A stretch of 64,000 nt of DNA, taken from assembly GCA_017656145.1 (NCBI GenBank), contig JACDOI010000004.1:17850-81849 (forward strand), written 5' to 3'. The notes beneath the pieces are model-generated. The model was not told the origin of the DNA. It was given only the letters and a program-made list of their open reading frames with translations, and searched no databases. Source of the DNA: Bacillota bacterium. Its GTDB lineage: Bacteria > Bacillota > Limnochordia > Limnochordales > ZCTH02-B6. Below, piece after piece: positions 1 through 64,000 of this stretch (positions within the stretch are counted from its first letter, which is position 1; the number at the start of each line of letters is the position of its first letter). The position numbers and the translations under genes were made by a program.

Positions 1-629
1 TCAACCGGGTGGTTCGCTTCGGCCTCGTGATGACGCTGGTGTTGACGTTCGGGATCGATATGATCTTGCAAAACGGCGCCTTGCTTCTCTGGTCGGCGGA
101 CTACCGCTCCATCACGCCGGCGTACGCGGGCCAGGGACTTGCCGCGGGCGGGGTCATGATCCCGTATGTTCGGCTGGCGGTATTCGTTTTGGCGGTGCTG
201 TTCGTCGCCCTTTTTTCGCTGTTTTTGTCGAGAACCCGGATGGGGAACGCCATCAAGGCCACGGCCCTGAATCCGTTTGCCGCCGAGCTGAACGGCGTCC
301 GCATCCAGCGGGTCTACGCCCTGACGTACGCGATCGGGGCCGCCCTGGCCGCGGCCGCCGGCTCCATGGTGAGCGTCGTGTACACGATCCATCCGCAGGT
401 GGGCAACGTGTTTCTCACCCGGGCGTTCGTCATCACCGTCCTCGGGGGCCTGGGCAGCATCCCCGGGGCTCTGCTCGGCGGAGTCATTCTGGGGCTTGCC
501 GAGAGCTTGGCGACGGTCACGGTGGGCATCGGCTGGTCTGAAGCCATCTCTTTTACGCTTTTGGTCGCGATCTTGATCGTTAGGCCCCAGGGGCTGTTGG
601 GCAAGCGGTTCTTCGGCGGCGTCGGCTAA
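1..629 (+). CDS. livH: Branched-chain-amino-acid-type ABC transporter permease (LivH family), 5' end outside window
   Basis: The frame of ORF 9..629 stays open to base 1. The sequence is polytopic and Gly/Ala/Leu-rich (GGLGSIPGALLGGVILGLAESL). LivM/LivG/LivF-type genes follow. Confidence 0.8.
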   Translation, partial: NRVVRFGLVMTLVLTFGIDMILQNGALLLWSADYRSITPAYAGQGLAAGGVMIPYVRLAVFVLAVLFVALFSLFLSRTRMGNAIKATALNPFAAELNGVRIQRVYALTYAIGAALAAAAGSMVSVVYTIHPQVGNVFLTRAFVITVLGGLGSIPGALLGGVILGLAESLATVTVGIGWSEAISFTLLVAILIVRPQGLLGKRFFGGVG

Positions 630-655
630 AGCCGGGCCCGTCGCGGAGGTGATTA

Positions 656-1654
656 TTGGTGAACGGATCATCCATGGGACGCCGGGGCGCCGGCCTGATC
701 CTTGGGGCGGTGGTCCTAGCGGCCCTCGTCTTGCCACCGTTTTATCTTTCGGGATACTGGGTCCGGGTCATCACCGGTCTGTTGATGTACGGGGCGCTGG
801 CGTCGGCCATCAACATCATGGTGGGGCTCGCGGGCTACCCGGCCCTCGGCAACATCGTGTTTTTCGGCACCGGCGCGTACACCGTCGCGGTGCTGATGGT
901 CAAGGCGGACACTCCGTTCTTCTTGGCCTTGGCGGTGGCCGGGGTGGTGGCCGCGGTCTATGCGGCGCTGCTTGGCGCCGCGGTGTTGCGGCTGCGGGGG
1001 GCGTACTTTTCCATCGCCACCATCGGCATCAACCACGCGACCAGCGAGCTGGTGACGAACCTGGACGGCCTCACCGGCGGCGGGCGGGGGACCATCGTGC
1101 CGTTTTTCCCGGGCAGCATCGAGGCGGAGCGGATGTTCTTTTACTTTCTCATGTTGGCCTTGATGCTCTTGGCCACGGGCACCGTCTACCTCATTTCCCG
1201 TAACCGGCTCGGCTACGGCTTGCGGGCCATCAAAGCCGACGAGCAGGCGGCCAGCGTTATGGGCGTCAACACCACCCGGTACAAGGTTTTGGCCTGGACC
1301 ATTTCCGCGGGGCTGACGGGTCTTGTGGGCGGGGCGTATGCGTACTGGCTCGCCTTTTTGGAGCCGCCCTACGTCTTTGACATCGTCATGTCGGTGAAGG
1401 TGTACATCATGGCCATCCTGGGCGGCGCGGGCACCGTCATCGGACCGGTAGTGGGGGCGTTTTTCCTGGAACTTTTGTCTGAGCTCATCTGGGGGCGGTT
1501 CCTGGAAGCCCACATGCTCGTTTTGGGCATCGTCGTCGTCCTGGTGGTGCTGTTTGTGCCCCGGGGATTTGTGGACTTGGCCGGGCGGCTCGCGCGGGCG
1601 CTGGCCGGCGGTTCGGCAAGCCGCCGGGCGGAGGGGGTGCGGTCCGATGGGTGA
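656..1654 (+). CDS. livM: Branched-chain-amino-acid-type ABC transporter permease (LivM family)
   Basis: 332-aa polytopic ORF. GGAGGTG lies just upstream of TTG 656. The gene sits between LivH-like and LivG-like genes. Confidence 0.8.
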   Translation: MVNGSSMGRRGAGLILGAVVLAALVLPPFYLSGYWVRVITGLLMYGALASAINIMVGLAGYPALGNIVFFGTGAYTVAVLMVKADTPFFLALAVAGVVAAVYAALLGAAVLRLRGAYFSIATIGINHATSELVTNLDGLTGGGRGTIVPFFPGSIEAERMFFYFLMLALMLLATGTVYLISRNRLGYGLRAIKADEQAASVMGVNTTRYKVLAWTISAGLTGLVGGAYAYWLAFLEPPYVFDIVMSVKVYIMAILGGAGTVIGPVVGAFFLELLSELIWGRFLEAHMLVLGIVVVLVVLFVPRGFVDLAGRLARALAGGSASRRAEGVRSDG

Positions 1655-2402
1655 TCGGGCGCTTTTGGTCGGCCGGGGCGTCACCCGCTACTTCGGCGGC
1701 GTGGCCGCGGTGACCGATGTGGACTTTGAGGTGCGCGAGGGCGAGGTACTGGGCCTCATCGGTCCTAACGGCGCCGGCAAGACGACGCTGATGAACTTGA
1801 TCAGCGGCCTCATCCCCTTGAGCAAGGGCGAGATGGTGTTCGACGGGCGCCGGCTCAACGGCCTGGGCCCGTGGGACGTGGCCCGGCTCGGCATCGCCCG
1901 CACGTTCCAGATCGTAAAGCCCTTCGCCGGCATGACGCTGCGGGAAAACGTCGCCTTGGGGGCCATGTTCGCCCGCGAAGGCCGCGGCGTGCCGGCCCGC
2001 CAGGCGCTGGAAGTCGCCGCCGAAGTGCTCGAAACGGTGGGCTTGGGCGACCGGATGAATGCCCACGCGAATGAGCTGACCATCGCGCTGCGCAAGCGGC
2101 TCGAACTCGCCCGGGCCCTGGCGCTCAAGCCCCGGCTCTTGCTTTTGGACGAGGTGATGGCCGGACTCAACTTAAAGGAGATCGAGCGGCTGATCGAGCT
2201 CATCCGAACGATCAACGCGTCCGGCGTCACCATTGTCGTCATCGAGCACGTCATGAAAGCCATCATGGCCATTTCCCACCGGATCGTCGTGTTGCATTAC
2301 GGCCGCAAGATCGCTGAAGGCACCCCGGAGGAAGTGGCCCGGGACGAGCGGGTCATCACGGCCTACCTGGGACGGCGGTTCGGCCAGGGGAAGGGAGCGT
2401 GA
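1647..2402 (+). CDS. livG: ABC transporter ATP-binding protein (LivG family)
   Basis: ATG 1647 overlaps the livM stop. Walker A is GPNGAGKTT, Walker B is LLLLDEVMAGL, and the C-terminal ITAYLG tail is typical of LivG. The longer tracked ORF start at 1554 lies inside livM and was rejected. Confidence 0.85.
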   Translation: MGDRALLVGRGVTRYFGGVAAVTDVDFEVREGEVLGLIGPNGAGKTTLMNLISGLIPLSKGEMVFDGRRLNGLGPWDVARLGIARTFQIVKPFAGMTLRENVALGAMFAREGRGVPARQALEVAAEVLETVGLGDRMNAHANELTIALRKRLELARALALKPRLLLLDEVMAGLNLKEIERLIELIRTINASGVTIVVIEHVMKAIMAISHRIVVLHYGRKIAEGTPEEVARDERVITAYLGRRFGQGKGA

Positions 2403-3133
2403 GCCTTGTGGTGTCGGAGCCGCTTTTGCGGGTCGAGGGGCTGGAAGTAGCCTACGGCGAAGTGCAGGTGCTTTGGGGCCTCGATCTGGCGGTGGCCGAG
2501 CAGGAAGTGGTGGCCCTGGTGGGCTCCAACGGCGCCGGAAAAACGACGACGCTCAAGGCGCTGGCCGGCGCCTTGCGGCCCCGGGCCGGGCGCATCGTCT
2601 TTGAGGGGCGGGACATCACCGGCCGGCCGGCCGCGGACGCGGTGCGCACCGGCATCGTCCTCGTGCCCGAAGGACGGCAACTGTTTGCCGGCATGAGCGT
2701 CCACGAAAACCTGATGATGGGCGCCTACGCCCGCCAGGACGGGATGGGAGCCATCCGCCAAGACCTGGACTGGGTGTATGAGCTGTTCCGGGAACTGGCC
2801 AAAAAGCGGGGTCAGCTCGCGGGGACGTTGAGCGGCGGCGAACAGCAAATGTGCGCCATCGGCCGGGGTCTCATGGCCAAACCCCGCCTTTTGCTGCTCG
2901 ATGAGCTCTCGCTGGGGCTTGCACCGGTCATCGTCGACCGGCTGGTGGAGATCGTCACCCGCATTCACCGGGAGCGGGGACTCGCCATTCTCCTGGTGGA
3001 GCAGGACCTGAACGTCGCACTGGCCATGGCCGGCCGCGGATACGTCCTGGAAACCGGCCGGCTCGTCCGCTCCGGCGCCGCCGAAGAGCTTTTGGCCGAC
3101 GAAGCGGTGCGGGCCGCGTACTTGGGCATGTAG
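2399..3133 (+). CDS. livF: ABC transporter ATP-binding protein (LivF family)
   Basis: Walker A GSNGAGKTT, signature LSGGEQQM, Walker B LLLLDELSLGL. The start overlaps the livG stop. Confidence 0.85.
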   Translation: MSLVVSEPLLRVEGLEVAYGEVQVLWGLDLAVAEQEVVALVGSNGAGKTTTLKALAGALRPRAGRIVFEGRDITGRPAADAVRTGIVLVPEGRQLFAGMSVHENLMMGAYARQDGMGAIRQDLDWVYELFRELAKKRGQLAGTLSGGEQQMCAIGRGLMAKPRLLLLDELSLGLAPVIVDRLVEIVTRIHRERGLAILLVEQDLNVALAMAGRGYVLETGRLVRSGAAEELLADEAVRAAYLGM

Positions 3134-3158
3134 GATTCGGCACAAGGAGCTCGGCGGG

Positions 3159-4439
3159 ATGGGCGTCGTTGAGGATCGGCTTCTGGAGCAGCTTTTGCGG
3201 ATAAACAGCATTGGTGCGACGCTCGAGGGCGGCGTGACGCGCCTGGGCTATTCGGCCGAAGAGGAGGAAGCGGTGGCCCTCGTCGAGGGATGGATGCGGG
3301 AGCTGGGCCTCGATGTGCGCCGGGACGCGGCCGGCAACTTGTACGGGCGGCGGTCGGGGCGCGCGGACGGCCCGGCGGTGTTGACCGGCTCCCACCTTGA
3401 CTCGGTGCCCAACGGCGGCAAGTACGACGGCGCGGTAGGCGTGTTGTGCGCCCTGGAAACCGCTCGCCGGTTGGTCGAGGAAGACATCCTTACCGAGCAT
3501 CCTGTGGAAGTCGTCGTCTTCCGGTGCGAAGAGTCCAGCCGCTTCGGCGCCGCCACCTTGGGCAGCCGGGCGGTGGCCGGAACGTTGTCGGTCGAAGATT
3601 TGCACCGGCTGCGGGATGCGGCCGGCACCACCGTGGCTCAGGCCATGCAGGCCTTGGGGCTTGATCCCCGCCGGGTGAGCGAGGCCCGGAGGGACCCAAG
3701 CTCGATCCGGGCGTTCGTCGAAGTCCACGTCGAGCAGGGCACCGTGCTCGAAACCGAGGGTTGCCCCATCGGCGTCGTCACCCACATCGCCGCGCCCACC
3801 CGCTACCGGGTCCGGGTCAGCGGCGAGGCGGCCCATTCCGGCGCCACTCCCATGGACCGGCGCCGGGACGCGCTCGCGGCCGCGGCCGAAATCGTTCTCG
3901 CCGTCGAGCAGGCCGCCCGGGAGGAAAGCCCCAACGGCACCGTGGGCACCGTCGGCGTGTTGACCGTTCGCCCGGGGGCCATGAACGTCGTCCCGGGCGA
4001 TGCGGAGATGGGCATCGACATCCGCAGCATCGACGGCGCCAGCAAGGCCAGGGCCGTCGCCCGGGTGCTGGCCGCGATGGATGACGTCGCCCGCCGGCGG
4101 GGGGTAAAAATCACCCGGGAGCTGTTGGTGGAGGAGGAGCCCGCGGCTATGCATCCCCTGGTCCTGGAGGGCATTGAGAGGGCGGCCCGGGATGCGGGCT
4201 TGAACGCTCGCCCCATGGCTAGCCCCGCCGGCCACGACGCGATGCATATGGCTCGCATCGCGCCGGCGGGCATGGTGTTTCTCCCAAGCCGCGACGGCGC
4301 GAGCCACAACCCGCTGGAGTACACCGACATCGAAGATGTGGCGGCGGGGGCCGAGGTGCTGTTTCGGACCGTTTGCCGCCTGGCAAAAGCCGAGGAAACC
4401 GGCTTCGAGACTGCCGAATCGAGGAGGAAGGGCGCATGA
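3159..4439 (+). CDS. M20-family Zn amidase of the hydantoinase/carbamoylase group (allantoate amidohydrolase / N-carbamoyl-amino-acid hydrolase / beta-ureidopropionase type)
   Basis: The motifs GSHLDSVPNGGKYDGAVGV and CEESSRFG, and the 426-aa length, match this amidase family. Confidence 0.8.
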   Translation: MGVVEDRLLEQLLRINSIGATLEGGVTRLGYSAEEEEAVALVEGWMRELGLDVRRDAAGNLYGRRSGRADGPAVLTGSHLDSVPNGGKYDGAVGVLCALETARRLVEEDILTEHPVEVVVFRCEESSRFGAATLGSRAVAGTLSVEDLHRLRDAAGTTVAQAMQALGLDPRRVSEARRDPSSIRAFVEVHVEQGTVLETEGCPIGVVTHIAAPTRYRVRVSGEAAHSGATPMDRRRDALAAAAEIVLAVEQAAREESPNGTVGTVGVLTVRPGAMNVVPGDAEMGIDIRSIDGASKARAVARVLAAMDDVARRRGVKITRELLVEEEPAAMHPLVLEGIERAARDAGLNARPMASPAGHDAMHMARIAPAGMVFLPSRDGASHNPLEYTDIEDVAAGAEVLFRTVCRLAKAEETGFETAESRRKGA

Positions 4440-5878
4440 CGGATCTTTGGGTGAGGGGAGGCACGGTGGTCACCGCCCGGCGCACCTTTCCTGGCGACGT
4501 GCTGGTGCGGGACGGGCGCATCGCGGCCGTCGTCGAGCGGACATCGGGCGGGGCCCCGTTTTCGCCCTCGGGAGACGTGCGGGTGCTGGACGCATCGGGG
4601 CTTTACGTCTTGCCGGGGCTTGTCGATGTGCACGTGCACTTCCGCGAGCCGGGCTTGACGCACAAGGAAGACTTTTCGACCGGAACCGCCGCGGCCGCGT
4701 GCGGCGGCGTCACCACGGTGCTCGAGATGCCCAACACCGATCCGCCCGTCAGCCGGCCGGCGATTCTCGACGCCAAGGCGGCCCGGCTGGCCGGCCGGGC
4801 GTACGTGGACTACGGGCTGTACGCGGTGATTGACGAGAGCAACTACGCGGAGCTGCCGGGGCTGGCGGCCGCCGGAGCCATTGCGTTTAAGCTGTTTCTT
4901 GGGCCCACCACCGGCGATATCCGCGCTCCGGGCTGGGGCCGGCTCATGGAGGTGTTTGAGACGGTGGCCCGCCTGGGGCTTCCCCTGGTCGTCCACGCGG
5001 AAGACCGGGACGTCATCGAGTATTGGCAAGCCCGCGTCGCACAGGAGGCCGCCGGCGGTGACGCCCAGGACGTTCCCGGCCAGGCAAGCGCCGGCCCGGC
5101 GGGCGCCGCAGGCGTTGACTACCGGCGGTTTCTCGCCACTCGCCCTCGCTTCGGCGAGGTCGCGGCCACCCAGACCGTGTGCCTTTTGGCCGGTTTTTCC
5201 GGCGCCCGGGTTCACATCGCCCACGTGAGCATCGCACAGAGCGTGGACATCATCCGGGAGGCCAAAGACCGGGGCGCGCCCGTGACGGCCGAGACGTGCC
5301 CGCCGTATCTTCTCATGACGGCCGAAGACTGCGAGCGCTTGGGACCCGTGGCCAAGATCTTGCCGCCCATCCGGGATGCGGCCGACCGGGACCGGCTTTG
5401 GCAGGGGCTGGCCGAGAACACCCTCGACATCATCGCGACCGACCACGCGCCGCACCTTTCCGAAGAAAAGGAAGGCAAACCGTGGCTCACCGCCCCGGGG
5501 GGCATGATCGGCGTCGAGACGCTTCTTCCGGCGCTGCTCACCGAGGCGAGCCGGGGCCGGCTGTCCCTCAACCAGCTGGTTCGCTGGACCAGCACCCGGC
5601 CGGCGGAGATCTTCGGCCTGGCCCCTCGCAAGGGCGACATCCGGCCCGGCGCCGATGGCGATCTGGTGCTGGTCGATCCCGGTGCCCGCTGGACTGTGCG
5701 GGCGGAAGACTTGCACAGCAAAAGCAAAGCGAGCCCCCTTCTCGGAACGGAACTTGTGGGGCGGGTCGTCCACACTGTCCTGAGGGGACAAGTCGTCGTG
5801 GAGGACGGCCGGCTCGTTTCCGGGCCGCTGGGCGAGCGGCTTCTGCCGTCCGATCCCGGCGGACAAGGCAAGGAGTGA
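4436..5878 (+). CDS. Cyclic amidohydrolase, dihydroorotase/dihydropyrimidinase-like
   Basis: ATG 4436 overlaps the upstream stop (ATGA). It carries the metal-site signature DVHVHFREPG..KED..TGTAAAACGGVTTVLEMPNT. The tracked start at 4373 lies inside the upstream gene. Confidence 0.8.
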   Translation: MTDLWVRGGTVVTARRTFPGDVLVRDGRIAAVVERTSGGAPFSPSGDVRVLDASGLYVLPGLVDVHVHFREPGLTHKEDFSTGTAAAACGGVTTVLEMPNTDPPVSRPAILDAKAARLAGRAYVDYGLYAVIDESNYAELPGLAAAGAIAFKLFLGPTTGDIRAPGWGRLMEVFETVARLGLPLVVHAEDRDVIEYWQARVAQEAAGGDAQDVPGQASAGPAGAAGVDYRRFLATRPRFGEVAATQTVCLLAGFSGARVHIAHVSIAQSVDIIREAKDRGAPVTAETCPPYLLMTAEDCERLGPVAKILPPIRDAADRDRLWQGLAENTLDIIATDHAPHLSEEKEGKPWLTAPGGMIGVETLLPALLTEASRGRLSLNQLVRWTSTRPAEIFGLAPRKGDIRPGADGDLVLVDPGARWTVRAEDLHSKSKASPLLGTELVGRVVHTVLRGQVVVEDGRLVSGPLGERLLPSDPGGQGKE

Positions 5879-5883
5879 CGGCG

Positions 5884-6765
5884 ATGGCACTGGCCGGCCA
5901 ATCCGCACAAACCCGTCAGCCCGGAAAGCCCGCTCAGCCGGGGGAAGCCCGTCAGGCCGAGGAAGCCCGGAAGCCCGCCCCCTGGCACATGGTGACGGGC
6001 ACCGTGCGGTCCAACCGCCCCGCGGGAAGCGGCTATTACCGGCTCATTGTCCACGCCAAGCCTGTGGCCGCGGCCTGCCGTCCCGGGCAGTTCGTCATGT
6101 TGCGGGCGCCCGAGTGGGGGGCGCTGGTGTTCTCCCGGCCGTTCGACGTCTACCGTTCGGATCCGGAGTCCGGCACGGTGGAGATCCTGTTCAAGCTCAA
6201 AGGCGAGGGCACCCGGCGCCTCGCGGCCCTGGTCGAGGGCGAACAAGTGCGCGTCCTGGGACCCCTCGGGCGGCCGGTGCCGCTGCCTGACGACGGCCGG
6301 GGCGTCATCCTGGTGGCCCGGGGCGCGGGCGTCTCGCCCATGGTGCGCATCGCTCAAGAATGCGCGGCCCGGGGCGTGGCCGCCCGGGCGCTCGTCTCGG
6401 CCGCCCGGCCCGATCGGCTGATGGGAGTCGACGATTTGCGGGCGCTCGGCGTCGATGTCCACGTGACGACCGACGACGATGGGGCCGCGCCGGCTCCCGC
6501 CGCGGTCCTTGGCCGGTGGGCCAAAGAAGGCCGCTGGCACGGGATGTTCGTGTGCGGCTCCCGCCGCCTGGCCCGGGCTGCCCGCTGGGCCTGCCGGGAG
6601 TACGGCCTTTCGGGCTACGTCTTTGTTGAGGCTACCATGGCGTGCGGGTTCGGCATCTGTCACGGATGCGCCGTCCCCATCAACGACGGCGGCGGGAGCC
6701 GGCCGTACGCGCTGGCGTGCGTGGACGGCCCCGCGTTGCCCATTGAAACCGCCACCATCGAATGA
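5884..6765 (+). CDS. PyrK-like FAD/2Fe-2S electron-transfer subunit
   Basis: AAGGAG sits 10 nt before ATG 5884. The body is ferredoxin-reductase-like (QFVMLRAP..FSRPF), and the C-terminal Cys cluster CGFGICHGCAV...C matches PyrK. The tracked 528-aa ORF from 5179 overlaps the upstream gene and was trimmed. Confidence 0.75.
   Translation: MALAGQSAQTRQPGKPAQPGEARQAEEARKPAPWHMVTGTVRSNRPAGSGYYRLIVHAKPVAAACRPGQFVMLRAPEWGALVFSRPFDVYRSDPESGTVEILFKLKGEGTRRLAALVEGEQVRVLGPLGRPVPLPDDGRGVILVARGAGVSPMVRIAQECAARGVAARALVSAARPDRLMGVDDLRALGVDVHVTTDDDGAAPAPAAVLGRWAKEGRWHGMFVCGSRRLARAARWACREYGLSGYVFVEATMACGFGICHGCAVPINDGGGSRPYALACVDGPALPIETATIE
5917..5970 (+). repeat. Three imperfect tandem 18-bp units inside the 5' end of the PyrK-like gene
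   Basis: The units are cagcccggaaagcccgct / cagccgggggaagcccgt / caggccgaggaagcccgg, read directly. They encode QPGKPA-QPGEAR-QAEEAR. Confidence 0.8.
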
Positions 6766-7760
6766 GAGGAAGTGCCAGTATGGAAGGCGGATTTCAACCC
6801 GATCTGTCCGTGCGGATCGGCCCGCTGGAATTGAAGGCGCCGGTCATGCCGGCTTCCGGCTGCTTCAACGCCGGCCGGGAGGTGGCCCACGCGTTCGATC
6901 TCGGACAGATGGGTGCGATCATCAACAAGACCGTCATGCCCGGATACCGGCCCGGCAACCCGCCCCAGCGGATCCTGGAGCGGGCGTCAGCCATGATCAA
7001 CTCCGTCGGCCTTCCGGGCAAAGGGCCGGAGGATTTTCTCAACAACCAGCTGCCGTTCATGCGCTCTGTGGGCACCCGGGTCATCGTCAGCATCGGGGGC
7101 TTGAGCGAAGCCGATTTCGCCCAGCTCGCGGCGCTCATGGATGAGCAGCCCGGCATCGACGGGCTGGAGCTCGACCTATCGCGCCCCAATCACGTGGAGC
7201 GGGAGCCGTTTGCCCTGAGCGCCAAGCTCACCGCGGGCGTCGTGCGGGCGGTGCGGCGGGCCACCCGGCTGCCGGTCATCGCGAAGCTGGCTCCCAACGT
7301 CAGCGACATCGTGAGCATCGCGGCCGCCGCCATGGAGGCCGGGGCCGACGCCTTGTGCGTAGCCAATACGTATCCGGCGATGGGGATCGACATCGAAGCG
7401 CGCCGGCCCATCCTGGGCATGGCCACCGGCGGGTTGTCGGGGCCGGCCGTCAAACCGATGACCCTGCGGCTCGTCTGGCAGATCGCCGGCGCCCTGGATG
7501 CCCCGGTCATCGCCTGCGGCGGCGTGTCGACGGCCGAGGATGCGCTGGAGTACTTGCTTGCGGGGGCCAAGGCGGTCCAGGTGGGAACCGCGAACTTTTC
7601 GAATCCCTGGACCATCCCGCAGGTCATCGACGGCATCCGCGAGTACCTCCGGCGGCACGACATTGCCCGGGTCGAATCCATCATTGGCGCTGCGCAACCT
7701 TTCCGGACGGACGGCTCCGGCGCGCCGGCGCAAGCGGGGGGTACCGCTTGGCGCGCTTGA
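6762..7760 (+). CDS. Class-1B dihydroorotate dehydrogenase-like / dihydropyrimidine dehydrogenase-like catalytic subunit
   Basis: TIM-barrel flavoenzyme motifs are present: LELKAPVMPASGCF, NSVGLPG, VIVSIGG, IAKLAPN, GGLSGPAVKP, ACGGVSTAEDALEYLLAGA. An alternative start is ATG 6780. Confidence 0.8.
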   Translation: MRGSASMEGGFQPDLSVRIGPLELKAPVMPASGCFNAGREVAHAFDLGQMGAIINKTVMPGYRPGNPPQRILERASAMINSVGLPGKGPEDFLNNQLPFMRSVGTRVIVSIGGLSEADFAQLAALMDEQPGIDGLELDLSRPNHVEREPFALSAKLTAGVVRAVRRATRLPVIAKLAPNVSDIVSIAAAAMEAGADALCVANTYPAMGIDIEARRPILGMATGGLSGPAVKPMTLRLVWQIAGALDAPVIACGGVSTAEDALEYLLAGAKAVQVGTANFSNPWTIPQVIDGIREYLRRHDIARVESIIGAAQPFRTDGSGAPAQAGGTAWRA

Positions 7761-8968
7761 CCGTGGCCAAAGCGTTGACGCTGCCCGCCCTGCGGGGCAC
7801 CCGGGTCTTGGCCGGGCACGACGCCCTGGACCGGATCATCGATTGCGCCACCGTCATGGAAGTACCCAATGTGGCTCAGTGGCTCCGGGGCCACGAACTG
7901 CTCCTCACCAGCCTCTACGCGCTGCGCCACGACCCAGACCGGCAAGTGAAGCTCGTCGCGGACCTCGCGCGGGTGGGCGTGTCCGCGCTCCTGATCAAGC
8001 CGAAAGTGTTTGTGGAGCGCTTGCCCGAGAAGATGCTGGCCGAGGCCGACGGGCAAAGCTTGCCGGTGCTCGAGCTGCCGGTGGAAACGCCTTACATCGA
8101 CGTGCTGAACGCGGTCATGGCGGAGATTTTCCGGCGCAACAGCGTCCGGCGGTACGAGGCGGACCTGGTCGACGACCTGCTGGCCGGCGCCATCACCTCC
8201 CCCGAGGAGCTCCGGACCCGGGCGGCGGAGGTGGGCTGGGATCCGTCCGGCGCCGCGGTCGCGGCGGTGCTGCAAGTCGAGCCGCCTGAAAGCGATCCCG
8301 GCTGTGAAACCGTCCAGCAGCTATGCGATACGGTTGTGGACGCCGTGCGGGCCATCGCCCGGCTTCGCAACGGGATCGTAGCAGGTAGCGGATCCTGGGT
8401 GCGGGTCGTTTTCGCCTCCGGCCGCCTTTCGGTCGAAAGCCTTGCCGCCGCGGCGCGCGGGGTCGTCCTCGGGGCGCGGAACTCGCTCGCGGCGCGGCGG
8501 GCCGGCCCGGCGGTGTCGGGCGCCATCGGCGATCCGGTTCCCAGCGTCTGGCAGCTGCCTGAAAGCTACCAAGCGGCTTGCCGGCACCTGGCCGTCGCCC
8601 GCCGGGTGCGGAACTCCGGCGTCGTGGCGGACCGGCGGGATCTGGGCGTCTACGCCCTGCTGGCGCCGGCCCGCGAGCGGCCCTTAAACCCGGGCCTCGT
8701 CCGGCTCCTCGAGTACGACGCGAAGGGACACGGTCAACTGGTCAAAACGCTTCGCTGCTACCTCGACGAGCGGGGCAATGCCCGGCGGGCCGCAGCCCGG
8801 CTGTTCGTTCACTTCAAAACGGTCCAGTACCGCATGCGGCGCATCCGCGAGATCACCGGCTGGGATCTGAGTTGCCCCGAACTGCGGCTTGAGATCGAAG
8901 TCCAGCTCCGCTGGCTGGAGATGGCCGGATTCGGCCGGAAAGGCGCGACCGGGCCGGGTGCGGGCTGA
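7748..8968 (+). CDS. PucR-family transcriptional regulator
   Basis: It has a C-terminal PucR-type HTH (LVKTLRCYLDERGNARRAAARLFVHFKTVQYRMRRIREITG) and an N-terminal purine-catabolism-regulator-like domain (ALTLPALRGTRVLAGHDALDRII). The start is ambiguous (TTG 7748 / TTG 7757 / GTG 7763). The tracked start at 7355 lies inside the upstream gene. Confidence 0.75.
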   Translation: MARLTVAKALTLPALRGTRVLAGHDALDRIIDCATVMEVPNVAQWLRGHELLLTSLYALRHDPDRQVKLVADLARVGVSALLIKPKVFVERLPEKMLAEADGQSLPVLELPVETPYIDVLNAVMAEIFRRNSVRRYEADLVDDLLAGAITSPEELRTRAAEVGWDPSGAAVAAVLQVEPPESDPGCETVQQLCDTVVDAVRAIARLRNGIVAGSGSWVRVVFASGRLSVESLAAAARGVVLGARNSLAARRAGPAVSGAIGDPVPSVWQLPESYQAACRHLAVARRVRNSGVVADRRDLGVYALLAPARERPLNPGLVRLLEYDAKGHGQLVKTLRCYLDERGNARRAAARLFVHFKTVQYRMRRIREITGWDLSCPELRLEIEVQLRWLEMAGFGRKGATGPGAG

Positions 8969-9050
8969 ACCCGGAACGGGCAGCGGTATGAATCAGTCCC
9001 GGGAGAGGTAAGCTTACATCGGCGCCGCCGTCGATTGGAGGTGAGATCCC

Positions 9051-9257
9051 GTGGCTGAGATCACCCAACCGGAACTACAGCACTTGCACGAGCTCATCTG
9101 GATGGAAGCGGCCATGTACGAGAAGTTCCGCTATTACGCGGAAACATCGCCGGAATCCCACGTGCGCAAGCTGTGCGACCAGCTGGCCGACCGCAGCCGC
9201 CAGCACCTGACCGCCTTGGACGCCTTGCTGGGCGGCGGGACCGGCCGCGCGCACTGA
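9051..9257 (+). CDS. Small helical protein, possibly CotF-related
   Basis: GGAGGTGAG precedes the GTG at 9051. It is a 68-aa helical ORF adjacent to a Coat-F-like gene. No firm family assignment is possible. Confidence 0.35.
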   Translation: MAEITQPELQHLHELIWMEAAMYEKFRYYAETSPESHVRKLCDQLADRSRQHLTALDALLGGGTGRAH

Positions 9258-9293
9258 CCGCGCCTATTCAATGGGGAGAAGGGGGAACCGGTC

Positions 9294-9626
9294 ATGGAGA
9301 TGGACGAGCGGGCCGTTTTGCGGGATTGCCTGGACACCCTCAAGCACGCGTCCGCGTGCTACCTGCAGGCGAGCCTCGAAGCGGATTCCGATGAGTTAGG
9401 CCGGACGCTGGGCCGGCTGGCGCTGGACAAGAGCGAAGAGAAAACCGCGGTCTTCAACCTCATGCATCAGGCGGGCTTTTACAAGACCCGGCCGGCCGAG
9501 ATGGAAGCTGTGCAGGAGCTCAAGCAAGACCTTCACCGGTTGTTGGCCCGGATCGGCGCCAGCACCGCCGCGAACCGGGAGCGGGGACTCCCGGCTGGCC
9601 GTTCCGAGCAGCATCCTTACTCGTAA
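9294..9626 (+). CDS. Coat F domain (spore coat protein F-like) protein
   Basis: The N-terminal DERAVLRDCLDTLKHASACYLQASLEA pattern resembles the CotF family four-helix domain. Confidence 0.5.
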   Translation: MEMDERAVLRDCLDTLKHASACYLQASLEADSDELGRTLGRLALDKSEEKTAVFNLMHQAGFYKTRPAEMEAVQELKQDLHRLLARIGASTAANRERGLPAGRSEQHPYS

Positions 9627-9770
9627 TCGGGCTTGCGCCTGGAACCGCTCCCGGGCGGACCGGGGCAAACATGCGAAAATAGTATGGGAGTGCGCGACTA
9701 GCGCGCCTGAGAAAAGCAGGAAACGGGGCGCTTTGGGCGAACGGATAGAAACAAGAAAGAAGGGGATCCG

Positions 9771-10985
9771 TTGCCCGTGGTGCAGTTATGGCTGTTGGCT
9801 CTTGCCCATTTCGGCATCGATTTGCTCACCCACATCCTCCCGCCGGTGATGCCCGCGCTCGTCCAAGAGCTCGGTCTCACCGTGACCATGGCCGCGTCCC
9901 TCTCAACGGCCATGAGCGTCAGCAGCGGGCTGTTGCAGCCGGTGTTCGGCTCCGCCATCGACCGCGCGCCCCGGGCCTGGCTGCTTCCGGTCGCGGTCTT
10001 GTGGTGCGGTGCGTTCGTGGCGCTGTTGGGAATGGCGTCAGAGTACTGGGCGCTAGTGCTGGCTGCGGTGCTGGCAGGGCTTGGGGCCGCGCTGTTTCAC
10101 CCGCTGGCTACGGTGAGCTTGCGGCACATCGTTGGGCGGTACAGCGCGGGCGCCATGTCGATCTTCAGCGTCGGCGGCACCGCCGGCATGGCCGCCGCGC
10201 CCATGGCCTTTGCAGCGGTGAGCTTCATGGGGATTTCCGGGTTGCGCTGGCTCCTCTTGCCGGCCGTTGTGATCGCCGCGGTGTTGCTGGCCGGGGGGTT
10301 GCACCGCGTGTCGCTTTCCAGTACTGGCCGGCGGGCTGGCGCGGGTGGGGGGTCCCGTGAGGGTAGCGGAGGGCGCTCGGAAACCGAGGCGCCCGCCGGA
10401 CCCGACGCCATGCGCCCATTGGTGATTTTGACCGTGTCCAAGCTTGTGCGGACCGTGGGCCAGGTGGCCATGGTCAACTTCCTGGCGCTTTTTTACGTCT
10501 TCCAAGGGTATTCCGAGAATCACGCCCGGCTCATGCTCACCGTGTACCTTGTGGCGGGAAGCCTGAGCGCGATCGCGACCGGCTACATTTCCGATCGGAT
10601 CGGGCGCAAGCCGGTGGTCATCATATCCAGCGTCCTCGCGACCCCGGCTTGGCTGGCATTTTTGTTTACGACCGGTCCGCTCCAAACAGGGTGCTTGATC
10701 GCGGCCAGCGTCTTTTTGTACGCAACGTTTTCTGTCATGCCGATCTACGCGCAAGAACTGGTCCCGCGCCGGCCGGGCATGGGGGCGGGCCTGATGATGG
10801 GCGGCGTATGGGCCCTGGCGGCCTTGTGCCTCGTTCCTTTGGGAACGCTGGCCGACGCGGCGGGCGTGCGGGCGGCCATGGTTGTGGCGGCGTGGTTGCC
10901 CCTCGTCTCCGCGGGGATGGCCCTGCCGGTGCCGGAAACCCGGCCCCGGGCCTCGAGGTTGACATTTTCCTCCCGTTTGCTATAA
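9771..10985 (+). CDS. MFS transporter
   Basis: 404 aa with about 12 predicted hydrophobic segments and a central charged loop. Confidence 0.75.
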   Translation: MPVVQLWLLALAHFGIDLLTHILPPVMPALVQELGLTVTMAASLSTAMSVSSGLLQPVFGSAIDRAPRAWLLPVAVLWCGAFVALLGMASEYWALVLAAVLAGLGAALFHPLATVSLRHIVGRYSAGAMSIFSVGGTAGMAAAPMAFAAVSFMGISGLRWLLLPAVVIAAVLLAGGLHRVSLSSTGRRAGAGGGSREGSGGRSETEAPAGPDAMRPLVILTVSKLVRTVGQVAMVNFLALFYVFQGYSENHARLMLTVYLVAGSLSAIATGYISDRIGRKPVVIISSVLATPAWLAFLFTTGPLQTGCLIAASVFLYATFSVMPIYAQELVPRRPGMGAGLMMGGVWALAALCLVPLGTLADAAGVRAAMVVAAWLPLVSAGMALPVPETRPRASRLTFSSRLL

Positions 10986-10986
10986 T
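10959..10986 (+). promoter_or_regulatory. Consensus sigma-A-type promoter (TTGACA-16 nt-TATAAT) for the riboswitch/opu operon
   Basis: TTGACA at 10959-10964 and TATAAT at 10981-10986, read directly. It lies in the last codons of the MFS gene, about 25 nt upstream of the riboswitch. Confidence 0.7.
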
Positions 10987-11011
10987 AAATTCCAGGCAAA
11001 TAAAAGGCGTC

Positions 11012-11170
11012 GTGATCGGTCGCTGAGTTCTCCGGAAACGGAGAAGCGGGGGACCCGTTTTTCGGGGCGAGTCCGTGTGGGGTGCCGGTTTGGCGCGGCG
11101 CACGGTAGGGCAACGACCTCTGGCCCGAGCCCGTCAGCTAACCCCGTAAGCGAAGCAGAGGGAGTCTTGG
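11012..11170 (+). promoter_or_regulatory. c-di-AMP riboswitch (ydaO/yuaA class)
   Basis: It contains CGCUGAGUUCUCCGGAAACGGAGAAGCGGGGGACCCG, then GGGGUGCC, then CCCGAGCCCGUCAGCUAACCCCGUAAGCG. These match my recollection of the conserved ydaO blocks (GAGCGGGGGACCCA ... CCGAACCCGACAGCUAACCUCGUAAGCG). An osmoprotectant transporter lies downstream, a known target class. Confidence 0.85.
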
Positions 11171-11219
11171 GTGGGTGTTTCATACTAAGAGGACCGGGGC
11201 ATCGCCCGGTTCGGGAGCG

Positions 11220-11246
11220 CCCGAGGCTTTCTCGGGTTATTTTTTT
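11220..11246 (+). terminator. Intrinsic terminator of the riboswitch expression platform
   Basis: The hairpin is cccgag-gcttt-ctcggg, followed by ttattttttt. Confidence 0.8.
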
Positions 11247-11336
11247 GCATAAGCGGGTCCCAAGTTCAGACAGGAAGGGGGGAGAGATACAGCAGCGGCC
11301 GCGGCGTCACCACAACTGAAAAGGAGGCGGTGAATC

Positions 11337-12368
11337 TTGCGTGCCCTGCACACAAGGTGCGCCCGACGCTCGTCGTTGTTGGTGACTGCCCTTTCGTTGG
11401 CGGTTTTGCCCATCGGAGTATCCCTCGTTGGCACGGTCCAGTCTCACGCCCAGCCCGTCGTGTTCCTCGATTTCAGCTGGGACAGCGTCCAGGTTCACAA
11501 TCGCATCGCCGGCTTCATTCTCGAGCATGGCTACGGCATGTCCGTGGACTACTTGTTCGCGGACACCATCCCGGGCATGTTGGCCCTGCGGCGGGGCGAT
11601 GCGCAGCTTACTATGGAGATCTGGCCGGACAATATCATCGACATTTGGGAAACCGCCCTCCGCCGGGGTGAACTGGTCGACCTGGGGTTGAACTTCCCCG
11701 ATGCCCCCCAGGGCTGGTACGTGCCCACGTACATGATCGAAGGCGACCCCGAGCGAGGCATCGAGCCGATGGCTCCGGACTTGCGGTCCGTGGCGGATCT
11801 TCCCCGGTACTGGGAGCTGTTCCGGGATCCGGAAGTTCCCAGCAAGGGCCGGTTTTACACCGCACCGCCGGGCTGGGCGGCTAACGATATCAACCGCGAG
11901 AAGTTGGAAGCGTACGGGCTGCTGGACACGTTTGTGGCGTTTGAGCCCGGATCCGACTCGGCGCTGGTGGCGTCTATGGTGTCCGCCTACGAGCAGGGGA
12001 AGCCGTGGGTCGGCTACTATTGGGAGCCCACCTGGGTGATGGGCCTGTACGACATGACATTGTTGGAGGAGCCGCCTTATTCGGACGAGTGCTGGGAGAC
12101 GGATAAGGCATGCGCCTACAAGCGCGCGCAGGTGCTGGTCTCGGCCAACAAGCGATTCATCGAGCAGCACCCGGAGATCGAGGCGTTCCTGCGCAACTAT
12201 GAGACGACGCTCGCACAAAACAACGACTTCCTGGCCTACATGAGGCGGGAGGACGCAACCGCTGAGGAAGCCGCCCTGTACTTCCTGCGAACCTACGAGG
12301 ACGTCTGGCGGTCATGGGTGCCCGAGGACGTGGCCGCGCGGGTGTTGGACGCGCTGGCCGCGCGCTGA
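11337..12368 (+). CDS. Glycine betaine/proline betaine ABC transporter substrate-binding protein (ProX/OpuAC type)
   Basis: GGAGG sits 9 nt before TTG 11337. There is a signal-like N-terminus, and the body is ProX-like (FSWDSVQVHNRIAGFILEHGYG..., WEPTWVMGLYD). Confidence 0.8.
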   Translation: MRALHTRCARRSSLLVTALSLAVLPIGVSLVGTVQSHAQPVVFLDFSWDSVQVHNRIAGFILEHGYGMSVDYLFADTIPGMLALRRGDAQLTMEIWPDNIIDIWETALRRGELVDLGLNFPDAPQGWYVPTYMIEGDPERGIEPMAPDLRSVADLPRYWELFRDPEVPSKGRFYTAPPGWAANDINREKLEAYGLLDTFVAFEPGSDSALVASMVSAYEQGKPWVGYYWEPTWVMGLYDMTLLEEPPYSDECWETDKACAYKRAQVLVSANKRFIEQHPEIEAFLRNYETTLAQNNDFLAYMRREDATAEEAALYFLRTYEDVWRSWVPEDVAARVLDALAAR

Positions 12369-12374
12369 GGGCGG

Positions 12375-13382
12375 GTGATGACGATGACCGCGAGCGCTGG
12401 CATACAGGTTAAGAACTTATGGAAGGTGTTCGCGCCCAAGGGTGTGACGATCGACGTGACCGATCCCGGCGCGATGGCTTCGGCGGAGCAAGCCGGCGCC
12501 GTCGTGGCGGTGCGGGACGTGTCCTTTGAGGTGCAGCCGGGAGAGCTGTTCGTCGTCATGGGGCTGTCGGGCAGCGGCAAGTCGACGCTCATCCGGTGCC
12601 TGTTGCGCCTGGTGGAGCCGACGGCCGGAACCATCGCGTGCGATGGACGGGATGTGACGGGCATGAGCCCCCGGGAGCTGATGGAGTTCCGGCGCCACCA
12701 GGTCGCCATGGTGTTCCAGCACTACGGGCTGTTGCCCCACCGGACGGTGCTCGACAACGCGGCCTTCGGCCTGAAGCTTCGGGGCATGCCGCGGGAAGAG
12801 CGCTACGCCCGGGCCCGGGAGGCGCTTGCGCGGGTGGGCCTTGCCGGCTGGGAAAACCGCTACCCGTCGGCCTTAAGCGGCGGCATGCAGCAGCGGGTCG
12901 GCATCGCGCGGGCGCTGGCCAACGACCCGGCCATCCTGCTTTGGGATGAGCCGTTCAGCGGCCTTGACCCGCTCATCCGGCGGGAGATGCAGGATGAAGT
13001 GTTGCGGCTCCAGCGGGAGTTGCAAAAGACCATCGTGTTCGTCACCCACGACCTGGATGAGGCGATGCGCCTGGGCGATCGGATGGCGGTCATGAAGGAC
13101 GGCCAGTTTGTGCAGGTGGGCCGGCCCGAGGACGTCATCAACCGGCCGGCCAACGAGTACGTGCGCCGGTTCGTGCAGGCCCGCCAGCCGGTTGCCGTGG
13201 CAACCGATCGGTCGGTGATGAAACTCGCCTCAGGCAACCCGCGTCCGCCGGCGGCCTCTCTGCCGGTCGGAAGCGCCGGACGGGGCGGACGGGCGGCTCA
13301 GGACGGCGCCGCGGCGGCGCGCGATGGCGCTTTGGCCGAGGACGCCCGGCCCGCCGGGGAGGGGGTAGCCCGTGTTTCCTAA
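12375..13382 (+). CDS. Glycine betaine/proline ABC transporter ATP-binding protein (ProV/OpuAA type), apparently without CBS domains
   Basis: Walker A GLSGSGKST, signature LSGGMQQRVGIARAL, Walker B ILLWDEPFSGLD. The C-terminal ~70 aa are low-complexity Ala/Gly/Arg rather than tandem CBS. Confidence 0.85.
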   Translation: MMTMTASAGIQVKNLWKVFAPKGVTIDVTDPGAMASAEQAGAVVAVRDVSFEVQPGELFVVMGLSGSGKSTLIRCLLRLVEPTAGTIACDGRDVTGMSPRELMEFRRHQVAMVFQHYGLLPHRTVLDNAAFGLKLRGMPREERYARAREALARVGLAGWENRYPSALSGGMQQRVGIARALANDPAILLWDEPFSGLDPLIRREMQDEVLRLQRELQKTIVFVTHDLDEAMRLGDRMAVMKDGQFVQVGRPEDVINRPANEYVRRFVQARQPVAVATDRSVMKLASGNPRPPAASLPVGSAGRGGRAAQDGAAAARDGALAEDARPAGEGVARVS

Positions 13383-14220
13383 AGAATGGGAGTATCACAT
13401 CGGCCCGGTCATCAGCGATCTGGTCGATTGGCTCCTGGTCGAGTTCGGCGGTGCGTTCGACGCGGTGTCGGGCGCCCTCCTGCGGTTTTTGCTCCAGGTG
13501 GAAGCGGCGCTCAAGGCGTTGCCGTGGTGGCTCATCATCGCGGCCGTGGGCGTTGGGGCCTGGCTCCTTTTGCGCCGGGTGGGCAGCGCTTTGGCCCTCA
13601 TGGCCCTTGTGTTCATGATCGGCGTGTTCGGCCTGTGGGGGCTGGCGGTGGAAACGATGGCCATCATCATCACGTCGGTGGTGCTGGCCATCGTCATCGG
13701 CCTTCCGGTAGGCGTTGCCATGGCCGAGTCCAACCGGGTGCGCGGCGCGATGACGCCGCTTTTGGACGCCATGCAGACGCTGCCGAGCTTCGTCTACCTG
13801 ATCCCGGCCATGATGCTCTTTGGCCTGGGTAAGGTGCCGGCGGTGCTGGCGACGCTCATTTACGCGGTGCCGCCGGTCATCCGGTTGACGGACCTGGGCA
13901 TCCGCCAGGTGGCGGCCGGGGTGCAGGAGGCCGCGGTCGCGTACGGCGCGAGCCGCTGGCAGCTCTTGAAGGAAGTACGGTTGCCGCTGGCGGTGCCGTC
14001 GATCTTGGCCGGTGTCAACCAGACGACCATGATGGCGCTTGCCATGGTTGTCATTGCGTCCATGATCGGCGCCCGGGGCATCGGCCAGGAAGTGCTCTTG
14101 TCCATCAACCGCATCGACGTGGGCCGGGGGTTTGAGGCGGGGCTGAGCGTGGTGGCGCTGGCCATCGTCGTCGACCGCCTCACGCAAGGATTCGCCCGCC
14201 GGTTTGAACCCCCGCGCTGA
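13372..14220 (+). CDS. Glycine betaine/proline ABC transporter permease (ProW/OpuAB type)
   Basis: It has the BPD-type permease EAA loop (EAAVAYGASRWQLLKEVRLPLAVPSILAGVNQ). The start overlaps the ATPase gene's stop. Confidence 0.85.
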   Translation: MFPKEWEYHIGPVISDLVDWLLVEFGGAFDAVSGALLRFLLQVEAALKALPWWLIIAAVGVGAWLLLRRVGSALALMALVFMIGVFGLWGLAVETMAIIITSVVLAIVIGLPVGVAMAESNRVRGAMTPLLDAMQTLPSFVYLIPAMMLFGLGKVPAVLATLIYAVPPVIRLTDLGIRQVAAGVQEAAVAYGASRWQLLKEVRLPLAVPSILAGVNQTTMMALAMVVIASMIGARGIGQEVLLSINRIDVGRGFEAGLSVVALAIVVDRLTQGFARRFEPPR

Positions 14221-14314
14221 TCGGGCCCGGCCCGGCCGCCCGCCGGCCCCGGGGCGATCCCGGAAACGCCGGGAACCCCGGGGCCTCGCGGCGGATCGGC
14301 CGCAGCCTCAGTCG

Positions 14315-15682
14315 TTATCCCCCGAGACCGGCAAGCAGCCGGATGTAGCTGCGGACGCCCTTGTCGAAGCTCTCGAGCCGGAAAAACTCATTGGGCGCAT
14401 GGATTTGGTTGTCCGGGTCGCCGAAGCTAAAGAAGATGAAATCGGTCTTTAGGATGGACTTGACCATCGCGGCGACCGGCAACGTCCCCCCGGTCCGGGT
14501 GAACACCGGTTCTTCCCCGTACACCTCCCGCAGCGCCTGGGTTGCCTTGGCGATGATGGGATGGTCCCGGGACATCAGGTAGGCCGCCGCGGAGCCGGGG
14601 TGGCGGGTGATCTTGACCGTTACCCCGGGCGGCGTGTGGGCCCGGATGTGGGCTTCGAGCGCGTCCAGCACCTGGTTGGGGTCCTGTTCGGGCACGAGTC
14701 GACACGTAATCTTGGCGTGCGCTTCAGACGGCAGCACCGTCTTGGTCCCTTCGCCCTGGAAACCGCCCCAGATGCCGTTGACCTCCAGCGTCGGCCGGGC
14801 CCAGAGGCGCTCAAGAGTCGAGTAGCCGGGCTCGCCGAACGGCTCGGAAACCTCGATCCCGTCCAGAAACGCCCGCTCGTCGAACGGAACCCGGGCGATG
14901 TCAACCCGCTCCTCGCCGGTCAGCTCCCGGACGCCGTCGTAAAATCCTTTGACAAGGATCTTCCCGTCCGGCGAGCGCATGCTCGCGATGATGGCCGCCA
15001 GCGCGTGGATGGGGTTTTGGATGGCGCCGCCGTAACCGCCTGAGTGCAGGTCGCCCTTGGCGCCCCGGACGTCGATCTGCATCGCACACAGTCCCCGGCT
15101 TCCCACGGTGATGCCGGGCTTTTGGGGCTTGTAAAAGCCGCCGTCCGCGCACAAGACCGCGTCGGCCCGAAGGCGCGCCGCCTGTTGCCTGAGCAGCTTG
15201 GGCAGATTAGGGCTGCCGATCTCTTCCTCGCCCTCGAGCAAAAACTTCAAGTTCACCGGCGGCCGGCCGTCCACCGCGATCAAGGCTTCCACGGCCTTGA
15301 GAGGGATGAACGCGCATCCCTTGTCGTCGCTGGCGCCCCGGGCAAAGATGCGCCCGTCCCGCACCACCGGTTCAAAGGGCGGGGTTTCCCACAGGTGCAC
15401 CGGATCAACGGGCTGCACGTCCACGTGGCCGTAGATGAGGTGCGTGGGCTTTTCGGGATCGACGATCCACTCGCCGTAGACGGCCGGGTGGCCGCCGGTC
15501 TCCCAAATTTCCACCGTAGGCACGCCGATGGAGCGCAGGTGGTCCGCCGCCCACTGGGCCGCCCGCCTGACGTCTTCTTTGTGAGCGGGCAAGGCGCTTA
15601 CGCTTGGGATGCGCAAAAAGTCGAGCAGTTGCTCCAAGTGGGCCTGGCGGCGCTCCGCCAAGTACGCCTCGTATCTGGACAT
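14315..15682 (-). CDS. M20-family dipeptidase
   Basis: Motifs LIYGHVDVQP, GASDDKG and LLEGEEEIGSP. The likely start is the M of MSRYEAYL (15682) rather than the tracked 15727. Confidence 0.8.
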   Translation of the reverse strand: MSRYEAYLAERRQAHLEQLLDFLRIPSVSALPAHKEDVRRAAQWAADHLRSIGVPTVEIWETGGHPAVYGEWIVDPEKPTHLIYGHVDVQPVDPVHLWETPPFEPVVRDGRIFARGASDDKGCAFIPLKAVEALIAVDGRPPVNLKFLLEGEEEIGSPNLPKLLRQQAARLRADAVLCADGGFYKPQKPGITVGSRGLCAMQIDVRGAKGDLHSGGYGGAIQNPIHALAAIIASMRSPDGKILVKGFYDGVRELTGEERVDIARVPFDERAFLDGIEVSEPFGEPGYSTLERLWARPTLEVNGIWGGFQGEGTKTVLPSEAHAKITCRLVPEQDPNQVLDALEAHIRAHTPPGVTVKITRHPGSAAAYLMSRDHPIIAKATQALREVYGEEPVFTRTGGTLPVAAMVKSILKTDFIFFSFGDPDNQIHAPNEFFRLESFDKGVRSYIRLLAGLGG

Positions 15683-15892
15683 AAGCTTGACCCGCCTTTC
15701 GCTGTTTTGGCCGGCCGGGCCGGCCACAAGGCACGTCCTATCTGTTTAGTCATCGCGAGTGGCCTTCCTTCCCCCCTTTCGGGGCTCGGAGTGAGAGCTC
15801 AGAGGCAGAACGGGAGTAAAGGATGTGGACGCAGCGCGTGGGCAAGGGCGCAGGCGCAGGAGGACTGGGGCAGGTACGGAATATCAACCGAC

Positions 15893-17332
15893 ATGGCCAA
15901 CGTCGGAGAAACGATTAACCGCCAGGAGGGTGGGCATACCCGCTCCCCGGACGCCCGGGCGAAGTTTCCGTCGCCCGTTCCGGTCGCGGTCATGGTTTCC
16001 CTCTCACTGCTTGGAGATGCGCTCTTGTACGCTGTTTTGCCCAGCCGGGCCCCGTCGCTGGGGATACCGCTGGTGCTGGTGGGCGTGCTCCTCAGCGTCA
16101 ACCGGTTCGTGCGGCTGGTCACCAATTCGTGGGCCGGCGCGGTGTACCGGCGCCGGGGACTTCCCGGACCGTTTTTTGCGGCCATGGTCGGAGCGACCGC
16201 CACGACCTTGTCCTACGGCGTGCCCTGGGGCTTTTGGCCGTTTCTCGCCGCCCGGGCGATTTGGGGTGCGTGCTGGTCGTTTCTGCGCCTGGGGCAGCTG
16301 TTGGCTGTGCTTGAGCGGGCAGGCGATGACGAGCGGGGCCGGTGGATGGGCCGGGTGCAGGCGCTGGCCCGCGTCGGCACGATGCTTTCCGTCATGCTGG
16401 GCGGATACCTCACGGACCGCCTCGGGTACCGGGCGACCATCGGCTTGCTCGGCATGCTGACCGCTGCGGGCACAGTTGTAGCCTGGCGGGAGGTCGTCCA
16501 ACACCGCCGCTGGGCCCGCGTCGGAGATGAGCAACCCCGGACCGAGCGGCAAAGCCGGTGGCGTTCCGACGGGCCGCCGGAAGCGGCAGCGGGCAGGCCC
16601 GGCGCTTGCCTTGAGGGCGACAGCGGTGCTCCAATAGCGGCGGGAGCCCTGAGGACCGGCTTGGCGCTTGTGTATGCCGGCGGTTTTGCCCAAGGGTTTG
16701 CAACGTCCGGGCTCATTATGGGCACCTTGTCGCTGTTTTTGCTCCAGCGGTTCGGCGACGCGGTGCCTCTTTGGGGCTGGACCGCGGGTGTGGCCACCGT
16801 ATCCGGATGGCTCATCGGCTTGCGCTGGGCCGTCGAGCTGGTGCTGGCGCCCTGGAGCGGCTGGCTTGCAGACCGGCAGGGGCGGTCCCGGGTAGTGGCC
16901 GCGGGATCGGCCCTTCAGGCCGCGATGCTGGTGCTGCTTTCGGCCGCGGCCAGCCCGGAGGTCATCATCCTCGCAAGCATCGGCTTGTTCGTCGGGGCGG
17001 TCTTGTTCGCGGTCAGCCTGGATGCGGCCGGGGGCGACATGTCGGTGCACCACCGCCCCACGGTAGTCATGAGCCGCTATACCACGGCCCAGGACGTAGG
17101 CGCGGCCCTAGGGCCGTCCGTGGGGTACTTTCTCAGCGACGTTGTCGGCCTGCCGGCCATGTACTCGGGTATGGCGGCGTTGCTGGTTCTCATCGGAGCC
17201 GCGTTCGTCCTGTGGTTTCCGTCAGGAACCGCGCAAAGGGCGGGAACCCGGCGCGGCGGGAAGGATTTCGACGCCAAGGATGGAAAAACCACAAGGTTTG
17301 TAGGGGCATTGGAAGGGCGAAGGAAACAGTGA
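15893..17332 (+). CDS. MFS transporter
   Basis: It is polytopic from ATG 15893. The tracked 762-aa ORF start (15044) is antisense to the dipeptidase gene and was rejected. Confidence 0.65.
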   Translation: MANVGETINRQEGGHTRSPDARAKFPSPVPVAVMVSLSLLGDALLYAVLPSRAPSLGIPLVLVGVLLSVNRFVRLVTNSWAGAVYRRRGLPGPFFAAMVGATATTLSYGVPWGFWPFLAARAIWGACWSFLRLGQLLAVLERAGDDERGRWMGRVQALARVGTMLSVMLGGYLTDRLGYRATIGLLGMLTAAGTVVAWREVVQHRRWARVGDEQPRTERQSRWRSDGPPEAAAGRPGACLEGDSGAPIAAGALRTGLALVYAGGFAQGFATSGLIMGTLSLFLLQRFGDAVPLWGWTAGVATVSGWLIGLRWAVELVLAPWSGWLADRQGRSRVVAAGSALQAAMLVLLSAAASPEVIILASIGLFVGAVLFAVSLDAAGGDMSVHHRPTVVMSRYTTAQDVGAALGPSVGYFLSDVVGLPAMYSGMAALLVLIGAAFVLWFPSGTAQRAGTRRGGKDFDAKDGKTTRFVGALEGRRKQ

Positions 17333-17396
17333 ACCCCGCGGACGCTGGAGCAACGATGACCGCGGGCCTTTGTTCGGAAAGCGGGGATCACGCGTG

Positions 17397-18650
17397 ATGG
17401 ACGCACAGCGCTCGTCGCCACCGGCTTACCCGGCGGAGGCTTGGGATGATGAGATCGATCTTCGGCAGCTGGTGGAAAGCTTGTGGCGGCGGAGGCGGTT
17501 GATCATCGGCCTGACGGTGATGGCGGTGTTGGTGGCCGGTGTGTTGAGCTTTTTGGTGCTGCCGCCAAGCTATGAGTCGAGCATCACGGTAGCCCTGCCT
17601 GCCGCCGACGGCCAGCAGGTAGGCATGGGCCCTCGGGCGTACGAAGCGTTTGCCCTAAGCAACCGAGTCCTCCAGTCCATGATCCGGTTGGGGTCCCTGG
17701 ATGTGACGCCCGTTGCGCTCGAAAGCGTGATGGACAGCAAGTTGGATGTCGAACCGCGCCTTTTGACAATTCCGGTGCGGGCCCGCACGCCGGAGGAAGC
17801 CCAAGAGCTGGCGCGTCTTTGGTACCAAGCGTTTGTGTCGGAAACCGAAGCGTATGTTGCGGCCCAGATCGACGAACAGCTGACGGTAGCCGAACAAAAT
17901 CTAGCCGAATGGGACAGCCGGCTGAATGCTGCGTTACTGGCTCTCAGCGAGTTCGAGAGCGCGACCCCTCTCGCGGTGCTGGAATCCCGGCTCGATCGGC
18001 TGCAACAGGACCTGGTCAACGTGGAGTCTCGACTTCGGGAGCTCAATCATACGAGCATCCCCACCGACGAAGCCCGGATGATGGCTCTGGAAGAGGTGCT
18101 CTCCCAGGAGTCCGAGGTCATCGCGGGAGCCGGCGAAAACGTGGTGTTGCCGGTAGTGGATCAGCGGGCCGGGGTGACGGCCAGCGGCGTGACCATTCTC
18201 AATCCGATGTTCTTACAGCTCAATCAGGATTTGAGCAGCACCCGCACGCGGCTGGCCACCAATCGCCGGGCCGCGGAGCTTTTGCAGGAGCAGGCGACGG
18301 TGTTGCCCGCGGAGATTGACCGGCTTCGGTCCGAGATCGTGTCCCTGAAGGAACAGCTAATGCGGCTGCAGCGGGAGATTGACGCGGTGCAACCGCTTGC
18401 GGACGAGGCCCGGAGAGAACGGGACCGGTTGCTGGATCTCAAGCGGCGGATTCAACAGGTAGCGACGGCCCCGGTGAGCGATGATCCGCCACTGCCGGAG
18501 TCGCCCGTATCGCCCCGCAAAATGCTCAATATGGCGGTGGCCGGCGTGCTGGCCGTCTTCGTCGGCGTAGGCGTTGCCCTCTTTCAGGAGTTTTGGGCGG
18601 CGACGGATCCGGCCCAATCGAGTTCTCGGGAACGGGCAGAAGCCGGGTGA
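17397..18650 (+). CDS. Wzz-type polysaccharide chain-length determinant (PCP) protein, no kinase domain
   Basis: N-terminal Wzz motif (IDLRQLVESLWRRRRLIIGLTVMAVLVAGVLSFLVLPPSYES), a long coiled-coil middle and a C-terminal TM segment (NMAVAGVLAVFVGVGVALF). Confidence 0.75.
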   Translation: MDAQRSSPPAYPAEAWDDEIDLRQLVESLWRRRRLIIGLTVMAVLVAGVLSFLVLPPSYESSITVALPAADGQQVGMGPRAYEAFALSNRVLQSMIRLGSLDVTPVALESVMDSKLDVEPRLLTIPVRARTPEEAQELARLWYQAFVSETEAYVAAQIDEQLTVAEQNLAEWDSRLNAALLALSEFESATPLAVLESRLDRLQQDLVNVESRLRELNHTSIPTDEARMMALEEVLSQESEVIAGAGENVVLPVVDQRAGVTASGVTILNPMFLQLNQDLSSTRTRLATNRRAAELLQEQATVLPAEIDRLRSEIVSLKEQLMRLQREIDAVQPLADEARRERDRLLDLKRRIQQVATAPVSDDPPLPESPVSPRKMLNMAVAGVLAVFVGVGVALFQEFWAATDPAQSSSRERAEAG

Positions 18651-18904
18651 TCGTTCAACAGGTCCTTTTGAGGCCTGCTTGGCGGCGGTTGTGCACCCCG
18701 ATTATCATCGGCCGGGGGCTGCTGGATCCCGCCGCTTTTATCGGGTACAATGAGTCTGGCGCGCAAAAAAGAGCTTCCGACGGGCCCGCCTTCCGGCTTG
18801 TTCCGACCTTGGCCCGGTGCCGCAGGTCGTCTTGTGCGGCGCGCTGTCCCGGACGTCTCGGCGGGAGGCGCCTCACCAGTAGTTTCTAAGCAGGAGTTGT
18901 CCGT

Positions 18905-19924
18905 ATGTCTTTCACCGTTGCCGTCGTCCCCGCGGGCCAGTGGGGAACCGCCCTGGCCGTTCCCTTCGCCCGGCGGGGGCACCGGGTTCGCCTGTGGTTT
19001 CGCAAGCCTGAGGCTGCGGCCGGTTTTCGTTCCCGGCGGCAAAACCCCCGGCTTCCCGGCATCACCCTTCCGGAAAACGTCACGGCCACCGATGATGTGG
19101 CGGAAGCCGTCGACGGGGCCGACATCATCGTCATTGCTCCGGCAAGCCGGGGCCTTGCGGCGGTGTGCCGGCGCTTGGCGCCCCACTTGCCGCCGGGTGC
19201 CGTCCTCGTGTCCGCGGTCAAGGGGCTGTTCGCCGCCGGGCCCGCGCTGCCAAGCGGCATCATCGCGCGTGAACTTCCCGCACTGGCTTCGCAGATCGCG
19301 GTGCTCTCCGGGCCGAACTTCGCCGTCGAAGTGGCCCGGGAGCTGCCCGCCGGAACGGTGGTGGCCAGCTCCGACCCGGCTGTCGCCCGGTTTGTGCAAG
19401 AGGCGCTGATGACCGACCGGTTTCGGGTGTGGACGAGTGAAGACGTCATCGGCGTGCAGCTCGGCGGGGCTTTGAAAAACGTCATCGCCATCGGCGCGGG
19501 ATTGTCCGATGGGCTCGGCATGGGGCACAACGCCCGGGCCGCCTTGATCACCCGGGGGGTCGCTGAGATCACCCGGCTCGGGCTGGCCATGGGTGCAAAT
19601 CCGCTCACCTTTGCCGGCATGTCGGGCATCGGCGATTTGATCCTCACGTGCACGAGCGACCTGAGCCGCAACCGGCAGGCGGGCCTGGCCGTGGCCGCAG
19701 GCGAGACGCCGGAGCAGTACGAGGCGCGCGCGGGAGCGACGGTGGAGGGCATCCCCGCCGCCTGGGCCGCCCATCACCTGGCTATCGAACTCGGCGTCGA
19801 GATGCCCATCACGGCTCAAGTGTACCGCGTCTTGTACGAAGGGCTGCCGCCCATCGCCGGAGTACGGCAACTCATGACCCGGGAGCCCACCGCCGAACTG
19901 GCCGCAGGCCGCTTCCGGGGATAG
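18905..19924 (+). CDS. gpsA: NAD(P)H-dependent glycerol-3-phosphate dehydrogenase
   Basis: Motifs GQWGTALA, SGPNFAVEVA, GGALKNVIAIGAGLSDGLG and GDLILTCTS. Confidence 0.9.
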   Translation: MSFTVAVVPAGQWGTALAVPFARRGHRVRLWFRKPEAAAGFRSRRQNPRLPGITLPENVTATDDVAEAVDGADIIVIAPASRGLAAVCRRLAPHLPPGAVLVSAVKGLFAAGPALPSGIIARELPALASQIAVLSGPNFAVEVARELPAGTVVASSDPAVARFVQEALMTDRFRVWTSEDVIGVQLGGALKNVIAIGAGLSDGLGMGHNARAALITRGVAEITRLGLAMGANPLTFAGMSGIGDLILTCTSDLSRNRQAGLAVAAGETPEQYEARAGATVEGIPAAWAAHHLAIELGVEMPITAQVYRVLYEGLPPIAGVRQLMTREPTAELAAGRFRG

Positions 19925-20026
19925 CCGCACGATCGGCGCTTGATCCAAAACCGATGGCCGGATGCGAAGCCCGCTTGTCCGAGGCGCGAGCGCTCCATGA
20001 TATACTGAACGCGGAGGCGGTGAGCG

Positions 20027-20587
20027 ATGGACTGTACGGTTCATGGTGTGCGGCTGGAACTCGTTCAGGGCGACATCGCCCGCCAACCGGACATGGAGGC
20101 CATTGTCAACGCGGCCAACGCCGAGCTCATGCCGGGCGGCGGTGTGGCGGGGGCGATCCACCGGGCGGCCGGGCCGGGACTGGCCGAGGAATGCCGGCCG
20201 CTTGGGCCCATCCGGCCCGGTGAAGCGGTCATCACCGGCGGCCACAATTTGCCCAACAAGTACGTCATCCACTGCTTGGGCCCCGTGTACGGCGTGGACG
20301 AACCGTCGGACGAGCTGTTGGCCCAATGCTACCGGCGGGCGCTGGCACTGGCCGAGGAGCGGGGCATTCGATCTGTCGGCTTTCCCTCCATCTCCACCGG
20401 CGCATTCGGCTTTCCCATGGACCGCGCGGCGACCGTCGCGTTTCGCACGATGTTGGAGCAGATCCCCCGGTTGCGCACGGTGAACCACATCCGTTTCGTG
20501 CTGTGGGGCGCGGACGCGCTGCGCACGCACGAGGCGGCGCTCTCCCGGTGCTTGGAGGAGGCCGGGCTTCCGAGCTCCGAGGGCTGA
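20027..20587 (+). CDS. Macro domain protein (O-acetyl-ADP-ribose deacetylase-like)
   Basis: Motifs VQGDIA, IVNAANAELMPGGGVAGAIHRAAGP and FPSISTGAFGFP. Confidence 0.85.
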   Translation: MDCTVHGVRLELVQGDIARQPDMEAIVNAANAELMPGGGVAGAIHRAAGPGLAEECRPLGPIRPGEAVITGGHNLPNKYVIHCLGPVYGVDEPSDELLAQCYRRALALAEERGIRSVGFPSISTGAFGFPMDRAATVAFRTMLEQIPRLRTVNHIRFVLWGADALRTHEAALSRCLEEAGLPSSEG

Positions 20588-20598
20588 CAAGCCGCATC

Positions 20599-20623
20599 GG
20601 TCCCGTCCGGGGAGGGGCCTTTT
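20599..20623 (+). terminator. Putative intrinsic terminator after the macro-domain gene
   Basis: The stem is ggtccc/ggggcc (one G-U pair), the loop is 9 nt, and tttt follows. Confidence 0.45.
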
Positions 20624-20713
20624 CATCGGCTGTCGTCGTCTGGCGCACGGTGCTCTGGCTCGATCCTGCAATCGGGTGGCTCGACGGACGCCCGTCGGCG
20701 AAGGGAGAGGGCG

Positions 20714-21889
20714 ATGATGTCGAAATCGTCCACGGCTCGCGCTCAGGCGCTCTACTTTACACATATTTACCTGGAGAACTGGAAGAACTTCCTGCACGTT
20801 GATCGAGCATTGCAGCGGCGCGTGTTCCTGGTCGGGCCCAATGCTTCAGGGAAGTCCAACTTGCTGGACGCCTTTCGCTTCCTGCGCGATCTGGTTACGG
20901 TCGGCGGCGGGTTTCAAGAAGCCGTTCGGCGCCGCGGGGGGCTGTCAGCCATTCGTTGCCTTGCGGCGCGCAAGCAACCTAACGTCGTGATCCGTGTCTC
21001 GATTGGAACGCAGGAGAAACCGGATAAGTGGGTCTATGAACTTCAGTTCACCCAGGACAACCAGCGCAGAACGCTTGTGAAGCGGGAGCGCGTCACCCGG
21101 GATGGAGAAGAACTCCTCTCCCGGCCAAATGAGGATGACCAATCGGATCCGGAGCGGTTGACCCAGACCTACCTGGAGCAAGTCAATGTGAATAAGGACT
21201 TTCGCCAGGTCGTGGATTTTTTCGCGTCCATTCGCTACCTCCATGTGGTTCCCCAGTTGGTGCGGGAACCCGAACGGTCGGTGGGCAAGGAGAATGACCC
21301 CTACGGCGGGGACTTCCTCGAACAGATCGCCCGTACCAATGACAAAACGCGCAAAGCCCGTTTCCAACGGATTCGAGAGGCATTGGCCGTCGCGGTTCCG
21401 CAGTTGAAGGAGCTTGAACTTTACAGAGATGTGCGGGGCACGCCTCACTTGCGGGGAAAGTATGAGCACTGGCGGCCGCAGGGAGCTTGGCAAGACGAGC
21501 GCCAGTTGTCCGACGGTACGCTCCGGCTCTTTGGCCTCCTATGGTCGGTGCTGGATGGGCACGGTCCGCTGTTGCTGGAGGAGCCCGAGCTGTCGTTGCA
21601 TCCCGAGGTCGTGCGGCACATTCCGCAGATGTTTGCGCGCATTCAGCGGAAGACCGGTCGGCAGCTGCTGATCAGTACACACTCGACCGGCCTGTTGCAA
21701 GACGAAGGCGTGGGATTGGATGAGGTGATGCTCCTCCAACCTGGTCGAGAGGGTACGTTTGTTCGAACGGCCACCGACATTCAAGACGTTGAGTCCCTAC
21801 TCGATGGAGGCGTGGGGCTTGATGAAATTGTGATGGCGGAGACCGCTCCCCGGAAAGTGGAGCAACTGGCGCTGTTTGGTGATCGATAA
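20714..21889 (+). CDS. ABC/SMC-like AAA ATPase (AAA_15/AAA_21-like), candidate defence ATPase
   Basis: Walker A GPNASGKSN near the N-terminus, signature-like QLSDGTLRLFGLL, Walker B LLLEEPELSLHP, and the H-loop region ISTHS. Confidence 0.8.
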   Translation: MMSKSSTARAQALYFTHIYLENWKNFLHVDRALQRRVFLVGPNASGKSNLLDAFRFLRDLVTVGGGFQEAVRRRGGLSAIRCLAARKQPNVVIRVSIGTQEKPDKWVYELQFTQDNQRRTLVKRERVTRDGEELLSRPNEDDQSDPERLTQTYLEQVNVNKDFRQVVDFFASIRYLHVVPQLVREPERSVGKENDPYGGDFLEQIARTNDKTRKARFQRIREALAVAVPQLKELELYRDVRGTPHLRGKYEHWRPQGAWQDERQLSDGTLRLFGLLWSVLDGHGPLLLEEPELSLHPEVVRHIPQMFARIQRKTGRQLLISTHSTGLLQDEGVGLDEVMLLQPGREGTFVRTATDIQDVESLLDGGVGLDEIVMAETAPRKVEQLALFGDR

Positions 21890-22503
21890 TGCGACGAGAG
21901 GTTATCGTAAACGGTGCCGTAGAAGGCCCGGTGGACGAAGCGGTACTGGTACGCCTGGTCACACACGCGGGTGGCCAGGCTCACGTCATCTACGGCAAGC
22001 GCGGGAAGAAAGCGCTGCTCCAGCGGCTGGGCGGATACAACCGGGCTGCCGAGCACTCGCCGTGGGTGGTGCTTGTCGATTTGGACAATGACTACGATTG
22101 CCCTGTCCCTTTCCGGAAAGCTGTGTTGCCGCAACCCGCTCGTTGGATGTGTTTTCGGATTGTCGTGCGTGCCGTGGAGGCTTGGTTGTTGGCAGACAGG
22201 GATCGCATCGCTCGTTTTCTTCGCGTCAGCCGGGACGTGATCCCACGGAATCCGGAGGTGCTGTCCGATCCCAAGGCGGCGCTTGTGCAGATCGCTGCGC
22301 GGTCCCGTTCCCGGCATATACGGGAGGACATGGTTCCCCGGCAGGGCAGTCGCCGACGCGTAGGCCCTGCGTATGCGTCCAGATTGAGAGAGTTCGTCAC
22401 GGATCCCGACACTGGCTGGAGGCCCGACGTGGCTGCAGCTTCCTCGGAAAGTTTGCGGAGAGCTCTAACCTGCTTGCAACGGCTCTTGGCCGGAGCTGCC
22501 TAG
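21889..22503 (+). CDS. Toprim-like small protein (DUF4276/DUF4435-like), partner of the ATPase
   Basis: The start is coupled to the upstream stop (TAATG). An N-terminal AVEGPVDEAVL (Glu) and VVLVDLDND (DxD) are followed by RAVEAWLLAD, the Toprim motif order. Confidence 0.6.
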   Translation: MRREVIVNGAVEGPVDEAVLVRLVTHAGGQAHVIYGKRGKKALLQRLGGYNRAAEHSPWVVLVDLDNDYDCPVPFRKAVLPQPARWMCFRIVVRAVEAWLLADRDRIARFLRVSRDVIPRNPEVLSDPKAALVQIAARSRSRHIREDMVPRQGSRRRVGPAYASRLREFVTDPDTGWRPDVAAASSESLRRALTCLQRLLAGAA

Positions 22504-22559
22504 TGGGGCCATCGCTTACCCCTAATTCGGCACGGTGTTGCCTGAACCTGGAACCGAAG

Positions 22560-23340
22560 CAGCGAATGGCCGGGACCGGAATCCGGTACGGGAGCCGCTT
22601 TTGGGCCGCTTTCGGCTACTCCTTCAGCTTCTTTGCGACCGACGCCAGTTTCGCATCCATGTCGCTGGGCTTATCCCGGCGGTCGTCGACTTTGATGACT
22701 GAGGAAATGCGTACGGCACCCAGCTCGGCCACGGCCTCGTGCATCTTGAGGATTACATCGAAGATGTCCTTCAGGTCGCCTTGGATGGTGGTGAACATCG
22801 GATCCATGCGGTACTTGATCCGGGGCTCTGCTCGCAACACCTTCTCAGCCGCCGCCACATAGCGGCTGACGCTCGTTTCTCCCGTCCCGATGGGGGTGAT
22901 GCTTACGGCGACGATGGCCATCGGCGATGCCTCCTTCACGGCTCTTTCCGGGTGACTTCGCTTCCGGCCGCCGAAAGGGGCGTCCGGGGCGCCGGCAAAT
23001 GCGACCGGGACGCCGGCCAGCGCAACCGAAAAACCGGATTGCCTGGCAGATCACTCGATGATGCTCATGCCCGGTGTAAACGACAGTAGCCGCGGAAACC
23101 GGGTAAGAAAGTTCCGCGGCTCGGTTACAGGGACCTTCCACACCTGGTGGTCCGCCGCCTGTGGAGTGAACAACGACCAGCGGGCAAAGCTTCTGGCCAT
23201 AGCGGCCCGGCGGGGATTGCGGGGGCATTCCGAACTCATCAAAGAGGCTGTGGAGCGATATTTGCAAGAGGAAGAGAGCCGCCAAGCCAGTGTGCAGAAG
23301 GTTCTCGAGCTGGAAGGAGCTCTCACCGCTGAGGACGAGC
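22560..23340. repeat. Direct repeat copy A (~0.78 kb; partner at 28933-29710)
   Basis: Aligned by eye. 22614-23009 is identical to 28983-29378 (396 bp); the remainder carries scattered substitutions. Confidence 0.9.
22616..22921 (-). CDS. MTH1187/YkoF-family (DUF77) thiamine-binding-like protein, copy A
   Basis: The MAIVAVSITPIGTGETSVSRYVA... pattern fits the family. GGAGG sits 8 nt upstream of ATG 22921. The tracked start at 22939 would include the RBS. Confidence 0.75.
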   Translation of the reverse strand: MAIVAVSITPIGTGETSVSRYVAAAEKVLRAEPRIKYRMDPMFTTIQGDLKDIFDVILKMHEAVAELGAVRISSVIKVDDRRDKPSDMDAKLASVAKKLKE

Positions 23341-23390
23341 AGAAGGCCGCGCAACGGATCCGGGAGACATGGGCGCGATGGAGGCCGTAG
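23166..23390 (+). CDS. Ribbon-helix-helix (CopG/VapB-like) antitoxin
   Basis: QRAKLLAIAARRGLRGHSELIKEAVERYLQEE is followed by LEGALTAEDEQKAAQRIRETW, a typical VapB-type tail. The stop overlaps the PIN remnant's start. The start codon is uncertain. Confidence 0.55.
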   Translation: MNNDQRAKLLAIAARRGLRGHSELIKEAVERYLQEEESRQASVQKVLELEGALTAEDEQKAAQRIRETWARWRP

Positions 23391-23523
23391 TGGACACCTC
23401 CGTCGTGATCGGGTTCTTGCGCGGCCGAATGCCCTGATGCACCGCAATCCGCTGGTGACGAGCAACGTGCGCGATTTTTCGCCCATAAAAGGGATAGACC
23501 CAAGCCCTGTCAAGATTGGTTGA
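23378..23523 (+). pseudogene. PIN-domain (VapC-like) toxin remnant with internal deletion
   Basis: An N-terminal MEAVVDTSVVIGFLRG runs to a stop at 23437. A C-terminal LVTSNVRDFSPIKGI follows in another frame, ending at 23523. The middle ~80 aa of a PIN domain are missing. Confidence 0.6.
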
Positions 23524-24045
23524 CTCGTGGTCATCCTCCCCCGTGTCGATGGACTTGATGCCGTTCCTGTCAAACAACTGGACCAGTACTTCCAGCTCCC
23601 GCAGCGCGTCGGCTACGAGAGCGAGGAAGGTTTTGTCGTCCGCGAAGACGGTGATGGACGACGGCGGTACACCGTCAGCCAGATGATCCCACACCGCTAC
23701 GGAGATACCGGGGTGGTGCCCCTGGTCTGTAGCCCGAACCTGAGGCAGTTGGGGGATAAGTCCCGAAAGCTGCGGCTGGACTGGCAGACGGACCACTTCT
23801 GTTGCTTCGGCTGCGGCCTGCGCCCCTTAGAAGGCCCGAAAAACGCCGTAATCCTGTGCGGAAGGAATTGCGCAAAAAAGTCTGACGATTAGTCGCAAGG
23901 CCATCAGAAATTGTGCAGTGTCAGACTTGACGGGTGCTCGTGGATATGGCGACAGAGTGGACTGTCGCAAATGAAGCAGTCAAAGGCGCTCGAAGCCGTA
24001 TACAAAACGGCTCGTCTTGTACGGCCCACAAAGCATGGGAAGGTA

Positions 24046-24074
24046 TTGACAAGATGGGACATGTAAAGTAGAAT
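24046..24074 (+). promoter_or_regulatory. Near-consensus sigma-A promoter (TTGACA-17 nt-TAGAAT)
   Basis: Read directly. AGGAGG (24091) and ATG 24103 follow, opening only a 20-codon ORF. Confidence 0.6.
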
Positions 24075-24139
24075 TAGGACACATAAAGAAAGGAGGGGTT
24101 AGATGATGGAAAAAAGCCGCCTCCTACGTGAGAGTTTCC

Positions 24140-24335
24140 ACTGGCTATGGGCCGGTTTTTCCTGAACATGATGGCCGCCTTTGCGGAGCTTGGGCGCAAC
24201 CTCGTCGCTCAGAGGACGGCTACTGCCCTGGCTCAGAAAGCGCACCGAGAAGTTTACAGCCCTACCCCCCTACGGATTTGACCGGGTAGCGGAGAGAGTG
24301 GCGGAAGACGCCCATCAGCAGGAGACGCAAAACAG
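24140..24335 (+). pseudogene. Serine recombinase remnant (frameshifted, N-terminal catalytic domain missing)
   Basis: FFLNMMAAFAELGRNLVAQRTATALAQKA is the conserved resolvase helix region. PPYGFDRV follows in a second frame. Confidence 0.5.
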
Positions 24336-24354
24336 CTGTCAGGAGGTGGCCTCA

Positions 24355-24549
24355 ATGGCCGAAAGGCTTTTGACTTTGGAGGAGGTGGCAGAACGACTGG
24401 TTGTTGCTCCAAAAACCATTCGGGACTGGTTAAGGGAAGGGAAGTTAAGGGGATTGAAGGTTGGCAAGCTATGGCGAGTTCGGGAGCAAGATCTTGAGGC
24501 CTTCTTAGCTGAAGCGGAAAGGGCTACAACACAGGGTAAGGACAATTGA
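24355..24549 (+). CDS. Excisionase-family helix-turn-helix DNA-binding protein
   Basis: AGGAGG sits 8 nt before ATG 24355. LLTLEEVAERLVVAPKTIRDWLREGKLRGLKVGKLWRVREQDLEAFL is an HTH_17-type pattern. Confidence 0.75.
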   Translation: MAERLLTLEEVAERLVVAPKTIRDWLREGKLRGLKVGKLWRVREQDLEAFLAEAERATTQGKDN

Positions 24550-24616
24550 TATTGAGAAAAGATAAACTGCATAAGCCAGAGAAGGAACAACCTCTCTGCG
24601 GTCTGGTTCGGAGGAG

Positions 24617-25726
24617 TTGTTTTCAGGGGGAAAGAAGGCCTTGAAGACAGCAAATTTGAGTTCACTGGCGGTGGGCTACCCTTCCCATGTTATTGGTCAA
24701 TCGCTCATCCTACAGGCTGATTGCTTTGAATGGCTGAGCCGTGTGCCTGAGAACAGTATCCACGCGATTATTACAGATCCGCCCTACGGGGTAAAAGAAT
24801 ACGAATTCGACCAACTCCAGAAGCGGGCCAATGGAAATGGGGGGACATGGCGGATTCCACCCTCCTTCGACGGCCATATGCGCTCCCCTCTGCCCAGGTT
24901 CACTGCGTTAAATCAGAAGGAGCGCGAATCCTTGCGCCACTTCTTTGTAGAGTGGGCCCGCCTTGCGGTGAAAGCGCTACGTCCAGGTGGTCATGTCTTT
25001 ATTGCTAGCAACGCCTTCATTTCGCACCTGACCTTTTCCGCACTGGTCGAGGGAGGATTGGAGTTTAGGGGGGAAATCATCCGGCTTGTACGCACCCTGC
25101 GGGGCGGAGATCGACCTAAAAATGCGGAGAAGGAATTCCCCCAAGTTTCTTCAATGCCCCGCGGGTGCTATGAACCTTGGGGGCTCTTTCGGAAGCCCTT
25201 GCCCAAAGGTATGACTGTAGCCGATTGTCTGCGGGAATTTCAAACGGGAGGACTACGCCGCTTGCCCAACGGCAACCCCTTCTGTGACGTAATTTTCAGT
25301 GAGCGCACGCCTGGGCAGGAACGAAAAATCGCCAACCACCCCAGCTTAAAACCTCAGTCCCTGCTGCGTCAGCTGGTCTACGTGGCGCTACCTTTAGGCG
25401 AGGGCATAATCGTTGATCCCTTCATGGGCTCGGGTTCGACGGTAGCCGCAGCCGAAGCACAAGGGCTGTCTTGCATCGGTATCGAGCGGTATCGCGAGTA
25501 CTTCGAAATGAGCACGCGGGCCATTCCGGCCTTAGCTGCGTTGGATGTGAGTCCCTGGGCACAGCACCCATGGGGTCGCCAGGTCCGTCTCTTTGACGAA
25601 ATGCTACGGAGCCCGATAGACCCAATTGGCGAGCATCTTGCGCAGGCCCGATCGAGTGACGCTGGCCGTAATGGTGCGGCGGCTGGTAGGCGAGCGCCCA
25701 GAAAAACTCCAGTCGGCCTTTTCTAG
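24617..25726 (+). CDS. Type II DNA methyltransferase (N6-adenine/N4-cytosine, beta-class order)
   Basis: Motif IV IITDPPYG is near the N-terminus and motif I DPFMGSGSTVAAAE near the C-terminus. The start codon is uncertain. GC looks lower than the flanks. Confidence 0.85.
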   Translation: MFSGGKKALKTANLSSLAVGYPSHVIGQSLILQADCFEWLSRVPENSIHAIITDPPYGVKEYEFDQLQKRANGNGGTWRIPPSFDGHMRSPLPRFTALNQKERESLRHFFVEWARLAVKALRPGGHVFIASNAFISHLTFSALVEGGLEFRGEIIRLVRTLRGGDRPKNAEKEFPQVSSMPRGCYEPWGLFRKPLPKGMTVADCLREFQTGGLRRLPNGNPFCDVIFSERTPGQERKIANHPSLKPQSLLRQLVYVALPLGEGIIVDPFMGSGSTVAAAEAQGLSCIGIERYREYFEMSTRAIPALAALDVSPWAQHPWGRQVRLFDEMLRSPIDPIGEHLAQARSSDAGRNGAAAGRRAPRKTPVGLF

Positions 25727-26248
25727 GCGGGCGCAGTAGACAGCTCGAAAACTGAAGGGTTGTGGAGAGACCCCCTGCAGGGCGTCGCTAGGACGGTTGC
25801 TGGTAAACACGAATACCATCAGCCATACGTCTTCAGGGTTGTGACCTTGCCAGCCCTGTTCATAGCGAGACGCCTTGATTTCGATCCCCTCGTCGGTATG
25901 TTGAACGGCATTATTGGGAAAGCGACCTGCGGGAATTAGGTCGGGGTGCCCGTTGTGGTACCGGTTCGCAACCAGGGAAGGACAAAAAACGGGAATATTG
26001 GCTTTCATGAACTCCCCGACTATACTGCTGAAGTTAGCAGGCATTAGCAAGGACTCTATGCGGGGCAGACCCTTGCTATGTAGTTGCTGGTTGAGAAAGC
26101 CCAGAAAATCGACGAAACTTTCCATCGCCTGCCGCACGTGGTGAACTTCCAAGCCGTACGGAAGTTTAGCGGCAGGATTAAATCCTGCAGGCTCGACAGG
26201 TGTTGGGGTACAGGCGCGTTTCTCTAGCTCGTCTTTCATGCATTTCAT
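25604..26248 (-). CDS. Putative type II restriction endonuclease (PD-(D/E)xK)
   Basis: GHPDLIPAG ... DEGIEIKASR gives a PD...ExK arrangement. The gene is convergent with the MTase. The start is taken at M92/M95 (26248/26239), where GC content changes. The tracked 305-aa start at 26521 was rejected. Confidence 0.6.
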   Translation of the reverse strand: MKCMKDELEKRACTPTPVEPAGFNPAAKLPYGLEVHHVRQAMESFVDFLGFLNQQLHSKGLPRIESLLMPANFSSIVGEFMKANIPVFCPSLVANRYHNGHPDLIPAGRFPNNAVQHTDEGIEIKASRYEQGWQGHNPEDVWLMVFVFTSNRPSDALQGVSPQPFSFRAVYCARLEKADWSFSGRSPTSRRTITASVTRSGLRKMLANWVYRAP

Positions 26249-26555
26249 CTTACCACATTTTGATACCGATGATGAACGTTCCCATGGTTCCAGGATGACG
26301 TCAAGCCACTGTCGCACGGAGGAGGATAGATTCCGGCGCGGGAGGCGGGATTCGACGACGACGGATGCCTGTACTACCTCTACGAGCAGGGGAAGCTCCA
26401 CTTCGTGCGCATCGGCAACAAGAAGAGCCAGCGCCACGACGTCGCCTGGTTGCGGCGCCACTACGCGAAGGGCCGTCGTCGGAGCGCTGGATAAACGTCC
26501 CTCTTGCCGCGCGAGGTCCACGCTTTCAGCCGCGTCCGCCCGGAGGGATCCGGAG

Positions 26556-26746
26556 ATGACAGGGGAGAATGGTCACGACCGTGGGTTGTCACCTGTCGGC
26601 CTAAACGCTGAACAGTCGGCTTTTGTGATGCACCATGGACCAGACTCTCCTCCATGCCCCGGTTGGCACGGGCAAGACCCGGGCCCTGGGCGAGCGCGCT
26701 GCCCAGGCGATTGTGGCCGGCATCAAGCCTTCACGGCTCCTATGCT
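26556..26746 (+). pseudogene. UvrD/Rep-type helicase N-terminal remnant (frameshift, truncated)
   Basis: After an RBS-like GGAGGGATCCGGAG, ATG 26556 opens ...GLNAEQSAFV.... In another frame LLHAPVGTGKTRALGERAAQAIVAGIKPSRLL (Walker A) follows, then a stop. Confidence 0.5.
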
Positions 26747-27042
26747 AGCGACCGCCCGGCACGTGGAGATTCCGTATCGTCCCAGCTGTGCCCGCCGGGC
26801 CTGTGAGCACGACGGCCTTTCGCCACGCGACACAACACTTTCGTCGCGAAGGTTTGCCAGCCAAGATTCGTCAACGTTGGGAAACGCTAGGGGCCCTATG
26901 CGGGAGGCCACGGGTAAGTACGCCGGGGTGGGTGATCACACCCCGGGTGGTCTGAGACGGTGACGCCTCACACTGACAGCAAATAACAATCAGTTTGGCA
27001 GTAAAAATAAAGATTTGCTGCCATTTCTAGTTAGACGTCGCG

Positions 27043-28926
27043 TTGAGAAATAGAAATGGATGCTTCCGCCTCGCGCAAGGGCCGGCCACTTTGGGGGGAG
27101 ACGGGGTGTTGGTGCACGTCGCCGGGGGCGCGGGTTGCTTATTGCTGCTGTGGACGATTCGCACCGTCCGTGTGCAGCGCGGTGCCATGAGGATGGCCAG
27201 AAGGCTGGACGACGCCCTTCGCTGGGGTGACGGTGCCTCACCCCTTTGCGCATCCATTCCCAAACCGGCTGCGGTAGACACCTTGCTCCATGACTTGCAA
27301 AACCGTGTTTCCGAGGCCCTCCAAAGTGAGGTTCAGCGACATGGTGCGGCAACGGCCGCGCGATCTCCCCAGGCCGCACCCCTGCCTTCGTGGGTGCCCG
27401 TATTGGATATCGGGCTGGCCGGCGTCGACCAAGTGCAGTCCCTGATGAAGATCGATCCACGCGTCATCGAGGGGATGGATTTCTGGCTGTCCGAGGATTT
27501 GGGAGACTTCTCCACCCTTCAGCGCGTCGTGTCCGAGGCGGCCGCCGGTGAGAATTACGGCCGTTGGCTCGATACGCTCAAAGGTTACGCCGCCGAGCAG
27601 ATCGCGGCCGATGTTTTAGTTTCCAGCGGCGCCCACGTGGAGCTTGCCCCGAACCCCAATCAAGCTGGGTGGGATTTGCGGGTCGACGGCGAGTACTACA
27701 ACGTGAAGGTGGGCACGACCGCCTCCCACATCGAACAGCACTTTCAAGAGTATCCGGACATCGGTGTGGTCACGAGCCCGGAACTGGCGGCCCAGTTCCC
27801 GGAATACGCGGATCAGATCATCGCGCTCCCCGAACTGTCCAACGAGAACCTGGTGGAAGCCGTCGAAGAGACCGTGAGTGGCGTGACCGGTGTAGATTGG
27901 GATTTCCCGTTCCCGGTGGTCACCGCCGTCTACTCCGGCATCCGGGAGCTGGATCTCCTGCTTTCGGGGGACACCGAGTTGGGGACCAGCCTGCGCAATC
28001 TCGGGCTTGACGTGGCCGGGACGGGCGGCGGCAGTTGGCTGGGCGGAAAGGCGGGCTCGGCACTGGGCTTGGCCATCGGGGGCCCGCCGGGAGTGGTGAT
28101 CGGCGGTGTCGTGGGTGGCATTGCCGGCGCGCTGTTTGGACGCAGTTTCACCAACCAGATCAAACTGGACGCCCTCAACCGGGCAAGGGAGCAGTTTGAG
28201 CGCAAGCGCGACGAGATACAGGCCCAGCTGACCGTGAAACACCAGAATTTGCAGGAGGCCGTGCTGACTCAGGTCAATGGCGTGCAGCGGGAGCTGCGGA
28301 CGTCATTGCGGCAGATGGAGGAGATGCACCGGGCCAACGCCTGTCGCATCAAGGCCGATTACGAAGCAGCCGTCGCCCGGTTTGTCGCCACTGTTCCTGG
28401 ATGTCTGGAAGCGGCCGCCGACCGGATTGCCAACACGACGGCGAGTGCCCTCACGGAGATGCCCGAGTCCCCTTGGCTCGTTCGCCTTGTGTGGCCATCC
28501 CAGCGGGATATCGAAAAGGAAGCGTTCGCCCTTTGGAGCCGGCGCGAGCAGCGGAGGCTGCGCGGCGCCGCGCGCAAGATCCGCCGTTTCACGCGGGTCT
28601 ACGGGACGCAAACAGCTTATGCCAAGACGCTTGCGGTCTTGGAAGACCGGCTGCTGCAAGTGACTGAGCTGGCGCCGGCCGTTGAGGAACTGAGCAAGGC
28701 TCACGTTCAAGCATTGACAGCTCTGGCTGTGGAGCGGGCAAAGCTGGAGCACGAATGTAAAGGCGCGGTTGCAGCAGCCGTTCGCCGGCTTGCCGCCGTC
28801 ATCACCGAGGAAACGACAAAGCTTCATGCCTGGTTGGAGGAACAGGCCGAGGCGTTGCGCTCGTTGGGAGACCAGGTGCGCGCGGAGATGAGGCGGCTGG
28901 GCCTGAAGCCGACTCCCGGACAGTGA
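27043..28926 (+). CDS. Uncharacterised protein: Mrr-like PD-(D/E)xK-type motif + glycine-zipper hydrophobic segment + long coiled-coil C-terminus
   Basis: A long ORF with a paralog at 61669-63177. Motifs are KGYAAEQIAADVL...GWDLRVDGEYYNVKVG and GTGGGSWLGGKAGSALGLAIGGPPGVVIGGVVGGIAGALFG. The start is uncertain (27043, GTG 27106 after GGGGGGAG, or ATG 27187). Confidence 0.7.
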   Translation: MRNRNGCFRLAQGPATLGGDGVLVHVAGGAGCLLLLWTIRTVRVQRGAMRMARRLDDALRWGDGASPLCASIPKPAAVDTLLHDLQNRVSEALQSEVQRHGAATAARSPQAAPLPSWVPVLDIGLAGVDQVQSLMKIDPRVIEGMDFWLSEDLGDFSTLQRVVSEAAAGENYGRWLDTLKGYAAEQIAADVLVSSGAHVELAPNPNQAGWDLRVDGEYYNVKVGTTASHIEQHFQEYPDIGVVTSPELAAQFPEYADQIIALPELSNENLVEAVEETVSGVTGVDWDFPFPVVTAVYSGIRELDLLLSGDTELGTSLRNLGLDVAGTGGGSWLGGKAGSALGLAIGGPPGVVIGGVVGGIAGALFGRSFTNQIKLDALNRAREQFERKRDEIQAQLTVKHQNLQEAVLTQVNGVQRELRTSLRQMEEMHRANACRIKADYEAAVARFVATVPGCLEAAADRIANTTASALTEMPESPWLVRLVWPSQRDIEKEAFALWSRREQRRLRGAARKIRRFTRVYGTQTAYAKTLAVLEDRLLQVTELAPAVEELSKAHVQALTALAVERAKLEHECKGAVAAAVRRLAAVITEETTKLHAWLEEQAEALRSLGDQVRAEMRRLGLKPTPGQ

Positions 28927-28932
28927 TCTCAC

Positions 28933-29710
28933 CAGCGGGCCGGGACCGGAATCCGGACGGGAGCCGCTTTTGGGCCGCTTTGGGCTACTCCTTCAGCTTC
29001 TTTGCGACCGACGCCAGTTTCGCATCCATGTCGCTGGGCTTATCCCGGCGGTCGTCGACTTTGATGACTGAGGAAATGCGTACGGCACCCAGCTCGGCCA
29101 CGGCCTCGTGCATCTTGAGGATTACATCGAAGATGTCCTTCAGGTCGCCTTGGATGGTGGTGAACATCGGATCCATGCGGTACTTGATCCGGGGCTCTGC
29201 TCGCAACACCTTCTCAGCCGCCGCCACATAGCGGCTGACGCTCGTTTCTCCCGTCCCGATGGGGGTGATGCTTACGGCGACGATGGCCATCGGCGATGCC
29301 TCCTTCACGGCTCTTTCCGGGTGACTTCGCTTCCGGCCGCCGAAAGGGGCGTCCGGGGCGCCGGCAAATGCGACCGGGCCGCCGGCAAGCGCAACCGAAA
29401 AACCGGATTGCCTGGCAGCTCACTCGGCGATGCTCATGCCCGGTGTAAACTATAGTAGCCGCGGAAACCGGGTAAGAAAGTTCCGCGGCCGGGTTACAGG
29501 GACCTTCCACACCTAGTGGTCCGCCGCCTGCGGAGTGAACAACGACAAGCGGGTAAAGCTTATGGCCGTAGCGGCCCGGCGGGGATTGCGGGGGGATTCC
29601 GAACTCATCAACGAGGCTGTATACCGATACTTGCGAAAGGAAGAGGGCCGCCAAGCCAGTGTGCAGAAGGTTCTCGAGCTGGACGGAGCTCTTATGGTTG
29701 AGGAGCAGCG
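28933..29710. repeat. Direct repeat copy B (partner at 22560-23340)
   Basis: See copy A. The offset is +6369 across the identical tract. Confidence 0.9.
28985..29290 (-). CDS. MTH1187/YkoF-family (DUF77) protein, copy B (identical to copy A)
   Basis: The translation, RBS and leader are identical to copy A. Confidence 0.75.
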   Translation of the reverse strand: MAIVAVSITPIGTGETSVSRYVAAAEKVLRAEPRIKYRMDPMFTTIQGDLKDIFDVILKMHEAVAELGAVRISSVIKVDDRRDKPSDMDAKLASVAKKLKE

Positions 29711-29852
29711 TGCGCCATTTTCGCCCAAAAAAGTGTGGAACTGCTCTTCACCGAGCGCGCTGTTCCCTGATACCAGACGTGAAACAGACCGGACGTCCTT
29801 TATCGGGGTGCCGAAAGGGCAAGGTTCCAGGCACTGGGACATGACCGTGTAA
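29535..29852 (+). pseudogene. RHH antitoxin-like gene fused to PIN C-terminal debris (copy B of the vapBC-like module)
   Basis: The N-terminus KRVKLMAVAARRGLRGDSELINEAVYRYL is homologous to copy A. After ALMVEEQ the sequence jumps to cgtgcgccattttcgcccaaaaaag, matching the copy A PIN C-terminal DNA cgtgcgcgatttttcgcccataaaag. Confidence 0.5.
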
Positions 29853-29957
29853 ACGCGCCGCCGGGTTTCTCCCTCCCGCGCCGGAGTCTCGCACAAATAG
29901 CTGACTTATATACACCAATGATAATAATCTTATTTATCGTTTTAATGGTAGATAGCA

Positions 29958-29986
29958 TTGACGTGTCGACCGGTACATGTTATGCT
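29958..29986 (+). promoter_or_regulatory. Putative promoter of the ROK/rhamnosidase operon (TTGACG-17 nt-TATGCT, with TGT extension)
   Basis: Read directly in an AT-rich intergenic region. Confidence 0.5.
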
Positions 29987-29990
29987 TGAG

Positions 29991-30015
29991 TTAGTTCACA
30001 AAGAATATTAACTAA
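29991..30015 (+). promoter_or_regulatory. 25-bp inverted repeat TTAGTT-N13-AACTAA, XylR/ROK-type operator candidate
   Basis: The half-sites and overall length resemble my recollection of the Bacillus xylO operator (TTAGTTT...AAACTAA). It lies between the putative -10 element and the ROK gene start. Confidence 0.5.
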
Positions 30016-30027
30016 GGTCGATGTTCG

Positions 30028-31248
30028 ATGGGCGCTGAACGTCACAAGGGTGATCAAAGTACCCTGCGCGCCTCAAACAGGCGGCGGGTTCTCAACTACG
30101 TGCGTCGGCTTGGCCCTGTGAGCCGTAGCCAGCTCGCTAAGCTCACCGGCCTCAGTGCTGCCGCCATCTCGCAAATCACGGCCGCGCTGATCGAAGAGGG
30201 GCTTCTGGTGGAGCGGAGTTTTGGCGAGGCCGGAGCCGCTGGCGGCCGTCGCCCTATCCTGCTTGCCACCAATTACGCGGCGTACTATTCCGTGGGCATC
30301 AAGCTTCGCGAGGATCGTCTGGAGGCGGTCCTCACAGATCTTTCTACCCGTGTGCTCGCACACATGACCGCTTCTCTTGAGGATCGCTCACCGGAGAACG
30401 TAGCCGCACAGGTGGCATCGGCCTGCAGGCGACTGTTCGAAGACAGGAACGTGCGGCAGGAAAATGTGGTGGGTGTAGGGATTGGTCTCTCAGGCGTAAT
30501 CGACGCAGATCGGGGAATTGCTGTCCACGTGCCCCTCTTGGGTTGGCGCAACGTGCCCATCTCACAGTACGTCGCCGAACAGACCGGACTACCTGCTTTC
30601 GTCGACAACGACGTCAACGCCTTTGCCGCCGCGGAACGGCTCTTCGGCCATGGCAAGAATGCTCGCAACTTCCTGGTCGTGGCCGTTGGGCGAGGTGTGG
30701 GCGGAGCCCTGGTTGTCAACGGGGAGATTTACCGCGGCCGAAACGGCGGTGCGGGTGAGTTCGGCCACAACATAGTCGTTCCGAATGGGCGTCGCTGCAG
30801 CTGCGGGCGACTGGGATGTTTAGAAGCCTATACCTCGGAACCAGCCCTCGTTTCTCAATTCGTCGAACGCCATCCCGAACACGCCGGAATTACCATTGAC
30901 GAACTTGTGCACTTGGCCAATACCGGCCACCGCACGGCCCGGTCGATCCTTTCCGACGCGGGACGACTTCTTGGCACTCACCTCTCCTATCTGGTCAACG
31001 CTTTCAATCCGGAACTCATCATCTTCGGCGGAGAGGCTGCCCGTCTTGGAACGGTCTACTTCGATCCCCTGAGAGAAACAATGCGTGCCCTAGTCTTCGA
31101 TTACGCAGGGCATGACCTACCTTTCATCGTGATCCCGTGGTACGACGACGATTTTACGCCCTGGGCCCGGGGTGCGGCAAGCCTTGCCGCACAGTATGCC
31201 TTTGACACGGGAAGTCTACATCATTTGAAAGGAGAGTTAAAGAGATGA
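30028..31248 (+). CDS. ROK-family transcriptional repressor (XylR/NagC-like)
   Basis: An N-terminal winged HTH (NRRRVLNYVRRLGPVSRSQLAKLTGLSAAAISQITAALIEEGLL) is followed by a ROK sugar-kinase-like body with the Zn motif CSCGRLGCLEAY. Confidence 0.85.
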   Translation: MGAERHKGDQSTLRASNRRRVLNYVRRLGPVSRSQLAKLTGLSAAAISQITAALIEEGLLVERSFGEAGAAGGRRPILLATNYAAYYSVGIKLREDRLEAVLTDLSTRVLAHMTASLEDRSPENVAAQVASACRRLFEDRNVRQENVVGVGIGLSGVIDADRGIAVHVPLLGWRNVPISQYVAEQTGLPAFVDNDVNAFAAAERLFGHGKNARNFLVVAVGRGVGGALVVNGEIYRGRNGGAGEFGHNIVVPNGRRCSCGRLGCLEAYTSEPALVSQFVERHPEHAGITIDELVHLANTGHRTARSILSDAGRLLGTHLSYLVNAFNPELIIFGGEAARLGTVYFDPLRETMRALVFDYAGHDLPFIVIPWYDDDFTPWARGAASLAAQYAFDTGSLHHLKGELKR

Positions 31249-32525
31249 AAGGACGCCTTTGGTGGGTAGTCGTAGCGAGCGTGGGCATCGCGTTGTTTGC
31301 CGGCGGCGTATCGGTCGCCCAGGGTTCAAACGTCATCCATTTCCTGAGCGTGCAGCAGGAGACCGAGGGCTTTACCAGGATCATTGGTGAACTGGCCAGG
31401 GAGTACGAGACTCAGCACCCAAATGTGCAGTATAAGTACGAGTTCGTCGCCCAAACGGACCTACTTCGGCGGATCCAGCTGCTGGCCGCCAACAGGAATC
31501 TCCCCACGCTTTTCAACTACGAATCGGGTCAACCGCTCCGGCAACTGATCGACAGCGGCCTGGTCCTTGACATTGAAGCCACCTTTAAGGAGCTGGGGCT
31601 TTACGACAGACTCAACCCGGCCGCCGTCAAGTTGCTAAAGGGCTTGGTCGGTGACGCAGGGCTTTACGCGCTTCCTCTCGAGTTGAACGTCGAGGGGTTC
31701 TGGTACAACAAGGAACTCTTCGCGCGGTACGGGCTGGGTGTGCCGCAGACGTGGGATGATCTGTTGCAGGCAGCCGAAACATTCCACAGAAACGGTATCC
31801 AACCGTTCGCTGTGTCGGGCATTCAGAAATGGCCCATCACCCGGCTCATTAACGGCTACGTCATGCGCCGGTATGGTCATGATGTGATGGCCCGGGTTCA
31901 GCGGGCCGAGCTCAAGGTCACCGATGAAGGTTTCATAGAGGCAGCGCGAGTGGTGCAGGAGATGGGGCTTAAGGGGTATTTCGGCAGGGGCGTCAATACT
32001 CTCGACTACGCCCCGGCCCAGGACCTTTTCCTGCAAGGTAGAGCAGCGATGTACTACATGGGCAGCTGGGCGTTGCGAGACTTCAACAATCCACAAGTCA
32101 ACTTGATCGGGCCGGAGAACATCGGATTCTTCAACATACCCCTGGTGGAGGACGGTGTCGGCACCCTTGCCGACTACTCGATCAATGCGGGCCTGACGAC
32201 CTCCATATCCTCGAACGCGTACGATGCTGAGCTGGGGGAGTGGTTGAAGTACGTATTTGCCCGTTATGGAGACCGGGCGATGAGCGTACTCGGCATGATC
32301 ACCGGCTTCAGAGTTGAAGCCGTGCCGCACGATGTCCCCGCACTCACCCGTCTGGTGTTGGAGCACCTCGACCAGGCGCAAAACGGTGCTCCGTGGTTTG
32401 AGGCCTACTTCGGGCCGAGGGCGACTTCAGTCGCCTGGGACAACGCGCAGCTTCTGGTCACGGGCGACATCACCCCTGAGCAGTATATGGCTGAGCTCCA
32501 GCGGGCTCTTGATGGTGAACGGTAA
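31245..32525 (+). CDS. Carbohydrate ABC transporter substrate-binding protein (family 1)
   Basis: The ATGA start overlaps the ROK stop. It has a signal peptide and a 426-aa SBP-like sequence. Confidence 0.8.
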   Translation: MKGRLWWVVVASVGIALFAGGVSVAQGSNVIHFLSVQQETEGFTRIIGELAREYETQHPNVQYKYEFVAQTDLLRRIQLLAANRNLPTLFNYESGQPLRQLIDSGLVLDIEATFKELGLYDRLNPAAVKLLKGLVGDAGLYALPLELNVEGFWYNKELFARYGLGVPQTWDDLLQAAETFHRNGIQPFAVSGIQKWPITRLINGYVMRRYGHDVMARVQRAELKVTDEGFIEAARVVQEMGLKGYFGRGVNTLDYAPAQDLFLQGRAAMYYMGSWALRDFNNPQVNLIGPENIGFFNIPLVEDGVGTLADYSINAGLTTSISSNAYDAELGEWLKYVFARYGDRAMSVLGMITGFRVEAVPHDVPALTRLVLEHLDQAQNGAPWFEAYFGPRATSVAWDNAQLLVTGDITPEQYMAELQRALDGER

Positions 32526-32583
32526 CCTGCTCGCCGGGTGGTGTCGATCGGCGCCACCCGGCCCTTCGTGCGGTCCTCTGGGA

Positions 32584-33477
32584 GTGAGTGGCTTGGAAAA
32601 AGTGTTGCGCGACCGCAAGGCCATCCTGATCTTCGTGGGACCTGCCTTGCTGCTTTATGTTCTGGTTCTTCTGGTGCCTATCGGATGGTCGGTCGTCTAC
32701 ACGTTCTACGACGGGTCGCCGATCACAGGGTTCAGGTATGTGGGGATGGCCAACTTTGCGAGGCTGTTCCGGGACCAGACCTTCTTGAGGAGTTTCTGGT
32801 TCACTACCCGCTACGCCCTTCTGGTCTCCGGGGGCCAGATTGTGATGGGCCTGCTCTTGGCACTCTTGTATCACTTCTATCTAAAAAGGGCGTCGTCAAT
32901 CGTTCGGACGCTGGTCTTCTTCCCGGTCGTTTTGCCCACCGTGGCCGTGGCCCAGATGTTCCAGAAGTTCTTTGAAATTACACCTCAATACGGCCTGGTC
33001 AACGCGATCCTTGCCGTCCTGCGCCTGGAGCAGCTCGTTCAGCCCTGGCTCGGCCAGGGGAGCACGGCCTTTTGGGTCCTGGTCATCATGGATATCTGGA
33101 AAGCGATGGGTTTCTACGCGGTGCTACTTTATGCCGGTCTCATCGAGATCCCGGAAGAGTTGATCGAGGCGGCCCGGCTGGACGGGGCGTCGGGTTGGAG
33201 CCTAGTACGGTTCATGATCGTACCGCTTTTGACCCCCGTCCTTGTGTCCTCACTAATTTTCAGCCTCAACGGAACCCTGAAAGTCTTCGACTCGGTAGTG
33301 GCCCTTACTGGCGGCGGTCCAGGTACGACCACCACTCCGTTGACGTTGTACATGTACAAGGCTGCCTTTACGTACAACGAGTACGGATACGGCAGCGCCG
33401 TGGCCGTCCTCCTCACACTCTACAGCCTACTCTTCACGCTCCTGATCTACCGCCGGGCCCGGCAGAACGTCGCGTGA
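32584..33477 (+). CDS. Carbohydrate ABC transporter permease (MalF/UgpA-like)
   Basis: EAA loop IEAARLDGASGWSLVRFMIVPLL. The start is GTG 32584, TTG 32593 or GTG 32602. The tracked start at 32314 lies inside the SBP gene. Confidence 0.8.
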   Translation: MSGLEKVLRDRKAILIFVGPALLLYVLVLLVPIGWSVVYTFYDGSPITGFRYVGMANFARLFRDQTFLRSFWFTTRYALLVSGGQIVMGLLLALLYHFYLKRASSIVRTLVFFPVVLPTVAVAQMFQKFFEITPQYGLVNAILAVLRLEQLVQPWLGQGSTAFWVLVIMDIWKAMGFYAVLLYAGLIEIPEELIEAARLDGASGWSLVRFMIVPLLTPVLVSSLIFSLNGTLKVFDSVVALTGGGPGTTTTPLTLYMYKAAFTYNEYGYGSAVAVLLTLYSLLFTLLIYRRARQNVA

Positions 33478-33498
33478 GAGACGGAGGTGGGAAGGACC

Positions 33499-34338
33499 AT
33501 GAACTACGTATCCCGATACGCCCGCCGTTGGCTTCTGAACCTCCTTGTTGCGATTCTCGTGGCGGTTTCGCTGTACCCGGTCGTTTGGCTGCTTCTCTCG
33601 TCGATCAAATCCCCGCACGAGTTCACCACGCGACCCATCTACGCTCTTCCCGAAGGCTTCTACTGGGAGAATTACGTCCGGGCCTGGACGACAGGCAGGA
33701 TGGGGGTGTACTTCAAGAACAGCGTACTGGTCACCTTCCCCTCGATCCTGCTCGTCCTTATTCTCGGCGTCGCGGCGGCCTTCGGCATCGAGATCCTGAG
33801 GTGGAAGTTCAGGAATTTGGTGCTTCTGTTCTTCCTCGGAGGAATCATGATTCCGGTTCAGATCGTGCTCCTGCCGCTCTTTACGATTTACTACAGGATT
33901 GGACTCCTTGATAGTTACTGGGGGTTGATCCTAACCTACGTAGCTTTTGCCCTGCCGCTCACGGTATTCTTGCTGGCGGCGTACTTGAAGACGCTTCCGA
34001 GAGAGGTGCTTGAGTCGGCAATTTTGGACGGGGCTAGCATCTACCAGGTCTTCTTCCGAGTGGCCCTGCCAATGGTCAAGAGCTCACTTGTGACCGTGAC
34101 CCTGGTCCAGTTCTTTTTCATCTGGAACGACCTGCTTCTATCCATGACCTTCATTAGCGATACTGAACTTCGGACCGTTCAGACTGGACTTCTCAGCTTC
34201 GTCAGCCAATACGGCCAGATCGATTGGGGGCCGACATTTGCGTCTACTTCGTTGGCCGTGGTGCCCACGCTGGTGATTTATCTGCTCCTTAACAAGATGG
34301 TCATGAAAGGGCTGACGGCGGGGGCGGTGAAGGGTTAA
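33499..34338 (+). CDS. Carbohydrate ABC transporter permease (MalG/UgpE-like)
   Basis: GGAGGTGG sits ~9 nt before ATG 33499. EAA loop LESAILDGASIYQVFFRVALPMV. Confidence 0.8.
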   Translation: MNYVSRYARRWLLNLLVAILVAVSLYPVVWLLLSSIKSPHEFTTRPIYALPEGFYWENYVRAWTTGRMGVYFKNSVLVTFPSILLVLILGVAAAFGIEILRWKFRNLVLLFFLGGIMIPVQIVLLPLFTIYYRIGLLDSYWGLILTYVAFALPLTVFLLAAYLKTLPREVLESAILDGASIYQVFFRVALPMVKSSLVTVTLVQFFFIWNDLLLSMTFISDTELRTVQTGLLSFVSQYGQIDWGPTFASTSLAVVPTLVIYLLLNKMVMKGLTAGAVKG

Positions 34339-34341
34339 CGC

Positions 34342-37185
34342 ATGGGTCGAACCGAGAACCGCGCGACAGTGTCGGTAGCCAGCATCCGCGTTGAACATCT
34401 TCGCAAGGCTCTGGGTATCGGCACGGCCAGGCCAAGGCTTTCCTGGACCGTGGAGACATCCAGCGCTGGGTGGAAACAGGTGGCTTACGAAATTGAAAGC
34501 CGGGCGCCGACCGGCGAGCTGCGCGGTCGAACAGGGCGAATCGAGTCGGACCAGTCGGTGCTCGTCGTCTGGCCATTCGCACCGCTGTCGTCGCGCGAGA
34601 CTGTGGAGGTCCAAGTGCGGGTCTGGGGTAACGACGGGCGGCCCTCTTCCTGGAGCGCGCCTGCCGTGGTGGAGGCGGGGTTGCTTCACCCGCAGGACTG
34701 GACGGCACGGTTTATCACGCCCGATTGGGAGGAGGACCTCAGCAGGCCGGGGCCGTGTCCGCTTCTGCGCCGAGAGTTCGAGGTGGGCGGCGATGTCGTC
34801 CGAGCGCGGCTGTACGTGACGGCCCTGGGTGTGTACGAGGTCCAGATTAACGGCACGACCGTGGGGGATCAGGTTCTCGCCCCGGGGTGGACCAGTTATC
34901 GACACCGCCTTACCTATCAAACGTATGACGTGACGAGCCTGATAAGGAAAGGACGGAATGCCATAGGCGCTATCCTGGGCGACGGTTGGTTCCGGGGAAG
35001 GCTGGGTTTTGGCGGTGGCAGGCGCAACATCTACGGGGAGCGGCTGGCTCTGCTGGCCCAATTGGAGATCGACTACGCGAACGGCACACGTGACTGCATC
35101 GTAACGGACGAGACCTGGCGAGCGGCTACCGGTCCCATTCTGGCCAGCGATCTCTATGACGGGGAGACCTATGACGCGAGGTTGGAACGGCCTGGATGGT
35201 CGGAACCAGGCTACGATGACGGTGGCTGGTCGGGTGTTCGCCGGGTAGAATGGGATCTCGGTACGCTCGTCGCGCCCAGCGGACCACCGGCGCGGCGTAT
35301 CGAGCTCGTGTCTCCGGTCCGCATTTTCGAGTCGCCCTCGGGCAAAACCGTCGTTGACTTTGGCCAGAACCTCGTAGGGCGGGTCCGCATCACGGTTCAG
35401 GGGCCAGCTGGGCACGCCATCACCTTCCGGCACGCGGAGGTGCTAGACAAGGGAGAACTGGGGACACGGCCTCTTCGAACCGCGAAAGCAACCGACCGGT
35501 ACATACTTCGCGGTAAGGGGACGGAAATCTGGGAACCGCGCTTCACATACCATGGTTTCCGCTACGTGGAGGTCGACGGCTGGCCCGGCGAGTTGACCCC
35601 AGACAACCTGGCAGCGGTGGTCTGCCATTCGGACATGGAGCGCACCGGTTGGTTCGAGTGCTCCGATCCGCTTGTCAATCGCCTTCATGAAAACGTGGTC
35701 TGGAGCATGCGCGGGAACTTCCTTTCCATTCCCACCGACTGTCCCCAGCGTGATGAGCGCCTGGGATGGACGGGCGACATCCAGGTCTTTGCACCGGCTG
35801 CCACGTTCCTGTACGACTGCGCCGGCTTCCTGCAATCCTGGCTGGCCGACCTGGCTGCCGAGCAAGCCGAGGACGGGGTGGTGCCAGTTGTGGTTCCCAA
35901 CGTCCTCGAAGGGGGTGCCATTCCCGTAGCTGCGTGGGGCGATGCCGCGGTGATCGTGCCATGGATCCTCTACCAACACTACGGCGATACGGGTATCCTA
36001 GAGGCCCAATGGGAGAGCATGCGTTCATGGGTCGACTTCGTAGCAAGTGTCACAGGCGAGCGCCGGCTCTGGGACCAGGGTGTTCAGTTCGGAGACTGGC
36101 TCGACCCGAGTGCCCCGCCGGAACGGCCGGGAGATGGACGCACCGATCCCGGCGTCGTAGCCACGGCGTACTTCGCCCGCTCGGCAGAGCTGGTCGGCAA
36201 GATCGCCCAGATACTCGGCAAGACCGAGACCGCGCAACACTATCTGAATCTGTCCACGAGCATCCGTGCGGCCTTCAACCGGGAGTACGTCACGCCTGCA
36301 GGGCGGGTGATCAGCGATTCGCCCACTGCCTACGCGTTGGCACTGGAGTTTGCCCTCATCACCGACGAGGACCGGCGCCGGTACGCCGGAACGCGCCTGG
36401 TCGACCTGGTGCGCCAGAGCGGTTACCGCATCAGCACCGGTTTCGTGGGGACACCGCTCATTTGCGACGCCCTTTGCCATGTGGGAGCTCTTGAAGATGC
36501 ATACCGCCTTTTGATGCAAAAGGAGTGCCCCTCGTGGCTATACCCGGTGACCATGGGAGCCACCACAATCTGGGAGCGCTGGGACAGCATGCTCCCCGAC
36601 GGTTCCATCAACGCGGGAGAGATGACCTCGTTCAATCACTATGCCCTTGGCGCCGTGGCCGACTGGCTCCACCGCACGGTGGCTGGCTTGGCTCCTGCCG
36701 AGCCGGGATACCGTCGTCTTGAGATTCGGCCGTGCCCGGGAGGAGGGCTCACCCATGCGCGCGCCGTGCATCGCACGCCCTACGGTATGGCGGAGTGCTC
36801 CTGGAAGATCGATGGGGATCAAATTGAGGTCTCGGTTGTGGTTCCGCCCAATACGGTCGCCCGGGTTACCCTCCCCGGGAGTGACAGGGGTACCTTCGAG
36901 GTCGGTTCGGGTCAATATCGCTGGCAGTACCCCTACCGTGTTCCCCAAAGGGCCCGTCATTCGCTGAACCTCGATACTACCCTGGCGGAACTGGCCAACG
37001 CTCCAGAGGCTTGTGCTGTAGTCCTCGCCATCCTGCGCCGCCATGATCCGGTGACGGCGGGTTCCGTGGAGGAGCGCTTTAAAGACATGGCCCATATAAG
37101 CCTTCGCCAGGCGGTCGCCATAATGCCGCGCGCCGATCAGTTGCGCTCGAAACTCCAAGCCGCGCTCCAGAGCTTCGAGTCCTAG
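34342..37185 (+). CDS. Alpha-L-rhamnosidase (glycoside hydrolase family 78)
   Basis: 947 aa with LYVTALGVYEVQINGTTVGDQVLAPGWTSY and TDCPQRDERLGWTGD, characteristic of GH78. Confidence 0.9.
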   Translation: MGRTENRATVSVASIRVEHLRKALGIGTARPRLSWTVETSSAGWKQVAYEIESRAPTGELRGRTGRIESDQSVLVVWPFAPLSSRETVEVQVRVWGNDGRPSSWSAPAVVEAGLLHPQDWTARFITPDWEEDLSRPGPCPLLRREFEVGGDVVRARLYVTALGVYEVQINGTTVGDQVLAPGWTSYRHRLTYQTYDVTSLIRKGRNAIGAILGDGWFRGRLGFGGGRRNIYGERLALLAQLEIDYANGTRDCIVTDETWRAATGPILASDLYDGETYDARLERPGWSEPGYDDGGWSGVRRVEWDLGTLVAPSGPPARRIELVSPVRIFESPSGKTVVDFGQNLVGRVRITVQGPAGHAITFRHAEVLDKGELGTRPLRTAKATDRYILRGKGTEIWEPRFTYHGFRYVEVDGWPGELTPDNLAAVVCHSDMERTGWFECSDPLVNRLHENVVWSMRGNFLSIPTDCPQRDERLGWTGDIQVFAPAATFLYDCAGFLQSWLADLAAEQAEDGVVPVVVPNVLEGGAIPVAAWGDAAVIVPWILYQHYGDTGILEAQWESMRSWVDFVASVTGERRLWDQGVQFGDWLDPSAPPERPGDGRTDPGVVATAYFARSAELVGKIAQILGKTETAQHYLNLSTSIRAAFNREYVTPAGRVISDSPTAYALALEFALITDEDRRRYAGTRLVDLVRQSGYRISTGFVGTPLICDALCHVGALEDAYRLLMQKECPSWLYPVTMGATTIWERWDSMLPDGSINAGEMTSFNHYALGAVADWLHRTVAGLAPAEPGYRRLEIRPCPGGGLTHARAVHRTPYGMAECSWKIDGDQIEVSVVVPPNTVARVTLPGSDRGTFEVGSGQYRWQYPYRVPQRARHSLNLDTTLAELANAPEACAVVLAILRRHDPVTAGSVEERFKDMAHISLRQAVAIMPRADQLRSKLQAALQSFES

Positions 37186-37396
37186 GCGCGATGGAGGAAG
37201 CGTTACCCGGGTTCCCGCCGCTGGGGCATCGTGGCCGCAGCGGCAGCGGGCAAGCGCCCGAGGGCCGCCCGGGGCAGCTTTTTTGCACCGGTGGGGAAGC
37301 AAGAGGATGTTCGAGGAAATCGCCGAACGATGCTAGAAGCCAACGGTAGAGCAAGCTTGTGGTGAAGGCGCACAGCAAGCGGCGGCCGTCACTCCG

Positions 37397-38017
37397 ATGT
37401 ATGGTGACGGCCGGCCCGAGCGGGTGGACCCGGGCAACAAACGGTACACGACCAAAAATACGAACAAAGTGGTCGGCGCGTCGGATCCGGCGTCGCAAGA
37501 GGTGGCCATCGCCTTTTACAAGCAGACCATCCGGCAAGTCGTTCCCGTTTCGTCGGCCGCAGCCGCGGAGCTCGTGAAAGTATTCGAAAACACGTTCGGG
37601 GCCGTGAACATTGCTCTCGTCAATGAGCTGGCCATGCTGTGCGATCGGATGGGGCTCAACGTCTGGGAGGTCTTGGACGCGGCCTTTACCAAGCCATTTG
37701 GGATCCTCCCCTTCTACCCGGGCCCGGGCGTTGGGGGCCATTGTATTCCTGTAGACCCGCACTATCTGGAGTGGAAGGCGAAAGAAGTCAACTTCAACAC
37801 TCGCTTCATCGCATTGGCCGGTGAGATCAACCGCAAAATGCCTGAGTTCGTACGGGAGAAGGCGTTGCGGGTTCTTAATCGGCTGGGGGTCGCGCCTTCA
37901 AAGGCTCGGATTCTTTTCCTGGGCGTTGCCTATAAACGCGATCTGGGAGATTGCCGAGAATCGCCCGCGATTGAGATCATCCACCTCTGCGTCTGCGTTG
38001 AGGAGAGCAGTCTTTGA
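37397..38017 (+). pseudogene. Nucleotide-sugar dehydrogenase fragment (UDP-glucose/GDP-mannose dehydrogenase family), lacking N-terminal NAD domain and C-terminal domain
   Basis: PERVDPGN...KVVGA, AELVKVFENTFGAVNIALVNELAMLCDRMG and PGPGVGGHCIPVDP are central-domain motifs only. The ORF ends prematurely. Confidence 0.7.
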
Positions 38018-38513
38018 CTTGCCCCGGATGCGGTCACTAGTTCATCGTGGAAACGTTGGGGGCAGGACTGTAGGGGCCGACCGAGAAGCTATTGCTCGAG
38101 TCTCTCTAGTGGGCGGCGCCGTTTCAACCCACAGGCTTGAGATGTATATTTGCAGACAAAATTTGGTTTGGTGTATCTGGGGGTGACGGCGGCCGTCACC
38201 TTCCTCCGCCGGACCCATGGGGAAGCTCTAGCCCAGGTACGTAGCGTTTATGTCACTCGTGTGACTTGTGCTAACGCGTGCGTCATCTCTGGCCCGCTAT
38301 GCAAGGTAAGAGGCGGTTTCGCACCGCCAGCGACACCGTTGGTGAGCAGCGTTAAGGCGCCTTGCTTCCGGTGACGGCGACAGCGGGGGAGGGACACGTG
38401 CGCGGTCTGCAAGCCATGTGGCCTAGAGGCGACCGGGACGGCTGTCTCACCGCATTCTGGGAACCTTCAGAGCACAGTTGTGAGTTGCTAGTTGAGAGCG
38501 GAGAATCGTTTGT

Positions 38514-40340
38514 ATGTGGAAACTTGCGCGTGCGTTTTGGAACACGTTAACCCGCCGAGAACGAGCAAAGGTCAGTGCGCTTGCCGCAGCGGTTGTCGTC
38601 ATGGCTGTCCTTGAGGTCGTGAATGTTAGTGCGATCATGCCCTTCTTGACCGTCGTCAGCAACCCGGAAACGATTCATGAGAATGCCTTACTCTCGTGGT
38701 TCTACGACCGGCTTGGAGTAGAGAGCGAGAACCGCTTCCTTGTAATCATGGGGCTCGCTGTGTTCCTCTTCATGTTGTTAAGCAATGGTTGGATGGGGCT
38801 GACAAGTTGGATGGAGGCCCGGTTTGTCTGGTCCTGGAACCACACGCTTTCCGTGCGACTGCTGCGGAAATATCTCTATCGGCCCTACACGTTCTTCCTT
38901 ACCCGAAACACGGCCGATCTAAGCAAAAACATACTCTCCGAGGTCCAGCAAATCGCATCCCAACTTATGGTGCCGGCCATCCAGGGGGTAGGCCGCGCGT
39001 TCGTCGCCATGAGCTTGATCATCGCCATGTTTCTGGTCGCCCCTGCCATGGCGCTCATGATCACGGCCTTGGTCGGAGGCATGTACGGCACGGTTTACCA
39101 GCTGACCCGCCGAAGCCTGAGCCGCATTGGAGCCGATCGAACTGCCGCGAACCAGGAGCGATTCACCATTGCCTCTGAGGCTCTGGGCGGCATTAAAGAC
39201 GTCAAACTGTTGGGCCAAGAGCAGGCATTCATGAGCCGGTTCGAGAGATCCTCCGCCCGCTTCTCCGTGCATCAGGCTAGAAGCCAGATCATCAGCCAGG
39301 TGCCCAAGTATGCCATTGAACCTATCGCCTTTGGAAGCGTCGTCCTGATCGTCGTCTACATGATTTTGGTTCGAGGGGACATCTCCAACGTGATTCCCAT
39401 GCTTGGCTTTTATGCCTTTGCAGGATACCGAGTGATGCCGGCGGCGCAGCAGGCGTTCCGAGCTGTCACGCAGATCCGATTCTACGGACCTGCGCTTGAG
39501 ATGCTGTTGCGGGAGATGACGGAGGAGCCGGAAACGGAAACCACAAGTGATTCGTTGAAGCGGCCTGCGCCGGCGTCGACCGTGTCGAGCCTGTCCCGCT
39601 TAGAAAAGGCTTTGGAGCTCCGGGATGTGACGTTCCGATATCCTACTTCTGATACCGAAGCCGTGCGTGACGTGAGTCTCGTCATTCCCGCCCGGTCAAC
39701 TATAGGCTTGGTGGGGGCAACCGGGTCGGGCAAGACAACACTCGTAGATTTGCTCCTTGGCCTGTTGCGCCCGCAGTCCGGGGAGATACTGGTGGACGGC
39801 ATTCCGATTACCGATGAGAACGTGCGTGAATGGCAGAAGCAGCTCGGCTATGTTCCGCAGGACATCTTCCTCACCGATGCTTCCATTGCGGAAAACATTG
39901 CGTTCGGCACACCTCGCGAAAAGATCGACATGGATAGGGTCCGAGAGGCGGCCCAGATTGCCATGATCGATGAGTTCATTTCCCGGGAGCTTCCTGATGG
40001 GTACGAGACGATTGTCGGGGAACGCGGGATACGTTTGAGCGGTGGACAGCGCCAGCGCATCGGCATTGCCCGGGCTCTGTATCGAAATCCTTCTGTTCTC
40101 GTCTTTGATGAAGCCACGAGCGCCCTGGACAATCGAACCGAGGAAGCGGTCATGCAGGCGATTCGAGGGTTGCTTGGGCAAAGAACGACCATCATGGTGG
40201 CCCATCGGCTTACGACTCTTAGGGATTGCGATGCTATCTATATGCTTGAGCGTGGACGCGTCGCGGCTAGTGGAACCTACGAGGAGTTACTGCAGGGAAC
40301 AGGCGGGTTTGCAGAACTGACGCGCGGGTCAGTTAGCTAA
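38514..40340 (+). CDS. Fused permease/ATPase ABC exporter (MsbA/PglK-like)
   Basis: Six N-terminal TM segments precede an NBD with GATGSGKTT, LSGGQRQRIGIARAL and VLVFDEATSALD. Confidence 0.85.
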   Translation: MWKLARAFWNTLTRRERAKVSALAAAVVVMAVLEVVNVSAIMPFLTVVSNPETIHENALLSWFYDRLGVESENRFLVIMGLAVFLFMLLSNGWMGLTSWMEARFVWSWNHTLSVRLLRKYLYRPYTFFLTRNTADLSKNILSEVQQIASQLMVPAIQGVGRAFVAMSLIIAMFLVAPAMALMITALVGGMYGTVYQLTRRSLSRIGADRTAANQERFTIASEALGGIKDVKLLGQEQAFMSRFERSSARFSVHQARSQIISQVPKYAIEPIAFGSVVLIVVYMILVRGDISNVIPMLGFYAFAGYRVMPAAQQAFRAVTQIRFYGPALEMLLREMTEEPETETTSDSLKRPAPASTVSSLSRLEKALELRDVTFRYPTSDTEAVRDVSLVIPARSTIGLVGATGSGKTTLVDLLLGLLRPQSGEILVDGIPITDENVREWQKQLGYVPQDIFLTDASIAENIAFGTPREKIDMDRVREAAQIAMIDEFISRELPDGYETIVGERGIRLSGGQRQRIGIARALYRNPSVLVFDEATSALDNRTEEAVMQAIRGLLGQRTTIMVAHRLTTLRDCDAIYMLERGRVAASGTYEELLQGTGGFAELTRGSVS

Positions 40341-40592
40341 CCTCCTGCTGCTGTAAAATGTGATCGAACGTCTTCGGCATCAGGACTCGACGGTCCGAGT
40401 TTTCCTGGACAAACTTAGTGACAAAAGGTGGACTTGCCGGAACCATCGGCCCCGCGCGCTCCTATTCCTTGCTTCAGTAAGGCTTGTTTCGCCGTTAAGT
40501 TGTCTACCGAGCCATGTTCCAAATTACTCCCTCGGGCAGTGATTTTGTACGGGCGATTCTATGATTCATAGCTCAAAATCGGCAGATGCGAG

Positions 40593-41648
40593 GTGTTTAT
40601 AGTGCGAGTGCTAGCGTGGCCGGCTTTCAAAAATCGGCATGCAAATCCATATAATTGGCTTTTGTATTCGAATTTACGAGAACTGAGTGTTGAAATCGAG
40701 GAGTTTTCGCTGCGCCGCATGTGGCGCGTATTATCCTCTGAAATCGATATTTGGCACGTCCACTGGCCAGAGGGTATTATGCAATATCCTAAGATGGTCA
40801 GTATAGCGGTCGAGTTATGTCTTCGTTTCGTGACTCTACTGGCTCGTCTTCGCGGAACAAAGATTGTCTGGACTGCCCATAACTTGATGAGCCACGATCA
40901 ACTATATCCGCGTAGGGAGCAACGTTTCATGAGCTGGTTTGTCACTTGCCTTGATGGAGTAATTAGTCTGACGAAGGTCGGCCTACAGCTGGTAGGGGAT
41001 CGCTATCCCGGTATTCAGAAAAAACCATCACGCGTCATTTGCCACGGACATTATAGAGACATCTATAGTCAAAGCATCAGTCGCGAGGCCGCTAGAAAAA
41101 TCCTTGGAATAGATGCAAATTCAGCAGTCATCTTGTTCTTTGGTCAAATAAGGCCTTACAAGGGTGTGGTGGGTTTGGTGGAAGCGTTTAGGGAGATTCA
41201 AATGCCTGGCGTAGAACTGGTTATTGCCGGCCGGATTAAGAATGCCGAACTGGCGAAGGAGATCGAAAGCGCGTCTGCCGAAGATCCCCGCGTTCGTGTC
41301 TATGATCAGTTTGTCCCTGAAACTAAAGTAAGTCAGTTCTTTAGCGCTGCGGATTTAGTTGTATTGCCCTATACTGAGATTCTGAACTCGGGTTCGGCAA
41401 TTCTCGCTCTGTCTCTGGATCGCCCAGTCTTAGTGCCGGACCTGGGTAGTATGCGGGAGCTCCGAAGTTTGGTCGGCGATCAATGGATCCGGACGTTCAA
41501 TGGGAAGCTTACAGCCGGAGAGTTGCTGGATGCCATATCGTGGGCCACTTCCAATGCCGAGCGCAATCAGAAGCCCGTATTAACTGAATGGAAGGATATT
41601 GCCCGGGAGACAAAGGAGTTCTTTGAGATGATCCTAGCAAACGGCTGA
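40593..41648 (+). CDS. Glycosyltransferase, GT4-like (GT-B fold)
   Basis: The C-terminal half matches Glycos_transf_1 (FFGQIRPYKGV...LVIAGR...ADLVVLPY..ILNSGSAILALS). The gene is low-GC. Confidence 0.7.
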   Translation: MFIVRVLAWPAFKNRHANPYNWLLYSNLRELSVEIEEFSLRRMWRVLSSEIDIWHVHWPEGIMQYPKMVSIAVELCLRFVTLLARLRGTKIVWTAHNLMSHDQLYPRREQRFMSWFVTCLDGVISLTKVGLQLVGDRYPGIQKKPSRVICHGHYRDIYSQSISREAARKILGIDANSAVILFFGQIRPYKGVVGLVEAFREIQMPGVELVIAGRIKNAELAKEIESASAEDPRVRVYDQFVPETKVSQFFSAADLVVLPYTEILNSGSAILALSLDRPVLVPDLGSMRELRSLVGDQWIRTFNGKLTAGELLDAISWATSNAERNQKPVLTEWKDIARETKEFFEMILANG

Positions 41649-41699
41649 ATCATTGCGCACCTAGAGTGTGGTTTAAGATGTTTTAGAACATCGCAAATG

Positions 41700-42094
41700 A
41701 CCGGGTGGAACTTAGTTCGATTTTTAAGGACGCGGCTGAGCTGCAGCTGGACCTCCTGCTGTGCCTCCAGAAGCTACTAGGCCAGAATCGCGTCTTGAGT
41801 CGAGTGAAAGCGATAGGTGGCCTTGATGCCGGTCATCCTCAATGTTGGAGCAATGTTGGTCTTGTTCGTCGCACTCGGGCCCAGGCAAATCACGCTCTCC
41901 TTCGCCGCCACGAAGCGCGCCTTAGCTAGCCGGAGTACCTTCACTTTGGGTGGCCGTGGGATGTTCTCGAGGTCCCACTTATTCTTGCGAAAAGTTGGCG
42001 GAGGAAACGTCATCGACACGAGATTTCCCTCGTCACTGAAAACGATAAAGTAGGAGCTCCTTGTCACGTCGGCGGAGTAGTATGGAATCCGCAA
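41700..42094 (-). mobile_element. IS21-family IstB helper ATPase remnant (degenerate, truncated)
   Basis: WDLENIPRPPKVKVLRLAKARFVAAKESVICLGPSATNKTNIAPTL aligns to the IstB pattern FDF..QP....I.EL..L.FI....NV.LLGPPGTGKTHLA.AL. The Walker A motif is destroyed. Confidence 0.55.
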
Positions 42095-42754
42095 GCATGG
42101 CAGCTACCTACGGAAGCTGGTGGATCTACCGCTCGATGGTCGGAACGTAACCATCCATCTTTGTGTTTGGAAGGTCTGATGTGTAAACCCCGGCGCCCCA
42201 AGCAGGTCTTTGTAGAGCGATTCCCCCTAACTGGTGCGTCCGTACGCTTAGCGCACGGGGTGCATCGATAGATCCTGCTTACTCGCATCGGAGTCTTTCT
42301 ACATGGCGAAGGTGGTGCTCGGATTGCTCGCAACCTTCACGTTCCCGTAAGCCCGGATACCATCCTAGGCTTACGGTATTGTATGGAGCTCACCACGGTC
42401 TTGAACCTCCGGGTCGTTGGTATCGACCAAATGGGCCTTGCTCAGGGGACTCCGGTAGGGAGCGCTGGTGTGCGGCCAGGAAAAGGGGGGGATCCATCGA
42501 CCTGTTGCCGCAGTCAAGGCTCGACCGCGTGGCGAGATGGCTGCAAGCCTACCCCCGCTATTCGGGTCGGAAGCCGGGACTGGCCTAGGGTCAGATATCC
42601 ATACCCTCTATAAGAAGGCTAAGTCCATTCGGACGTTGGCCAGCCAGTTGAGCTTTGACCGTAAGCGTCACACTCCACGCACTCACACACCTTGGCGCCC
42701 AATCGCTTGTATCGGATAATCGCCTCAAAATCAAAACAGAGGCGGTGGAACCGT

Positions 42755-43424
42755 GACGCGGACCGAGTTGAGGACCATGTGGCGGCAGCGGACTGAGACG
42801 TTCTACAAAAGCGGTACGAGTGTCCGGGCACGGTAAAAGGTAGAGGGGCTCATGGAGCACCAGGCGCGATACTGGCTACGGTGCTACTCTGCCGCACGAC
42901 AGGTGTCCGACGAGTAGGTGAAGGGGTGGGTGGCGGTCGCGGTGGGGCCAGACCATCCCGCGTTCGAGGATGCCCTGGTGTGCGCATCGGCGAAGCGTCG
43001 ATCGAGGTGCGTCACGGGCTTAACGCCCAGCTTCTGGCTCGTGTGGTGAAGGCGCTGAGCGCCGCATGCTAAGCATGGATCGTGTGGAGTACATTCAGGC
43101 GGTGCGCTACTGCCTTAACCAGTGAGGGAATCTGACGGTGTTTCTAAAAGACACCGAAACCGAGCCGAGTGCTCCATCAATCCATCTGTCACCGGGAGAA
43201 AGAACTGGCTGTTTACCAACATGCCGCGAAGCGCTCGCTCCAGTGCCGTGATCTACAGCATCATCGAGACAGCCAAGGAGAACGGGCTGAATCTTTTCGC
43301 ATACCTTAAATATCTTTTCGAGCGACCCCCGAACGCCGGGCTTGACGATGCTACACTCGAAGCGGTTACGCCTTGGTCGGACGAGCTTCCGGATGCGTGT
43401 CGGCTGCGGCCGACGAAGGCTTAG
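42755..43424 (+). mobile_element. IS66-family remnants (accessory TnpA-like piece plus transposase C-terminal piece; middle deleted)
   Basis: IEVRHGLNAQLLARVVKALSAAC looks like an IS66 Orf1-type C-terminus. GRKNWLFTNMPRSARSSAVIYSIIETAKENGLNLFAYLKYLFERPP is a classic IS66 transposase C-terminus. Confidence 0.65.
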
Positions 43425-43613
43425 CGTCGTCCGACGACAACAGCATCCCGAGACACCCTTGTGCCGTGAAGGGGTGCGAGGTTTGACGCCCGCTCGGGTG
43501 CGAAATGCTGGTATGACCGGCGTTGGTCTTCTGTGTTTTGGAAGATCGTCGCTTCTGGCAGCGCATGTAAGTGAAGAGGGGCGAGATGATCGGCGAACTA
43601 CCCCAAAGCAAGC

Positions 43614-43920
43614 ATGTATATGACTGCCAAGAACGGAAGACGGTCGGTGTCTTACGTTATAGACAGCGTGCTCGCACAAGCCCCTGAAAATTGGGAACTC
43701 GGGGTTGTGGATGACGGCTCATCGGACGGAACGTCGCACAATATAGAACACTAGGCCCGAGGCCCGAGGATAAAAGTAATATTGACCCGGGGTGTTGGAC
43801 GAGGTCACACACGGAACCTGGCTCTGATGAACTGTCGCTCGGACTCTGTGGCTAGTATTGATGCAGCTGATCTGGCGCATCCGCAAAGGCTCGAGAACCA
43901 GTACACCTGTGCCAGTCGAT
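43614..43920 (+). pseudogene. GT2 glycosyltransferase N-terminal fragment with in-frame TAG (43752-43754)
   Basis: VLAQAPENWELGVVDDGSSDGT...*...RIKVILTRGVGRGHTRNLAL...IDAADLAHPQRLE parallels the intact GT2 at 45992 (IIVDDGSTDNT...RIRVIQTDGVGRGKALNIAL...VDADDVAHPKRLE). Confidence 0.65.
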
Positions 43921-44457
43921 GAATGAGCCGGGCTGTAGACTATGGATTCACCTATCATCATAAATAATGCGATTCCAACCTGGACACCTGTGGCGTAAGA
44001 GTCGATTGACATCCATGAGAGCACCAGCACGTTGGATTTCGCAATCAAGAAAATCACTAAATAGCCTTCAAAAAACCAAATCATATCATTGGCACCGGAG
44101 GGTACGATATTGGCCCTAGGGGGAATGCGATTATGACATATGGGCTCACCTTATAGAGTACGGAGTGCGTATTGCCGAACTTGCGACTTCTCTGAGTGCG
44201 AAACACAGGCATCAAAACCAATTGTTTAAGGCGCGGCAACACTTGCGTTATGCCTTGGACAGTGTTCGAATCCAACTTTGAGCCAATAGTATCCCGAGTG
44301 ATGGCGTGAGAGGATGGAGTTACGCCCTCGCGAGACTGGTTTCGGCAATGATACCCAGGAGAATTTGAGTCCGGTGTCAGCGGATCGTCCGTAAGGCCGG
44401 AACCACGGAATGAATCCGAGGTTTCTAGGATGACTGGAGGTTTTCGCCATCAGAGGA

Positions 44458-45567
44458 ATGGAGAGACATCAGCCCAGAATGTCGAGTAGTCCCGGTCGCC
44501 ATGGAGCGTACGTATTACTCGTTATGACACTGGTCATGGTATTGGGTCTGCTCGCACTTAAAATAGGATATAGGGATCGTGGCATAGGGACCGATTACTT
44601 GGGGTATTACAAATACTACGAGCAAGCTCGGAACGGTAATTTGGTGGCGGATGATTCAGAACCAGGATATCAAGCCTTAATATTTCTTGGATCATTGTTG
44701 CGGATTCCTCCAGAATTGTTCTTTGCAACTGTTGCATTCCTGCAAATGTGGCTTACGCTTTGGGCCATACGTGTGATAATGACATCTGCATTTGGCAAAG
44801 GCTCTCGCGCAGATACCCTCACGCTTATATCGGCCGCGTTCTTGCTGATCTGGCCATTTTACTGGAATTCCATTCTCAATGTGTTACGCCAGGGTTTGGC
44901 CATCCCTCTGGTTCTTGTTGGATACACGAGGCTTCAGGAGCGTCGATTCGCGAAGGGCCTTGTCGCGCTAGCGGCCGCATCGAGTTTTCACTGGAGTTCA
45001 GTGGCTTTCGCTGCCGTTTCTCTTATCAGCATCGGATTCCACAGACTAACAATTTGGCTTACAATGGGATCCGTGGCTATATACATGATTCAGATCTCGG
45101 GAAATATTTTGCAGCAAATTGAAACTAGTATAGGGGTTCCGCTTTACAGTATGGTAATGGATTACGGCGCAGGGGCAACTTACCGCTCGGGTTATCGCTA
45201 TGATTTCCTGGCGTTTAGCATGATACCTCTAATTCTGTCGATGATGACTGGTATTGGTCACTTCGGGCGACCTTACAAACAACGCCTCCAACAGCTATAC
45301 TCTACGCTCTTATTGCCATTTCTATGGTTTGGGTTCGGGAACTACTCAGATCGGCTATTGTTACCAGCCTGGATTGCGATGCCGGTTGTATTGGTTGGAC
45401 TGACCCTAAGCAAGGTTAAGTTAGGATTAGGTGCGCGGCTTGTGCTTTGTGCTGCTGCCTTGTTTGTTGGAGTCGCATTACTGACATTAGCGATGTTTCC
45501 TGAAAATATATTCGTGATACAGGGTATTGTTCGCGTGGCAGCGAAAACCGCGAGTCAGTGGCCGTAA
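44458..45567 (+). CDS. EpsG-family polysaccharide polymerase-like membrane protein
   Basis: 369 aa and polytopic. The N-terminal GTDYLGYYKYYE...EPGYQALIFL pattern is typical of the EpsG family. Confidence 0.65.
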   Translation: MERHQPRMSSSPGRHGAYVLLVMTLVMVLGLLALKIGYRDRGIGTDYLGYYKYYEQARNGNLVADDSEPGYQALIFLGSLLRIPPELFFATVAFLQMWLTLWAIRVIMTSAFGKGSRADTLTLISAAFLLIWPFYWNSILNVLRQGLAIPLVLVGYTRLQERRFAKGLVALAAASSFHWSSVAFAAVSLISIGFHRLTIWLTMGSVAIYMIQISGNILQQIETSIGVPLYSMVMDYGAGATYRSGYRYDFLAFSMIPLILSMMTGIGHFGRPYKQRLQQLYSTLLLPFLWFGFGNYSDRLLLPAWIAMPVVLVGLTLSKVKLGLGARLVLCAAALFVGVALLTLAMFPENIFVIQGIVRVAAKTASQWP

Positions 45568-45991
45568 TGACGACGTACAGCGAACAATTCAGGACAAGCA
45601 GCGTTCTAGTTGAGGGGCGGAGTTTGCACCAGTTGCGCTCTTCTAATTCTGTGCGAGCTAAGGCCTTTCCTCGTCTTGCGAGCGGTAATCAATGTCTTCC
45701 TGTGATTGGGCCTGGCGCAGAAGACGCTCCTACGGGACGCCGGAGTGCGACCTCGAGACGGGCCGGCCCGTTGCTTTGCTACTGGGCGCAAGGGCCGAAT
45801 TCGTGGTGAGATGGTCTGTGACCCCACTTCATTAGCTGAGCAGGGGATGCAGGCCGGAGAAGAATCTTGAACGGGCTCCCCGAAGGCAATTTCGGTGCAG
45901 AGCGACAGTTGGTCAGCAAAACCGGAATATCGGCAGTATTATAATTGTGTAGTCGGGTTTTTGGTGACATTACATTAGGAGTTGCGATATA

Positions 45992-46867
45992 TTGTCTAGA
46001 CCGACCATAAGTGTCTATATGACTGTCAAAAACGGAGGGTACGGTGGGGCGCCATGGCTAGCATTCGCAATCAATAGCATTCGGCAACAGTCTTGTTCAG
46101 ACTGGGAATTTATAATTGTAGACGATGGCTCGACTGACAATACGGTAGAACTGATCCGGCGACTGTCTGGTGGTGATGCACGAATTCGTGTAATCCAAAC
46201 AGATGGAGTGGGTCGTGGGAAAGCGCTCAACATTGCGCTTTCAGAGTGTAGGGGAGAATATGTTGCTAATGTGGATGCGGACGATGTGGCGCATCCAAAA
46301 CGGTTGGAAACAGAAGCGGCGGTCTTGAGTAAAGATAATCGGTTTGATGTGGTTTGTTCTCAGTGTTTGGTTGTGCTTGAAGACGAGGCTGTTTCATGGT
46401 CTTCGGTCCCGCAAAATCACGAAATAAATGTTGAAGATGTGACTTGTTTGTTGTGTGTGAAAAATCCTGTGAGTCATTCATCTGTCATGATGAAACGGCG
46501 AGCGGTAATCTCGGTGGGGGGTTACGACGAATCGAGGCAATCTCATTTCGACTGGGATCTATGGGTAAGGCTTGCGGCTGCAGGTTATAGAATAGGTCGC
46601 ATCGATCAAGTGCTTGCAGCTAAACGACTCCATGGTAAACAATCATTCGAAGTTGGCCGACGCCTCAGATATGTTCTCGAAGGACAACGTGTGAGAATGC
46701 GGGCTGGGGAAATATTGGGTTGCGAGAGGCAGGCGTTGATGCAGTTTCTAATTAGGCTTCCGTGGGATCTCGCTCCGAATTACGTCCGTGTTCTTGTGAG
46801 ACGAGTGTTGCGAAAGAGGAATGGTCATGCTTCGAACCAACAAAATCAGCAAGGCCGTCGTCTATGA
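45992..46867 (+). CDS. Glycosyltransferase family 2
   Basis: Motifs IVDDGSTDNT, VDADDVAHPKRLE, and a DxD-containing GT-A N-domain. Confidence 0.8.
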   Translation: MSRPTISVYMTVKNGGYGGAPWLAFAINSIRQQSCSDWEFIIVDDGSTDNTVELIRRLSGGDARIRVIQTDGVGRGKALNIALSECRGEYVANVDADDVAHPKRLETEAAVLSKDNRFDVVCSQCLVVLEDEAVSWSSVPQNHEINVEDVTCLLCVKNPVSHSSVMMKRRAVISVGGYDESRQSHFDWDLWVRLAAAGYRIGRIDQVLAAKRLHGKQSFEVGRRLRYVLEGQRVRMRAGEILGCERQALMQFLIRLPWDLAPNYVRVLVRRVLRKRNGHASNQQNQQGRRL

Positions 46868-46892
46868 TGTGTGAAAGAGAGGAAAAGAAGCT

Positions 46893-47828
46893 GTGGAGTC
46901 AACTCCCCTTGTGTCGGTGGTTATTCCCGCTTTTAACGCTGAGAGTACGATTCGCAATGCGATTGCGTCTGTCCTGAGTCAAACGTATCAGCACACCGAA
47001 ATTCTTGTGGTGGACGACGGTTCGTCGGATGGCACAAGTGCTGTAGTGAATGAATTCGCCGACGAGCGCATTAGGTTGCTGAGGCATCCTTCGAATATGG
47101 GTCCAGGAGCGGCCCGTAATACGGGTATACAAGCGGCCAAGGGAGTCTGGATTGCCCTGTTGGATGCTGACGATGCCTGGCGTCAAGATAGGCTGGCAAA
47201 GTTTCTTGACGCGGCAGACGAGAGTGGAGGAGAATGTTTTCTTGCTGATGATATTCAGCTGTGTTTTGATACTGATATGGGACTGTCGCCATGGAAATCC
47301 GCGGACATTAGTAGAAAATTGACCAACTGGGTTGAATTAACGGACTTTCTGAACGCCGGGGCGCCAGCGCTGAAGCCGATGATTCCGGTACGGCATATCA
47401 AACGCCACGGACTGTGGTTTGAAACTGGTTGCCGAATGGGGGAAGATTTAGAGTTTGTGTGTCATTTGTTTCGTACGGGTTTGCGGTTGAAATTTGTCCG
47501 GGAGCCCATGTATTTGTATAGGCTCATGCCAGGTTCATTAAGTAGTAACCCCGAACGGTTGAGGGAGCTCTTGGCTGTTTACGATCGTTTGTTGGCTTCA
47601 AGTGGTTTCGGAGAGAAGGAACGCGCGCTCTTGGCAAGGCTTAGGAATGAGGTATTTCAGTCTCTTGGCTTTGAGCCTGTCCGTCATGCCCTGGTTCGCG
47701 GGTCGTATGGAGAGGCTGTTGGTCATCTTCTTAGGAAACCAAAGCTTTTTGGTGTCCTGCTGCGTCAGCTGCCAAAGGCATTCGATTATTGGCTCGCGGC
47801 ACGCCGGGTTGGTGGGGCGCTTCGCTAG
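46893..47828 (+). CDS. Glycosyltransferase family 2
   Basis: Motifs VSVVIPAFNAESTI, VVDDGSSDGT, ARNTGIQAAKGVWIALLDADD. Confidence 0.85.
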   Translation: MESTPLVSVVIPAFNAESTIRNAIASVLSQTYQHTEILVVDDGSSDGTSAVVNEFADERIRLLRHPSNMGPGAARNTGIQAAKGVWIALLDADDAWRQDRLAKFLDAADESGGECFLADDIQLCFDTDMGLSPWKSADISRKLTNWVELTDFLNAGAPALKPMIPVRHIKRHGLWFETGCRMGEDLEFVCHLFRTGLRLKFVREPMYLYRLMPGSLSSNPERLRELLAVYDRLLASSGFGEKERALLARLRNEVFQSLGFEPVRHALVRGSYGEAVGHLLRKPKLFGVLLRQLPKAFDYWLAARRVGGALR

Positions 47829-47991
47829 TATTTGGCCACGGAAGCTTGAGGAAAAGTTTTTGCGGCTAGGTTGTGCGTCTCTTGAAAAGTGGTGTGTTAC
47901 TGGCAGAACGGAATACCTTTACGAGTGGTGAGGTTCGGCACATCGGTGTGCCCGTATTGGTTGGACTAACGCTTTCTCGGTAGGGAGCGCA

Positions 47992-49209
47992 TCACCTGCT
48001 GTGGTCAGTCGTTATATACAGAGACTTTCGTGATCTGTGGGTGTCCCAGCCGTCATAGATTTTTGCGGCGGCCTTTTCGTGAGTTTTGGGATATTTTCTC
48101 TGTGATGAGTTTTCCAGGTTCCTGTGTGCGGCGAAGGGCTTTCTCCAGCAAAGGCACTCCCCGGTAGCCCTTGATTCGCCGCAACCCGTCTCCATCTCCA
48201 GCAGACCGGCCGCCGACCAATGCAGCACCTGTTCACTCTTTTGGACAGCGTTTGAGGTTTCGACAGTCCACACGCGCCTTGTCGAAGATCGACTCGATAG
48301 CATTCGTTGAACGCAGGGTTCAGGGTGCGCTTCAGGGTCGCCGGCAGCCCCAAACGGGTTAGCGTGACGGCCTCCTCAAGACCCTCGCGCAGAGTTCTCG
48401 CTCCACCAGGAGACTGCTTTTCCAGAGTGTCCGCCGAGCTCCGCAGGGCCATCAGGGTCTTATTGTAGTCCACCTCCACCCAGGCCTACTGCAGCTTGTT
48501 CCCAACCCAGGTGCGCCGTACGGCCGCCACAGTGCCTTGGCCCCGTCCAAAACGCCCAGGACGCCGGTGCCGCTTGTGAGCCCTTGTGTCCATCACATGC
48601 GAAAGCAGACCCCGCACAGCGGTGACGTTTTCCGTTACCCCCTCTCGTAGGCCACGATGCGCTTTTCCCTTTCGCCGGATACCACAACGGCGGGCTCGGT
48701 CATCTCAAGCCCATTAAACGTGAGGACCAGGATCCGCTGGTAGTCTGGGCGCGGGCTCAGGAGTTTCTCAAGCGACTGGCGGGTGGCCCGAATGAACTGT
48801 CGGCTGACCGCACTCTTGGAGGTGTCGCTGGTTGGCAGGTCCTGCCCCGCTGGCTCCAGCCCGTTGCGGTAGCGCCGGCTGGAGAGGCCGTGCAGCACGC
48901 TCTCCAGGGCACCATGGTCAGCAGGTGCTCGTCCTGAAAGTCTTCATAGCTCTGTAGCCACACCTCCGGGCCACCAGTGCTGCGTGCCTGCGAGCGCTTG
49001 ACGGGGACCCGACGCCCACCCAGAACCACGCTTCGGTCCTCCTGGCCGTGTCGAACGGCCCGCCCGTCCCCGGTGTATTTGCCCTTGGGACCGACGAGTG
49101 CGGTGACCTCTTCTTCCATCATGCGCTGCATCACCTGGAGCCCTACGCGATGGAGACAGCCACGAGACCTTCCTTTTGCCCCCACGATATCCTCAACGAT
49201 GACCTTCAT
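47992..49209 (-). mobile_element. IS256-family (mutator-type) transposase pseudogene with at least three frameshifts
   Basis: Consecutive minus-strand ORFs carry LQVMQRMMEEEVTALVGPKGKY..., GLSSRRYRNGLEP...SKSAVSRQF, and PGGARTLREGLEEAVTLTRLGLPATLKRTL. Confidence 0.75.
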
Positions 49210-49443
49210 ACGTTCCGACGACTGGAGGTCCTGTCCAACCTGAATTTGCTGTAGGCTCGTCTGCTGCTAGCGCTTGTCGTGGTAGGATTTCATTGGTGGC
49301 GATACCTCCTTACCCTTCTAACCCTCGTAATACCAAATGAGGGAGTGGAGGCGTCACGTTCAATTTCTGCCATTTATGGGACAATGCCGGGCGACGCGGG
49401 GGATAATAGCGTTTTCCGGGTGTTCGAGAAGGGTACATCTATC

Positions 49444-50619
49444 ATGAGAATCTGCTACATTATAACTCGCTCTGATACTATTGGGGGCGCACAAATCCAT
49501 GTGCGTGATCTAGCGATCGCGTTACGCAATCACGGGCATAAGGTGACAGTGCTGATAGGCCAAAACGGAGTATTTGCCCAGGAGTTGAGAACCCAAGGGA
49601 TCCCAGTAATATCTCTCCGATACTTGGTTCGTCCAATTCAGCCTTTTACAGATCTCAAGGCTGTTATGGAACTTGTGAAAACACTCGAGGTGCTCCGCCC
49701 GGACCTGGTTGCGGCTCATTCATCGAAAGCGGGATGGATCGCACGCTTGGCGGCCTACAAACTTGGCATCCCGTCAACGTTTACAGCTCACGGCTGGGCT
49801 TTCACTGAAGGTGTCCAGAGTCCGTTGCGGGGTCTATACATGCTTGCCGAGAATGTCGCAGCCCGAATAGGGGATCGCGTTATCACAGTATCTCAGTATG
49901 ATAGAGAGTTGGCTTTGAATTTAAAGGTCGTTCCGGATTCAAAAATTGTGGTTGTACACAACGGCATACCAGACATCCCTAGTTCACTTTTAGCACGCCC
50001 GTGTCACGATACAGCGCAGTTGGTGATGGTCGCTCGCATGGATGTCCCAAAGGATCATGCGCTGCTACTTCAGGCGCTGGCTTCGTTAAGAGACTGTCCG
50101 TGGCGGTTGAAGCTGATCGGTGATGGCCCCTTCCGTGAACACTACGAGCAGTTAGTGCATCGTTTGGGAATTGCCGAACGGGTAATGTTCCTCGGTACAC
50201 GCAAAGACGTTCCGGAGCATCTAGCTCAGGCGGATATATTTGTTCTTGCTTCAAAATGGGAAGGTCTACCACTGAGTATCTTGGAAGCGATGAGGGCCGG
50301 CTTGCCGGTCATAGCGTCCGATGTAGGTGGTGTCCGCGAAGCAGTTCGCGATGGCGAGACGGGATTCCTGATTCCTCGTTCTGATGTGAATATATTGAAG
50401 GCCCGGCTCTTGACGTTGTTACGAAATCCGGACTTACGCTTGCAGATGGGACAAGCAGGTCGAGAGGTATATGAGAAAAACTTTACGCTCGACATAATGA
50501 TTGATAAAACACTTAATATATATGAATCGGTTATTCGAGACCGAAGGAGACAACGCAGTCGCAAATCTTTGGTTCGGAAAAGTCGTGAGAGCAAACAGGG
50601 TAGGCGCTCTTTCCGCTGA
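49444..50619 (+). CDS. Glycosyltransferase family 4
   Basis: From MRICYIITRSDTIGGAQIHV, with the C-terminal motif ASKWEGLPLSILEAMRAGLPVIASDVGGVREAV. The tracked start at 49279 was rejected. Confidence 0.85.
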   Translation: MRICYIITRSDTIGGAQIHVRDLAIALRNHGHKVTVLIGQNGVFAQELRTQGIPVISLRYLVRPIQPFTDLKAVMELVKTLEVLRPDLVAAHSSKAGWIARLAAYKLGIPSTFTAHGWAFTEGVQSPLRGLYMLAENVAARIGDRVITVSQYDRELALNLKVVPDSKIVVVHNGIPDIPSSLLARPCHDTAQLVMVARMDVPKDHALLLQALASLRDCPWRLKLIGDGPFREHYEQLVHRLGIAERVMFLGTRKDVPEHLAQADIFVLASKWEGLPLSILEAMRAGLPVIASDVGGVREAVRDGETGFLIPRSDVNILKARLLTLLRNPDLRLQMGQAGREVYEKNFTLDIMIDKTLNIYESVIRDRRRQRSRKSLVRKSRESKQGRRSFR

Positions 50620-50886
50620 GGCTATGCTGAGACGTTTGGGGTTGTCATCGCTGGAGTATAATGGGGTATCCTCTGAGTTTGAAGAAGATTGGTGAAGGGG
50701 ATTCGCCACTATTGGTTAGAAGGCAATTTCTGGAGGTCGGAAATCCTTCCTCGACCGTCATCGTCGGGCATGCAGGCGACGTGGAGCTTGTCTTGGAGCC
50801 TGGTTTGCCCATTCAGCAACAGCAGTTCGCCCATCGAAATTGCCATCTTCGCCGAGAGCGTCGCTACACGGTTCGCGAATACCTGA

Positions 50887-51141
50887 ATGCGCCGGAGTGC
50901 CCTCAACCCAAGCCGAGAGGTACGTGAGGAAGCCTGTTGGAGCTGGGCCCCTTTCGCAAGCATCTCGAAGTGTCTGAAACAGGACTTGAATGCGGTCATG
51001 GCCGCGTTCACGTTCATGCTGCCCTGGAGCAATGGCCTGGTTGAAGGCCACACCAACCGGCTAAAGTTGTTGAACCGCTAGATGTATGGCCGAGGCGGCA
51101 TCGAGCTCTTGAGACGGCGGGTCTTGAAGCTACCTTGTTGA
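50887..51141 (+). mobile_element. ISL3-family transposase C-terminal remnant with in-frame TAG
   Basis: LPWSNGLVEGHTNRLKLLNR*MYGRGGIELLRRRVL matches the conserved ISL3 C-terminus. Confidence 0.65.
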
Positions 51142-51252
51142 TGCCATGGTAGAGAACTCCCAACCACGAGGGCCGTAGGATCACCTAAACTACGTGAGAC
51201 TCAATTTATTCCGGCGTCGACACAACGCGCCCCGTTCGACCTATTTTTGGCT

Positions 51253-52458
51253 TCAGGTCTGGGAGTCGCTCGCACTGGTCAAGTGCGAGGATGTTTGGTG
51301 TCTGTCCAGGATGCCGAGGAGCAAGGGGACCTGTGCTGTGATGAGATCATCAAACAAGACGTGAATCCAAAACGCGATAAGGACAAGAAAGATAGCCTTC
51401 TCATAAGCTTCCAACTCGCGGCGCAGGTTCCGGAACATCACCCACCCAATCCAGCCGAAAAAGATAAGAGAGCCTAGAAGGCCCCATCCTGACGCGAAGT
51501 ACAAGTACACGTTGTGCGGTGTACGAACTTGCTCATACTCTTCTGGGAGCCGATACCGGGGGTAAACCAACCCGAAATTGCCGGGGCCGACGCCAAACCA
51601 CAAATGGTCCTTCAGTAGTTTGAGGGAACCTTCCCAGATGCGGAGTCGCTGAATGTTGCGGGACAAATCAAGGATAGAAAGCAGCCTGTTGCTAGCCGTT
51701 GGACTGATCGCTGCTGCAAACAGAAGGCCAGCGGGTACCCAGACGACGTACTGCCAGTTGACCAACACCGCACCCATTAGGGCGGCTCCCCCGATGCCCA
51801 CGATAGCGCCGCGCGATAGAGTGACGATGACGGCGGCCAGTGACACCATACCAATGACGGCACCTTCAAACCGTTCTCGTGCTTGTCCGCCTAAGAGCAG
51901 CAGTGTTAACCCACCTACGGCGCCCACTTCCAAAACCACCGCAAGACCGTTGGCACCCTGGCCAATGACGTACCCTCGACCTCCGGGCCCAAAATGGTCG
52001 AGCAGCACCAATCCGCCCAGTGAGACCTCCAATTGAAGCAGACGCGCGATAACGACAACACACGCCAATAGTCCCGTAGCGCGCAACAGGTCGCGAAAGA
52101 ACTTCTCTGGCTCCTGAACAGACCAGCGACCGAGCGCATAGATCCAGATAAAGATAAACGGGACAAGCCAGTTGAGTGCCCCGCGGCCGAGATCGACCCC
52201 GATGAGTACGCTTATCCAGCCAAGAACGCCCAGTAGGCCCCAAACGTACATGTCGCTGTGTTGAGTTCGGATGCCCTGAATCACCTGTTTGCCTCGGGTT
52301 GAGAGAAGCACAACACTGAAGACAGCCGAAACGGGATGGAAGGGAAGAAGCCACGCAGCGACTCGGTCGGTCCAACTTGAACGAGGAGAAGCCATATTTG
52401 AGGAATGCAATTCAGCCATACCCCTGTTTCGATTGTGACGTTGTTGATACCATTTCAT
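51253..52458 (-). CDS. O-antigen ligase/polymerase family (Wzy_C domain) membrane protein
   Basis: Polytopic, with SRGAIVGIGGAALM...RLRIWEGSLKLLKDHLWFGVGPGNFG...PHNVYLYFASGWGLLG. Confidence 0.8.
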   Translation of the reverse strand: MKWYQQRHNRNRGMAELHSSNMASPRSSWTDRVAAWLLPFHPVSAVFSVVLLSTRGKQVIQGIRTQHSDMYVWGLLGVLGWISVLIGVDLGRGALNWLVPFIFIWIYALGRWSVQEPEKFFRDLLRATGLLACVVVIARLLQLEVSLGGLVLLDHFGPGGRGYVIGQGANGLAVVLEVGAVGGLTLLLLGGQARERFEGAVIGMVSLAAVIVTLSRGAIVGIGGAALMGAVLVNWQYVVWVPAGLLFAAAISPTASNRLLSILDLSRNIQRLRIWEGSLKLLKDHLWFGVGPGNFGLVYPRYRLPEEYEQVRTPHNVYLYFASGWGLLGSLIFFGWIGWVMFRNLRRELEAYEKAIFLVLIAFWIHVLFDDLITAQVPLLLGILDRHQTSSHLTSASDSQT

Positions 52459-52970
52459 CAGCCGGAAGAAGCTTCCTGCTGTGCAATTCAGCCCCCTAGG
52501 GTTGACAGTCCCAGTGTAGTATAAGCACTGTGGTGTTCACCAGAATTGCCATGGCTGTTGCTCTGGCTTGGTGCGGCCATGTAGTGGGTGTAGGAAATAA
52601 GACCCCCGGCCGTCCAATGGGTTTGCGTCACCCATCATAGGTAGGCCCAGCGAAAAGACGATCCCGTGCACCTGGACCGCCCCGGTAAAGGAACTCAATG
52701 TAGGAGTGGCTGCTAGAGCAAAGAGCTGTGCCGCCAGGCATCCCGTAGCTTCTCGGCTCGATGTCTCGCGTCTTAGACTTCGGCGACGAAACAAGCGAGA
52801 CCGCGGCATGTGGCCTGGAAGATAGGGGAAGCCACTCGGTGGAATTCTGTCTGTAACCAGCCCGCAGGTCAGCTGTGAGCAGTCCCGAACCCTAACGGAG
52901 TGGGCTCTTTTAGAGCGCTGGTCGTTTTTGCAAAGAGCACACCTCCATTCAACAAGGAGCACTCATCATC

Positions 52971-53990
52971 ATGACACAATGGGATTCGATGAACGATCGC
53001 CGCGTGCACGAATCAAAGACCTCCGGGACTGGCGTCGGCTCGCTCACTGTAGTCATGCCGGCGCGAAACCGGGCCCGGCTTATCGGGTCATGCCTCAAGA
53101 GCCTTCTGAACGCCACCATGGCCCTGAAACCCTTGGCGGTTACCGCCGAGATCGTTGTGGCCGATGACGCCTCGACCGACGAGACGGCCCAGGTAGTGGA
53201 ACGGATAGCTGAAAGCGCGACAATCCCCGTTCGCTGCATCCATCTGCCGAGCCGCCAGGGGCCTGGACGGGCGCGAAATGCCGCCATCGAAGCGGCGAGG
53301 GGCGAGTTAATTGTCTTCGTCGACAGTGATGTGGTTGTCGAGGAGAACTTCCTCGCGGCCCATGTGGCGGCTCACCAGGCAGAAGGTCCTAACATTTTCA
53401 CGGTCGGCAGGCTCATCTCCGTGCCTACTTTGGAGGTCGCTTTATCTCGACCCCAACCGACCGTCTGGGATTTCTCTAGCGCCACCCTGGACACGGCCAA
53501 CGCCGCCGTGCGAAAAGTTCATCTGGAGGCTGTTGGCGCTTTCGATAAGGGCTTTGAAGTGATGGGCTGGCAAGATATCGACCTCGGGCGCCGGCTGAAG
53601 CAGTTAGGTCTGACGCGGGTGGCGACGGATACTGCCGTTGGGTACCATATTCAACCGCCTATTGAGACTCGGCAGCAACTCATCGCCCGCATGAACAAAG
53701 AGCGGGAACGGGGTGTGTCGGCCGTTTACTTCATGAAAAAATATCCCGGACTCTCGGCCCGGCTTGCCGCCCAGGATACAGCATTTCACAAAGGGTTCAA
53801 CTGGATCTGCCGCCTGGGTGGGTTGATCCGAGAAGAGAACGTCCTCGCCTGGGTCGCTTGGGCGCGCCGGCGAGGGTATCGGGCTTTCGAGAAGATGTGG
53901 CTGGCAGGAGTCATCAATCAAGCGTACTTGGAAAGCCTTGCCGCCACCCGTCGCGCGTCCCGACAAAAAAGAGAAACCGGGCATCCGTGA
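52971..53990 (+). CDS. Glycosyltransferase family 2
   Basis: Motifs LTVVMPARNRA, VVADDASTDET, ARNAAIEAARGELIVFVDSDV. Confidence 0.8.
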   Translation: MTQWDSMNDRRVHESKTSGTGVGSLTVVMPARNRARLIGSCLKSLLNATMALKPLAVTAEIVVADDASTDETAQVVERIAESATIPVRCIHLPSRQGPGRARNAAIEAARGELIVFVDSDVVVEENFLAAHVAAHQAEGPNIFTVGRLISVPTLEVALSRPQPTVWDFSSATLDTANAAVRKVHLEAVGAFDKGFEVMGWQDIDLGRRLKQLGLTRVATDTAVGYHIQPPIETRQQLIARMNKERERGVSAVYFMKKYPGLSARLAAQDTAFHKGFNWICRLGGLIREENVLAWVAWARRRGYRAFEKMWLAGVINQAYLESLAATRRASRQKRETGHP

Positions 53991-53994
53991 GGAC

Positions 53995-54805
53995 AGCTTT
54001 GGGGGGAAAGGGCGCCGCTCGCCGCGGCTTGTTTCTGAGCAGCAGCCATGGCGAGGTCGCGGGTGGAGCTCAGATTGTCGCTTTGGTCCGCGCTCTCGAC
54101 GGGGAGCGCCTCCTTATGGAGGCTTTTCCAGTTGGTTGGACCAGGCAGAACGTCTCAAAGGGCCGGCATCAAGGTAGTGCGTCCCCGGGCAAAACCTCCC
54201 AGCGGGGGATTTGCATACCTCAGCTTGAAGCATGCCTTGATAGACGAGCTGGCCGGCGGTGCCCGGTTGGTCGCACGCCAGCTCCGCTTCCTCTTGCGGT
54301 ATCGTCCAACGTGGGATGCGGTGGTCGGTGTGGGCGATCGGGTCAGCTTGCACCTGAACCACCGGATCCTCAAAAAGTCATGATCTGGATTGCCATTGCC
54401 TACTCAGTACGCTTTGTTCCTGAAAGCGGCCGGTTTGGAAGTGTAAGCCATTGGCGCCCGTTGCTCGAACCAGACGAGGAGGCTTTTGTGCGGGATCCCG
54501 ATACTCAGGCCGCTTTGGAGGCAAGGGGATATCCTGTTTGCTACGTTGGGAATCCGATGCGGGATGGCTTAGACTGCCAACCCGATATCTGTCAACGGGT
54601 GGAGGCAGCGCTGAAAGCCACCGGCTGGGACGGTTTCTGCCCCGTAATCGTCCTTTTGCCTGGGAGTCGCAAGGATGCACTCCAATCCGGAGCGGTATCG
54701 GGCGATGTCGGAGACAGGCAAGTGCCTCATGGGTTCGCCCGGTGCCACAGAATTCATTGCGCGGTGGATCGTCGAACGATTTGCTTTTTAAAACGAATGG
54801 TTTGA
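53995..54805 (+). pseudogene. Lipid-A-disaccharide-synthase-related (LpxB-like GT-B) gene, frameshifted and truncated
   Basis: Three pieces lie in two frames. They are LFLSSSHGEVAGGAQIVALVRAL; then GGFAYLSLKHALIDELAGGARLVARQ...WDAVVGVGD; then GYPVCYVGNPMRDGL...VIVLLPGSRKDA. Confidence 0.45.
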
Positions 54806-55051
54806 TCCGGGACGTTCGAGGTTCCTCGCGTGTTCTAACACGCCGGAGGCTCCGCCCACACCGTTCTGTGGGCAGGAGCTCCTTCGCAACCGGCGAAGTT
54901 GTGCTGGGGCGTCAAGGAATTTATAGAGCGAACGGATTTGGCCGTACGGCGGCTGGCCTCGGTTGATGGGCGACGGCCGCCGTCAATGTTTGCTCGACAT
55001 CACAACCAGCTGCTACGGCCGTCAAGCCGTCGCGGCGCGAATCTATCGTAT

Positions 55052-56464
55052 ATGCGAAAGGCGATGATCATGCACCACACTGGGTCCATGAATGTGGTCG
55101 TCGTAGGCACGGGATACGTTGGGCTCACTACAGGCGTTGGGCTCGCCTACATCGGCCATCAAGTGATGGGCGTGGACAAGGACCCGCAAAAGCTTGAGAA
55201 ACTCCGGCGGTTTGAGAGCCCCATCCATGAGCCGGGCCTTGAAGAGTTGCTGCGACTTGTGCCCGATCGCCTTCGGTTCACAGACAATCTGGACGCGGTG
55301 GCTGACGCGGACTTGATCCTGATCGCCGTCGGCACGCCACCTAAGTCCAACGGCAACGCAAACACCCGCTACGTGGAGACCGCCGCCCGCGAGGTGGCTA
55401 AAGCGATGCGGCCTGGGGGCACGTATACGGTGGTCGTCAAGTCTACCGTACCTATCGGTTCGAACCGGCGGGTGGCCCACGTCATCGATCGAACGGTGCG
55501 GGAGCGGGGGATCAAGGCTACCGTCCATGTCGCTTCAAACCCCGAATTTTTGCGGGAAGGCACTGCCTTATACGACATGTTGTATCCCGATCGCATCGTG
55601 GTGGGGGCGGATGCACCCGAAGCGGTAGAAACGCTGCGCCGGCTTTACAGGCCCATTCTCGAGCAATCCTTTCCGATTCCGGAGTTTCTGCCCCGCCCCG
55701 AGAGCCGCCCGCTGCCGCCGTTCATCACGACGGATCCGATCAGTGCGGAGCTGATCAAGTACGCGGCCAATGCGTTTCTTGCACTGAAGATCAGCTTCAT
55801 CAACGAGATCGCCGGGTTGTGCGAGAAGGTAGGAGCCGACGTTCGGGATGTGGCCCGGGGGATCGGCACCGATTCGCGCATCGGTCCGCGCTTTTTGGCC
55901 GCCGGCCTTGGTTGGGGCGGCAGTTGCTTCCCTAAGGACACCGCGGCGTTGTCCGCTGTCGGCCAAGAGTACGGCTACGACATGCCGATTGTCGAGGCAG
56001 CCCGGATGGTGAACCAGCGGCAACGCCAGCGGCTCGTGGACAAGCTCCAGGAGCTCCTCAAAGGTGTTCGGGGACGCACGGTGGGCATTCTTGGCTTGGC
56101 GTTTAAGCCGGGAACCGATGATGTACGGGAAAGCCCTGCTTTGGAGCTTGTTCGCTTGCTTCTGGAACGGGATGCCCACGTTCGGGTTCACGATCCGGTG
56201 GCTTTGGCCAACGCACAAAACGCCCTGGCCGCGATGGTCGGGGTAGAGGATGTCTCTGAGGTCGAGTTTTGTCATGACCCTTACGAGATGGCCGTAGGAG
56301 CCGACGCCTTGGTGCTGGCGACCGAGTGGCCCGACTACCGGGAGCTTGAGTTCGACAAACTTGCCCGGGCTATGCGGAACCCAGTGCTCGTGGACGGTCG
56401 CAATTTCCTACCCGAAGAAGCGGTTCGGGCCGCGGGTTTCGTGTATCAGGGGGTGGGACGATGA
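55052..56464 (+). CDS. ugd: UDP-glucose 6-dehydrogenase
   Basis: Motifs [54 protein letters not shown]. Four candidate ATG starts lie between 55052 and 55088. The tracked start at 54899 was rejected. Confidence 0.85.
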
Positions 56465-57445
56465 GACACGCCTTGGTTACAGGAGGAGCTGGGTTCATCG
56501 GCAGCCACCTGGTGGACCGGCTGCTCACCGAAGGCTGGCAAGTCACCGTCGTCGACAACTTCGATCCGTTTTACGATCCCGCCATAAAGCGCCGCAACGT
56601 CGAGCCACACCTTGACTATCGAACCTACCGGTTGGTCGAGCTGGACATCCGGGATCGCGAAGGGTTGCGACGGCTCAGCGGCGATTACGACGTCATTGTC
56701 CATCTGGTCGCCAGGGCGGGCGTGCGTCCGTCCGTCCATCCAGGACCCTATCGGCTACTATGAAGTCAACGTGGCCGGGACCCAAAACTTGCTAAAGTTA
56801 GCCAGGGAGTGGCGGGTTAAGCAATTTGTCTTCGCTTCATCTTCAAGCATCTATGGTGTGAACCCCAACGTCCCTTGGCGCGAAGACGACCATGTGCTTT
56901 TGCCCGTCAGCCCATACGCGAGCACGAAAGTGGCCGGGGAACTGATGGGACATGTGTACAGTCACCTGTACGGCATTCGGTTCGTTGCCTTGCGTTTCTT
57001 TACTGTCTACGGGCCCCGGCAGCGGCCGGATCTTGCGATTCACAAGTTTGCCCGGCTCATGCTGGCTGGGGAACCCGTGCCGCTGTTTGGCGACGGCGGG
57101 TCTCGCCGGGATTACACGTACGTTGACGATGTGGTTCAAGGCGTCCGGGCTGCGATGGATTACCGGGCAAGCGCCTATGAAGTGATCAATTTGGGCAACA
57201 ACCGCACCGTATCGTTGCGGGAGATGGTCCAAGCCCTTGAACAGGTGCTCAATGTTTCGGCCCAGTGTCGCCATCTTCCCGCCCAACCGGGCGACGTTCC
57301 GCAAACGTGGGCGGATCTCGACAAGGCCCGGCGTTTGCTCGGATACTCCCCGCAGACCTCGTTTGACGAAGGGCTAAGATCCTTTGCTTGGTGGCTGGAT
57401 GCTCAATCGCAGACCGGTCAGTATGGGCTTCGCATTCCTCGGTGA
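56461..57445 (+). pseudogene. NAD-dependent nucleotide-sugar epimerase/dehydratase interrupted by a +4 nt frameshift in a gtcc x3 run (56726-56737)
   Basis: The N-terminal part ([16 protein letters not shown]) is in frame 1 up to RAGVRPS. The remainder ([15 protein letters not shown]...YASTK...) is in frame 2. Deleting one gtcc unit restores a single ORF. Confidence 0.75.
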
Positions 57446-57652
57446 AGTGCGGCGTCGTCTTTCACGTTGCCGAAGGAACCTTGCGGAACGTGTCGAAAAG
57501 TACGGCCGGGCTGCGAGAACATTCGCCAGCGTTGTAAGGCGATATGGCCGTATGGCGCGGGTCATCACAGCTCTCTGGCTCGTCACGGTACCTGTCAGCG
57601 ACACATCCGGAAGCCACAACGATGCCAGCAGAATTGGGGTATGTAGAACCCG

Positions 57653-58945
57653 ATGAACCTCGCACGACCTTTAGTAAATTACTCTGACGTGCGCTCAGTA
57701 TTTGTATGGAATCCACAGAGGATTCTGCGCTGGCTTGTCGACATCGTGGCGACCTTTGGGGCGCTGATGGTCGGCTCCTACGTCGCGTGGAATACCGCCG
57801 GGTTTTGGCAAGTGCCGGGCATTTGGCCCGTCAGCTTGGCGATCGGCGGTGCCGTGCTCGGAGGAAAAGCCTGGTTGCAGCGTCGTGTTGTGAGCACCCC
57901 TTGGGAGCGCCTGCGCGCTGTGACCGCCTGGGTTGTGGCGGTTTACCTTTGTTTGGGCGTGTACCTTTTGATGGTCCGCTCTCCCTATTCTCGATCGTTT
58001 CTGCTCAGCTCGTTTGTCTCACTTCTGCTGTGGCAAATCGTCGATGCGTTGCTCATATCGAGAGCGCAAAGACCGGCAAGGCTCGCAGTCGTCCCGGGCG
58101 GGGCCTTGGAACCGATGAGCACGCTTCCTGGTGTCGAGCTGTACTGGTTGCGCCGGCCGGAGCTGGAAACACCGGTCTCGGGACTTGTGGTCGATATGCA
58201 CAACCCGCTTCCTCCCGAATGGACGCGCTTTGTGGCTGAATGCGCGGCAAGTGGGCTACCTGTATACCACGCGGCAGCCGTGTACGAGGCCGCCAGCAGC
58301 CGGGTTGCCCTAAGCTATTTGAGCCATGGCTTGGTGGGTGAGCTGTTCAACGGCTCTAGCCCATATATGGCGGTCAAGCGTTTGATCGACATCGCTTGCG
58401 TTCTGTTGAGCTTGCCCATCACGCTGCCCATCGCACTCATCACCACTATTGCAATACGTCTGGACTCTCCCGGACCCGTCTTGTTCTGGCAGAAGAGAGT
58501 CGGACAGGGTGGGCGGGTGTTCTGGCTGGTCAAGTTCCGATCGATGTATACCGATTCGGAGCGGAACGGTGCGCGGTTCGCCGCGGCCGGCGACGACCGC
58601 ATCACCCGCGTGGGGCGGGTGATCCGGAAGCTGCGGATCGATGAGCTTCCGCAGTTGTGGAATGTGTTCAAGGGAGAAATGAGCCTGATTGGGCCCCGTC
58701 CGGAACAAGTGCCGTTCGTGCGCGAATTCGAAGAGAAGATCCCGTTTTACCGGTGGCGACATCGGGTCAAGCCCGGAATTACCGGGTGGGCCCAAGTGAA
58801 CCAGGGATACGCCGCGGGCGTTCAGGATACCATGGAGAAGCTCGAATACGATCTCTACTATATCAAGCACGCATCCATCTGGCTCGATCTCGCGATCATT
58901 GTTCGGACAATCCGGGTCATGCTGACCGGTCATGGAGCAAGATGA
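57653..58945 (+). CDS. Polyprenyl-phosphate glycosyl-1-phosphate transferase (bacterial sugar transferase, WbaP/EpsL-like)
   Basis: N-terminal TM segments precede the C-terminal KRLIDIACVLL...GPVLFWQKRVGQGGRVFWLVKFRSM...DELPQLWNVFKGEMSLIGPRP. Confidence 0.9.
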   Translation: MNLARPLVNYSDVRSVFVWNPQRILRWLVDIVATFGALMVGSYVAWNTAGFWQVPGIWPVSLAIGGAVLGGKAWLQRRVVSTPWERLRAVTAWVVAVYLCLGVYLLMVRSPYSRSFLLSSFVSLLLWQIVDALLISRAQRPARLAVVPGGALEPMSTLPGVELYWLRRPELETPVSGLVVDMHNPLPPEWTRFVAECAASGLPVYHAAAVYEAASSRVALSYLSHGLVGELFNGSSPYMAVKRLIDIACVLLSLPITLPIALITTIAIRLDSPGPVLFWQKRVGQGGRVFWLVKFRSMYTDSERNGARFAAAGDDRITRVGRVIRKLRIDELPQLWNVFKGEMSLIGPRPEQVPFVREFEEKIPFYRWRHRVKPGITGWAQVNQGYAAGVQDTMEKLEYDLYYIKHASIWLDLAIIVRTIRVMLTGHGAR

Positions 58946-59185
58946 GGCTCCTCCTTCTAAGCACTAGGCACTAAGCCCCCGGCGTAGCTGATTCTAGGTC
59001 TACTTGCAACCCGGCGTGAGCAGGGGTGTATCCTTGTTTTGTCGCAGGATACTCTGCCGGGCGTTGTCCAGTCAGGTGGGCGCGCTTCAGGCACCCGCCA
59101 AACGCTTTTCTGGTTGCGTCACTTTCGGCCCGGAGAAGTACATCAACCCGCAACGCGAAAGCAGGGAGGAAACGGAGAGCGTTCA

Positions 59186-60520
59186 GTGCGGTATCTATGC
59201 GTATTCGGCACCCGGCCGGAGGCCATCAAGATGGCGCCGGTGATCAAGGCTTTGCGGCAAGCGGGGGAGAGCGCCAAAGGCCAGGTGGACGTGCGGGTAT
59301 GCGTCACCGCCCAGCACCGGGAGATGCTGGACCACGTCCTGGAGCTGTTTGAAGTCGAACCCGACGCCGACCTGAACCTGATGCGGGCCGGCCAGGATTT
59401 GACCGATATCACGGTAGGCGTGCTGCAGGGAATGCGGACGCTCTTGCCCAAGCTGCGGCCCGATCGAGTCTTGGTGCACGGCGACACGACGACGACGTTC
59501 GCGGCCAGCCTCGCGGCGTTTTACGAGAAAATTCCCGTGGCGCATGTAGAGGCCGGGCTGAGGACCGGCAACATGTACTCACCGTGGCCTGAGGAAATGA
59601 ACCGCAAGCTCACGGCCGCCATCTCGGACATGCACTTTGCTCCCACCGCTCGGGCCCGGGACAATTTGCTGGCCGAAGGCGTGCCTGCCTCAAAGGTTTT
59701 CGTTACCGGCAACACCGTGATCGACGCGTTGCTGCAAGTAAGCCGCCGCCTGGAGGCCGATGCCCCGCTTCAGCGGTCGCTGGATGCACGGTTTCCCTTT
59801 TTGCGCAGCGACCGACGATTGATTCTCGTGACGGGCCACCGACGGGAGAACTTCGGCGAGCCGTTTGAGCGCTTGTGCCGGGCGCTGCGGGCGCTGGCGG
59901 GCCGGCCGGATGTGCAGATCGTGTACCCGGTCCACCTCAATCCAAATGTGCGGGAGCCGGTCTTTCGGATCTTGGGCGCGGCAGCAAGCGGCGGAGAGAA
60001 TTGGGCCGCGGGTGACGGGCTGGGAGCTGCCGCAAGCACAACTATGCTCGATACTGTAGCCGGTGCTGTAGGCGATGCCGCAGGCGTTTCCTCCGGCCGC
60101 ACTCAGGACATCGGCACCGCTGGTCCGTCTTTGGTCCTCATCGATCCCGTCGACTACCTGGAGTTTGTGTACTTGATGCAGCGGTCGTACTTCATCATCA
60201 CCGACTCCGGCGGCGTGCAGGAGGAGGCGCCGAGCCTAGGAAAGCCCGTGCTGGTTACCCGGGAGACCACCGAGCGCCCCGAAGCGGTCGAGGCCGGCAC
60301 CGTGCGCCTGGTGGGCACCGATGAAGCGGCCATCGTGAGAGAAGCAGCGCGCCTTTTGGACGATCCCCAATGGTACAGGCGCATGAGCCAAGCCGTCAAT
60401 CCATACGGCGACGGCCGGGCTGCGGAACGCATTGTCAGCTACCTTTTGCGAAAAGACGGGGTCGTGGCTAGCGGCATCAAAGACGTTCCTGAATTTGAAC
60501 CAGGAAATTTGAACGAGTAG
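59186..60520 (+). CDS. wecB: UDP-N-acetylglucosamine 2-epimerase (non-hydrolysing) with a ~50-aa low-complexity insertion
   Basis: Motifs [70 protein letters not shown]. The likely start is GTG 59186. Confidence 0.85.
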
Positions 60521-60997
60521 TGGCTCAAGAAGGGTCGTAACTGCGCTGTGTCCTTCGGTTGGGACCTTTTGTCGGCTTGTGGCTACTTAGCGACCGACGT
60601 GGCCTAGATATAGATGAATTCTGAGTCGTTCACGTTATCCAGGCGCGAAGGGAAGCGCTTCGCATGGCGACTGCTGACAAGTGGGACATTCCCGGACACC
60701 TGCGTGATTTCATCGTTGAGGGGCAGTGGCAGCTGGCGGCCTGATGACCGCAAACGACGTTAAGAAAGAATGATGTCAAACCAAAGGAAGGTCTCTTTGT
60801 AGTGCAGGTTCTCGATTGCGCATCCAGGAGATTGCTCATGCTTTGATTGCGTGGGGGCTCGGAATTATCGACCCCGAACGCCCCGCGCAATCGGATAGTG
60901 CGTTTGTCGGCGACGGTCGCAATATGTGCGAAGGTTGCCGGAGGCAGTCAGCTAGCGGGTTATGCGTAACGGCCTAACCTTTCCCGCGGGCATCCTT

Positions 60998-61372
60998 TCA
61001 TTCCAATTTTCCTTTCAAAAAGGCCAGAGCCTGCTCGCGAGTGGGGAATTTATATTCCTCCGAGTGTCCCGATTTGGAACGAATCATGTCCAGGGTGATG
61101 TTCACCACAGCGCCCGGAGTCACGACGGCCGAGCGCCGCAATCCCTGGCTGATCACCCACTTTTGCTGTTCGACCACGAGCCGCTGCGCTTCGGGCCCGA
61201 ACGACACGAGGTTCGACGTATCGACAAGCATGTCAAAGCCGTTCGCCCACACCTCTTTGATGCATTCGGCGATCTTCTTGTTGGCCGCTTCGAATTCGCT
61301 CGGTTCGACTTTTCCCGACCATACCAGCTCAATGATGGGGTGATCACGATCCAAAATACGCACACTCCACAT
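60998..61372 (-). CDS. STAS/SpoIIAA-like small protein
   Basis: A 124-aa ORF. ELVWSGKVEPSEFEAANKKI...FDMLVDTSNLVSFGPEAQ resembles SpoIIAA-like (STAS-fold) proteins of unknown function. Confidence 0.45.
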   Translation of the reverse strand: MWSVRILDRDHPIIELVWSGKVEPSEFEAANKKIAECIKEVWANGFDMLVDTSNLVSFGPEAQRLVVEQQKWVISQGLRRSAVVTPGAVVNITLDMIRSKSGHSEEYKFPTREQALAFLKGKLE

Positions 61373-61668
61373 TGTGCCTTGGTACCTCCATTCTTGAAGT
61401 TGAAACTAGAAAAGCAAGTTATCAATTGACCAAGGCTCCAGGTTTTTCCTTCTTTCCGAGGTTAACTTTTCCTATACTCGACCTCGATAGATCCGTTTGC
61501 TCAGTCTTCAGTGTCCGGGACCGCCGGTGAGGATAACACGCGTCGAAGAATTCCGCCGGCGAGCCCGCAGTGCAGGGGTTGGGGTGTCGCACCCGTTGGC
61601 GAGTGCAGCAGGAATTGGTCGATGTTAACGGAATGTACAGTAAACAAAACGCGGGAGGGAGGTTAACC

Positions 61669-63177
61669 GTGGCCTTCCATCGCCAGTCGGGCTTAGACAC
61701 CCGGTCGTCGAAAATGCCCTGGTGGGTCCCGGGTGCGGATGCGGGCCTCGTCTATCTCGGCAAGCTCCAAGCGTTATCGGCTATCGACCCGCGAGTCATC
61801 CAGGCGATGGATTTTTGGTTAAAGGATTCCGTAGGCGACCTCGGTGAGGCCCGCCGGATTGTTCTCGAAGCGACCGATTCCGAGAACTACGAGCGATGGC
61901 TGGAGGCGTTAAAGGGTTACATCGGCGAGCAGGTGGCGGCGGACCTCCTGGAAACGCAGGGATTCTCCGTGGAGTGGGCACCGGCGCCGAACGAGCAAGG
62001 ATGGGACCTCTCCATCAACGGTCAACCCGTTAATGTGAAGGTTGGAGCGACGGCCGAACATGTGGCCCGGCATCTGGCCGAGCATCCCGACATTCCCGTC
62101 GTCACCAGTCCTGAGTTGGCCGCCCAGTTTCCCGACGAGGCCGACAGGATCATCGCCTTGCCGGAACTGGACAATGAGGCGCTTGAGGCGATCCGAGACG
62201 AGTCGCTCGACAACCTCGTGGAAGCCGGAGAATGGGAGGCGGTTTTCCCTGTCGTCACCGCCGTTGCTGCCGGTGGGCGTGAACTGGTGCTCTGGCTCTC
62301 GGGAGACACGGATCTCCTGTCGGCGGTTCGGAACGCTGGGTTGGATGTTGCCGGCGTCGGCGTCGGCATGTTCATCACGGGGCATCTAGCTGCCTCGGCC
62401 TTGACGGCTCTCGGCGTCGTTAACCCCCTGGCGGCAACCGTCGCTTCTTTTGGAGGCGGCTTGCTTGGCAAATCGCTGGCTCGCTCGATAAAGACCCGCC
62501 CATTGGAGGAGGCGGTGGTAGAGTTCAGGGAAGCGCAGGAAGCTGCCCGCCGCGAGTGGATGGAACGCCGCGTTCTGTTTCGTCAGACAGTGCTCCGCGG
62601 CATAGCCGCCCTGGAGCGGGAGCTTAGAGAGCGGTTGCGCCGGATCGAGCGCAAGCACCGCCGGCGGCTGAGTACGGAGAAATCTCGATTCGAGAGAGCG
62701 GTTCAGGAATTTTTGCACGATGTGCCAGACCGGTTGGAATCGGGCGCTGAATGTGCGTTGTCGGGGCCTCCGGAGCTCGGTCCGTGGCTCGAGCGGGAGC
62801 GACAGTGGGTAAGAGAAGTCGCGGACGGGATTCGGCGCTTAGTCCAGTCCCTTCCGCCAGCGGACGCGTTTGCTGAGGTTCAAGACGTCCTCTTGAACGC
62901 GCGGGTGCCGATACGCCAACTCATGGAGTCTGTGGACACCCTGGTACAGGAGCATGCCCGGATGCTGACCGCGGCCGGAGTGGAACGGACCTTGGCGGAA
63001 CGGGAGGCCAGGCGGGAAATCGCCCGAACGGTTTCCGCGATTCAGCAGTTGATTCTCCGCGAGTCTCGAAAGCTGCACGAGTGGATCGATCAGCGACGTG
63101 AGAAGTTGAAGCACCTGGCGGAAAAGGTGGCTCAGGCGGCTCGCAGGCTCGGTTTCCGTTGGCCGCTCCCTGAATAA
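61669..63177 (+). CDS. Paralog of the 27043-28926 protein (Mrr-like motif + hydrophobic Gly/Ala segment + coiled coil)
   Basis: GGGAGGGAGG ends 6 nt before GTG 61669. Motifs are KGYIGEQVAADLL...GWDLSINGQPVNVKVG and VVTSPELAAQFP...IIALPEL. The hydrophobic segment is GVGVGMFITGHLAASALTALGVVNPLAATVASFGGGLLG. Confidence 0.7.
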   Translation: MAFHRQSGLDTRSSKMPWWVPGADAGLVYLGKLQALSAIDPRVIQAMDFWLKDSVGDLGEARRIVLEATDSENYERWLEALKGYIGEQVAADLLETQGFSVEWAPAPNEQGWDLSINGQPVNVKVGATAEHVARHLAEHPDIPVVTSPELAAQFPDEADRIIALPELDNEALEAIRDESLDNLVEAGEWEAVFPVVTAVAAGGRELVLWLSGDTDLLSAVRNAGLDVAGVGVGMFITGHLAASALTALGVVNPLAATVASFGGGLLGKSLARSIKTRPLEEAVVEFREAQEAARREWMERRVLFRQTVLRGIAALERELRERLRRIERKHRRRLSTEKSRFERAVQEFLHDVPDRLESGAECALSGPPELGPWLERERQWVREVADGIRRLVQSLPPADAFAEVQDVLLNARVPIRQLMESVDTLVQEHARMLTAAGVERTLAEREARREIARTVSAIQQLILRESRKLHEWIDQRREKLKHLAEKVAQAARRLGFRWPLPE

Positions 63178-64000
63178 TTAGCCAGCCAGCGGTTGCGAGG
63201 GATAGGCGCTGTACCCCTTTCGGATCTCGTCTCGCACTTGGTCAAGCTGCAGCAAATACCGGTCGATCTCCCGATACAGCTGTTTCAGGCCCGCTGCCGA
63301 CCACCCCTGGCACGTGCGTCGGGAGAATGCGGTGGTCAGGCTTTTCATCACTTCCCGGTTGAACGCGTCGACCGCAGGGAGCACAGTGGGCCGAATCCAC
63401 CGTCGTTCGATGCCTTGTCTTGCTTCTTTGATGGAATCCCGGAGGAAAGCACCGAGATTGCGGGATGTTTCGGATGACTTAGCTATCGTGCGAAGGACCG
63501 CTGCCGCGAGGATTGCGATCAAGACCGGTGGGACAAAGGTGGTCGCTGCCGCAACCCCGGTAGCAGCCGAATACCCGGCAACGGCGCCGCCGATCACTGT
63601 GCCGGTGAACAAAGTGTCCCGCAACTCTTGCAGGAAATCGTTTTCGACGCTGGATGGCCGCGCGGCGTTATGGCGGCGTTCGGCGTTCTGTTCGTGAAGG
63701 GTTTGGAATCGCTGGTCGACTGAGGCACCGACCCGATTGGCGACAGATTCCCACTCGGATTTCAAACGCGCGTGCACGGATTTGTCTAAATCATCGACAA
63801 ATGATTGCCAATCGTGGCCTCGGAAGGCCTCCTCCAATTTCTGCCGGAGTTCTGTTTCGTAGGACGTTGCGTCCACGGTTGCCCGCACGCGGTCCCAAAC
63901 CTTTCGGGGAATCGCCTCTTGGTCCAAGCGGTAGGACACGGATTGTGTATACCGATTCAGCTCATTCCAAATGTGTATTTCCACCTCGTTGCGAATCCGA
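63178..64000 (-). CDS. C-terminal part of a helical protein with a central hydrophobic Gly/Ala hairpin (possibly dynamin-like stalk/paddle); 5' end outside window
   Basis: The ORF is open to the window edge. LFTGTVIGGAVAGYSAATGVAAATTFVPPVLIAILAAAVL is flanked by charged helical sequence. The stop codon abuts the stop of the convergent paralog gene. Confidence 0.45.
   Translation of the reverse strand, partial: RIRNEVEIHIWNELNRYTQSVSYRLDQEAIPRKVWDRVRATVDATSYETELRQKLEEAFRGHDWQSFVDDLDKSVHARLKSEWESVANRVGASVDQRFQTLHEQNAERRHNAARPSSVENDFLQELRDTLFTGTVIGGAVAGYSAATGVAAATTFVPPVLIAILAAAVLRTIAKSSETSRNLGAFLRDSIKEARQGIERRWIRPTVLPAVDAFNREVMKSLTTAFSRRTCQGWSAAGLKQLYREIDRYLLQLDQVRDEIRKGYSAYPSQPLAG

Follow-up and report, generated by a model that had tools for sequence, protein, structure and literature searches.

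The analysed window, a 64,000-nucleotide stretch of DNA from a Bacillota bacterium of the Limnochordales, opens with a block of nine co-directional, closely packed genes on the plus strand (positions 1-8968, by ORF calls and profile searches). We tentatively interpret this block, with a confidence approaching but not reaching even, as a PucR-controlled operon that would import orotate, or a closely related 6-carboxy-pyrimidine, and degrade it by reduction and hydrolysis to L-aspartate, CO2 and ammonia. A route of the orotate type is favored over uracil/thymine degradation, allantoin catabolism and pyrimidine biosynthesis because the amidohydrolase keeps the residues of a dihydroorotase and the amidase is nearest to L-N-carbamoylases. 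On the other hand, orotate itself may not be taken as secured, since the PyrD-like subunit has a remodelled pocket and, in this genome, lacks the catalytic cysteine. Gene content, coupling, conserved order, family memberships and active-site motifs can be read directly from the DNA. The nine genes are:

1..629, plus strand: LivH-like inner-membrane permease of a HAAT-family ABC importer (Pfam BPD_transp_2, 87.6 bits)
656..1654, plus strand: LivM-like second permease (Pfam BPD_transp_2, 117.6 bits)
1647..2402, plus strand: LivG-like ABC ATPase (ABC_tran and BCA_ABC_TP_C)
2399..3133, plus strand: LivF-like ABC ATPase (ABC_tran)
3159..4439, plus strand: amidase of the M20 hydantoinase/carbamoylase family, 426 aa (TIGR01879, NF006771)
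4436..5878, plus strand: dihydroorotase-type binuclear-metal cyclic amidohydrolase, 480 aa (TIGR00857 pyrC_multi)
5884..6765, plus strand: PyrK-like FAD/[2Fe-2S] electron-transfer subunit, 293 aa (Pfam DHODB_Fe-S_bind)
6762 (or 6780)..7760, plus strand: class-1B PyrD-like FMN subunit (NF005574; L. lactis 1ep1)
7748 (or 7757)..8968, plus strand: PucR-family transcription regulator (Pfam PucR, GGDEF_2, HTH_30)

None of the nine reading frames is interrupted, the coding signal is strong, and a third-position GC of 0.8-0.9 tracks exactly the called frames. The overlapping stops and starts that the original prediction had described across the importer, amidase, pyr-like and PucR genes are borne out by the junction sequences: ATGA at the M20/dihydroorotase and PyrK/PyrD junctions, GTGA at LivG/LivF, 8 nt shared by LivM and LivG, and a PucR start (TTG 7748 or TTG 7757) that overlaps the PyrD-like stop. 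The gap between the dihydroorotase-type and PyrK-like genes is 5 nt, with the AAGGAG ribosome-binding site of the latter lying within the 3' end of the former. The LivM-like gene starts at TTG 656 or GTG 659, preceded by the ribosome-binding site GGAGGTGA.

The Liv-type importer is represented by all four LivH, LivM, LivG and LivF components, while its binding protein falls outside the window. The LivH-like gene is truncated at its 5' end by the window start (~77 codons are absent); its product shares 88% identity with LivH from a related contig (L017), in which the gene immediately 5' encodes a Peripla_BP_6 binding protein, and in relatives generally the binding protein gene is directly upstream of LivH. 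The top NCBIfam matches of the LivH-like permease (UrtB and LivH) are both far under their cut-offs, the LivG-like and LivF-like ATPases score 200 and 250 bits on their models (cut-offs 362 and 441), and the structure comparison returned no informative solved homologue of the importer's binding protein. The regulator (PucR 117 bits, GGDEF_2 44 bits, HTH_30 77 bits) reaches the cut-off of no NCBIfam equivalog.

Five Limnochordales/Bacillota contigs share this gene order at 60-88% identity, so the block is, by this comparative evidence, a genuine conserved operon and not a chance arrangement. L017 and L097 keep the complete locus (OCD-family gene, MFS, binding protein, LivHMGF, M20, DHOase-like, PyrK-like, PyrD-like, PucR; 60-88% identity), and L008, L009, L011 and L016 keep part of it, with the PucR gene retained after PyrD in all six. 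Moreover, the same four enzyme families (M20, PyrK, PyrD and DHOase-like) are united independently in cultured Bacillus (CP012600.1: MFS-IclR-PGA_cap-M20-PyrK-PyrD-DHOase-like) and Brevibacillus humidisoli (CP087263.1: DctPQM-PucR-PyrK-PyrD-M20-DHOase-like), and two metagenome loci (L050 and L066) resemble these clusters. Both the PyrD and the M20 trees show separate origins of the window-type and Bacillus/Brevibacillus modules. TRAP transporters take only carboxylates as ligands (PMC4646407). Structure 4NN3 shows a TRAP binding protein in complex with orotate; it does not stand out as the closest match of the Brevibacillus DctP, and our literature search returned no paper tying such a cluster to orotate use.

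These analogous modules with MFS or TRAP transporters, together with the conserved linkage to an importer, a hydrolytic M20 amidase and PucR, uphold the catabolic reading. Could these instead be ordinary biosynthetic pyrC, pyrK and pyrD genes that lie here by chance? The PyrC and PyrD family models are indeed passed. Against this, none of pyrB, carAB, pyrF, pyrE and pyrR turned up when the larger ORFs across the 64 kb were scanned with Pfam, in agreement with what had been claimed for the neighborhood, and a canonical PyrK-PyrD pair used for comparison has a housekeeping context. Furthermore, an essential enzyme would not be expected to carry Arg at its catalytic Cys position, and the PyrD-like subfamily is far too rare for a housekeeping enzyme (both described below). 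We consider a biosynthetic role the least credible of all the explanations weighed here.

The cyclic amidohydrolase passes the pyrC_multi model TIGR00857 (332.6 against a cut-off of 279) and carries the following motifs, including the PyrC-type MPNT reported in the original prediction:

4631-4654, plus strand: HVHFREPG
4727-4738, plus strand: MPNT
4883-4891, plus strand: AFK, at the position of the carboxylated Lys
5438-5455, plus strand: TDHAPH

The Arg, Asn and His residues that bind the dihydroorotate carboxylate in dihydroorotases (in HxHxR, MPNT and DHAPH) are retained in this protein and in 100+ homologues; L-hydantoinase 1gkr differs at these positions, and the allantoinase 3hm7 has HFNEPG, MPLNS and DHSPS instead. 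This comparison bears on the automatic annotation, which would make the locus one of allantoin (purine) catabolism with an "allantoinase AllB", an "allantoate amidohydrolase" and PucR. In fact, NCBI names relatives of the amidohydrolase allantoinase AllB, the PucR family takes its name from purine catabolism, and the M20 amidase exceeds the cut-off of the "allantoate amidohydrolase" subfamily model NF006771 (466 against 399). However, the allantoinase score (TIGR03178, 359.7 against 357.85) is borderline, the allantoinase residue pattern is replaced by that of dihydroorotases, and the amidase falls far under the AllC equivalog (296 against 598). Allantoin breakdown would also leave the conserved PyrK/PyrD-like pair without a role, and no ureidoglycine or ureidoglycolate enzyme was identified in the examined loci. 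We therefore regard it as highly improbable.

The amidase scores 430 bits on TIGR01879 (cut-off 204), and among solved structures it matches the Geobacillus L-N-carbamoylase 3n5f best (350 bits). The nearest function-specific model is that of the N-carbamoyl-L-glutamate amidohydrolase ErtE (419 bits, under the cut-off of 520); the side chain of the ErtE substrate is acidic. From these family relationships, we propose the M20 protein as a candidate amidohydrolase of N-carbamoyl-L-aspartate or an analogue.

In reductive uracil/thymine degradation, the role of dihydropyrimidine dehydrogenase would fall to the PyrK/PyrD-like pair, that of dihydropyrimidinase to the amidohydrolase and that of beta-ureidopropionase to the M20 protein. 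The Pyd pathway follows the same three-step logic (PMC7332683), and M20-type beta-ureidopropionases do exist (e.g. 8c46). Nevertheless, the amidase matches beta-alanine-forming enzymes less well (212 and 176 bits) than the L-carbamoylase, the amidohydrolase is without the dihydropyrimidinase forms of the motifs and scores under the dihydropyrimidinase cut-off (TIGR02033, 272.7 against 393), and uracil has no carboxylate for the Arg/Asn/His set to bind. Hydantoinase-type neighbors found in other loci (L003 and L056) are without the dihydroorotase motifs. Finally, the PyrD model fits the PyrD-like protein better than PreA does (329 versus 132 bits), and Pfam confirms that this protein lacks the C-terminal Fe-S ferredoxin domains of the PreA type. 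Uracil/thymine degradation thus appears very improbable, and the preference of the original prediction for an orotate route over it is sustained.

The PyrK-like protein matches DHODB_Fe-S_bind (39.4 against 23.9), retains the Cys ligands CGFGICHGC...CVDGP (6643-6732) and aligns with the PyrK homologue 4ylf (82 bits) and L. lactis PyrK (72 bits), while it stays below the cut-off of every NCBIfam PyrK model. Its PyrD-like partner (332 aa if it starts at ATG 6762, 326 aa if at ATG 6780, the latter preceded by a GAGGAAG ribosome-binding site) passes NF005574 (328.9 against 269) and aligns with the L. lactis DHODB PyrD 1ep1 at 238 bits. It is class-1B PyrD-like as had been stated, yet not an ordinary paralogue. 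By a subfamily gap and motif and a neighbor-joining tree, it belongs to a very rare "ELDLSCPNH" subfamily (represented by 16 protein clusters among 5.8 billion and by 8 loci across 185,579 species genomes), whose motif occurs in none of the best 150 cluster representatives. Throughout this subfamily Asn132 is replaced by Asp, Val138 by His, Leu-Met by Tyr-Pro (199-200, after Asn-Thr) and Gln77 by Pro; these residues are missing from canonical PyrDs and from those of the Bacillus-type clusters, which have the canonical ELNISCPN motif and pocket. In L. lactis DHOD structures the pyrimidine ring is bound by conserved Asn residues, of which Asn132 is presumably one. Three codons of this region are of special interest:

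7173-7175, plus strand: Asp codon replacing Asn132
7182..7184, plus strand: CGC (Arg) codon at the class-1 catalytic Cys site (Cys135 of L. lactis DHODB; HMMER alignment to 1ep1)
7191-7193, plus strand: His codon replacing Val138

The remodelled pocket of this very rare subfamily points to an altered specificity, so that the true substrate may be an orotate analogue. The same chemistry would then act on another carboxylated cyclic ureide, e.g. 5-hydroxy or 5-amino orotate or a related ring acid, to which the pocket is tuned. Distant subfamily members occur in other contexts (including GntR, D-Ser-dehydratase/BhcC-like, BhcD-like, CoA-transferase and QueC genes), and the BhcC-like and BhcD-like genes among these neighbors, homologous to 3-hydroxy-D-aspartate aldolase and iminosuccinate reductase respectively, would fit a 3-substituted aspartate as product. 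On the other hand, the BhcC and BhcD matches are far under their cut-offs, the amidohydrolase has the full dihydroorotase carboxylate-binding set, the like-composed Bacillus-type clusters have canonical PyrD pockets and no natural substrate candidate is known. Such an analogue is an appreciable possibility that we nonetheless hold to be on the unlikely side.

Cys is the catalytic residue of class-1 enzymes, and its replacement by Arg through a single T-to-C change is confined to this genome, the remaining subfamily members having TGT or TGC. Because of it the reductive step is probably impaired or altered here. The CGC is also present in a Logan contig (L001) that matches the window without a difference over 5,910 nt; the two assemblies may derive from the same reads. 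One may further suppose that the operon is decaying or already non-functional, a relic with an inactivated reductase whatever its ancestral substrate, as the protein deviates at 5 of 114 subfamily-invariant columns (the Cys and four more) versus 0-2 in other members of its group (group A). Yet conservative substitutions make up four of the five changes, the neighbor-joining tree places the lineage as merely the deepest branch within its group, all nine frames are intact, and the CGC may itself be a sequencing or consensus error. Arg can also act as a proton donor, as it does in soluble fumarate reductases. Decay therefore seems to us rather improbable.

Overall, a catabolic route of the orotate type is the favored interpretation, while an ordinary PyrD paralogue and orotate as a secured substrate are not supported. 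The HAAT-type importer would carry the ring acid into the cell, where the PyrK-like (FAD, 2Fe-2S) and PyrD-like (FMN) pair would reduce its C5=C6 bond at the expense of NADH, matching the action of the class-1B enzyme of Clostridium oroticum (an NAD-linked heterotetramer). Ring opening by the dihydroorotase-type enzyme would yield an N-carbamoyl-L-amino acid (N-carbamoyl-L-aspartate in the case of orotate), from which the M20 amidase would remove the carbamoyl group. In this genome, these last two steps could still process imported dihydroorotate or carbamoyl-aspartate.

The block at the left end of the window (positions 1-8968, 68.5% G+C) consists of nine genes, all on the plus strand, in reading frames tracked by a third-position GC content of 0.8-0.9. 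Their products were assigned by Pfam and NCBIfam profile searches as follows:

..-629, plus strand: LivH-like permease, truncated by the window edge
656-1654, plus strand: LivM-like permease
1647-2402, plus strand: LivG-like ATPase
2399-3133, plus strand: LivF-like ATPase
3159-4439, plus strand: M20 hydantoinase/carbamoylase-family amidase
4436-5878, plus strand: dihydroorotase-type cyclic amidohydrolase
5884-6765, plus strand: PyrK-like FAD/2Fe-2S protein
6762 or 6780-7760, plus strand: class-1B PyrD-like FMN protein
7748 or 7757-8968, plus strand: PucR-family regulator

Successive genes share ATGA or GTGA overlaps or lie 5-25 nt apart, their ribosome-binding sites falling within the preceding genes, and a scan of the block for terminator and promoter consensus sequences returned nothing above the shuffled expectation. 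The profile identities, frames and overlapping junctions thus bear out the gene block of the original prediction, which had been made from the sequence alone. Its claim that pyrimidine biosynthesis genes are missing from the neighborhood also held for the larger ORFs of the 64 kb scanned with Pfam: those of the other 55 kb include no pyrB, carAB, pyrF, pyrE or pyrR, and their matches were to transporters for sugars and osmolytes, an exopolysaccharide island, a methylase and the like.

The gene order of the block recurs at 60-88% amino-acid identity in two long relatives, L017 (a metagenome contig) and L097 (an ENA contig), and in part on four shorter contigs from metagenome-assembled genomes of Limnochordales and other Bacillota (L008, L009, L011 and L016), which shows that the block is a conserved unit rather than a chance neighborhood. 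Its transporter is an importer of the HAAT (Liv/Urt) type, represented in the window by two BPD_transp_2 permeases and two ATPases with the BCA C-terminal motif; every score against the LivHMGF and UrtBCDE equivalog models falls below the cut-off. In L017 and L097, the relatives in which it was seen, the gene immediately before LivH encodes a Peripla_BP_6 binding protein, and the L097 copy (3912-5126) has no close homolog among solved structures (best match, 106 bits). Farther upstream in both, and in the same direction, are genes for an MFS transporter and for a member of the ornithine-cyclodeaminase/mu-crystallin (OCD) family. The regulator at the other end of the block contains the PucR N-terminal domain, GGDEF_2 and a C-terminal HTH_30, all above the Pfam cut-offs, and matched no function-specific NCBIfam equivalog. 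Beyond it follows a CoatF spore-coat gene (window 9051-9626), likewise found in L001 (a Logan contig), L011, L016, L017 and L097 and preceded in the window, L001 and L097 by a 68-aa ORF that matches no Pfam family.

Several other features of the window were recorded. A c-di-AMP riboswitch (RF00379, 85 bits, 11011-11167 within the region 10959-11167) follows a perfect TTGACA-16-TATAAT promoter-like site and precedes an OpuAC/ABC glycine-betaine-type importer (11337-14220). A second, unrelated M20 peptidase of 475 aa is encoded on the minus strand at 14315-15745, 5 kb past the operon. A direct repeat of ~700 nt (22588-~23290 and 28957-~29660; 99-100% identical over the first 400 nt) encloses an N6/N4 DNA methylase (24617-25726) and a 627-aa ORF without a Pfam match (27043-28926), and genes for a Macro-domain protein and an AAA_21 ATPase are found just upstream; the region 20024-29660 may be a defense or mobile island. 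Between ~40000 and 53000 the G+C content drops to 49-57% (60-70% elsewhere). This stretch holds an exopolysaccharide cluster, probably gained horizontally, with GT1, EpsG, two GT2, GT4 and a Wzy-type polymerase; genes for UDP-glucose dehydrogenase, epimerase and sugar transferase flank it. A 226-aa ORF at 37337-38017 looks like a gene fragment: of UDP-glucose/GDP-mannose dehydrogenase, which is encoded in full at 54839-56464, it has no more than the central domain and the beginning of the C-terminal one.

The most distinctive member of the operon is the PyrD-like protein, which scores above the cut-offs of PyrD models (NF005574, 328.9 vs 269; TIGR01037, 282.3 vs 270), aligns end to end with the PyrD subunit of the Lactococcus lactis dihydroorotate dehydrogenase B (1ep1, 238 bits; the source of the residue numbers used here) and, as originally predicted, is devoid of ferredoxin domains (no Fe-S domain by Pfam). 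Searched against 5.8 billion protein clusters, it fell into a subfamily of 16 clusters scoring 360-712 bits (54-100% identity), separated by a sharp gap from canonical PyrD at 302 bits or less. With one exception, the members carry ELDLSCPNH instead of the canonical ELNISCPNV. In the pocket, Asp stands in for Asn132, His for Val138 and Pro for Gln77, and the conserved Asn-Thr is followed by Tyr-Pro where canonical PyrD has Leu-Met. Lys48, Asn72, Asn137 and the Asn-Thr pair are kept in the protein from the window, in which, as throughout the subfamily, position 132 is Asp. We take Asn132 to be one of the conserved asparagines that hydrogen-bond the pyrimidine ring in the L. lactis structures. 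The subfamily is rare, its motif being found at only eight loci in a scan of one genome per species (185,579 species); among the best 150 representatives from a library of 1.84 billion proteins the motif did not occur, and no further members were gained. In a neighbor-joining tree calculated with no bootstrap (all trees in this study are distance-based and carry no support values), the subfamily forms a single clade beside canonical class-1B PyrD, and within its Limnochordales group the protein from the window branches deepest. Judged by these sequence comparisons, it is not an ordinary paralog.

The PyrK-like gene adjoins it, its stop overlapping the first possible PyrD start, and this pairing was seen at all subfamily loci examined except the Nitrospinota-type L006, L007 and L012. 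The C-terminal 2Fe-2S domain of the PyrK-like protein retains the four cysteine ligands (CGFGICHGC...CVDGP; Pfam DHODB_Fe-S_bind, 39.4 vs 23.9), while the protein as a whole stays below all curated PyrK cut-offs (best model NF000799, 112 vs 314; NF004862, 115 vs 220) and scores 20.8 against FAD_binding_6 (cut-off 21.1). A biosynthetic role is unlikely, since the subfamily is rare, the genes are tied to those of hydrolase, importer and regulator, and the catalytic cysteine is absent in the window (see below). The canonical PyrK-PyrD pair used for comparison sits among housekeeping genes.

The remodeled PyrD-like pocket, together with the neighbors of the distant subfamily members (GntR, BhcC-like, BhcD-like, CoA-transferase or QueC genes), could also mean that the substrate is some analog of orotate, a reading to which we assign a rather low likelihood. 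Slightly more doubtful is the bolder proposal that the ELDLSCPNH pairs constitute a class of flavin ring reductase with a new specificity, devoted to an unrecognized natural N-heterocyclic carboxylate nutrient; its ligand would be, for example, a 5-hydroxy- or 5-amino-orotate-like compound, converted to a substituted aspartate. Distant PyrK/PyrD-like members (L003/L004, 9144-12185, and L005, 4695-16534) lie beside a gene of the D-Ser-dehydratase family, for which, in the L005 copy scanned, the best model is the 3-hydroxy-D-aspartate aldolase BhcC, below cut-off. Locus L005 also contains an M20 amidase, a dihydroorotase-like gene and an OCD-family gene (best model, the iminosuccinate reductase BhcD), with matches again below cut-offs.

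The protein from the window departs from its own subfamily in the active-site loop (LDLSRPN), where Arg (CGC, 7182-7184) occupies the position of Cys135, the catalytic cysteine of class 1. This cysteine is part of the class-1 definition (PMC10395836). It is encoded by TGT or TGC in every other subfamily member (all 15 other clusters), and among the best 150 representatives 138 of the 139 loop matches were of the Asn...Cys type and one of the Asp...Cys type. The Logan contig L001 has the same CGC; it is identical to the window across 5,910 nt and may therefore provide no independent evidence. The protein also deviates, each time conservatively, at four more columns invariant in the subfamily (relatives deviate at 0-2); apart from the Cys-to-Arg change, all reading frames of the block are intact. 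Because of the arginine and the further deviating columns, the reductive step in this genome is probably impaired or changed, unless the base call is wrong.

The cyclic amidohydrolase exceeds the cut-off for multimeric dihydroorotase (TIGR00857, 332.6 vs 279.05), falls below those of all narrower PRK-type dihydroorotase equivalogs and is borderline for allantoinase (TIGR03178, 359.7 vs 357.85), with NF004839 (354, cut-off 631) and NF005960 (253, cut-off 688) not reached; it is also below the dihydropyrimidinase cut-offs (TIGR02033, 272.7 vs 393.25; NF009941, 278 vs 647). The sequence contains HVHFREPG, TDHAPH and the MPNT motif of the original prediction. The Arg of HxHxR, the Asn of MPNT and the second His of DHAPH are presumably the residues that bind the substrate carboxylate, as in the CAD and E. 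coli dihydroorotase structures. In 3hm7, the allantoinase structure that matches best, these places read HFNEPG, MPLNS and DHSPS, and the second-best solved structure, the L-hydantoinase 1gkr, lacks the HxHxR, MPNT and DHAPH residues. The relatives share the dihydroorotase motifs, and so do most of the 120 closest homologs, many of which bear the NCBI name 'allantoinase AllB'. Since HVHFR, MPNT and DHAPH are present at the carboxylate-holding positions, the sequence argues for a substrate with a carboxylate placed as in dihydroorotate, with dihydrouracil and allantoin disfavored. Uracil or thymine degradation is an unlikely role for the operon, given the wrong amidohydrolase residues, a PyrD model score far above that of PreA and the missing Fe-S domains, and so is allantoin degradation, for which the model score is only borderline, the residues are again wrong and the reductase would be left with no role. 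A 50%-identical homolog of the amidohydrolase lies away from PyrK/PyrD or pyr genes in the assembly GCA_900198705.1 (L098, FZPS01000100.1, 7220-11347), directly following genes for a LAM_C radical-SAM lysine-2,3-aminomutase-like protein and a 473-aa protein with no Pfam match; this context hints that the family may serve another purpose as well.

The M20 amidase exceeds the family and subfamily cut-offs (TIGR01879, 430 vs 204; NF006771, 466 vs 399), and its best solved relative, over the full length, is the Geobacillus L-N-carbamoylase 3n5f (350 bits), followed by ureidoglycolate hydrolase (276), E. coli AllC (227) and beta-alanine-forming enzymes (212 and 176 bits). It is below the cut-off for the allantoate amidohydrolase AllC (TIGR03176, 296 vs 598), and the nearest function-specific NCBIfam model, also below cut-off, is the N-carbamoyl-L-glutamate amidohydrolase ErtE (419 vs 520). 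A reasonable substrate would be an N-carbamoyl-L-amino acid whose side chain is acidic. We know of no reference sequence for ureidosuccinase (N-carbamoyl-L-aspartate amidohydrolase, EC 3.5.1.7); the two arguments for such a role of the M20 enzyme are its gene context and its nearness to ErtE.

From the observed gene content, coupling, conservation and motifs of the block we infer the enzymatic steps of a catabolic pathway, in which an imported ring acid would be reduced at C5=C6 by the PyrK/PyrD-like pair at the expense of NADH, opened hydrolytically by the dihydroorotase-type enzyme and decarbamoylated by the M20 amidase to L-aspartate (or a substituted aspartate), CO2 and ammonia, with expression presumably under PucR control. 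Orotate or dihydroorotate is our leading candidate for the substrate, at somewhat less than even confidence. As a speculation, the OCD-family neighbor might oxidatively deaminate the amino-acid product and return NADH; the best models for this gene in L017 and in L050 (a similar cluster described below) are an uncharacterized OCD family and archaeal alanine dehydrogenase, all below cut-offs.

When metagenomes were scanned with the M20 amidase, and in a search that followed, clusters of the same enzyme families emerged in unrelated Bacillota:

L050 (locus of 32% G+C): MFS, PucR, M20, PyrK, PyrD, dihydroorotase-like, PGA_cap-like, OCD-family
L066 (locus): TRAP DctM, PyrD, M20, PyrK
Bacillus CP012600.1: MFS, IclR, PGA_cap-like, M20, PyrK, PyrD, dihydroorotase-like
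Brevibacillus humidisoli CP087263.1: DctP, DctQ, DctM, PucR, PyrK, PyrD, M20, dihydroorotase-like

The operons of the Bacillus/Brevibacillus type share with the window the same four enzyme families, accompanied by a regulator (PucR or IclR) and by a transporter, which here is of the MFS or TRAP type rather than an ABC importer, and L050 has the OCD/mu-crystallin neighbor in common with L017 and L097. Their amidohydrolase, present in many cultured Bacillaceae and annotated 'allantoinase AllB' in many genomes, has the same dihydroorotase motifs (as checked in L050), and their PyrD has a canonical pocket and forms its own clade in the tree. The window protein is 41-45% identical to the PyrD of L050 and L066 (the two compared), and identity to L050 is 31% for the amidohydrolase and 40% for the M20 enzyme. 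In the M20 tree the cluster-linked amidases do not form one group and those of the other clusters are not sisters of the window enzyme, so that the tree offers no argument for a shared specificity. The separate clades in the PyrD and M20 trees indicate that the four-family module was assembled independently, more than once, in unrelated Bacillota, and such repeated assembly favors a shared chemical logic. TRAP systems, according to PMC4646407, accept carboxylate ligands only. One TRAP binding protein is known with orotate bound (4NN3); for the Brevibacillus DctP it is only the sixth-best match (171 vs 208 bits) and so not specifically the closest. The PGA_cap-family protein of the Bacillus-type clusters (L050, 8359-9675; L100, another such locus, 5698-6996) may act as an epimerase, the best NCBIfam model for the L050 copy being MslH, a lasso-peptide C-terminal Trp epimerase (284 bits, below 700). 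The literature searched contained no paper on operons combining M20, PyrK, PyrD and dihydroorotase-like genes.

The functionally closest known system is the orotate fermentation of Clostridium oroticum, worked out biochemically in the 1950s, which employs dihydroorotate dehydrogenase, dihydroorotase and ureidosuccinase and to which, to our knowledge, no gene cluster has been assigned. The block matches it in the three reaction types and their order, in a ring-opening enzyme with dihydroorotase residues, in an N-carbamoyl-L-amino-acid amidase and in a PyrD-PyrK reductase of class 1B, the class to which the NADH-linked C. oroticum enzyme belongs (Argyrou et al. 2000, cited in PMC10395836). It differs in the altered PyrD-like pocket (Asp132, His138, Tyr-Pro), in having Arg for the catalytic Cys, and in the host, a high-GC spore former of the Limnochordales type as opposed to a member of Lachnospiraceae. 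The literature searched yielded no relevant paper on an orotate-degradation gene cluster, on ureidosuccinase or on PyrK together with dihydropyrimidinase.

The Pyd clusters (PydA/PreA-PreT or the ferredoxin-dependent PydAc, the dihydropyrimidinase PydB and the beta-ureidopropionase PydC; PMC7332683) follow the same logic of reduction, ring opening and decarbamoylation with homologous superfamilies (DHOD/DPD, cyclic amidohydrolase and M20). In contrast to these, the block has a PyrD-1B/PyrK reductase free of Fe-S ferredoxin domains, an amidohydrolase with the dihydroorotase carboxylate set that scores below the dihydropyrimidinase model, and an amidase nearer to L-alpha-carbamoylases. Hydantoin utilization (L-hydantoinase and L-N-carbamoylase) and ergothioneine utilization (the hydantoin-5-propionate amidohydrolase ErtD and ErtE) likewise pair a cyclic amidohydrolase with an M20 L-carbamoylase but have no flavin reductase, and the scores of the block against the Ert pair are below cut-offs (ErtD, 278 vs 650; ErtE, 419 vs 520). 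The biosynthetic pyr operon of Bacillota (pyrB, pyrC, carAB, pyrK, pyrD, pyrF, pyrE) also places PyrC-, PyrK- and PyrD-type proteins side by side, whereas the block lacks pyrB, carAB, pyrF, pyrE and pyrR and is tied to an importer, a hydrolase and PucR. Finally, the DHOD/DPD-like families X1 and X2 branch with DPD and have ygeW-type or PFOR neighbors rather than PyrK (Barba et al. 2013), and are thus different from the reductase family of the block.

Overall, we rate the block as known chemistry with genes so far unassigned and an unusual reductase subfamily. The breakdown of orotate via dihydroorotate and carbamoyl-aspartate has been known biochemically for about seventy years, and we are aware of no genes assigned to this route, ureidosuccinase being an enzyme with no sequence. 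The locus, and still more its cultured Bacillus and Brevibacillus counterparts, offers concrete candidate genes for it, and for many proteins that automatic annotation calls 'allantoinase AllB', 'allantoate amidohydrolase' or 'dihydroorotate dehydrogenase', membership in a different catabolic module is probable. If the ELDLSCPNH pairs did represent a new specificity class, the Limnochordales operon would be the first complete pathway for their substrate. The altered-pocket PyrD subfamily and the natural Cys-to-Arg variant could serve as probes of substrate choice and proton transfer in class-1B enzymes.

Follow-up and report, generated by a model that had tools for sequence, protein, structure and literature searches.

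In the genome of an uncultured Bacillota bacterium, a defense/mobile-element island contains two direct repeats; these are probably old, diverged paralogs in which a 396-bp patch over a small MTH1187-family gene was recently homogenized by gene conversion. The 64-kb stretch analyzed here, called the window, is part of a 104,163-bp contig in a MAG that NCBI lists as 'Firmicutes bacterium' with locus tags H0Z37_.

Layout of the repeats

Local alignment identified the two copies, A and B, as direct repeats offset by 6369 bp that bracket a 5.6-kb block of defense-type genes. The repeats, their identical core, and the gene within it are as follows:

22560..23335: repeat copy A, 776 bp, aligned to 28933–29704
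28933..29704: repeat copy B, 772 bp, same orientation as copy A, 6369 bp downstream
22614..23009: identical core in copy A, 396 bp, 0/396 mismatches, bracketed by mismatches at 22613 and 23010
28983..29378: identical core in copy B, 396 bp, exact match to 22614..23009
22616..22921, minus strand: MTH1187-family gene of copy A, 101 aa, intact; RBS AAGGAGG at 22930–22936; NCBI MBO8140899.1
28985..29290, minus strand: MTH1187-family gene of copy B, identical in sequence to that of copy A; NCBI MBO8140905.1

If a 3-nt gap is allowed, homologous sequence may reach as far as about 23346/29708. No other repeat of at least 35 nt was found in the window. Both copies contain the small MTH1187-family gene and a dead antitoxin fragment; read along the repeat, the segment consists of 56 nt past the MTH1187 stop codon, the MTH1187 gene, a divergent intergenic region, and approximately the first two thirds of vapB. 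A terminator would be expected in these 56 nt; the analysis detected none.

MTH1187 is the only intact gene in the repeated segment. The copy A product matched Pfam PF01910 (Thiamine_BP; E 2.5e-31, 107.9 bits against a cut-off of 24.9) and NCBIfam TIGR00106 (E 3e-28, 98.2 bits against a cut-off of 54.7), and it was colinear with its homologs as a full-length member of the family. The best identity in the searched collections (GTDB representatives and JGI metagenomes) was 70–72%, and no near-identical strain, sister strain, or outgroup was found there. By our reading of the translations, the nearest homologs lie between a 365–369-aa gene of unassigned family and putative glycosyltransferase-like ORFs. 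Because none of 160 loci with MTH1187 homologs had any neighbor in common with the window, we conclude that both copies came from one lineage-specific segment. We know of no defense role for MTH1187-family proteins, and a literature search pairing MTH1187 with phage defense returned no such pairing among the top matches.

The genes closest to the repeats on the outside are:

20714–21889, plus strand: HEC-01A, AAA_21 ATPase (Pfam); PADLOC E 2.4e-160
21889–22503, plus strand: HEC-01B; PADLOC E 8.9e-63
30028..31248, plus strand: ROK-family regulator, first gene of the right flank, in a sugar ABC operon (Pfam annotation of contig L081, which is 100% identical to 29701–34729)

HEC-01A/B is a candidate defense pair that ends 56 nt before copy A. 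An earlier reading of the DNA, the first-pass annotation, had placed the ends of candidate defense genes upstream of the two copies at 22503 and 28926, and both positions were correct. Housekeeping genes border the island, with gpsA/macro on the left and the ROK/ABC sugar operon on the right.

An identical core within diverged repeats

The first-pass annotation had described same-orientation repeats sharing a 396-bp identical core (22614–23009 = 28983–29378) that spans the MTH1187 gene, its RBS, and ~90 nt of leader, and the alignment agreed with this description. The core contained the 306-nt MTH1187 coding sequence and the AAGGAGG RBS, and it reached 88 nt beyond the gene on the upstream side and 2 nt on the downstream side. 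The first mismatch to the right of the core was at 23010, as had been reported, and 29 of the 326 nt from 23010 to 23335 were substituted (8.9%), with no indels. The single boundary between perfect and diverged sequence that had been proposed therefore stood for the right side, but the left side was diverged as well, with one mismatch (22613) and two indels (1 nt at 22587 and 3 nt at 22565–22567) in 54 nt, so that the patch is internal to the homology.

At 8.9% divergence the probability of 396 clean bases is 9.5e-17, and when the 30 mismatches were permuted, a gap of at least 396 arose in 0 of 200,000 permutations. The identical tract is thus far longer than the divergence of its flanks permits, and recent gene conversion, one of two explanations offered in the first-pass annotation, accounts for it best.

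The other explanation was purifying selection, which would prevent change in the MTH1187 tract and let the remainder drift; an intact gene inside the clean tract and a decaying pseudogene inside the diverged tract speak for it. Synonymous and leader changes, however, escape such selection. There were 0 synonymous differences over ~72 sites in MTH1187, versus ~6 expected at the flank divergence, and 0 differences in the 88 nt of leader, versus about 6–8 expected. Because silent and noncoding sites alike were free of differences, selection alone is excluded, and this explanation is effectively refuted. Nor was any structured RNA or Rfam family found that could account for conservation of the leader.

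The clean tract (22614–23009) nearly coincides with the MTH1187 coding sequence (22616–22921) plus its 5′ region. Such a fit might also result from a two-step history lacking conversion, in which an old duplication was followed by a very recent, precise copying of MTH1187 in the same register. We consider this history highly improbable; a colinear, indel-free, in-register replacement is operationally a homologous-recombination patch, and the tract borders (22613/22614 and 23009/23010) showed neither the ends of a mobile element nor inverted repeats or target duplications.

Remnants of a vapBC operon

The diverged right part of each repeat contains antitoxin sequence, and toxin sequence follows copy A:

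23166..23390, plus strand: vapB-like RHH antitoxin remnant of copy A, 74 aa, without the N-terminal strand of its 80–82-aa homologs
29535..29704, plus strand: vapB-like fragment of copy B; homology ends at ~codon 57–60, and the ORF continues into unrelated sequence to 29852
23387..23496, plus strand: vapC (PIN toxin) remnant, residues 4–19 joined to 103–123 in different frames

What had been called an RHH gene is indeed an RHH-type ORF, but it is the remnant of a vapB antitoxin gene that evolves neutrally and whose PIN toxin has been deleted. Its matches to the RHH_1/VapB Pfam models were weak and below cut-off. In seven other contexts the RHH homologs were followed in each case by an overlapping PIN gene, and MTH1187 was adjacent in none. 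As in VapBC modules, the RHH ORFs were ~50% identical to antitoxins that precede PIN genes, and the PIN ends after copy A are placed with the canonical overlap. Unlike VapBC modules, the segment has lost ~83 toxin codons, the antitoxin N-terminal strand in both copies, and the part of copy B past ~codon 57–60.

The losses were mapped by tblastn. With the PIN proteins of loci L167–L172, the ~83 missing codons of the vapC remnant after copy A proved to be an internal deletion; only N- and C-terminal PIN scraps remained there, and nothing was found after copy B. With the RHH homologs, positions 7–60 alone aligned to copy B. Both RHH remnants lack the first 6 aligned residues, and copy B also lacks everything past ~residue 60. 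Neither a full-length RHH protein nor a full-length PIN protein is encoded, and the VapBC module is dead. The vapB part differed between A and B by 14.5 nonsynonymous and 3.5 synonymous changes (dN/dS 1.39), showing that the remnant is decaying in a neutral pattern. Since copy A retains more of the vapBC operon, copy B is the truncated derivative.

Genes between the repeats

The cargo downstream of the vapC remnant contains the following:

24189..24327, plus strand: serine-recombinase pseudogene remnant with a frameshift and deletions; PF00239 positions 109–144, E 6e-6
24355..24549, plus strand: excisionase-type HTH protein, 64 aa; HTH_17/TIGR01764; NCBI MBO8140902.1
24671..25726, plus strand: type II N6/N4 DNA methyltransferase; PF01555 E 2.6e-19; PADLOC MTase_II E 7e-103
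25604..26251, minus strand: candidate restriction endonuclease, convergent and overlapping with the methyltransferase; longest ORF to 26521
27403..28926, plus strand: p627, 507 aa; NCBI MBO8140904.1; ORF open from 27043

The HTH segment named in the first-pass annotation is present, but it is part of a serine-recombinase/R-M mobile cassette that has decayed. No intact integrase or recombinase was found in the cargo, which retains only Resolvase positions 109–144 and a frameshifted piece. The same cassette in L175/L176 is preceded by the C-terminal part of a recombinase, which the remnant matched (75% over 28 aa and 45% over 20 aa); that part, clipped by the contig ends, spans the stretch deleted in the window. 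The methyltransferase gene call in L086 was 351 aa. The candidate endonuclease had a weak PADLOC REase_II match alone (E 1.5e-4) and no match in Pfam, NCBIfam, or PDB; its arrangement with the methyltransferase was conserved in L174/L175, from other samples. Three other metagenomes yielded contigs with 93–94.5% identity to the HTH-methylase-endonuclease cassette; on these comparisons, the R-M cassette has evidently been mobile in the recent past.

The p627 gene, listed earlier as novel, is a member of a large family, itself uncharacterized, with 938 representatives. Its product has a predicted PD-(D/E)xK-like N-terminal domain, a glycine zipper (PF13488 match), and a long helical C-terminus, and AF2 models gave weak nuclease fold matches; a role in defense is only suggested. 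Taken with the vapC remnant, the dead recombinase, and the R-M cassette, this predicted nuclease/glycine-zipper protein makes up a cargo of mobile-element debris.

Two classes of element were considered for the whole structure and rejected. A composite transposon would be flanked by IS elements with a transposase and terminal inverted repeats; here the repeats carry MTH1187 and part of vapB, and their ends have no inverted repeats. Like an att-flanked genomic island, the locus has direct repeats around acquired cargo with a recombinase gene and an excisionase-type HTH gene; unlike such an island, its repeats are 0.78-kb diverged gene segments with diverged ends rather than short identical att cores, and its recombinase is a serine-type remnant inside the cargo rather than an intact gene at one end. 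No tRNA or att-like structure was found in the window.

Integration of a circle by a single, Campbell-type crossover would also give direct repeats around an insert. The circle would have carried a diverged 0.78-kb homolog together with the cargo, and the patch would be mismatch-repaired heteroduplex; the diverged-identical-diverged pattern suits a crossover with a conversion tract, and the cargo includes recently mobile DNA. The donor, however, must already have carried the junction of MTH1187 with an N-terminally truncated vapB, which was found in no other genome, and no circular or plasmid relative was found. We regard this origin as quite unlikely; mechanistically it is a special case of gene conversion between diverged repeats, and the two are inseparable by sequence alone.

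Support for two copies in the reads

The window was compared with an independent assembly, the k=31 Logan contigs of SRR13776092, which were 100% identical to it. These contigs break at 29012 and 23278, the branch points required in the graph of a two-copy sequence. Contig L084 (26305–29012, 100% identical) contains the left junction of copy B with the end of p627, and its own end at 29012 lies 30 nt past the last base specific to copy B (28982), as a k=31 graph predicts. The A/B alignment gives two homologous copies in one assembled molecule, and these branch points also imply both copies. Read support for two copies, on which the first-pass annotation had made its reading depend, was therefore obtained in part: both copies are present in the reads, and linkage of the flanks across the core is beyond the reach of k=31 contigs.

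An assembly artefact or alternative structure is therefore to be weighed. The chromosome might have a single copy (HEC-01–core–vapB-B–ROK) while core–vapB-A–cargo–p627 forms a separate 6.4-kb circle or a tandem array, or the identity of the core might come from bubble-popping of near-identical repeats; an assembler could have collapsed a few real core differences. The sequence is from a MAG, neither short reads nor any k-mer can span the 396-bp exact repeat, the path through it rests on read-pair logic, and both configurations have the same k-mer content, so that the Logan contigs do not discriminate between them. Deletion or circle junctions likewise add no new k-mers, and the assemblies are blind to them. 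There is also an unexplained contig break at 29701, 4–8 nt from the right end of the homology. Against this, the deposited 104-kb contig continues across both copies; a replication gene is missing from the 6.4-kb unit and its recombinase is dead, making a stable circle unlikely; and no relatives of the unit were found in phage, plasmid, or viral collections. Logan contigs also break at 22410 and 26305–26328, where there is no repeat, and the break at 29701 may be a simple coverage gap. We consider an artefact unlikely, and even then two diverged copies with an identical patch remain.

Discussion

The history that we favor is one of duplication followed by conversion. One ancestral segment would have been duplicated to give two paralogous copies, now old, whose nonfunctional parts (left flank, intergenic region, and vapB remnant) drifted apart by ~7–9%; the 396-bp patch over MTH1187 and its 5′ region would then have been homogenized recently by non-reciprocal homologous recombination between the copies. 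The patch could instead have formed during the duplication event itself, by heteroduplex repair at the crossover.

Gene conversion and concerted evolution of dispersed paralogs are well known in bacteria, with tufA/tufB of Salmonella and the rRNA operons as classic cases. The locus resembles these in having two copies per replicon, a sharp tract of identity within diverged homology, and homogenized silent and noncoding sites. It differs in that it is known from one MAG sequence and in that the converted gene encodes a small protein of unknown role rather than a highly expressed housekeeping gene. Mycobacterium tuberculosis provides a recent example of gene conversion (PMC12046097).

Because the cargo has no working recombinase, RecA-type recombination between the repeats would be the sole route by which it could be lost or circularized. 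Excision or phase variation of the cargo is plausible from general RecA biology. A bolder proposal is that the MTH1187 module serves as portable homology arms for RecA-dependent loss, regain, or swap of an R-M and p627 cassette, that repeated conversion keeps the arms recombination-proficient, and that the break at 29701 marks a coexisting alternative junction; we think this very doubtful.

HEC-01A/B, a putative type II R-M cassette, debris of a toxin-antitoxin module, and the recombinase remnant are clustered as in defense islands with cassette turnover, and compared with other such islands, the duplicated MTH1187 module is the only unusual trait. On the history favored here, a duplicated module with a conversion patch would be an ordinary phenomenon.

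Direct repeats with an identical core

Local alignment placed the two direct repeats at 22560-23335 (copy A) and 28933-29704 (copy B), with an offset of 6369 bp. The pair is the only repeat of at least 35 nt in the whole 64-kb window. Within the repeats, 22614-23009 and 28983-29378 matched exactly over 396 nt (the core). The 326 nt on the right of the core contained 29 substitutions (8.9%) and no indels; the 54 nt of homology on the left contained a mismatch at 22613 and indels of 1 nt and 3 nt. The exact pairwise alignment thus bore out the direct repeats, the discontinuity in identity and the core boundaries reported in the first-pass annotation, which had placed the divergence on the right side and had missed that on the left. 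Because the copies differ on both sides of the core, the identical tract is an internal patch within diverged homology. At the divergence of the right flank, the probability of 396 clean bases is 9.5e-17, and a gap of at least 396 was found in 0 of 200,000 random placements of 30 mismatches.

Copy B starts with the 5-nt sequence CAGCG (28933-28937), which recurs just past its end (29706-29710). The GC-content of the window is strongly heterogeneous (~0.65-0.70 at 1-20 kb, ~0.52-0.62 at 21-39 kb and ~0.48-0.55 at 40-53 kb), and the repeat locus lies at the first transition. The sole Rfam match in the window is a c-di-AMP riboswitch (RF00379; 11011-11167, plus strand), which scored 85.4 bits (gathering score 38).

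The MTH1187 gene and its leader

The following genes lie in the core or end close to the repeats:

20714-22503, HEC-01A/HEC-01B, a complete candidate defence pair upstream of copy A (PADLOC E 2.4e-160 and 8.9e-63)
22616-22921, minus strand, MTH1187/Thiamine_BP-family gene of copy A, 101 aa, intact (Pfam and TIGR00106 well above cut-offs)
27403-28926, p627, the last gene of the cargo between the copies (NCBI call, 507 aa)
28985-29290, minus strand, MTH1187/Thiamine_BP-family gene of copy B, 101 aa, intact (Pfam and TIGR00106 well above cut-offs)

Besides the gene, the core includes a ribosome-binding site (AAGGAGG), an 88-nt upstream stretch and 2 nt beyond the MTH1187 stop codon. A search of 22300-30100 for a regulatory RNA in the leader gave no Rfam family, either at gathering thresholds or with the limit relaxed to E≤1. 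Folding 3′ of MTH1187 was no better than that of shuffled sequence (z = −0.5), and consensus scans listed no terminator-like site there and gave no sigma70-like promoter in the core.

The closest MTH1187 homologues had 67-72% identity, and scans of GTDB representative genomes and JGI metagenomes with the protein, which could have revealed a sister strain, gave none above 72%. Neighbors of the closest homologues were a gene of 365-369 aa on one side and, judged by reading the translations, glycosyltransferase-like ORFs on the other. Not one of 160 homologue loci shared any neighbor gene with the window. A literature search combining "MTH1187" and "phage defense" yielded no paper on both among the matches listed.

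A decayed vapBC operon in the diverged part of the repeat

The right, diverged part of the repeat consists of an intergenic region and an RHH ORF. Seven other genomic contexts contained homologues of this ORF (~50% identity, 80-82 aa); an overlapping PIN-domain gene came next in all seven, and MTH1187 was a neighbor in none. Because a PIN gene always follows, the RHH ORF is a vapB-type antitoxin gene. In the window, vapB is dead. In both copies the alignment with the homologues starts at their position 7, with the N-terminal strand missing, and in copy B homology ends at about residue 57-60. All that is left of the PIN toxin 3′ of copy A is residues 4-19 and 103-123, in different frames. Over the 56 codons shared by the two vapB copies, nonsynonymous differences numbered 14.5 and synonymous ones 3.5 (dN/dS 1.39), as neutral drift would produce. 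The scattered substitutions described earlier for an "RHH gene" are real; the gene is not a functioning one. A frameshift at the vapB 5′ end common to both copies was considered from alternative-frame ORFs starting at 23147 and 29516; the six residues concerned are too few for a verdict.

Since none of the 160 MTH1187 loci had the neighbors found here, the junction of MTH1187 with an N-terminally truncated vapB is lineage-specific, and a single segment with this junction must therefore be the ancestor of copies A and B. More of the vapBC operon is left in copy A, which makes copy B the truncated derivative.

Origin of the identical core

Gene conversion between copies A and B is probably the best explanation of these observations, and a parsimonious one, as the first-pass annotation had proposed: 396 identical bp lie within diverged homology. 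The repeat flanks behave as old paralogous DNA drifting neutrally, and the central 396 bp would be a recent patch made by non-reciprocal homologous recombination between the copies, possibly favored because it leaves MTH1187, the repeat's only functional gene, intact in both. Selection on the tract, which had been offered as another cause, is not sufficient on its own. Purifying selection on MTH1187 cannot explain the identity of the core, because about 6 synonymous differences were expected in the gene and about as many in the 88-nt leader, whereas none was observed in either, and there is no structured RNA to account for the identity of the leader. The patch could also be the repaired heteroduplex of a single, Campbell-type crossover that integrated a circular donor, a variant that would look alike in the sequence. 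It is improbable: the donor would need the same odd MTH1187-vapB junction, and none was found.

Read support for the two copies

The window comes from a MAG (NCBI "Firmicutes bacterium", locus tags H0Z37_, contig of 104,163 bp). Exact-protein look-ups found Logan contigs of one run only, SRR13776092, for which a literature search found no paper. These contigs (k=31) matched 20567-22410, 23278-26328, 26305-29012 and 29701-34729 at 100%. The end at 29012 lies 30 nt past the last B-specific base (28982), and that at 23278 lies at the start of a 37-nt run common to A and B. Both lie at points where a de Bruijn graph built from two copies would have to branch, so both copies are present in the reads and both sets of flanks are real. 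The exact core of 396 bp is too long for k-mer bridging, and an integrated structure has the same k-mer content as a single-copy chromosome plus a 6.4-kb circle. An assembly artefact or an alternative configuration is an unlikely explanation overall. A stable circle is improbable: replication genes are missing from it, its one recombinase is dead, and the searches turned up no relatives among plasmids, phages or viruses. Transient circle or deletion forms may occur, or the assembler may have smoothed a few SNPs in the core.

Three k=31 assembly breaks have no repeat to explain them: 22410, 26305-26328 and 29701. The last is a contig start, 4-8 nt away from where A/B homology ends on the right. 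It may reflect either an alternative junction in the sample or a plain coverage gap; because the other two are away from any repeat, it may be a coverage effect.

Genes of the cargo

After the vapC scrap, the cargo contains in order a serine-recombinase remnant, an excisionase-type HTH gene, a type II N6/N4 methyltransferase gene and a candidate endonuclease gene convergent with and overlapping it. The recombinase remnant spans Resolvase-domain positions 109-144 (E 6e-6) and then a frameshifted piece; compared with the recombinase gene found elsewhere, part of it is deleted. A minus-strand ORF (23323-23796) was dropped as the missing resolvase N-terminus, since Pfam did not support this even at E≤1. 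Just 5′ of the remnant, HTH and methyltransferase genes is the following site:

24046-24074, plus strand, near-consensus sigma70-like promoter (TTGACA-17-TAGAAT, 11/12 matches)

The HTH-methyltransferase-endonuclease segment (24327-26259) was 93-94.5% identical to contigs of three other metagenome samples (JGI 3300019235, JGI 3300025631 and Logan SRR28062681). On two of the three, a serine-recombinase gene abuts the HTH gene upstream, its C-terminal ~97-99 residues lying on contigs that are cut upstream of them. A near-identical cassette elsewhere with a recombinase before the HTH gene indicates a recently spreading mobile unit with a putative restriction-modification (R-M) system; in the window its mobility gene has decayed. 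The repeat-cargo unit had no match in phage records or IMG/VR, and the only match in the phage, plasmid and viral search was a plasmid methyltransferase (65%).

The last cargo gene, p627, belongs to a large, unnamed family with 938 representatives at E≤1e-3, and has a paralogue at 61570-63177 (40% identity). Its N-terminal alpha/beta domain was modelled confidently and has alignment columns of invariant E, D and K. Foldseek matches to this domain were weak and nearly all to PD-(D/E)xK nucleases; they included CdiA-CT, DdmD, I-Ssp6803I, Hjc and Ecl18kI. A glycine zipper and then a long helical C-terminus or coiled coil (~260 aa) follow, and a full-length fold search gave only coiled-coil noise. 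The family is a possible defence effector.

HEC-01A (MBO8140898) and MTH1187-A (MBO8140899) have consecutive NCBI protein accessions, so the deposited annotation seems to contain no protein record for HEC-01B; the candidate endonuclease likewise appears to lack one. Downstream of copy B are a ROK regulator and a sugar ABC operon.

Discussion

The locus is a new instance of a known process in an ordinary defence island: a clean, textbook-style example of a probable gene-conversion patch in diverged repeats, with little import beyond this genome. It also warns that confirmation at the read level is needed where a MAG contains exact repeats. Of the by-products, the description of the p627 family (>900 representatives), a candidate defence effector worth testing, is the most reusable. 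The locus illustrates how dead mobile-element parts build up in defence islands.

A perfect direct repeat of 396 bp is a good RecA substrate, and loss of an R-M system is often counter-selected. Cargo loss through the repeats, if it occurs, would remove the putative R-M system. If the cargo does flip between presence and absence in this way, the locus would be a modest case in which recombination switches an R-M system on and off, here in an uncultured, thermophile-like lineage of Bacillota.

What the first reader, a model, noticed from the sequence alone, without database searches (positions are those of the whole stretch)
60998..64000. Second locus of the novel family: the paralog is convergent and stop-to-stop with another helical/hydrophobic-hairpin protein, and divergent from a STAS-like gene
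The paralog (61669-63177, strong RBS GGGAGGGAGG) ends at TAA 63175-63177. The minus-strand gene's stop codon occupies 63178-63180, so there is no intergenic space and no terminator between the convergent genes. The partial partner has a similar build: long charged helices interrupted by LFTGTVIGGAVAGYSAATGVAAATTFVPPVLIAILAAAVL. This is reminiscent of the paddle/membrane-insertion region of bacterial dynamin-like proteins, but the N-terminal part, where a GTPase domain would be, is outside the window. A divergently transcribed STAS/SpoIIAA-like protein (60998-61372) could be a partner-switching or ligand-sensing component. Together these may form a membrane-remodelling or membrane-attacking module. 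The island copy at 27043 would then be a solo duplicate of one of its components.
Basis: partly seen in the sequence, partly recalled or inferred. Interest (0 to 1): 0.55.

Follow-up and report, generated by a model that had tools for sequence, protein, structure and literature searches.

The report
Bacterial dynamin beside defence-island membrane nuclease-like gene
The region holds three neighbours that do not travel together elsewhere: a small STAS-like gene, a divergent copy of a rare membrane-associated, nuclease-like protein family that in other genomes sits inside restriction-modification and other phage-defence clusters, and the tail of an ordinary bacterial dynamin-like GTPase.

Summary
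The + gene 61669-63177 ends at TAA 63175-77, and the stop codon of the - gene is 63178-80. The full-length - gene product was recovered from a protein library: 605 aa, NCBI MBO8140929.1, "dynamin family protein". It has Dynamin_N (E 5e-23) and an intact G1 motif, GEVKSGKST.

The three-gene module is not supported. About 60 loci from metagenomes, species-representative genomes and a plasmid carry relatives of the paralog. None has a dynamin or STAS gene nearby. Four loci with relatives of the dynamin lack the paralog family, and three of them show the usual tandem dynamin pair.

The paralog family has:
- a PD-(D/E)xK-like domain with invariant E87, D113 and K124, and N/Q at 122;
- a glycine-rich hydrophobic hairpin;
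- a long coiled coil.

Its members sit next to defence genes: type I hsdM/S/R (often translationally coupled), helicase-nucleases, GmrSD and SNF2/MmeI-like genes. The family matches the PADLOC candidate PDC-M72B. Other members are fused to, or preceded by, a second helical hairpin protein ("A").

The family is most likely an uncharacterised phage-defence effector. Its adjacency to the dynamin is probably incidental.

The parts
60998..61372 (-). Small STAS/SpoIIAA-like protein (124 aa), transcribed divergently from the paralog. A GGAGG ribosome-binding site lies upstream of its ATG.
   Evidence: Pfam PF11964 matches positions 1-106 of 106, E 3.5e-5, 24.9 bits against a cut-off of 25. NCBI MBO8140927.1 is named 'STAS/SEC14 domain-containing protein' and its cluster has one member. 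It was not found next to any other family member.
61373..61668 (.). 296-bp divergent intergenic region. It contains the paralog's ribosome-binding site GGGAGGGAGG (61653-61662).
   Evidence: Read from the sequence. No sigma-70-like promoter was found by the scan. No Rfam family matches. It shows no similarity to the region upstream of copy 1.
61669..63177 (+). Copy 2 of the family (502 aa; NCBI MBO8140928.1, 'hypothetical protein'). It is of the 'B-long' type but lacks the N-terminal membrane anchor and the strict GxxxG zipper seen in copy 1.
61882..62163 (+). Conserved PD-(D/E)xK-like domain (residues ~72-165). The putative active-site residues are E87 (61927-29), D113 (62005-07), N122 (62032-34) and K124 (62038-40).
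   Evidence: G83, E87, N108, G111-W-D113-L, G118 and K124 are invariant in 30 sequences. AlphaFold gives alpha-beta-beta-beta-alpha-beta topology with pLDDT 62-87 over this stretch. Pfam PDDEXK_5 gives sub-threshold hits in 11 of 30 members, and Mrr_cat scores E 0.084. Foldseek top hits are mostly PD-(D/E)xK nucleases but are not significant. PADLOC PDC-M72B scores E 6.3e-6 here and 6e-21 at best in the family.
62347..62469 (+). 41-residue uncharged Gly/Ala-rich hairpin (V227-G267). It is the degenerate counterpart of the family's glycine zipper.
   Evidence: Kyte-Doolittle peak of 1.63, which is borderline for membrane insertion. Copy 1 has nine or more in-register GxxxG repeats, and copy 2 has none. 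AlphaFold confidence is below 50 here.
62482..63147 (+). C-terminal long helical / coiled-coil region (residues ~272-493).
   Evidence: AlphaFold helices 253-363, 368-394, 397-410 and 415-493. Foldseek returns only SMC, BAR and other coiled-coil matches, none significant.
63178..64000 (-). 3' 45% (residues 333-605) of a 605-aa bacterial dynamin-like protein (NCBI MBO8140929.1). The GTPase domain lies beyond the window end.
   Evidence: P0004 is 100% identical over 273 aa. Pfam Dynamin_N. PADLOC LeoBC and LeoA. PDB DLP2 and BDLP1. Profile match in the window.
63493..63612 (-). Paddle (membrane-insertion hairpin) of the dynamin-like protein, residues 462-501.
   Evidence: Highest hydropathy in the protein, 2.21. 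G469, A477, G480, A484, P489 and P490 are invariant among five relatives. Its position matches the paddle region of the LeoBC profile. The paddle concept is described in PMC4159319.

Best explanation
The 3 kb hold three adjacent but separate units.

1. The minus-strand gene is the C-terminal trunk, paddle and closing helices of a standard bacterial dynamin-like GTPase of the DLP2/LeoBC type. By analogy with characterised relatives, it binds membrane through the hydrophobic paddle and uses GTP to tether, fuse or repair membrane. It most likely works with a second dynamin encoded just upstream, outside the window (inferred from relatives).

2. The plus-strand gene is a divergent member of a rare, horizontally scattered family. 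The family is built from a cytoplasmic PD-(D/E)xK-like domain (E...D...(N/Q)xK), a glycine-rich hydrophobic hairpin and a long coiled coil. Its relatives are embedded in type I restriction-modification operons and beside other defence genes. I therefore infer it is a phage-defence effector, with two possible modes. Either it is a membrane-held nuclease acting on incoming DNA, or it is a sensor whose oligomerisation through the coiled coil drives the glycine zipper into the membrane (abortive infection). Where it sits inside hsd operons, it is probably guarded by the restriction complex in the way PrrC is.

3. The STAS-like gene is an unrelated small neighbour.

The stop-to-stop convergent arrangement is a local accident of gene packing, or at most defence-island style co-location. 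It is not a conserved module.

Shown: the gene identities, domain conservation, lack of synteny and defence-rich neighbourhoods. Inferred: nuclease activity, membrane insertion, the defence role and the PrrC-like guarding.
For: Dynamin identity. In three relatives the dynamin is the second gene of a tandem pair (L006, L007, L008).

Family distribution: 33 metagenome loci, 25 of 185,579 species genomes spread over Bacillota, Gammaproteobacteria, Dehalococcoidia and others, and one Paracoccus plasmid beside an IS110.

No dynamin or STAS in any of these loci.

Neighbours of family members:
- hsdM/hsdS/hsdR in L014, L016, L017, L030=L056, L057, L058, L060 and L063, with 4-bp overlaps in L014, L016 and L017;
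- a DEAD-MZB helicase plus GmrSD in L015;
- a DUF4011/AAA_11/MTES_1575 helicase-nuclease in L021 and L055;
- SNF2 plus an MmeI-like gene in L025 and L053;
- NERD-UvrD in L026;
- an N6_N4 methylase upstream of window copy 1.

Domain evidence: PDC-M72B matches 8 members, best E 6e-21. Invariant E/D/K residues and alpha-beta-beta-beta-alpha-beta topology. Recurrent weak PDDEXK_5 and Mrr_cat hits.
Against: - Nothing in the window around copy 2 other than the dynamin is defence-like. One side is a polysaccharide cluster.
- The nuclease assignment rests on sub-threshold profile hits, a non-significant Foldseek result (best E 0.037) and low-confidence models (mean pLDDT 55-60).
- Copy 2 has Asn where most members have Gln. 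It lacks the N-terminal anchor and the strict glycine zipper, so it may work differently or not at all.
- Leo-type dynamin pairs are themselves reported next to defence systems in 60% of cases (bioRxiv 10.1101/2022.05.11.491447). A functional link in this one genome therefore cannot be excluded.
- The gene upstream of the dynamin could not be read.
Confidence: 0.65

Rival explanations
1. The dynamin-like protein, the 502-aa paralog and the STAS protein form one membrane-remodelling or membrane-attacking module. The two hairpin proteins co-assemble on the membrane and STAS acts as a switch.
For: - The three genes are physically adjacent, with zero intergenic space.
- Both large proteins have a hydrophobic hairpin flanked by long helices.
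- The same arrangement is present in an independent assembly of the same or a very close organism (L001).
- Elsewhere the family's B domain does pair with, or fuse to, another helical hairpin protein, 'A'. The A profile has a marginal similarity to the dynamin trunk/paddle region (hhalign 72%, E 3.5e-5).
- Dynamin pairs are defence-island residents.
Against: - 0 of ~60 family loci have a dynamin or STAS. 0 of 4 dynamin-relative loci have the family or STAS.
- The genes are convergent, not co-transcribed.
- The A partner is always upstream and co-directional, and it is not detected by HMM in the dynamins.
- The family and the dynamins are not homologous.
- No partner-switching kinase or phosphatase lies nearby.
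Confidence: 0.1
2. The family is not a defence gene. It is a membrane-associated structural or DNA-tethering coiled-coil protein with a catalytically dead nuclease-like fold, and its defence-island neighbours merely reflect carriage on mobile DNA.
For: - Many loci, including both window copies and the closest Bacillota MAG loci, have no recognisable defence neighbour. Some sit beside GGDEF proteins, sugar transporters or an IS element.
- The canonical acidic residue of (D/E)xK is replaced by N/Q.
- No curated family reaches its threshold.
Against: - Translational coupling inside hsd operons in several unrelated lineages.
- Association with at least four other kinds of defence gene.
- A match to a defence-candidate profile.
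- QxK is, from my own recollection of the literature, the Mrr-type variant of the motif, so N/Q does not imply inactivity.
- The E, D and K positions are invariant.
Confidence: 0.15
3. Copy 2 is a decaying or neofunctionalised paralog. It has lost the N-terminal anchor and the glycine zipper and no longer performs the family's ancestral function.
For: It has no N-terminal hydrophobic segment and no G-x3-G-x3-G motif, unlike copy 1. It is only 39% identical to copy 1.
Against: - It has an intact 502-codon ORF with a strong ribosome-binding site.
- All invariant domain residues are kept.
- The identical protein occurs in a second sample.
- Other members (L012, L045, L046) also have short N-termini.
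Confidence: 0.1

Closest known systems
Bacterial dynamin-like proteins: Campylobacter jejuni DLP1/DLP2 pair (PDB 5OWV/5OXF) and Nostoc BDLP1 (2J68)
   Same: It has a Dynamin_N GTPase with G1-G4 motifs, a length of ~600 aa, and a hydrophobic paddle about 100 residues from the C-terminus. The best PDB sequence hits are DLP2 (E 5e-14) and BDLP1 (E 1e-10). Relatives are the second gene of a tandem pair.
   Different: Only the GTPase domain aligns at the sequence level. The pair partner could not be seen for this genome. In relatives the pair is preceded by a coiled-coil protein, which is not described for the C. jejuni pair as far as I know.
LeoA/LeoBC 'Dynamins' anti-phage system (Millman et al. 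2022; Michie et al. 2014)
   Same: The PADLOC LeoBC profile covers nearly the whole protein (E 1.7e-23) and LeoA scores 2e-17. The paddle is glycine-rich. Such pairs lie next to defence genes in 60% of cases, and here the neighbour is a defence-candidate gene.
   Different: The scores are modest. One relative with long flanks (L007) has housekeeping-like surroundings. The two-gene requirement could not be checked.
PADLOC phage-defence candidate PDC-M72 (protein B)
   Same: The conserved domain of copy 2 matches PDC-M72B (E 6.3e-6). Eight family members match, with a best E of 6e-21. A multi-gene name fits the A+B operons found here.
   Different: PDC-M72 is only a computational candidate with no published description (no paper found). 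The profile is ~190 positions and covers only the domain. The window copies are the single-gene 'B-long' form with no A partner.
PrrC and other restriction-linked ORFs embedded in type I R-M operons (from my own knowledge of the literature: EcoprrI-PrrC; Campylobacter rlo genes)
   Same: The family gene is inserted between or after hsdM/hsdS and before hsdR, co-directional and often overlapping (L016, L014, L017, L030, L057, L063).
   Different: There is no sequence relationship to PrrC (an ABC-type ATPase plus anticodon nuclease). The family has a membrane hairpin. Both window copies are outside any hsd operon.
PD-(D/E)xK nucleases of the Mrr_cat / PDDEXK_5 type
   Same: It has alpha-beta-beta-beta-alpha-beta topology, a Glu in helix 1, an Asp at the start of strand 2 and (N/Q)xK in strand 3. 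Weak profile hits recur.
   Different: No hit reaches a curated threshold. The domain is joined to a hydrophobic hairpin and a coiled coil, an arrangement I have not seen described.

Membership tests
Dynamin superfamily / bacterial dynamin-like protein | Large GTPase domain with G1 (GxxxxGKS/T), G3 (DxxG) and G4 motifs | tested here: met
   This was tested on the full-length protein P0004, which lies outside the window. Dynamin_N scores E 5.3e-23, 82 bits against a cut-off of 27. The motifs are GEVKSGKST 64-72, DTPG 158-161 and NRID 216-219.
Dynamin superfamily / bacterial dynamin-like protein | Hydrophobic paddle at the tip of a helical trunk, near the C-terminus | tested here: met
   Residues 462-501 have hydropathy 2.21. 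The Gly/Pro positions are conserved. The stretch lies within the LeoBC profile match 355-564 of 601. No 3D model could be made because the full protein was not admissible for prediction.
Dynamin superfamily / bacterial dynamin-like protein | Encoded in tandem with a second dynamin-like gene | not testable with these tools
   The upstream DNA is outside the window. The contig was not retrievable. The feature is met in relatives L006, L007 and L008.
Dynamins anti-phage system (LeoA + LeoBC) | Two-gene dynamin operon located among defence genes and giving phage protection | tested here: inconclusive
   PADLOC LeoBC and LeoA profile hits. One flank is a defence-candidate gene and the other flank is unknown. 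Protection was not testable.
STAS / SpoIIAA-like (PF11964) | Full-length profile match at or above the curated threshold | tested here: inconclusive
   24.9 bits against a cut-off of 25, covering positions 1-106 of 106. There is no NCBIfam hit. NCBI names it STAS/SEC14.
STAS partner-switching module | Adjacent anti-sigma kinase (SpoIIAB/RsbW) or PP2C phosphatase partner | tested here: not met
   The neighbours are a UDP-GlcNAc 2-epimerase and the 502-aa protein. No kinase or phosphatase domain was found.
PD-(D/E)xK nuclease superfamily (N-terminal domain of the paralog) | alpha-beta-beta-beta-alpha-beta core carrying E ... D ... (D/E/Q)xK | tested here: inconclusive
   The topology is present with pLDDT 62-87. 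E87, D113 and K124 are invariant, and position 122 is N or Q. However, Foldseek's best E is 0.037, Pfam PDDEXK_5's best E is 0.0027 in 11 of 30 members, and the PDB profile search found nothing.
PADLOC candidate PDC-M72 | Match to the B-protein profile | tested here: met
   E 6.3e-6 for copy 2 and 2.9e-4 for copy 1. The best E among relatives is 6e-21.
PADLOC candidate PDC-M72 | Presence of the partner (A) gene next to B | tested here: not met
   A profile of the A-type proteins finds nothing in any frame of the window.
Glycine-zipper membrane hairpin | In-register GxxxG repeats in an uncharged segment | tested here: not met
   Copy 2 has no G-x3-G-x3-G and a hydropathy peak of only 1.63. Copy 1 has nine or more repeats. 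Copy 1 also hits glycine-zipper NCBIfam models.

The most novel reading that the evidence does not exclude
The family is a new kind of membrane-anchored PD-(D/E)xK defence effector that needs a helical 'paddle' partner. The A protein fills this role in two-gene and fused forms. In this genome the convergent dynamin-like protein has taken over that role, so a dynamin and a membrane nuclease would cooperate at the site of phage DNA entry.
Probability: 0.08. Interest if true: 0.75.

Novelty: new variant of a known kind. Interest (0 to 1): 0.4.

Why it matters
The dynamin itself is ordinary and is already annotated. What is worth keeping is the paralog family. It is an uncharacterised, very sparsely distributed protein found in 25 of ~185,000 species genomes. 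It combines a nuclease-like domain with a membrane hairpin and a coiled coil. It occurs in three modular forms (B-long, A+B operon, A-B fusion) and is repeatedly wired into type I restriction-modification operons. If it is a defence effector guarded by the restriction complex, it would be a second, membrane-based example of the PrrC principle, and it is cheap to test. For this window, the result also warns against reading a module into a stop-to-stop junction.

Tried and rejected
- **Extending the contig.** An exact look-up of the paralog and of the dynamin found no contig on record. The only contig recovered (L001, a Logan assembly) ends inside the dynamin gene. The genome is not among the species representatives.
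- **Word-indexed protein searches.**
  - The partial dynamin found nothing, not even itself.
  - The paralog found only 3 proteins, twice. This wrongly suggested extreme rarity. DNA-pattern scans later found ~58 loci.
- **Whole-protein AlphaFold model.** Mean pLDDT was 60, and its Foldseek search returned only coiled-coil noise.
- **Domain-only model.** It was built from 4 sequences and gave pLDDT 55, with no significant Foldseek hit.
- **Searches without usable hits.**
  - PDB sequence and profile searches for the family: nothing.
  - PHROGs: only glycine-rich low-complexity hits for copy 1.
  - Phage collection: no match.
- **hhalign of the A-type proteins against the first family alignment.** It gave 99.7%, but that alignment (A6) contained an A-type sequence, so the result is void. 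The clean repeat gave 9.6%.
- **Shared regulatory sequence upstream of the two copies.** None found.
- **Compositional island around copy 2.** GC is unremarkable.
- **Literature on PDC-M72.** Nothing found.
Full report
**Observation.**
- A GTG at 61669 is preceded by GGGAGGGAGG (61653-61662). It opens a 502-codon ORF ending at TAA 63175-63177.
- The next three bases, 63178-63180, are the stop codon of a minus-strand ORF that stays open to the window end.
- The quoted hydrophobic peptide is encoded at 63493-63612.
- There is no terminator-like site at the junction. The junction folds less well than shuffled sequence (z = +2.1).
- The protein is 39% identical over its whole length to the ORF at 27043-28926 (E 2e-104). 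A six-frame profile scan finds just these two copies in the window.
- The divergent 124-aa gene (60998-61372) matches Pfam SpoIIAA-like PF11964 end to end but sits exactly at the threshold (24.9 against 25 bits). NCBI calls it STAS/SEC14.

**The minus-strand partner is a bacterial dynamin.**
A word-indexed search failed. A full HMMER scan of 1.8 billion representative proteins returned a 605-aa protein identical to the window fragment over residues 333-605 (P0004). It is NCBI MBO8140929.1, "dynamin family protein", from a 104-kb contig of a Bacillota MAG.
- It has Dynamin_N at 60-216 (E 5.3e-23) with GEVKSGKST, DTPG and NRID.
- It matches the PADLOC LeoBC profile almost end to end (E 1.7e-23) and LeoA (E 2e-17).
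- Its closest solved relatives are C. jejuni DLP2 (E 5e-14) and Nostoc BDLP1 (E 1e-10).
Its Gly and Pro positions are invariant among relatives. It sits where the paddle is expected; Michie et al. describe the paddle as inserting into the outer leaflet and note that LeoA's paddle is glycine-rich (PMC4159319).

**Context of the dynamin's relatives.**
- In the three relatives with upstream sequence (L006, L007, L008), the gene is the second of two consecutive dynamin genes, preceded by a coiled-coil protein.
- This agrees with the statement that most bacterial dynamins are encoded in tandem.
- None of the four loci contains the paralog's domain or a STAS gene.
- I could not read the DNA upstream in this genome.

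**The paralog family is wider than it first looked.**
Protein searches gave only three proteins. Scans for the conserved peptide N[QE]xGWDL found much more:
- 33 metagenome loci;
- 25 species-representative genomes out of 185,579, scattered over Bacillota, Halomonas and other Gammaproteobacteria, Lysobacterales, Dehalococcoidia and others;
- one copy on a Paracoccus plasmid next to an IS110.

Such a thin, patchy spread suggests horizontal transfer.

**Test of the module.**
tblastn with the dynamin and the STAS protein against all of these loci, many with 10-kb flanks, found nothing.
- The closest relative of copy 2 (L010, 55% identity) has a different upstream gene.
- Profile-profile comparison of the family with the dynamins gives 4.6-9% probability, so the "similar build" is convergence in composition.
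- Copy 1 is 59% identical to a protein from another sample. The two window copies are therefore old paralogs or separate acquisitions, not a recent duplication.

**What the family looks like.**
An alignment of 30 domains shows invariant G83, E87, N108, G111-W112-D113-L114, G118 and K124 (numbering of the 502-aa protein). Position 122 is N or Q.
- AlphaFold models are poor overall (pLDDT 55-60). They give alpha-beta-beta-beta-alpha-beta, with E87 in the first helix, D113 in strand 2 and N122-x-K124 in strand 3. Local pLDDT is 62-87.
- Foldseek hits are not significant (best E 0.037). The top of the list is Ecl18kI, influenza PA endonuclease, DdmD, I-Ssp6803I, HindIII, EcoRII and Hjc, all PD-(D/E)xK enzymes by my own knowledge.
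- Eleven of 30 members give sub-threshold Pfam PDDEXK_5 hits, and the window protein gives a weak Mrr_cat hit.
- I therefore treat the PD-(D/E)xK fold as likely, not proven.

After the domain comes a conserved P-x-x-T...S-G-x-R-E...T-D...K-N...D-x-A-G motif. A glycine zipper and a long helical region follow. Copy 1 has nine or more in-register GxxxG repeats and an N-terminal hydrophobic anchor. Copy 2 has neither, and its hairpin is only borderline hydrophobic (1.63).

**Three architectures.**
- B-long forms of about 600 aa. Both window copies are of this kind.
- Twenty ORFs of 750-930 aa. In these the domain is preceded by a region matching a separate "A" protein.
- Seven loci, including Lysinibacillus, Solibacillus and Salipaludibacillus isolates. 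Here a ~520-aa A gene sits directly upstream of a short B gene. The A protein is helical, has a hydrophobic hairpin and has no P-loop.

The fusion argues that A and B work together.
- A is not related to the family's own C-terminus (9.6%). An earlier 99.7% result is void because that alignment contained an A sequence.
- A has a marginal similarity to the trunk/paddle region of the dynamins (72%, E 3.5e-5). This is not seen by HMM search.
- There is no A gene in the window.

**Genomic company.**
Pfam and PADLOC annotation of neighbours, extended by BLAST, shows the following:
- type I R-M subunits next to the family gene in L014, L016, L017, L030=L056, L057, L058, L060 and L063;
  - the family gene usually lies after hsdM/hsdS and before hsdR, with 4-bp overlaps in L014, L016 and L017;
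- a DEAD/MZB helicase and a GmrSD-Schlafen protein in L015;
- a DUF4011-AAA_11/12-MTES_1575 helicase-nuclease in L021 and L055;
- an SNF2 helicase and an MmeI-like protein in L025 and L053;
- a NERD-UvrD helicase in L026.

Window copy 1 follows an N6_N4 DNA methylase. Eight members match the PADLOC candidate PDC-M72B, with a best E of 6e-21. I found no paper on it. Many loci show no recognisable defence neighbour, but many of those contigs are short.

**Mechanism.**
- For the dynamin I adopt the textbook behaviour of its relatives.
- For the family I propose a phage-defence effector. It is either a nuclease held at the membrane or a sensor that triggers membrane damage through the zipper once the coiled coil assembles.
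- Inside hsd operons it is plausibly kept silent by the restriction complex, as PrrC is (my own knowledge).
- These steps are inferred, not shown.
- Copy 2 lacks the anchor and the zipper, so it may act differently or be in decline.
- Millman et al. report that Leo-type dynamin pairs lie beside defence systems in 60% of cases. The adjacency here could therefore be defence-island clustering, but the other visible flank is a polysaccharide cluster.

**Verdict.**
- The dynamin guess is confirmed.
- The three-gene module is not supported.
- The dynamin and STAS genes are ordinary and already named.
- The family is an uncharacterised variant of defence-island nuclease-like genes with an unusual membrane and coiled-coil build. 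It is worth a small experiment.

Noticed in passing
window 11011-11167 (+): A c-di-AMP riboswitch (Rfam RF00379, 85 bits against a gathering score of 38). It is the only Rfam match in the window.
   Followed up: no
window 44458-60520: A long polysaccharide biosynthesis cluster abuts the STAS gene. It contains EpsG, several GT2 and GT4 glycosyltransferases, a Wzy_C polymerase/ligase, UDP-glucose dehydrogenase, an epimerase/dehydratase, the Bac_transf priming transferase and UDP-GlcNAc 2-epimerase. The epimerase ORF covers 390 residues against 341 profile positions and contains a Gly/Ala-rich stretch, which suggests an insertion.
   Followed up: partly
window 24617-28926: Copy 1 of the family (27043-28926) lies 1.3 kb downstream of an N6_N4 DNA methylase (24617-25726), with two unannotated ORFs between them. 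ROK, ABC sugar transport and rhamnosidase genes follow. Copy 1 keeps the N-terminal anchor and a perfect glycine zipper.
   Followed up: partly
L033 5868-8848; L049 4863-7691; L054 8269-11065; L059 8221-11065; L057 8711-11221; L064 8080-10520; L062 8248-9813: These are two-gene operons. A ~520-aa helical protein with a hydrophobic hairpin and no P-loop ('A') sits directly upstream of a short family member ('B'). Twenty other ORFs are A-B fusions. A has a marginal profile similarity to the dynamin trunk/paddle. In L062 the B gene seems disrupted.
   Followed up: partly
L011 1-1164, L044 7917-9536, L045 3213-4016, L046 6538-9111: Four Bacillota MAG loci that are among the closer relatives of the window copies have GGDEF-type (one GGDEF plus HD-GYP-like) proteins just upstream of the family gene. 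This was recognised by eye from motifs and BLAST clustering, not by a profile search. It may simply reflect shared ancestry of these MAGs.
   Followed up: no
L002 8803-11729: The distant family member P0003 lies directly after an SNase-domain (staphylococcal nuclease) gene. The contig also carries a phage-type integrase, AAA_25 and many small ORFs, so it looks like an integrative element.
   Followed up: no
L006 246-1016, L007 6892-7854, L008 523-1692: In the three relatives of the dynamin whose upstream DNA is available, the tandem dynamin pair is preceded by a 256-389 aa coiled-coil protein with only faint or unrelated Pfam hits. This may be a conserved third component of this dynamin subtype.
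   Followed up: no
L005 2001-2261: The closest relative of the dynamin (P0005) is followed by a gene that overlaps its stop codon. By eye its N-terminus resembles DUF697-type proteins (...IPFADMPILTAIQGVM...). It is preceded by an ORF with a hydrophobic C-terminus rather than a second dynamin.
   Followed up: no
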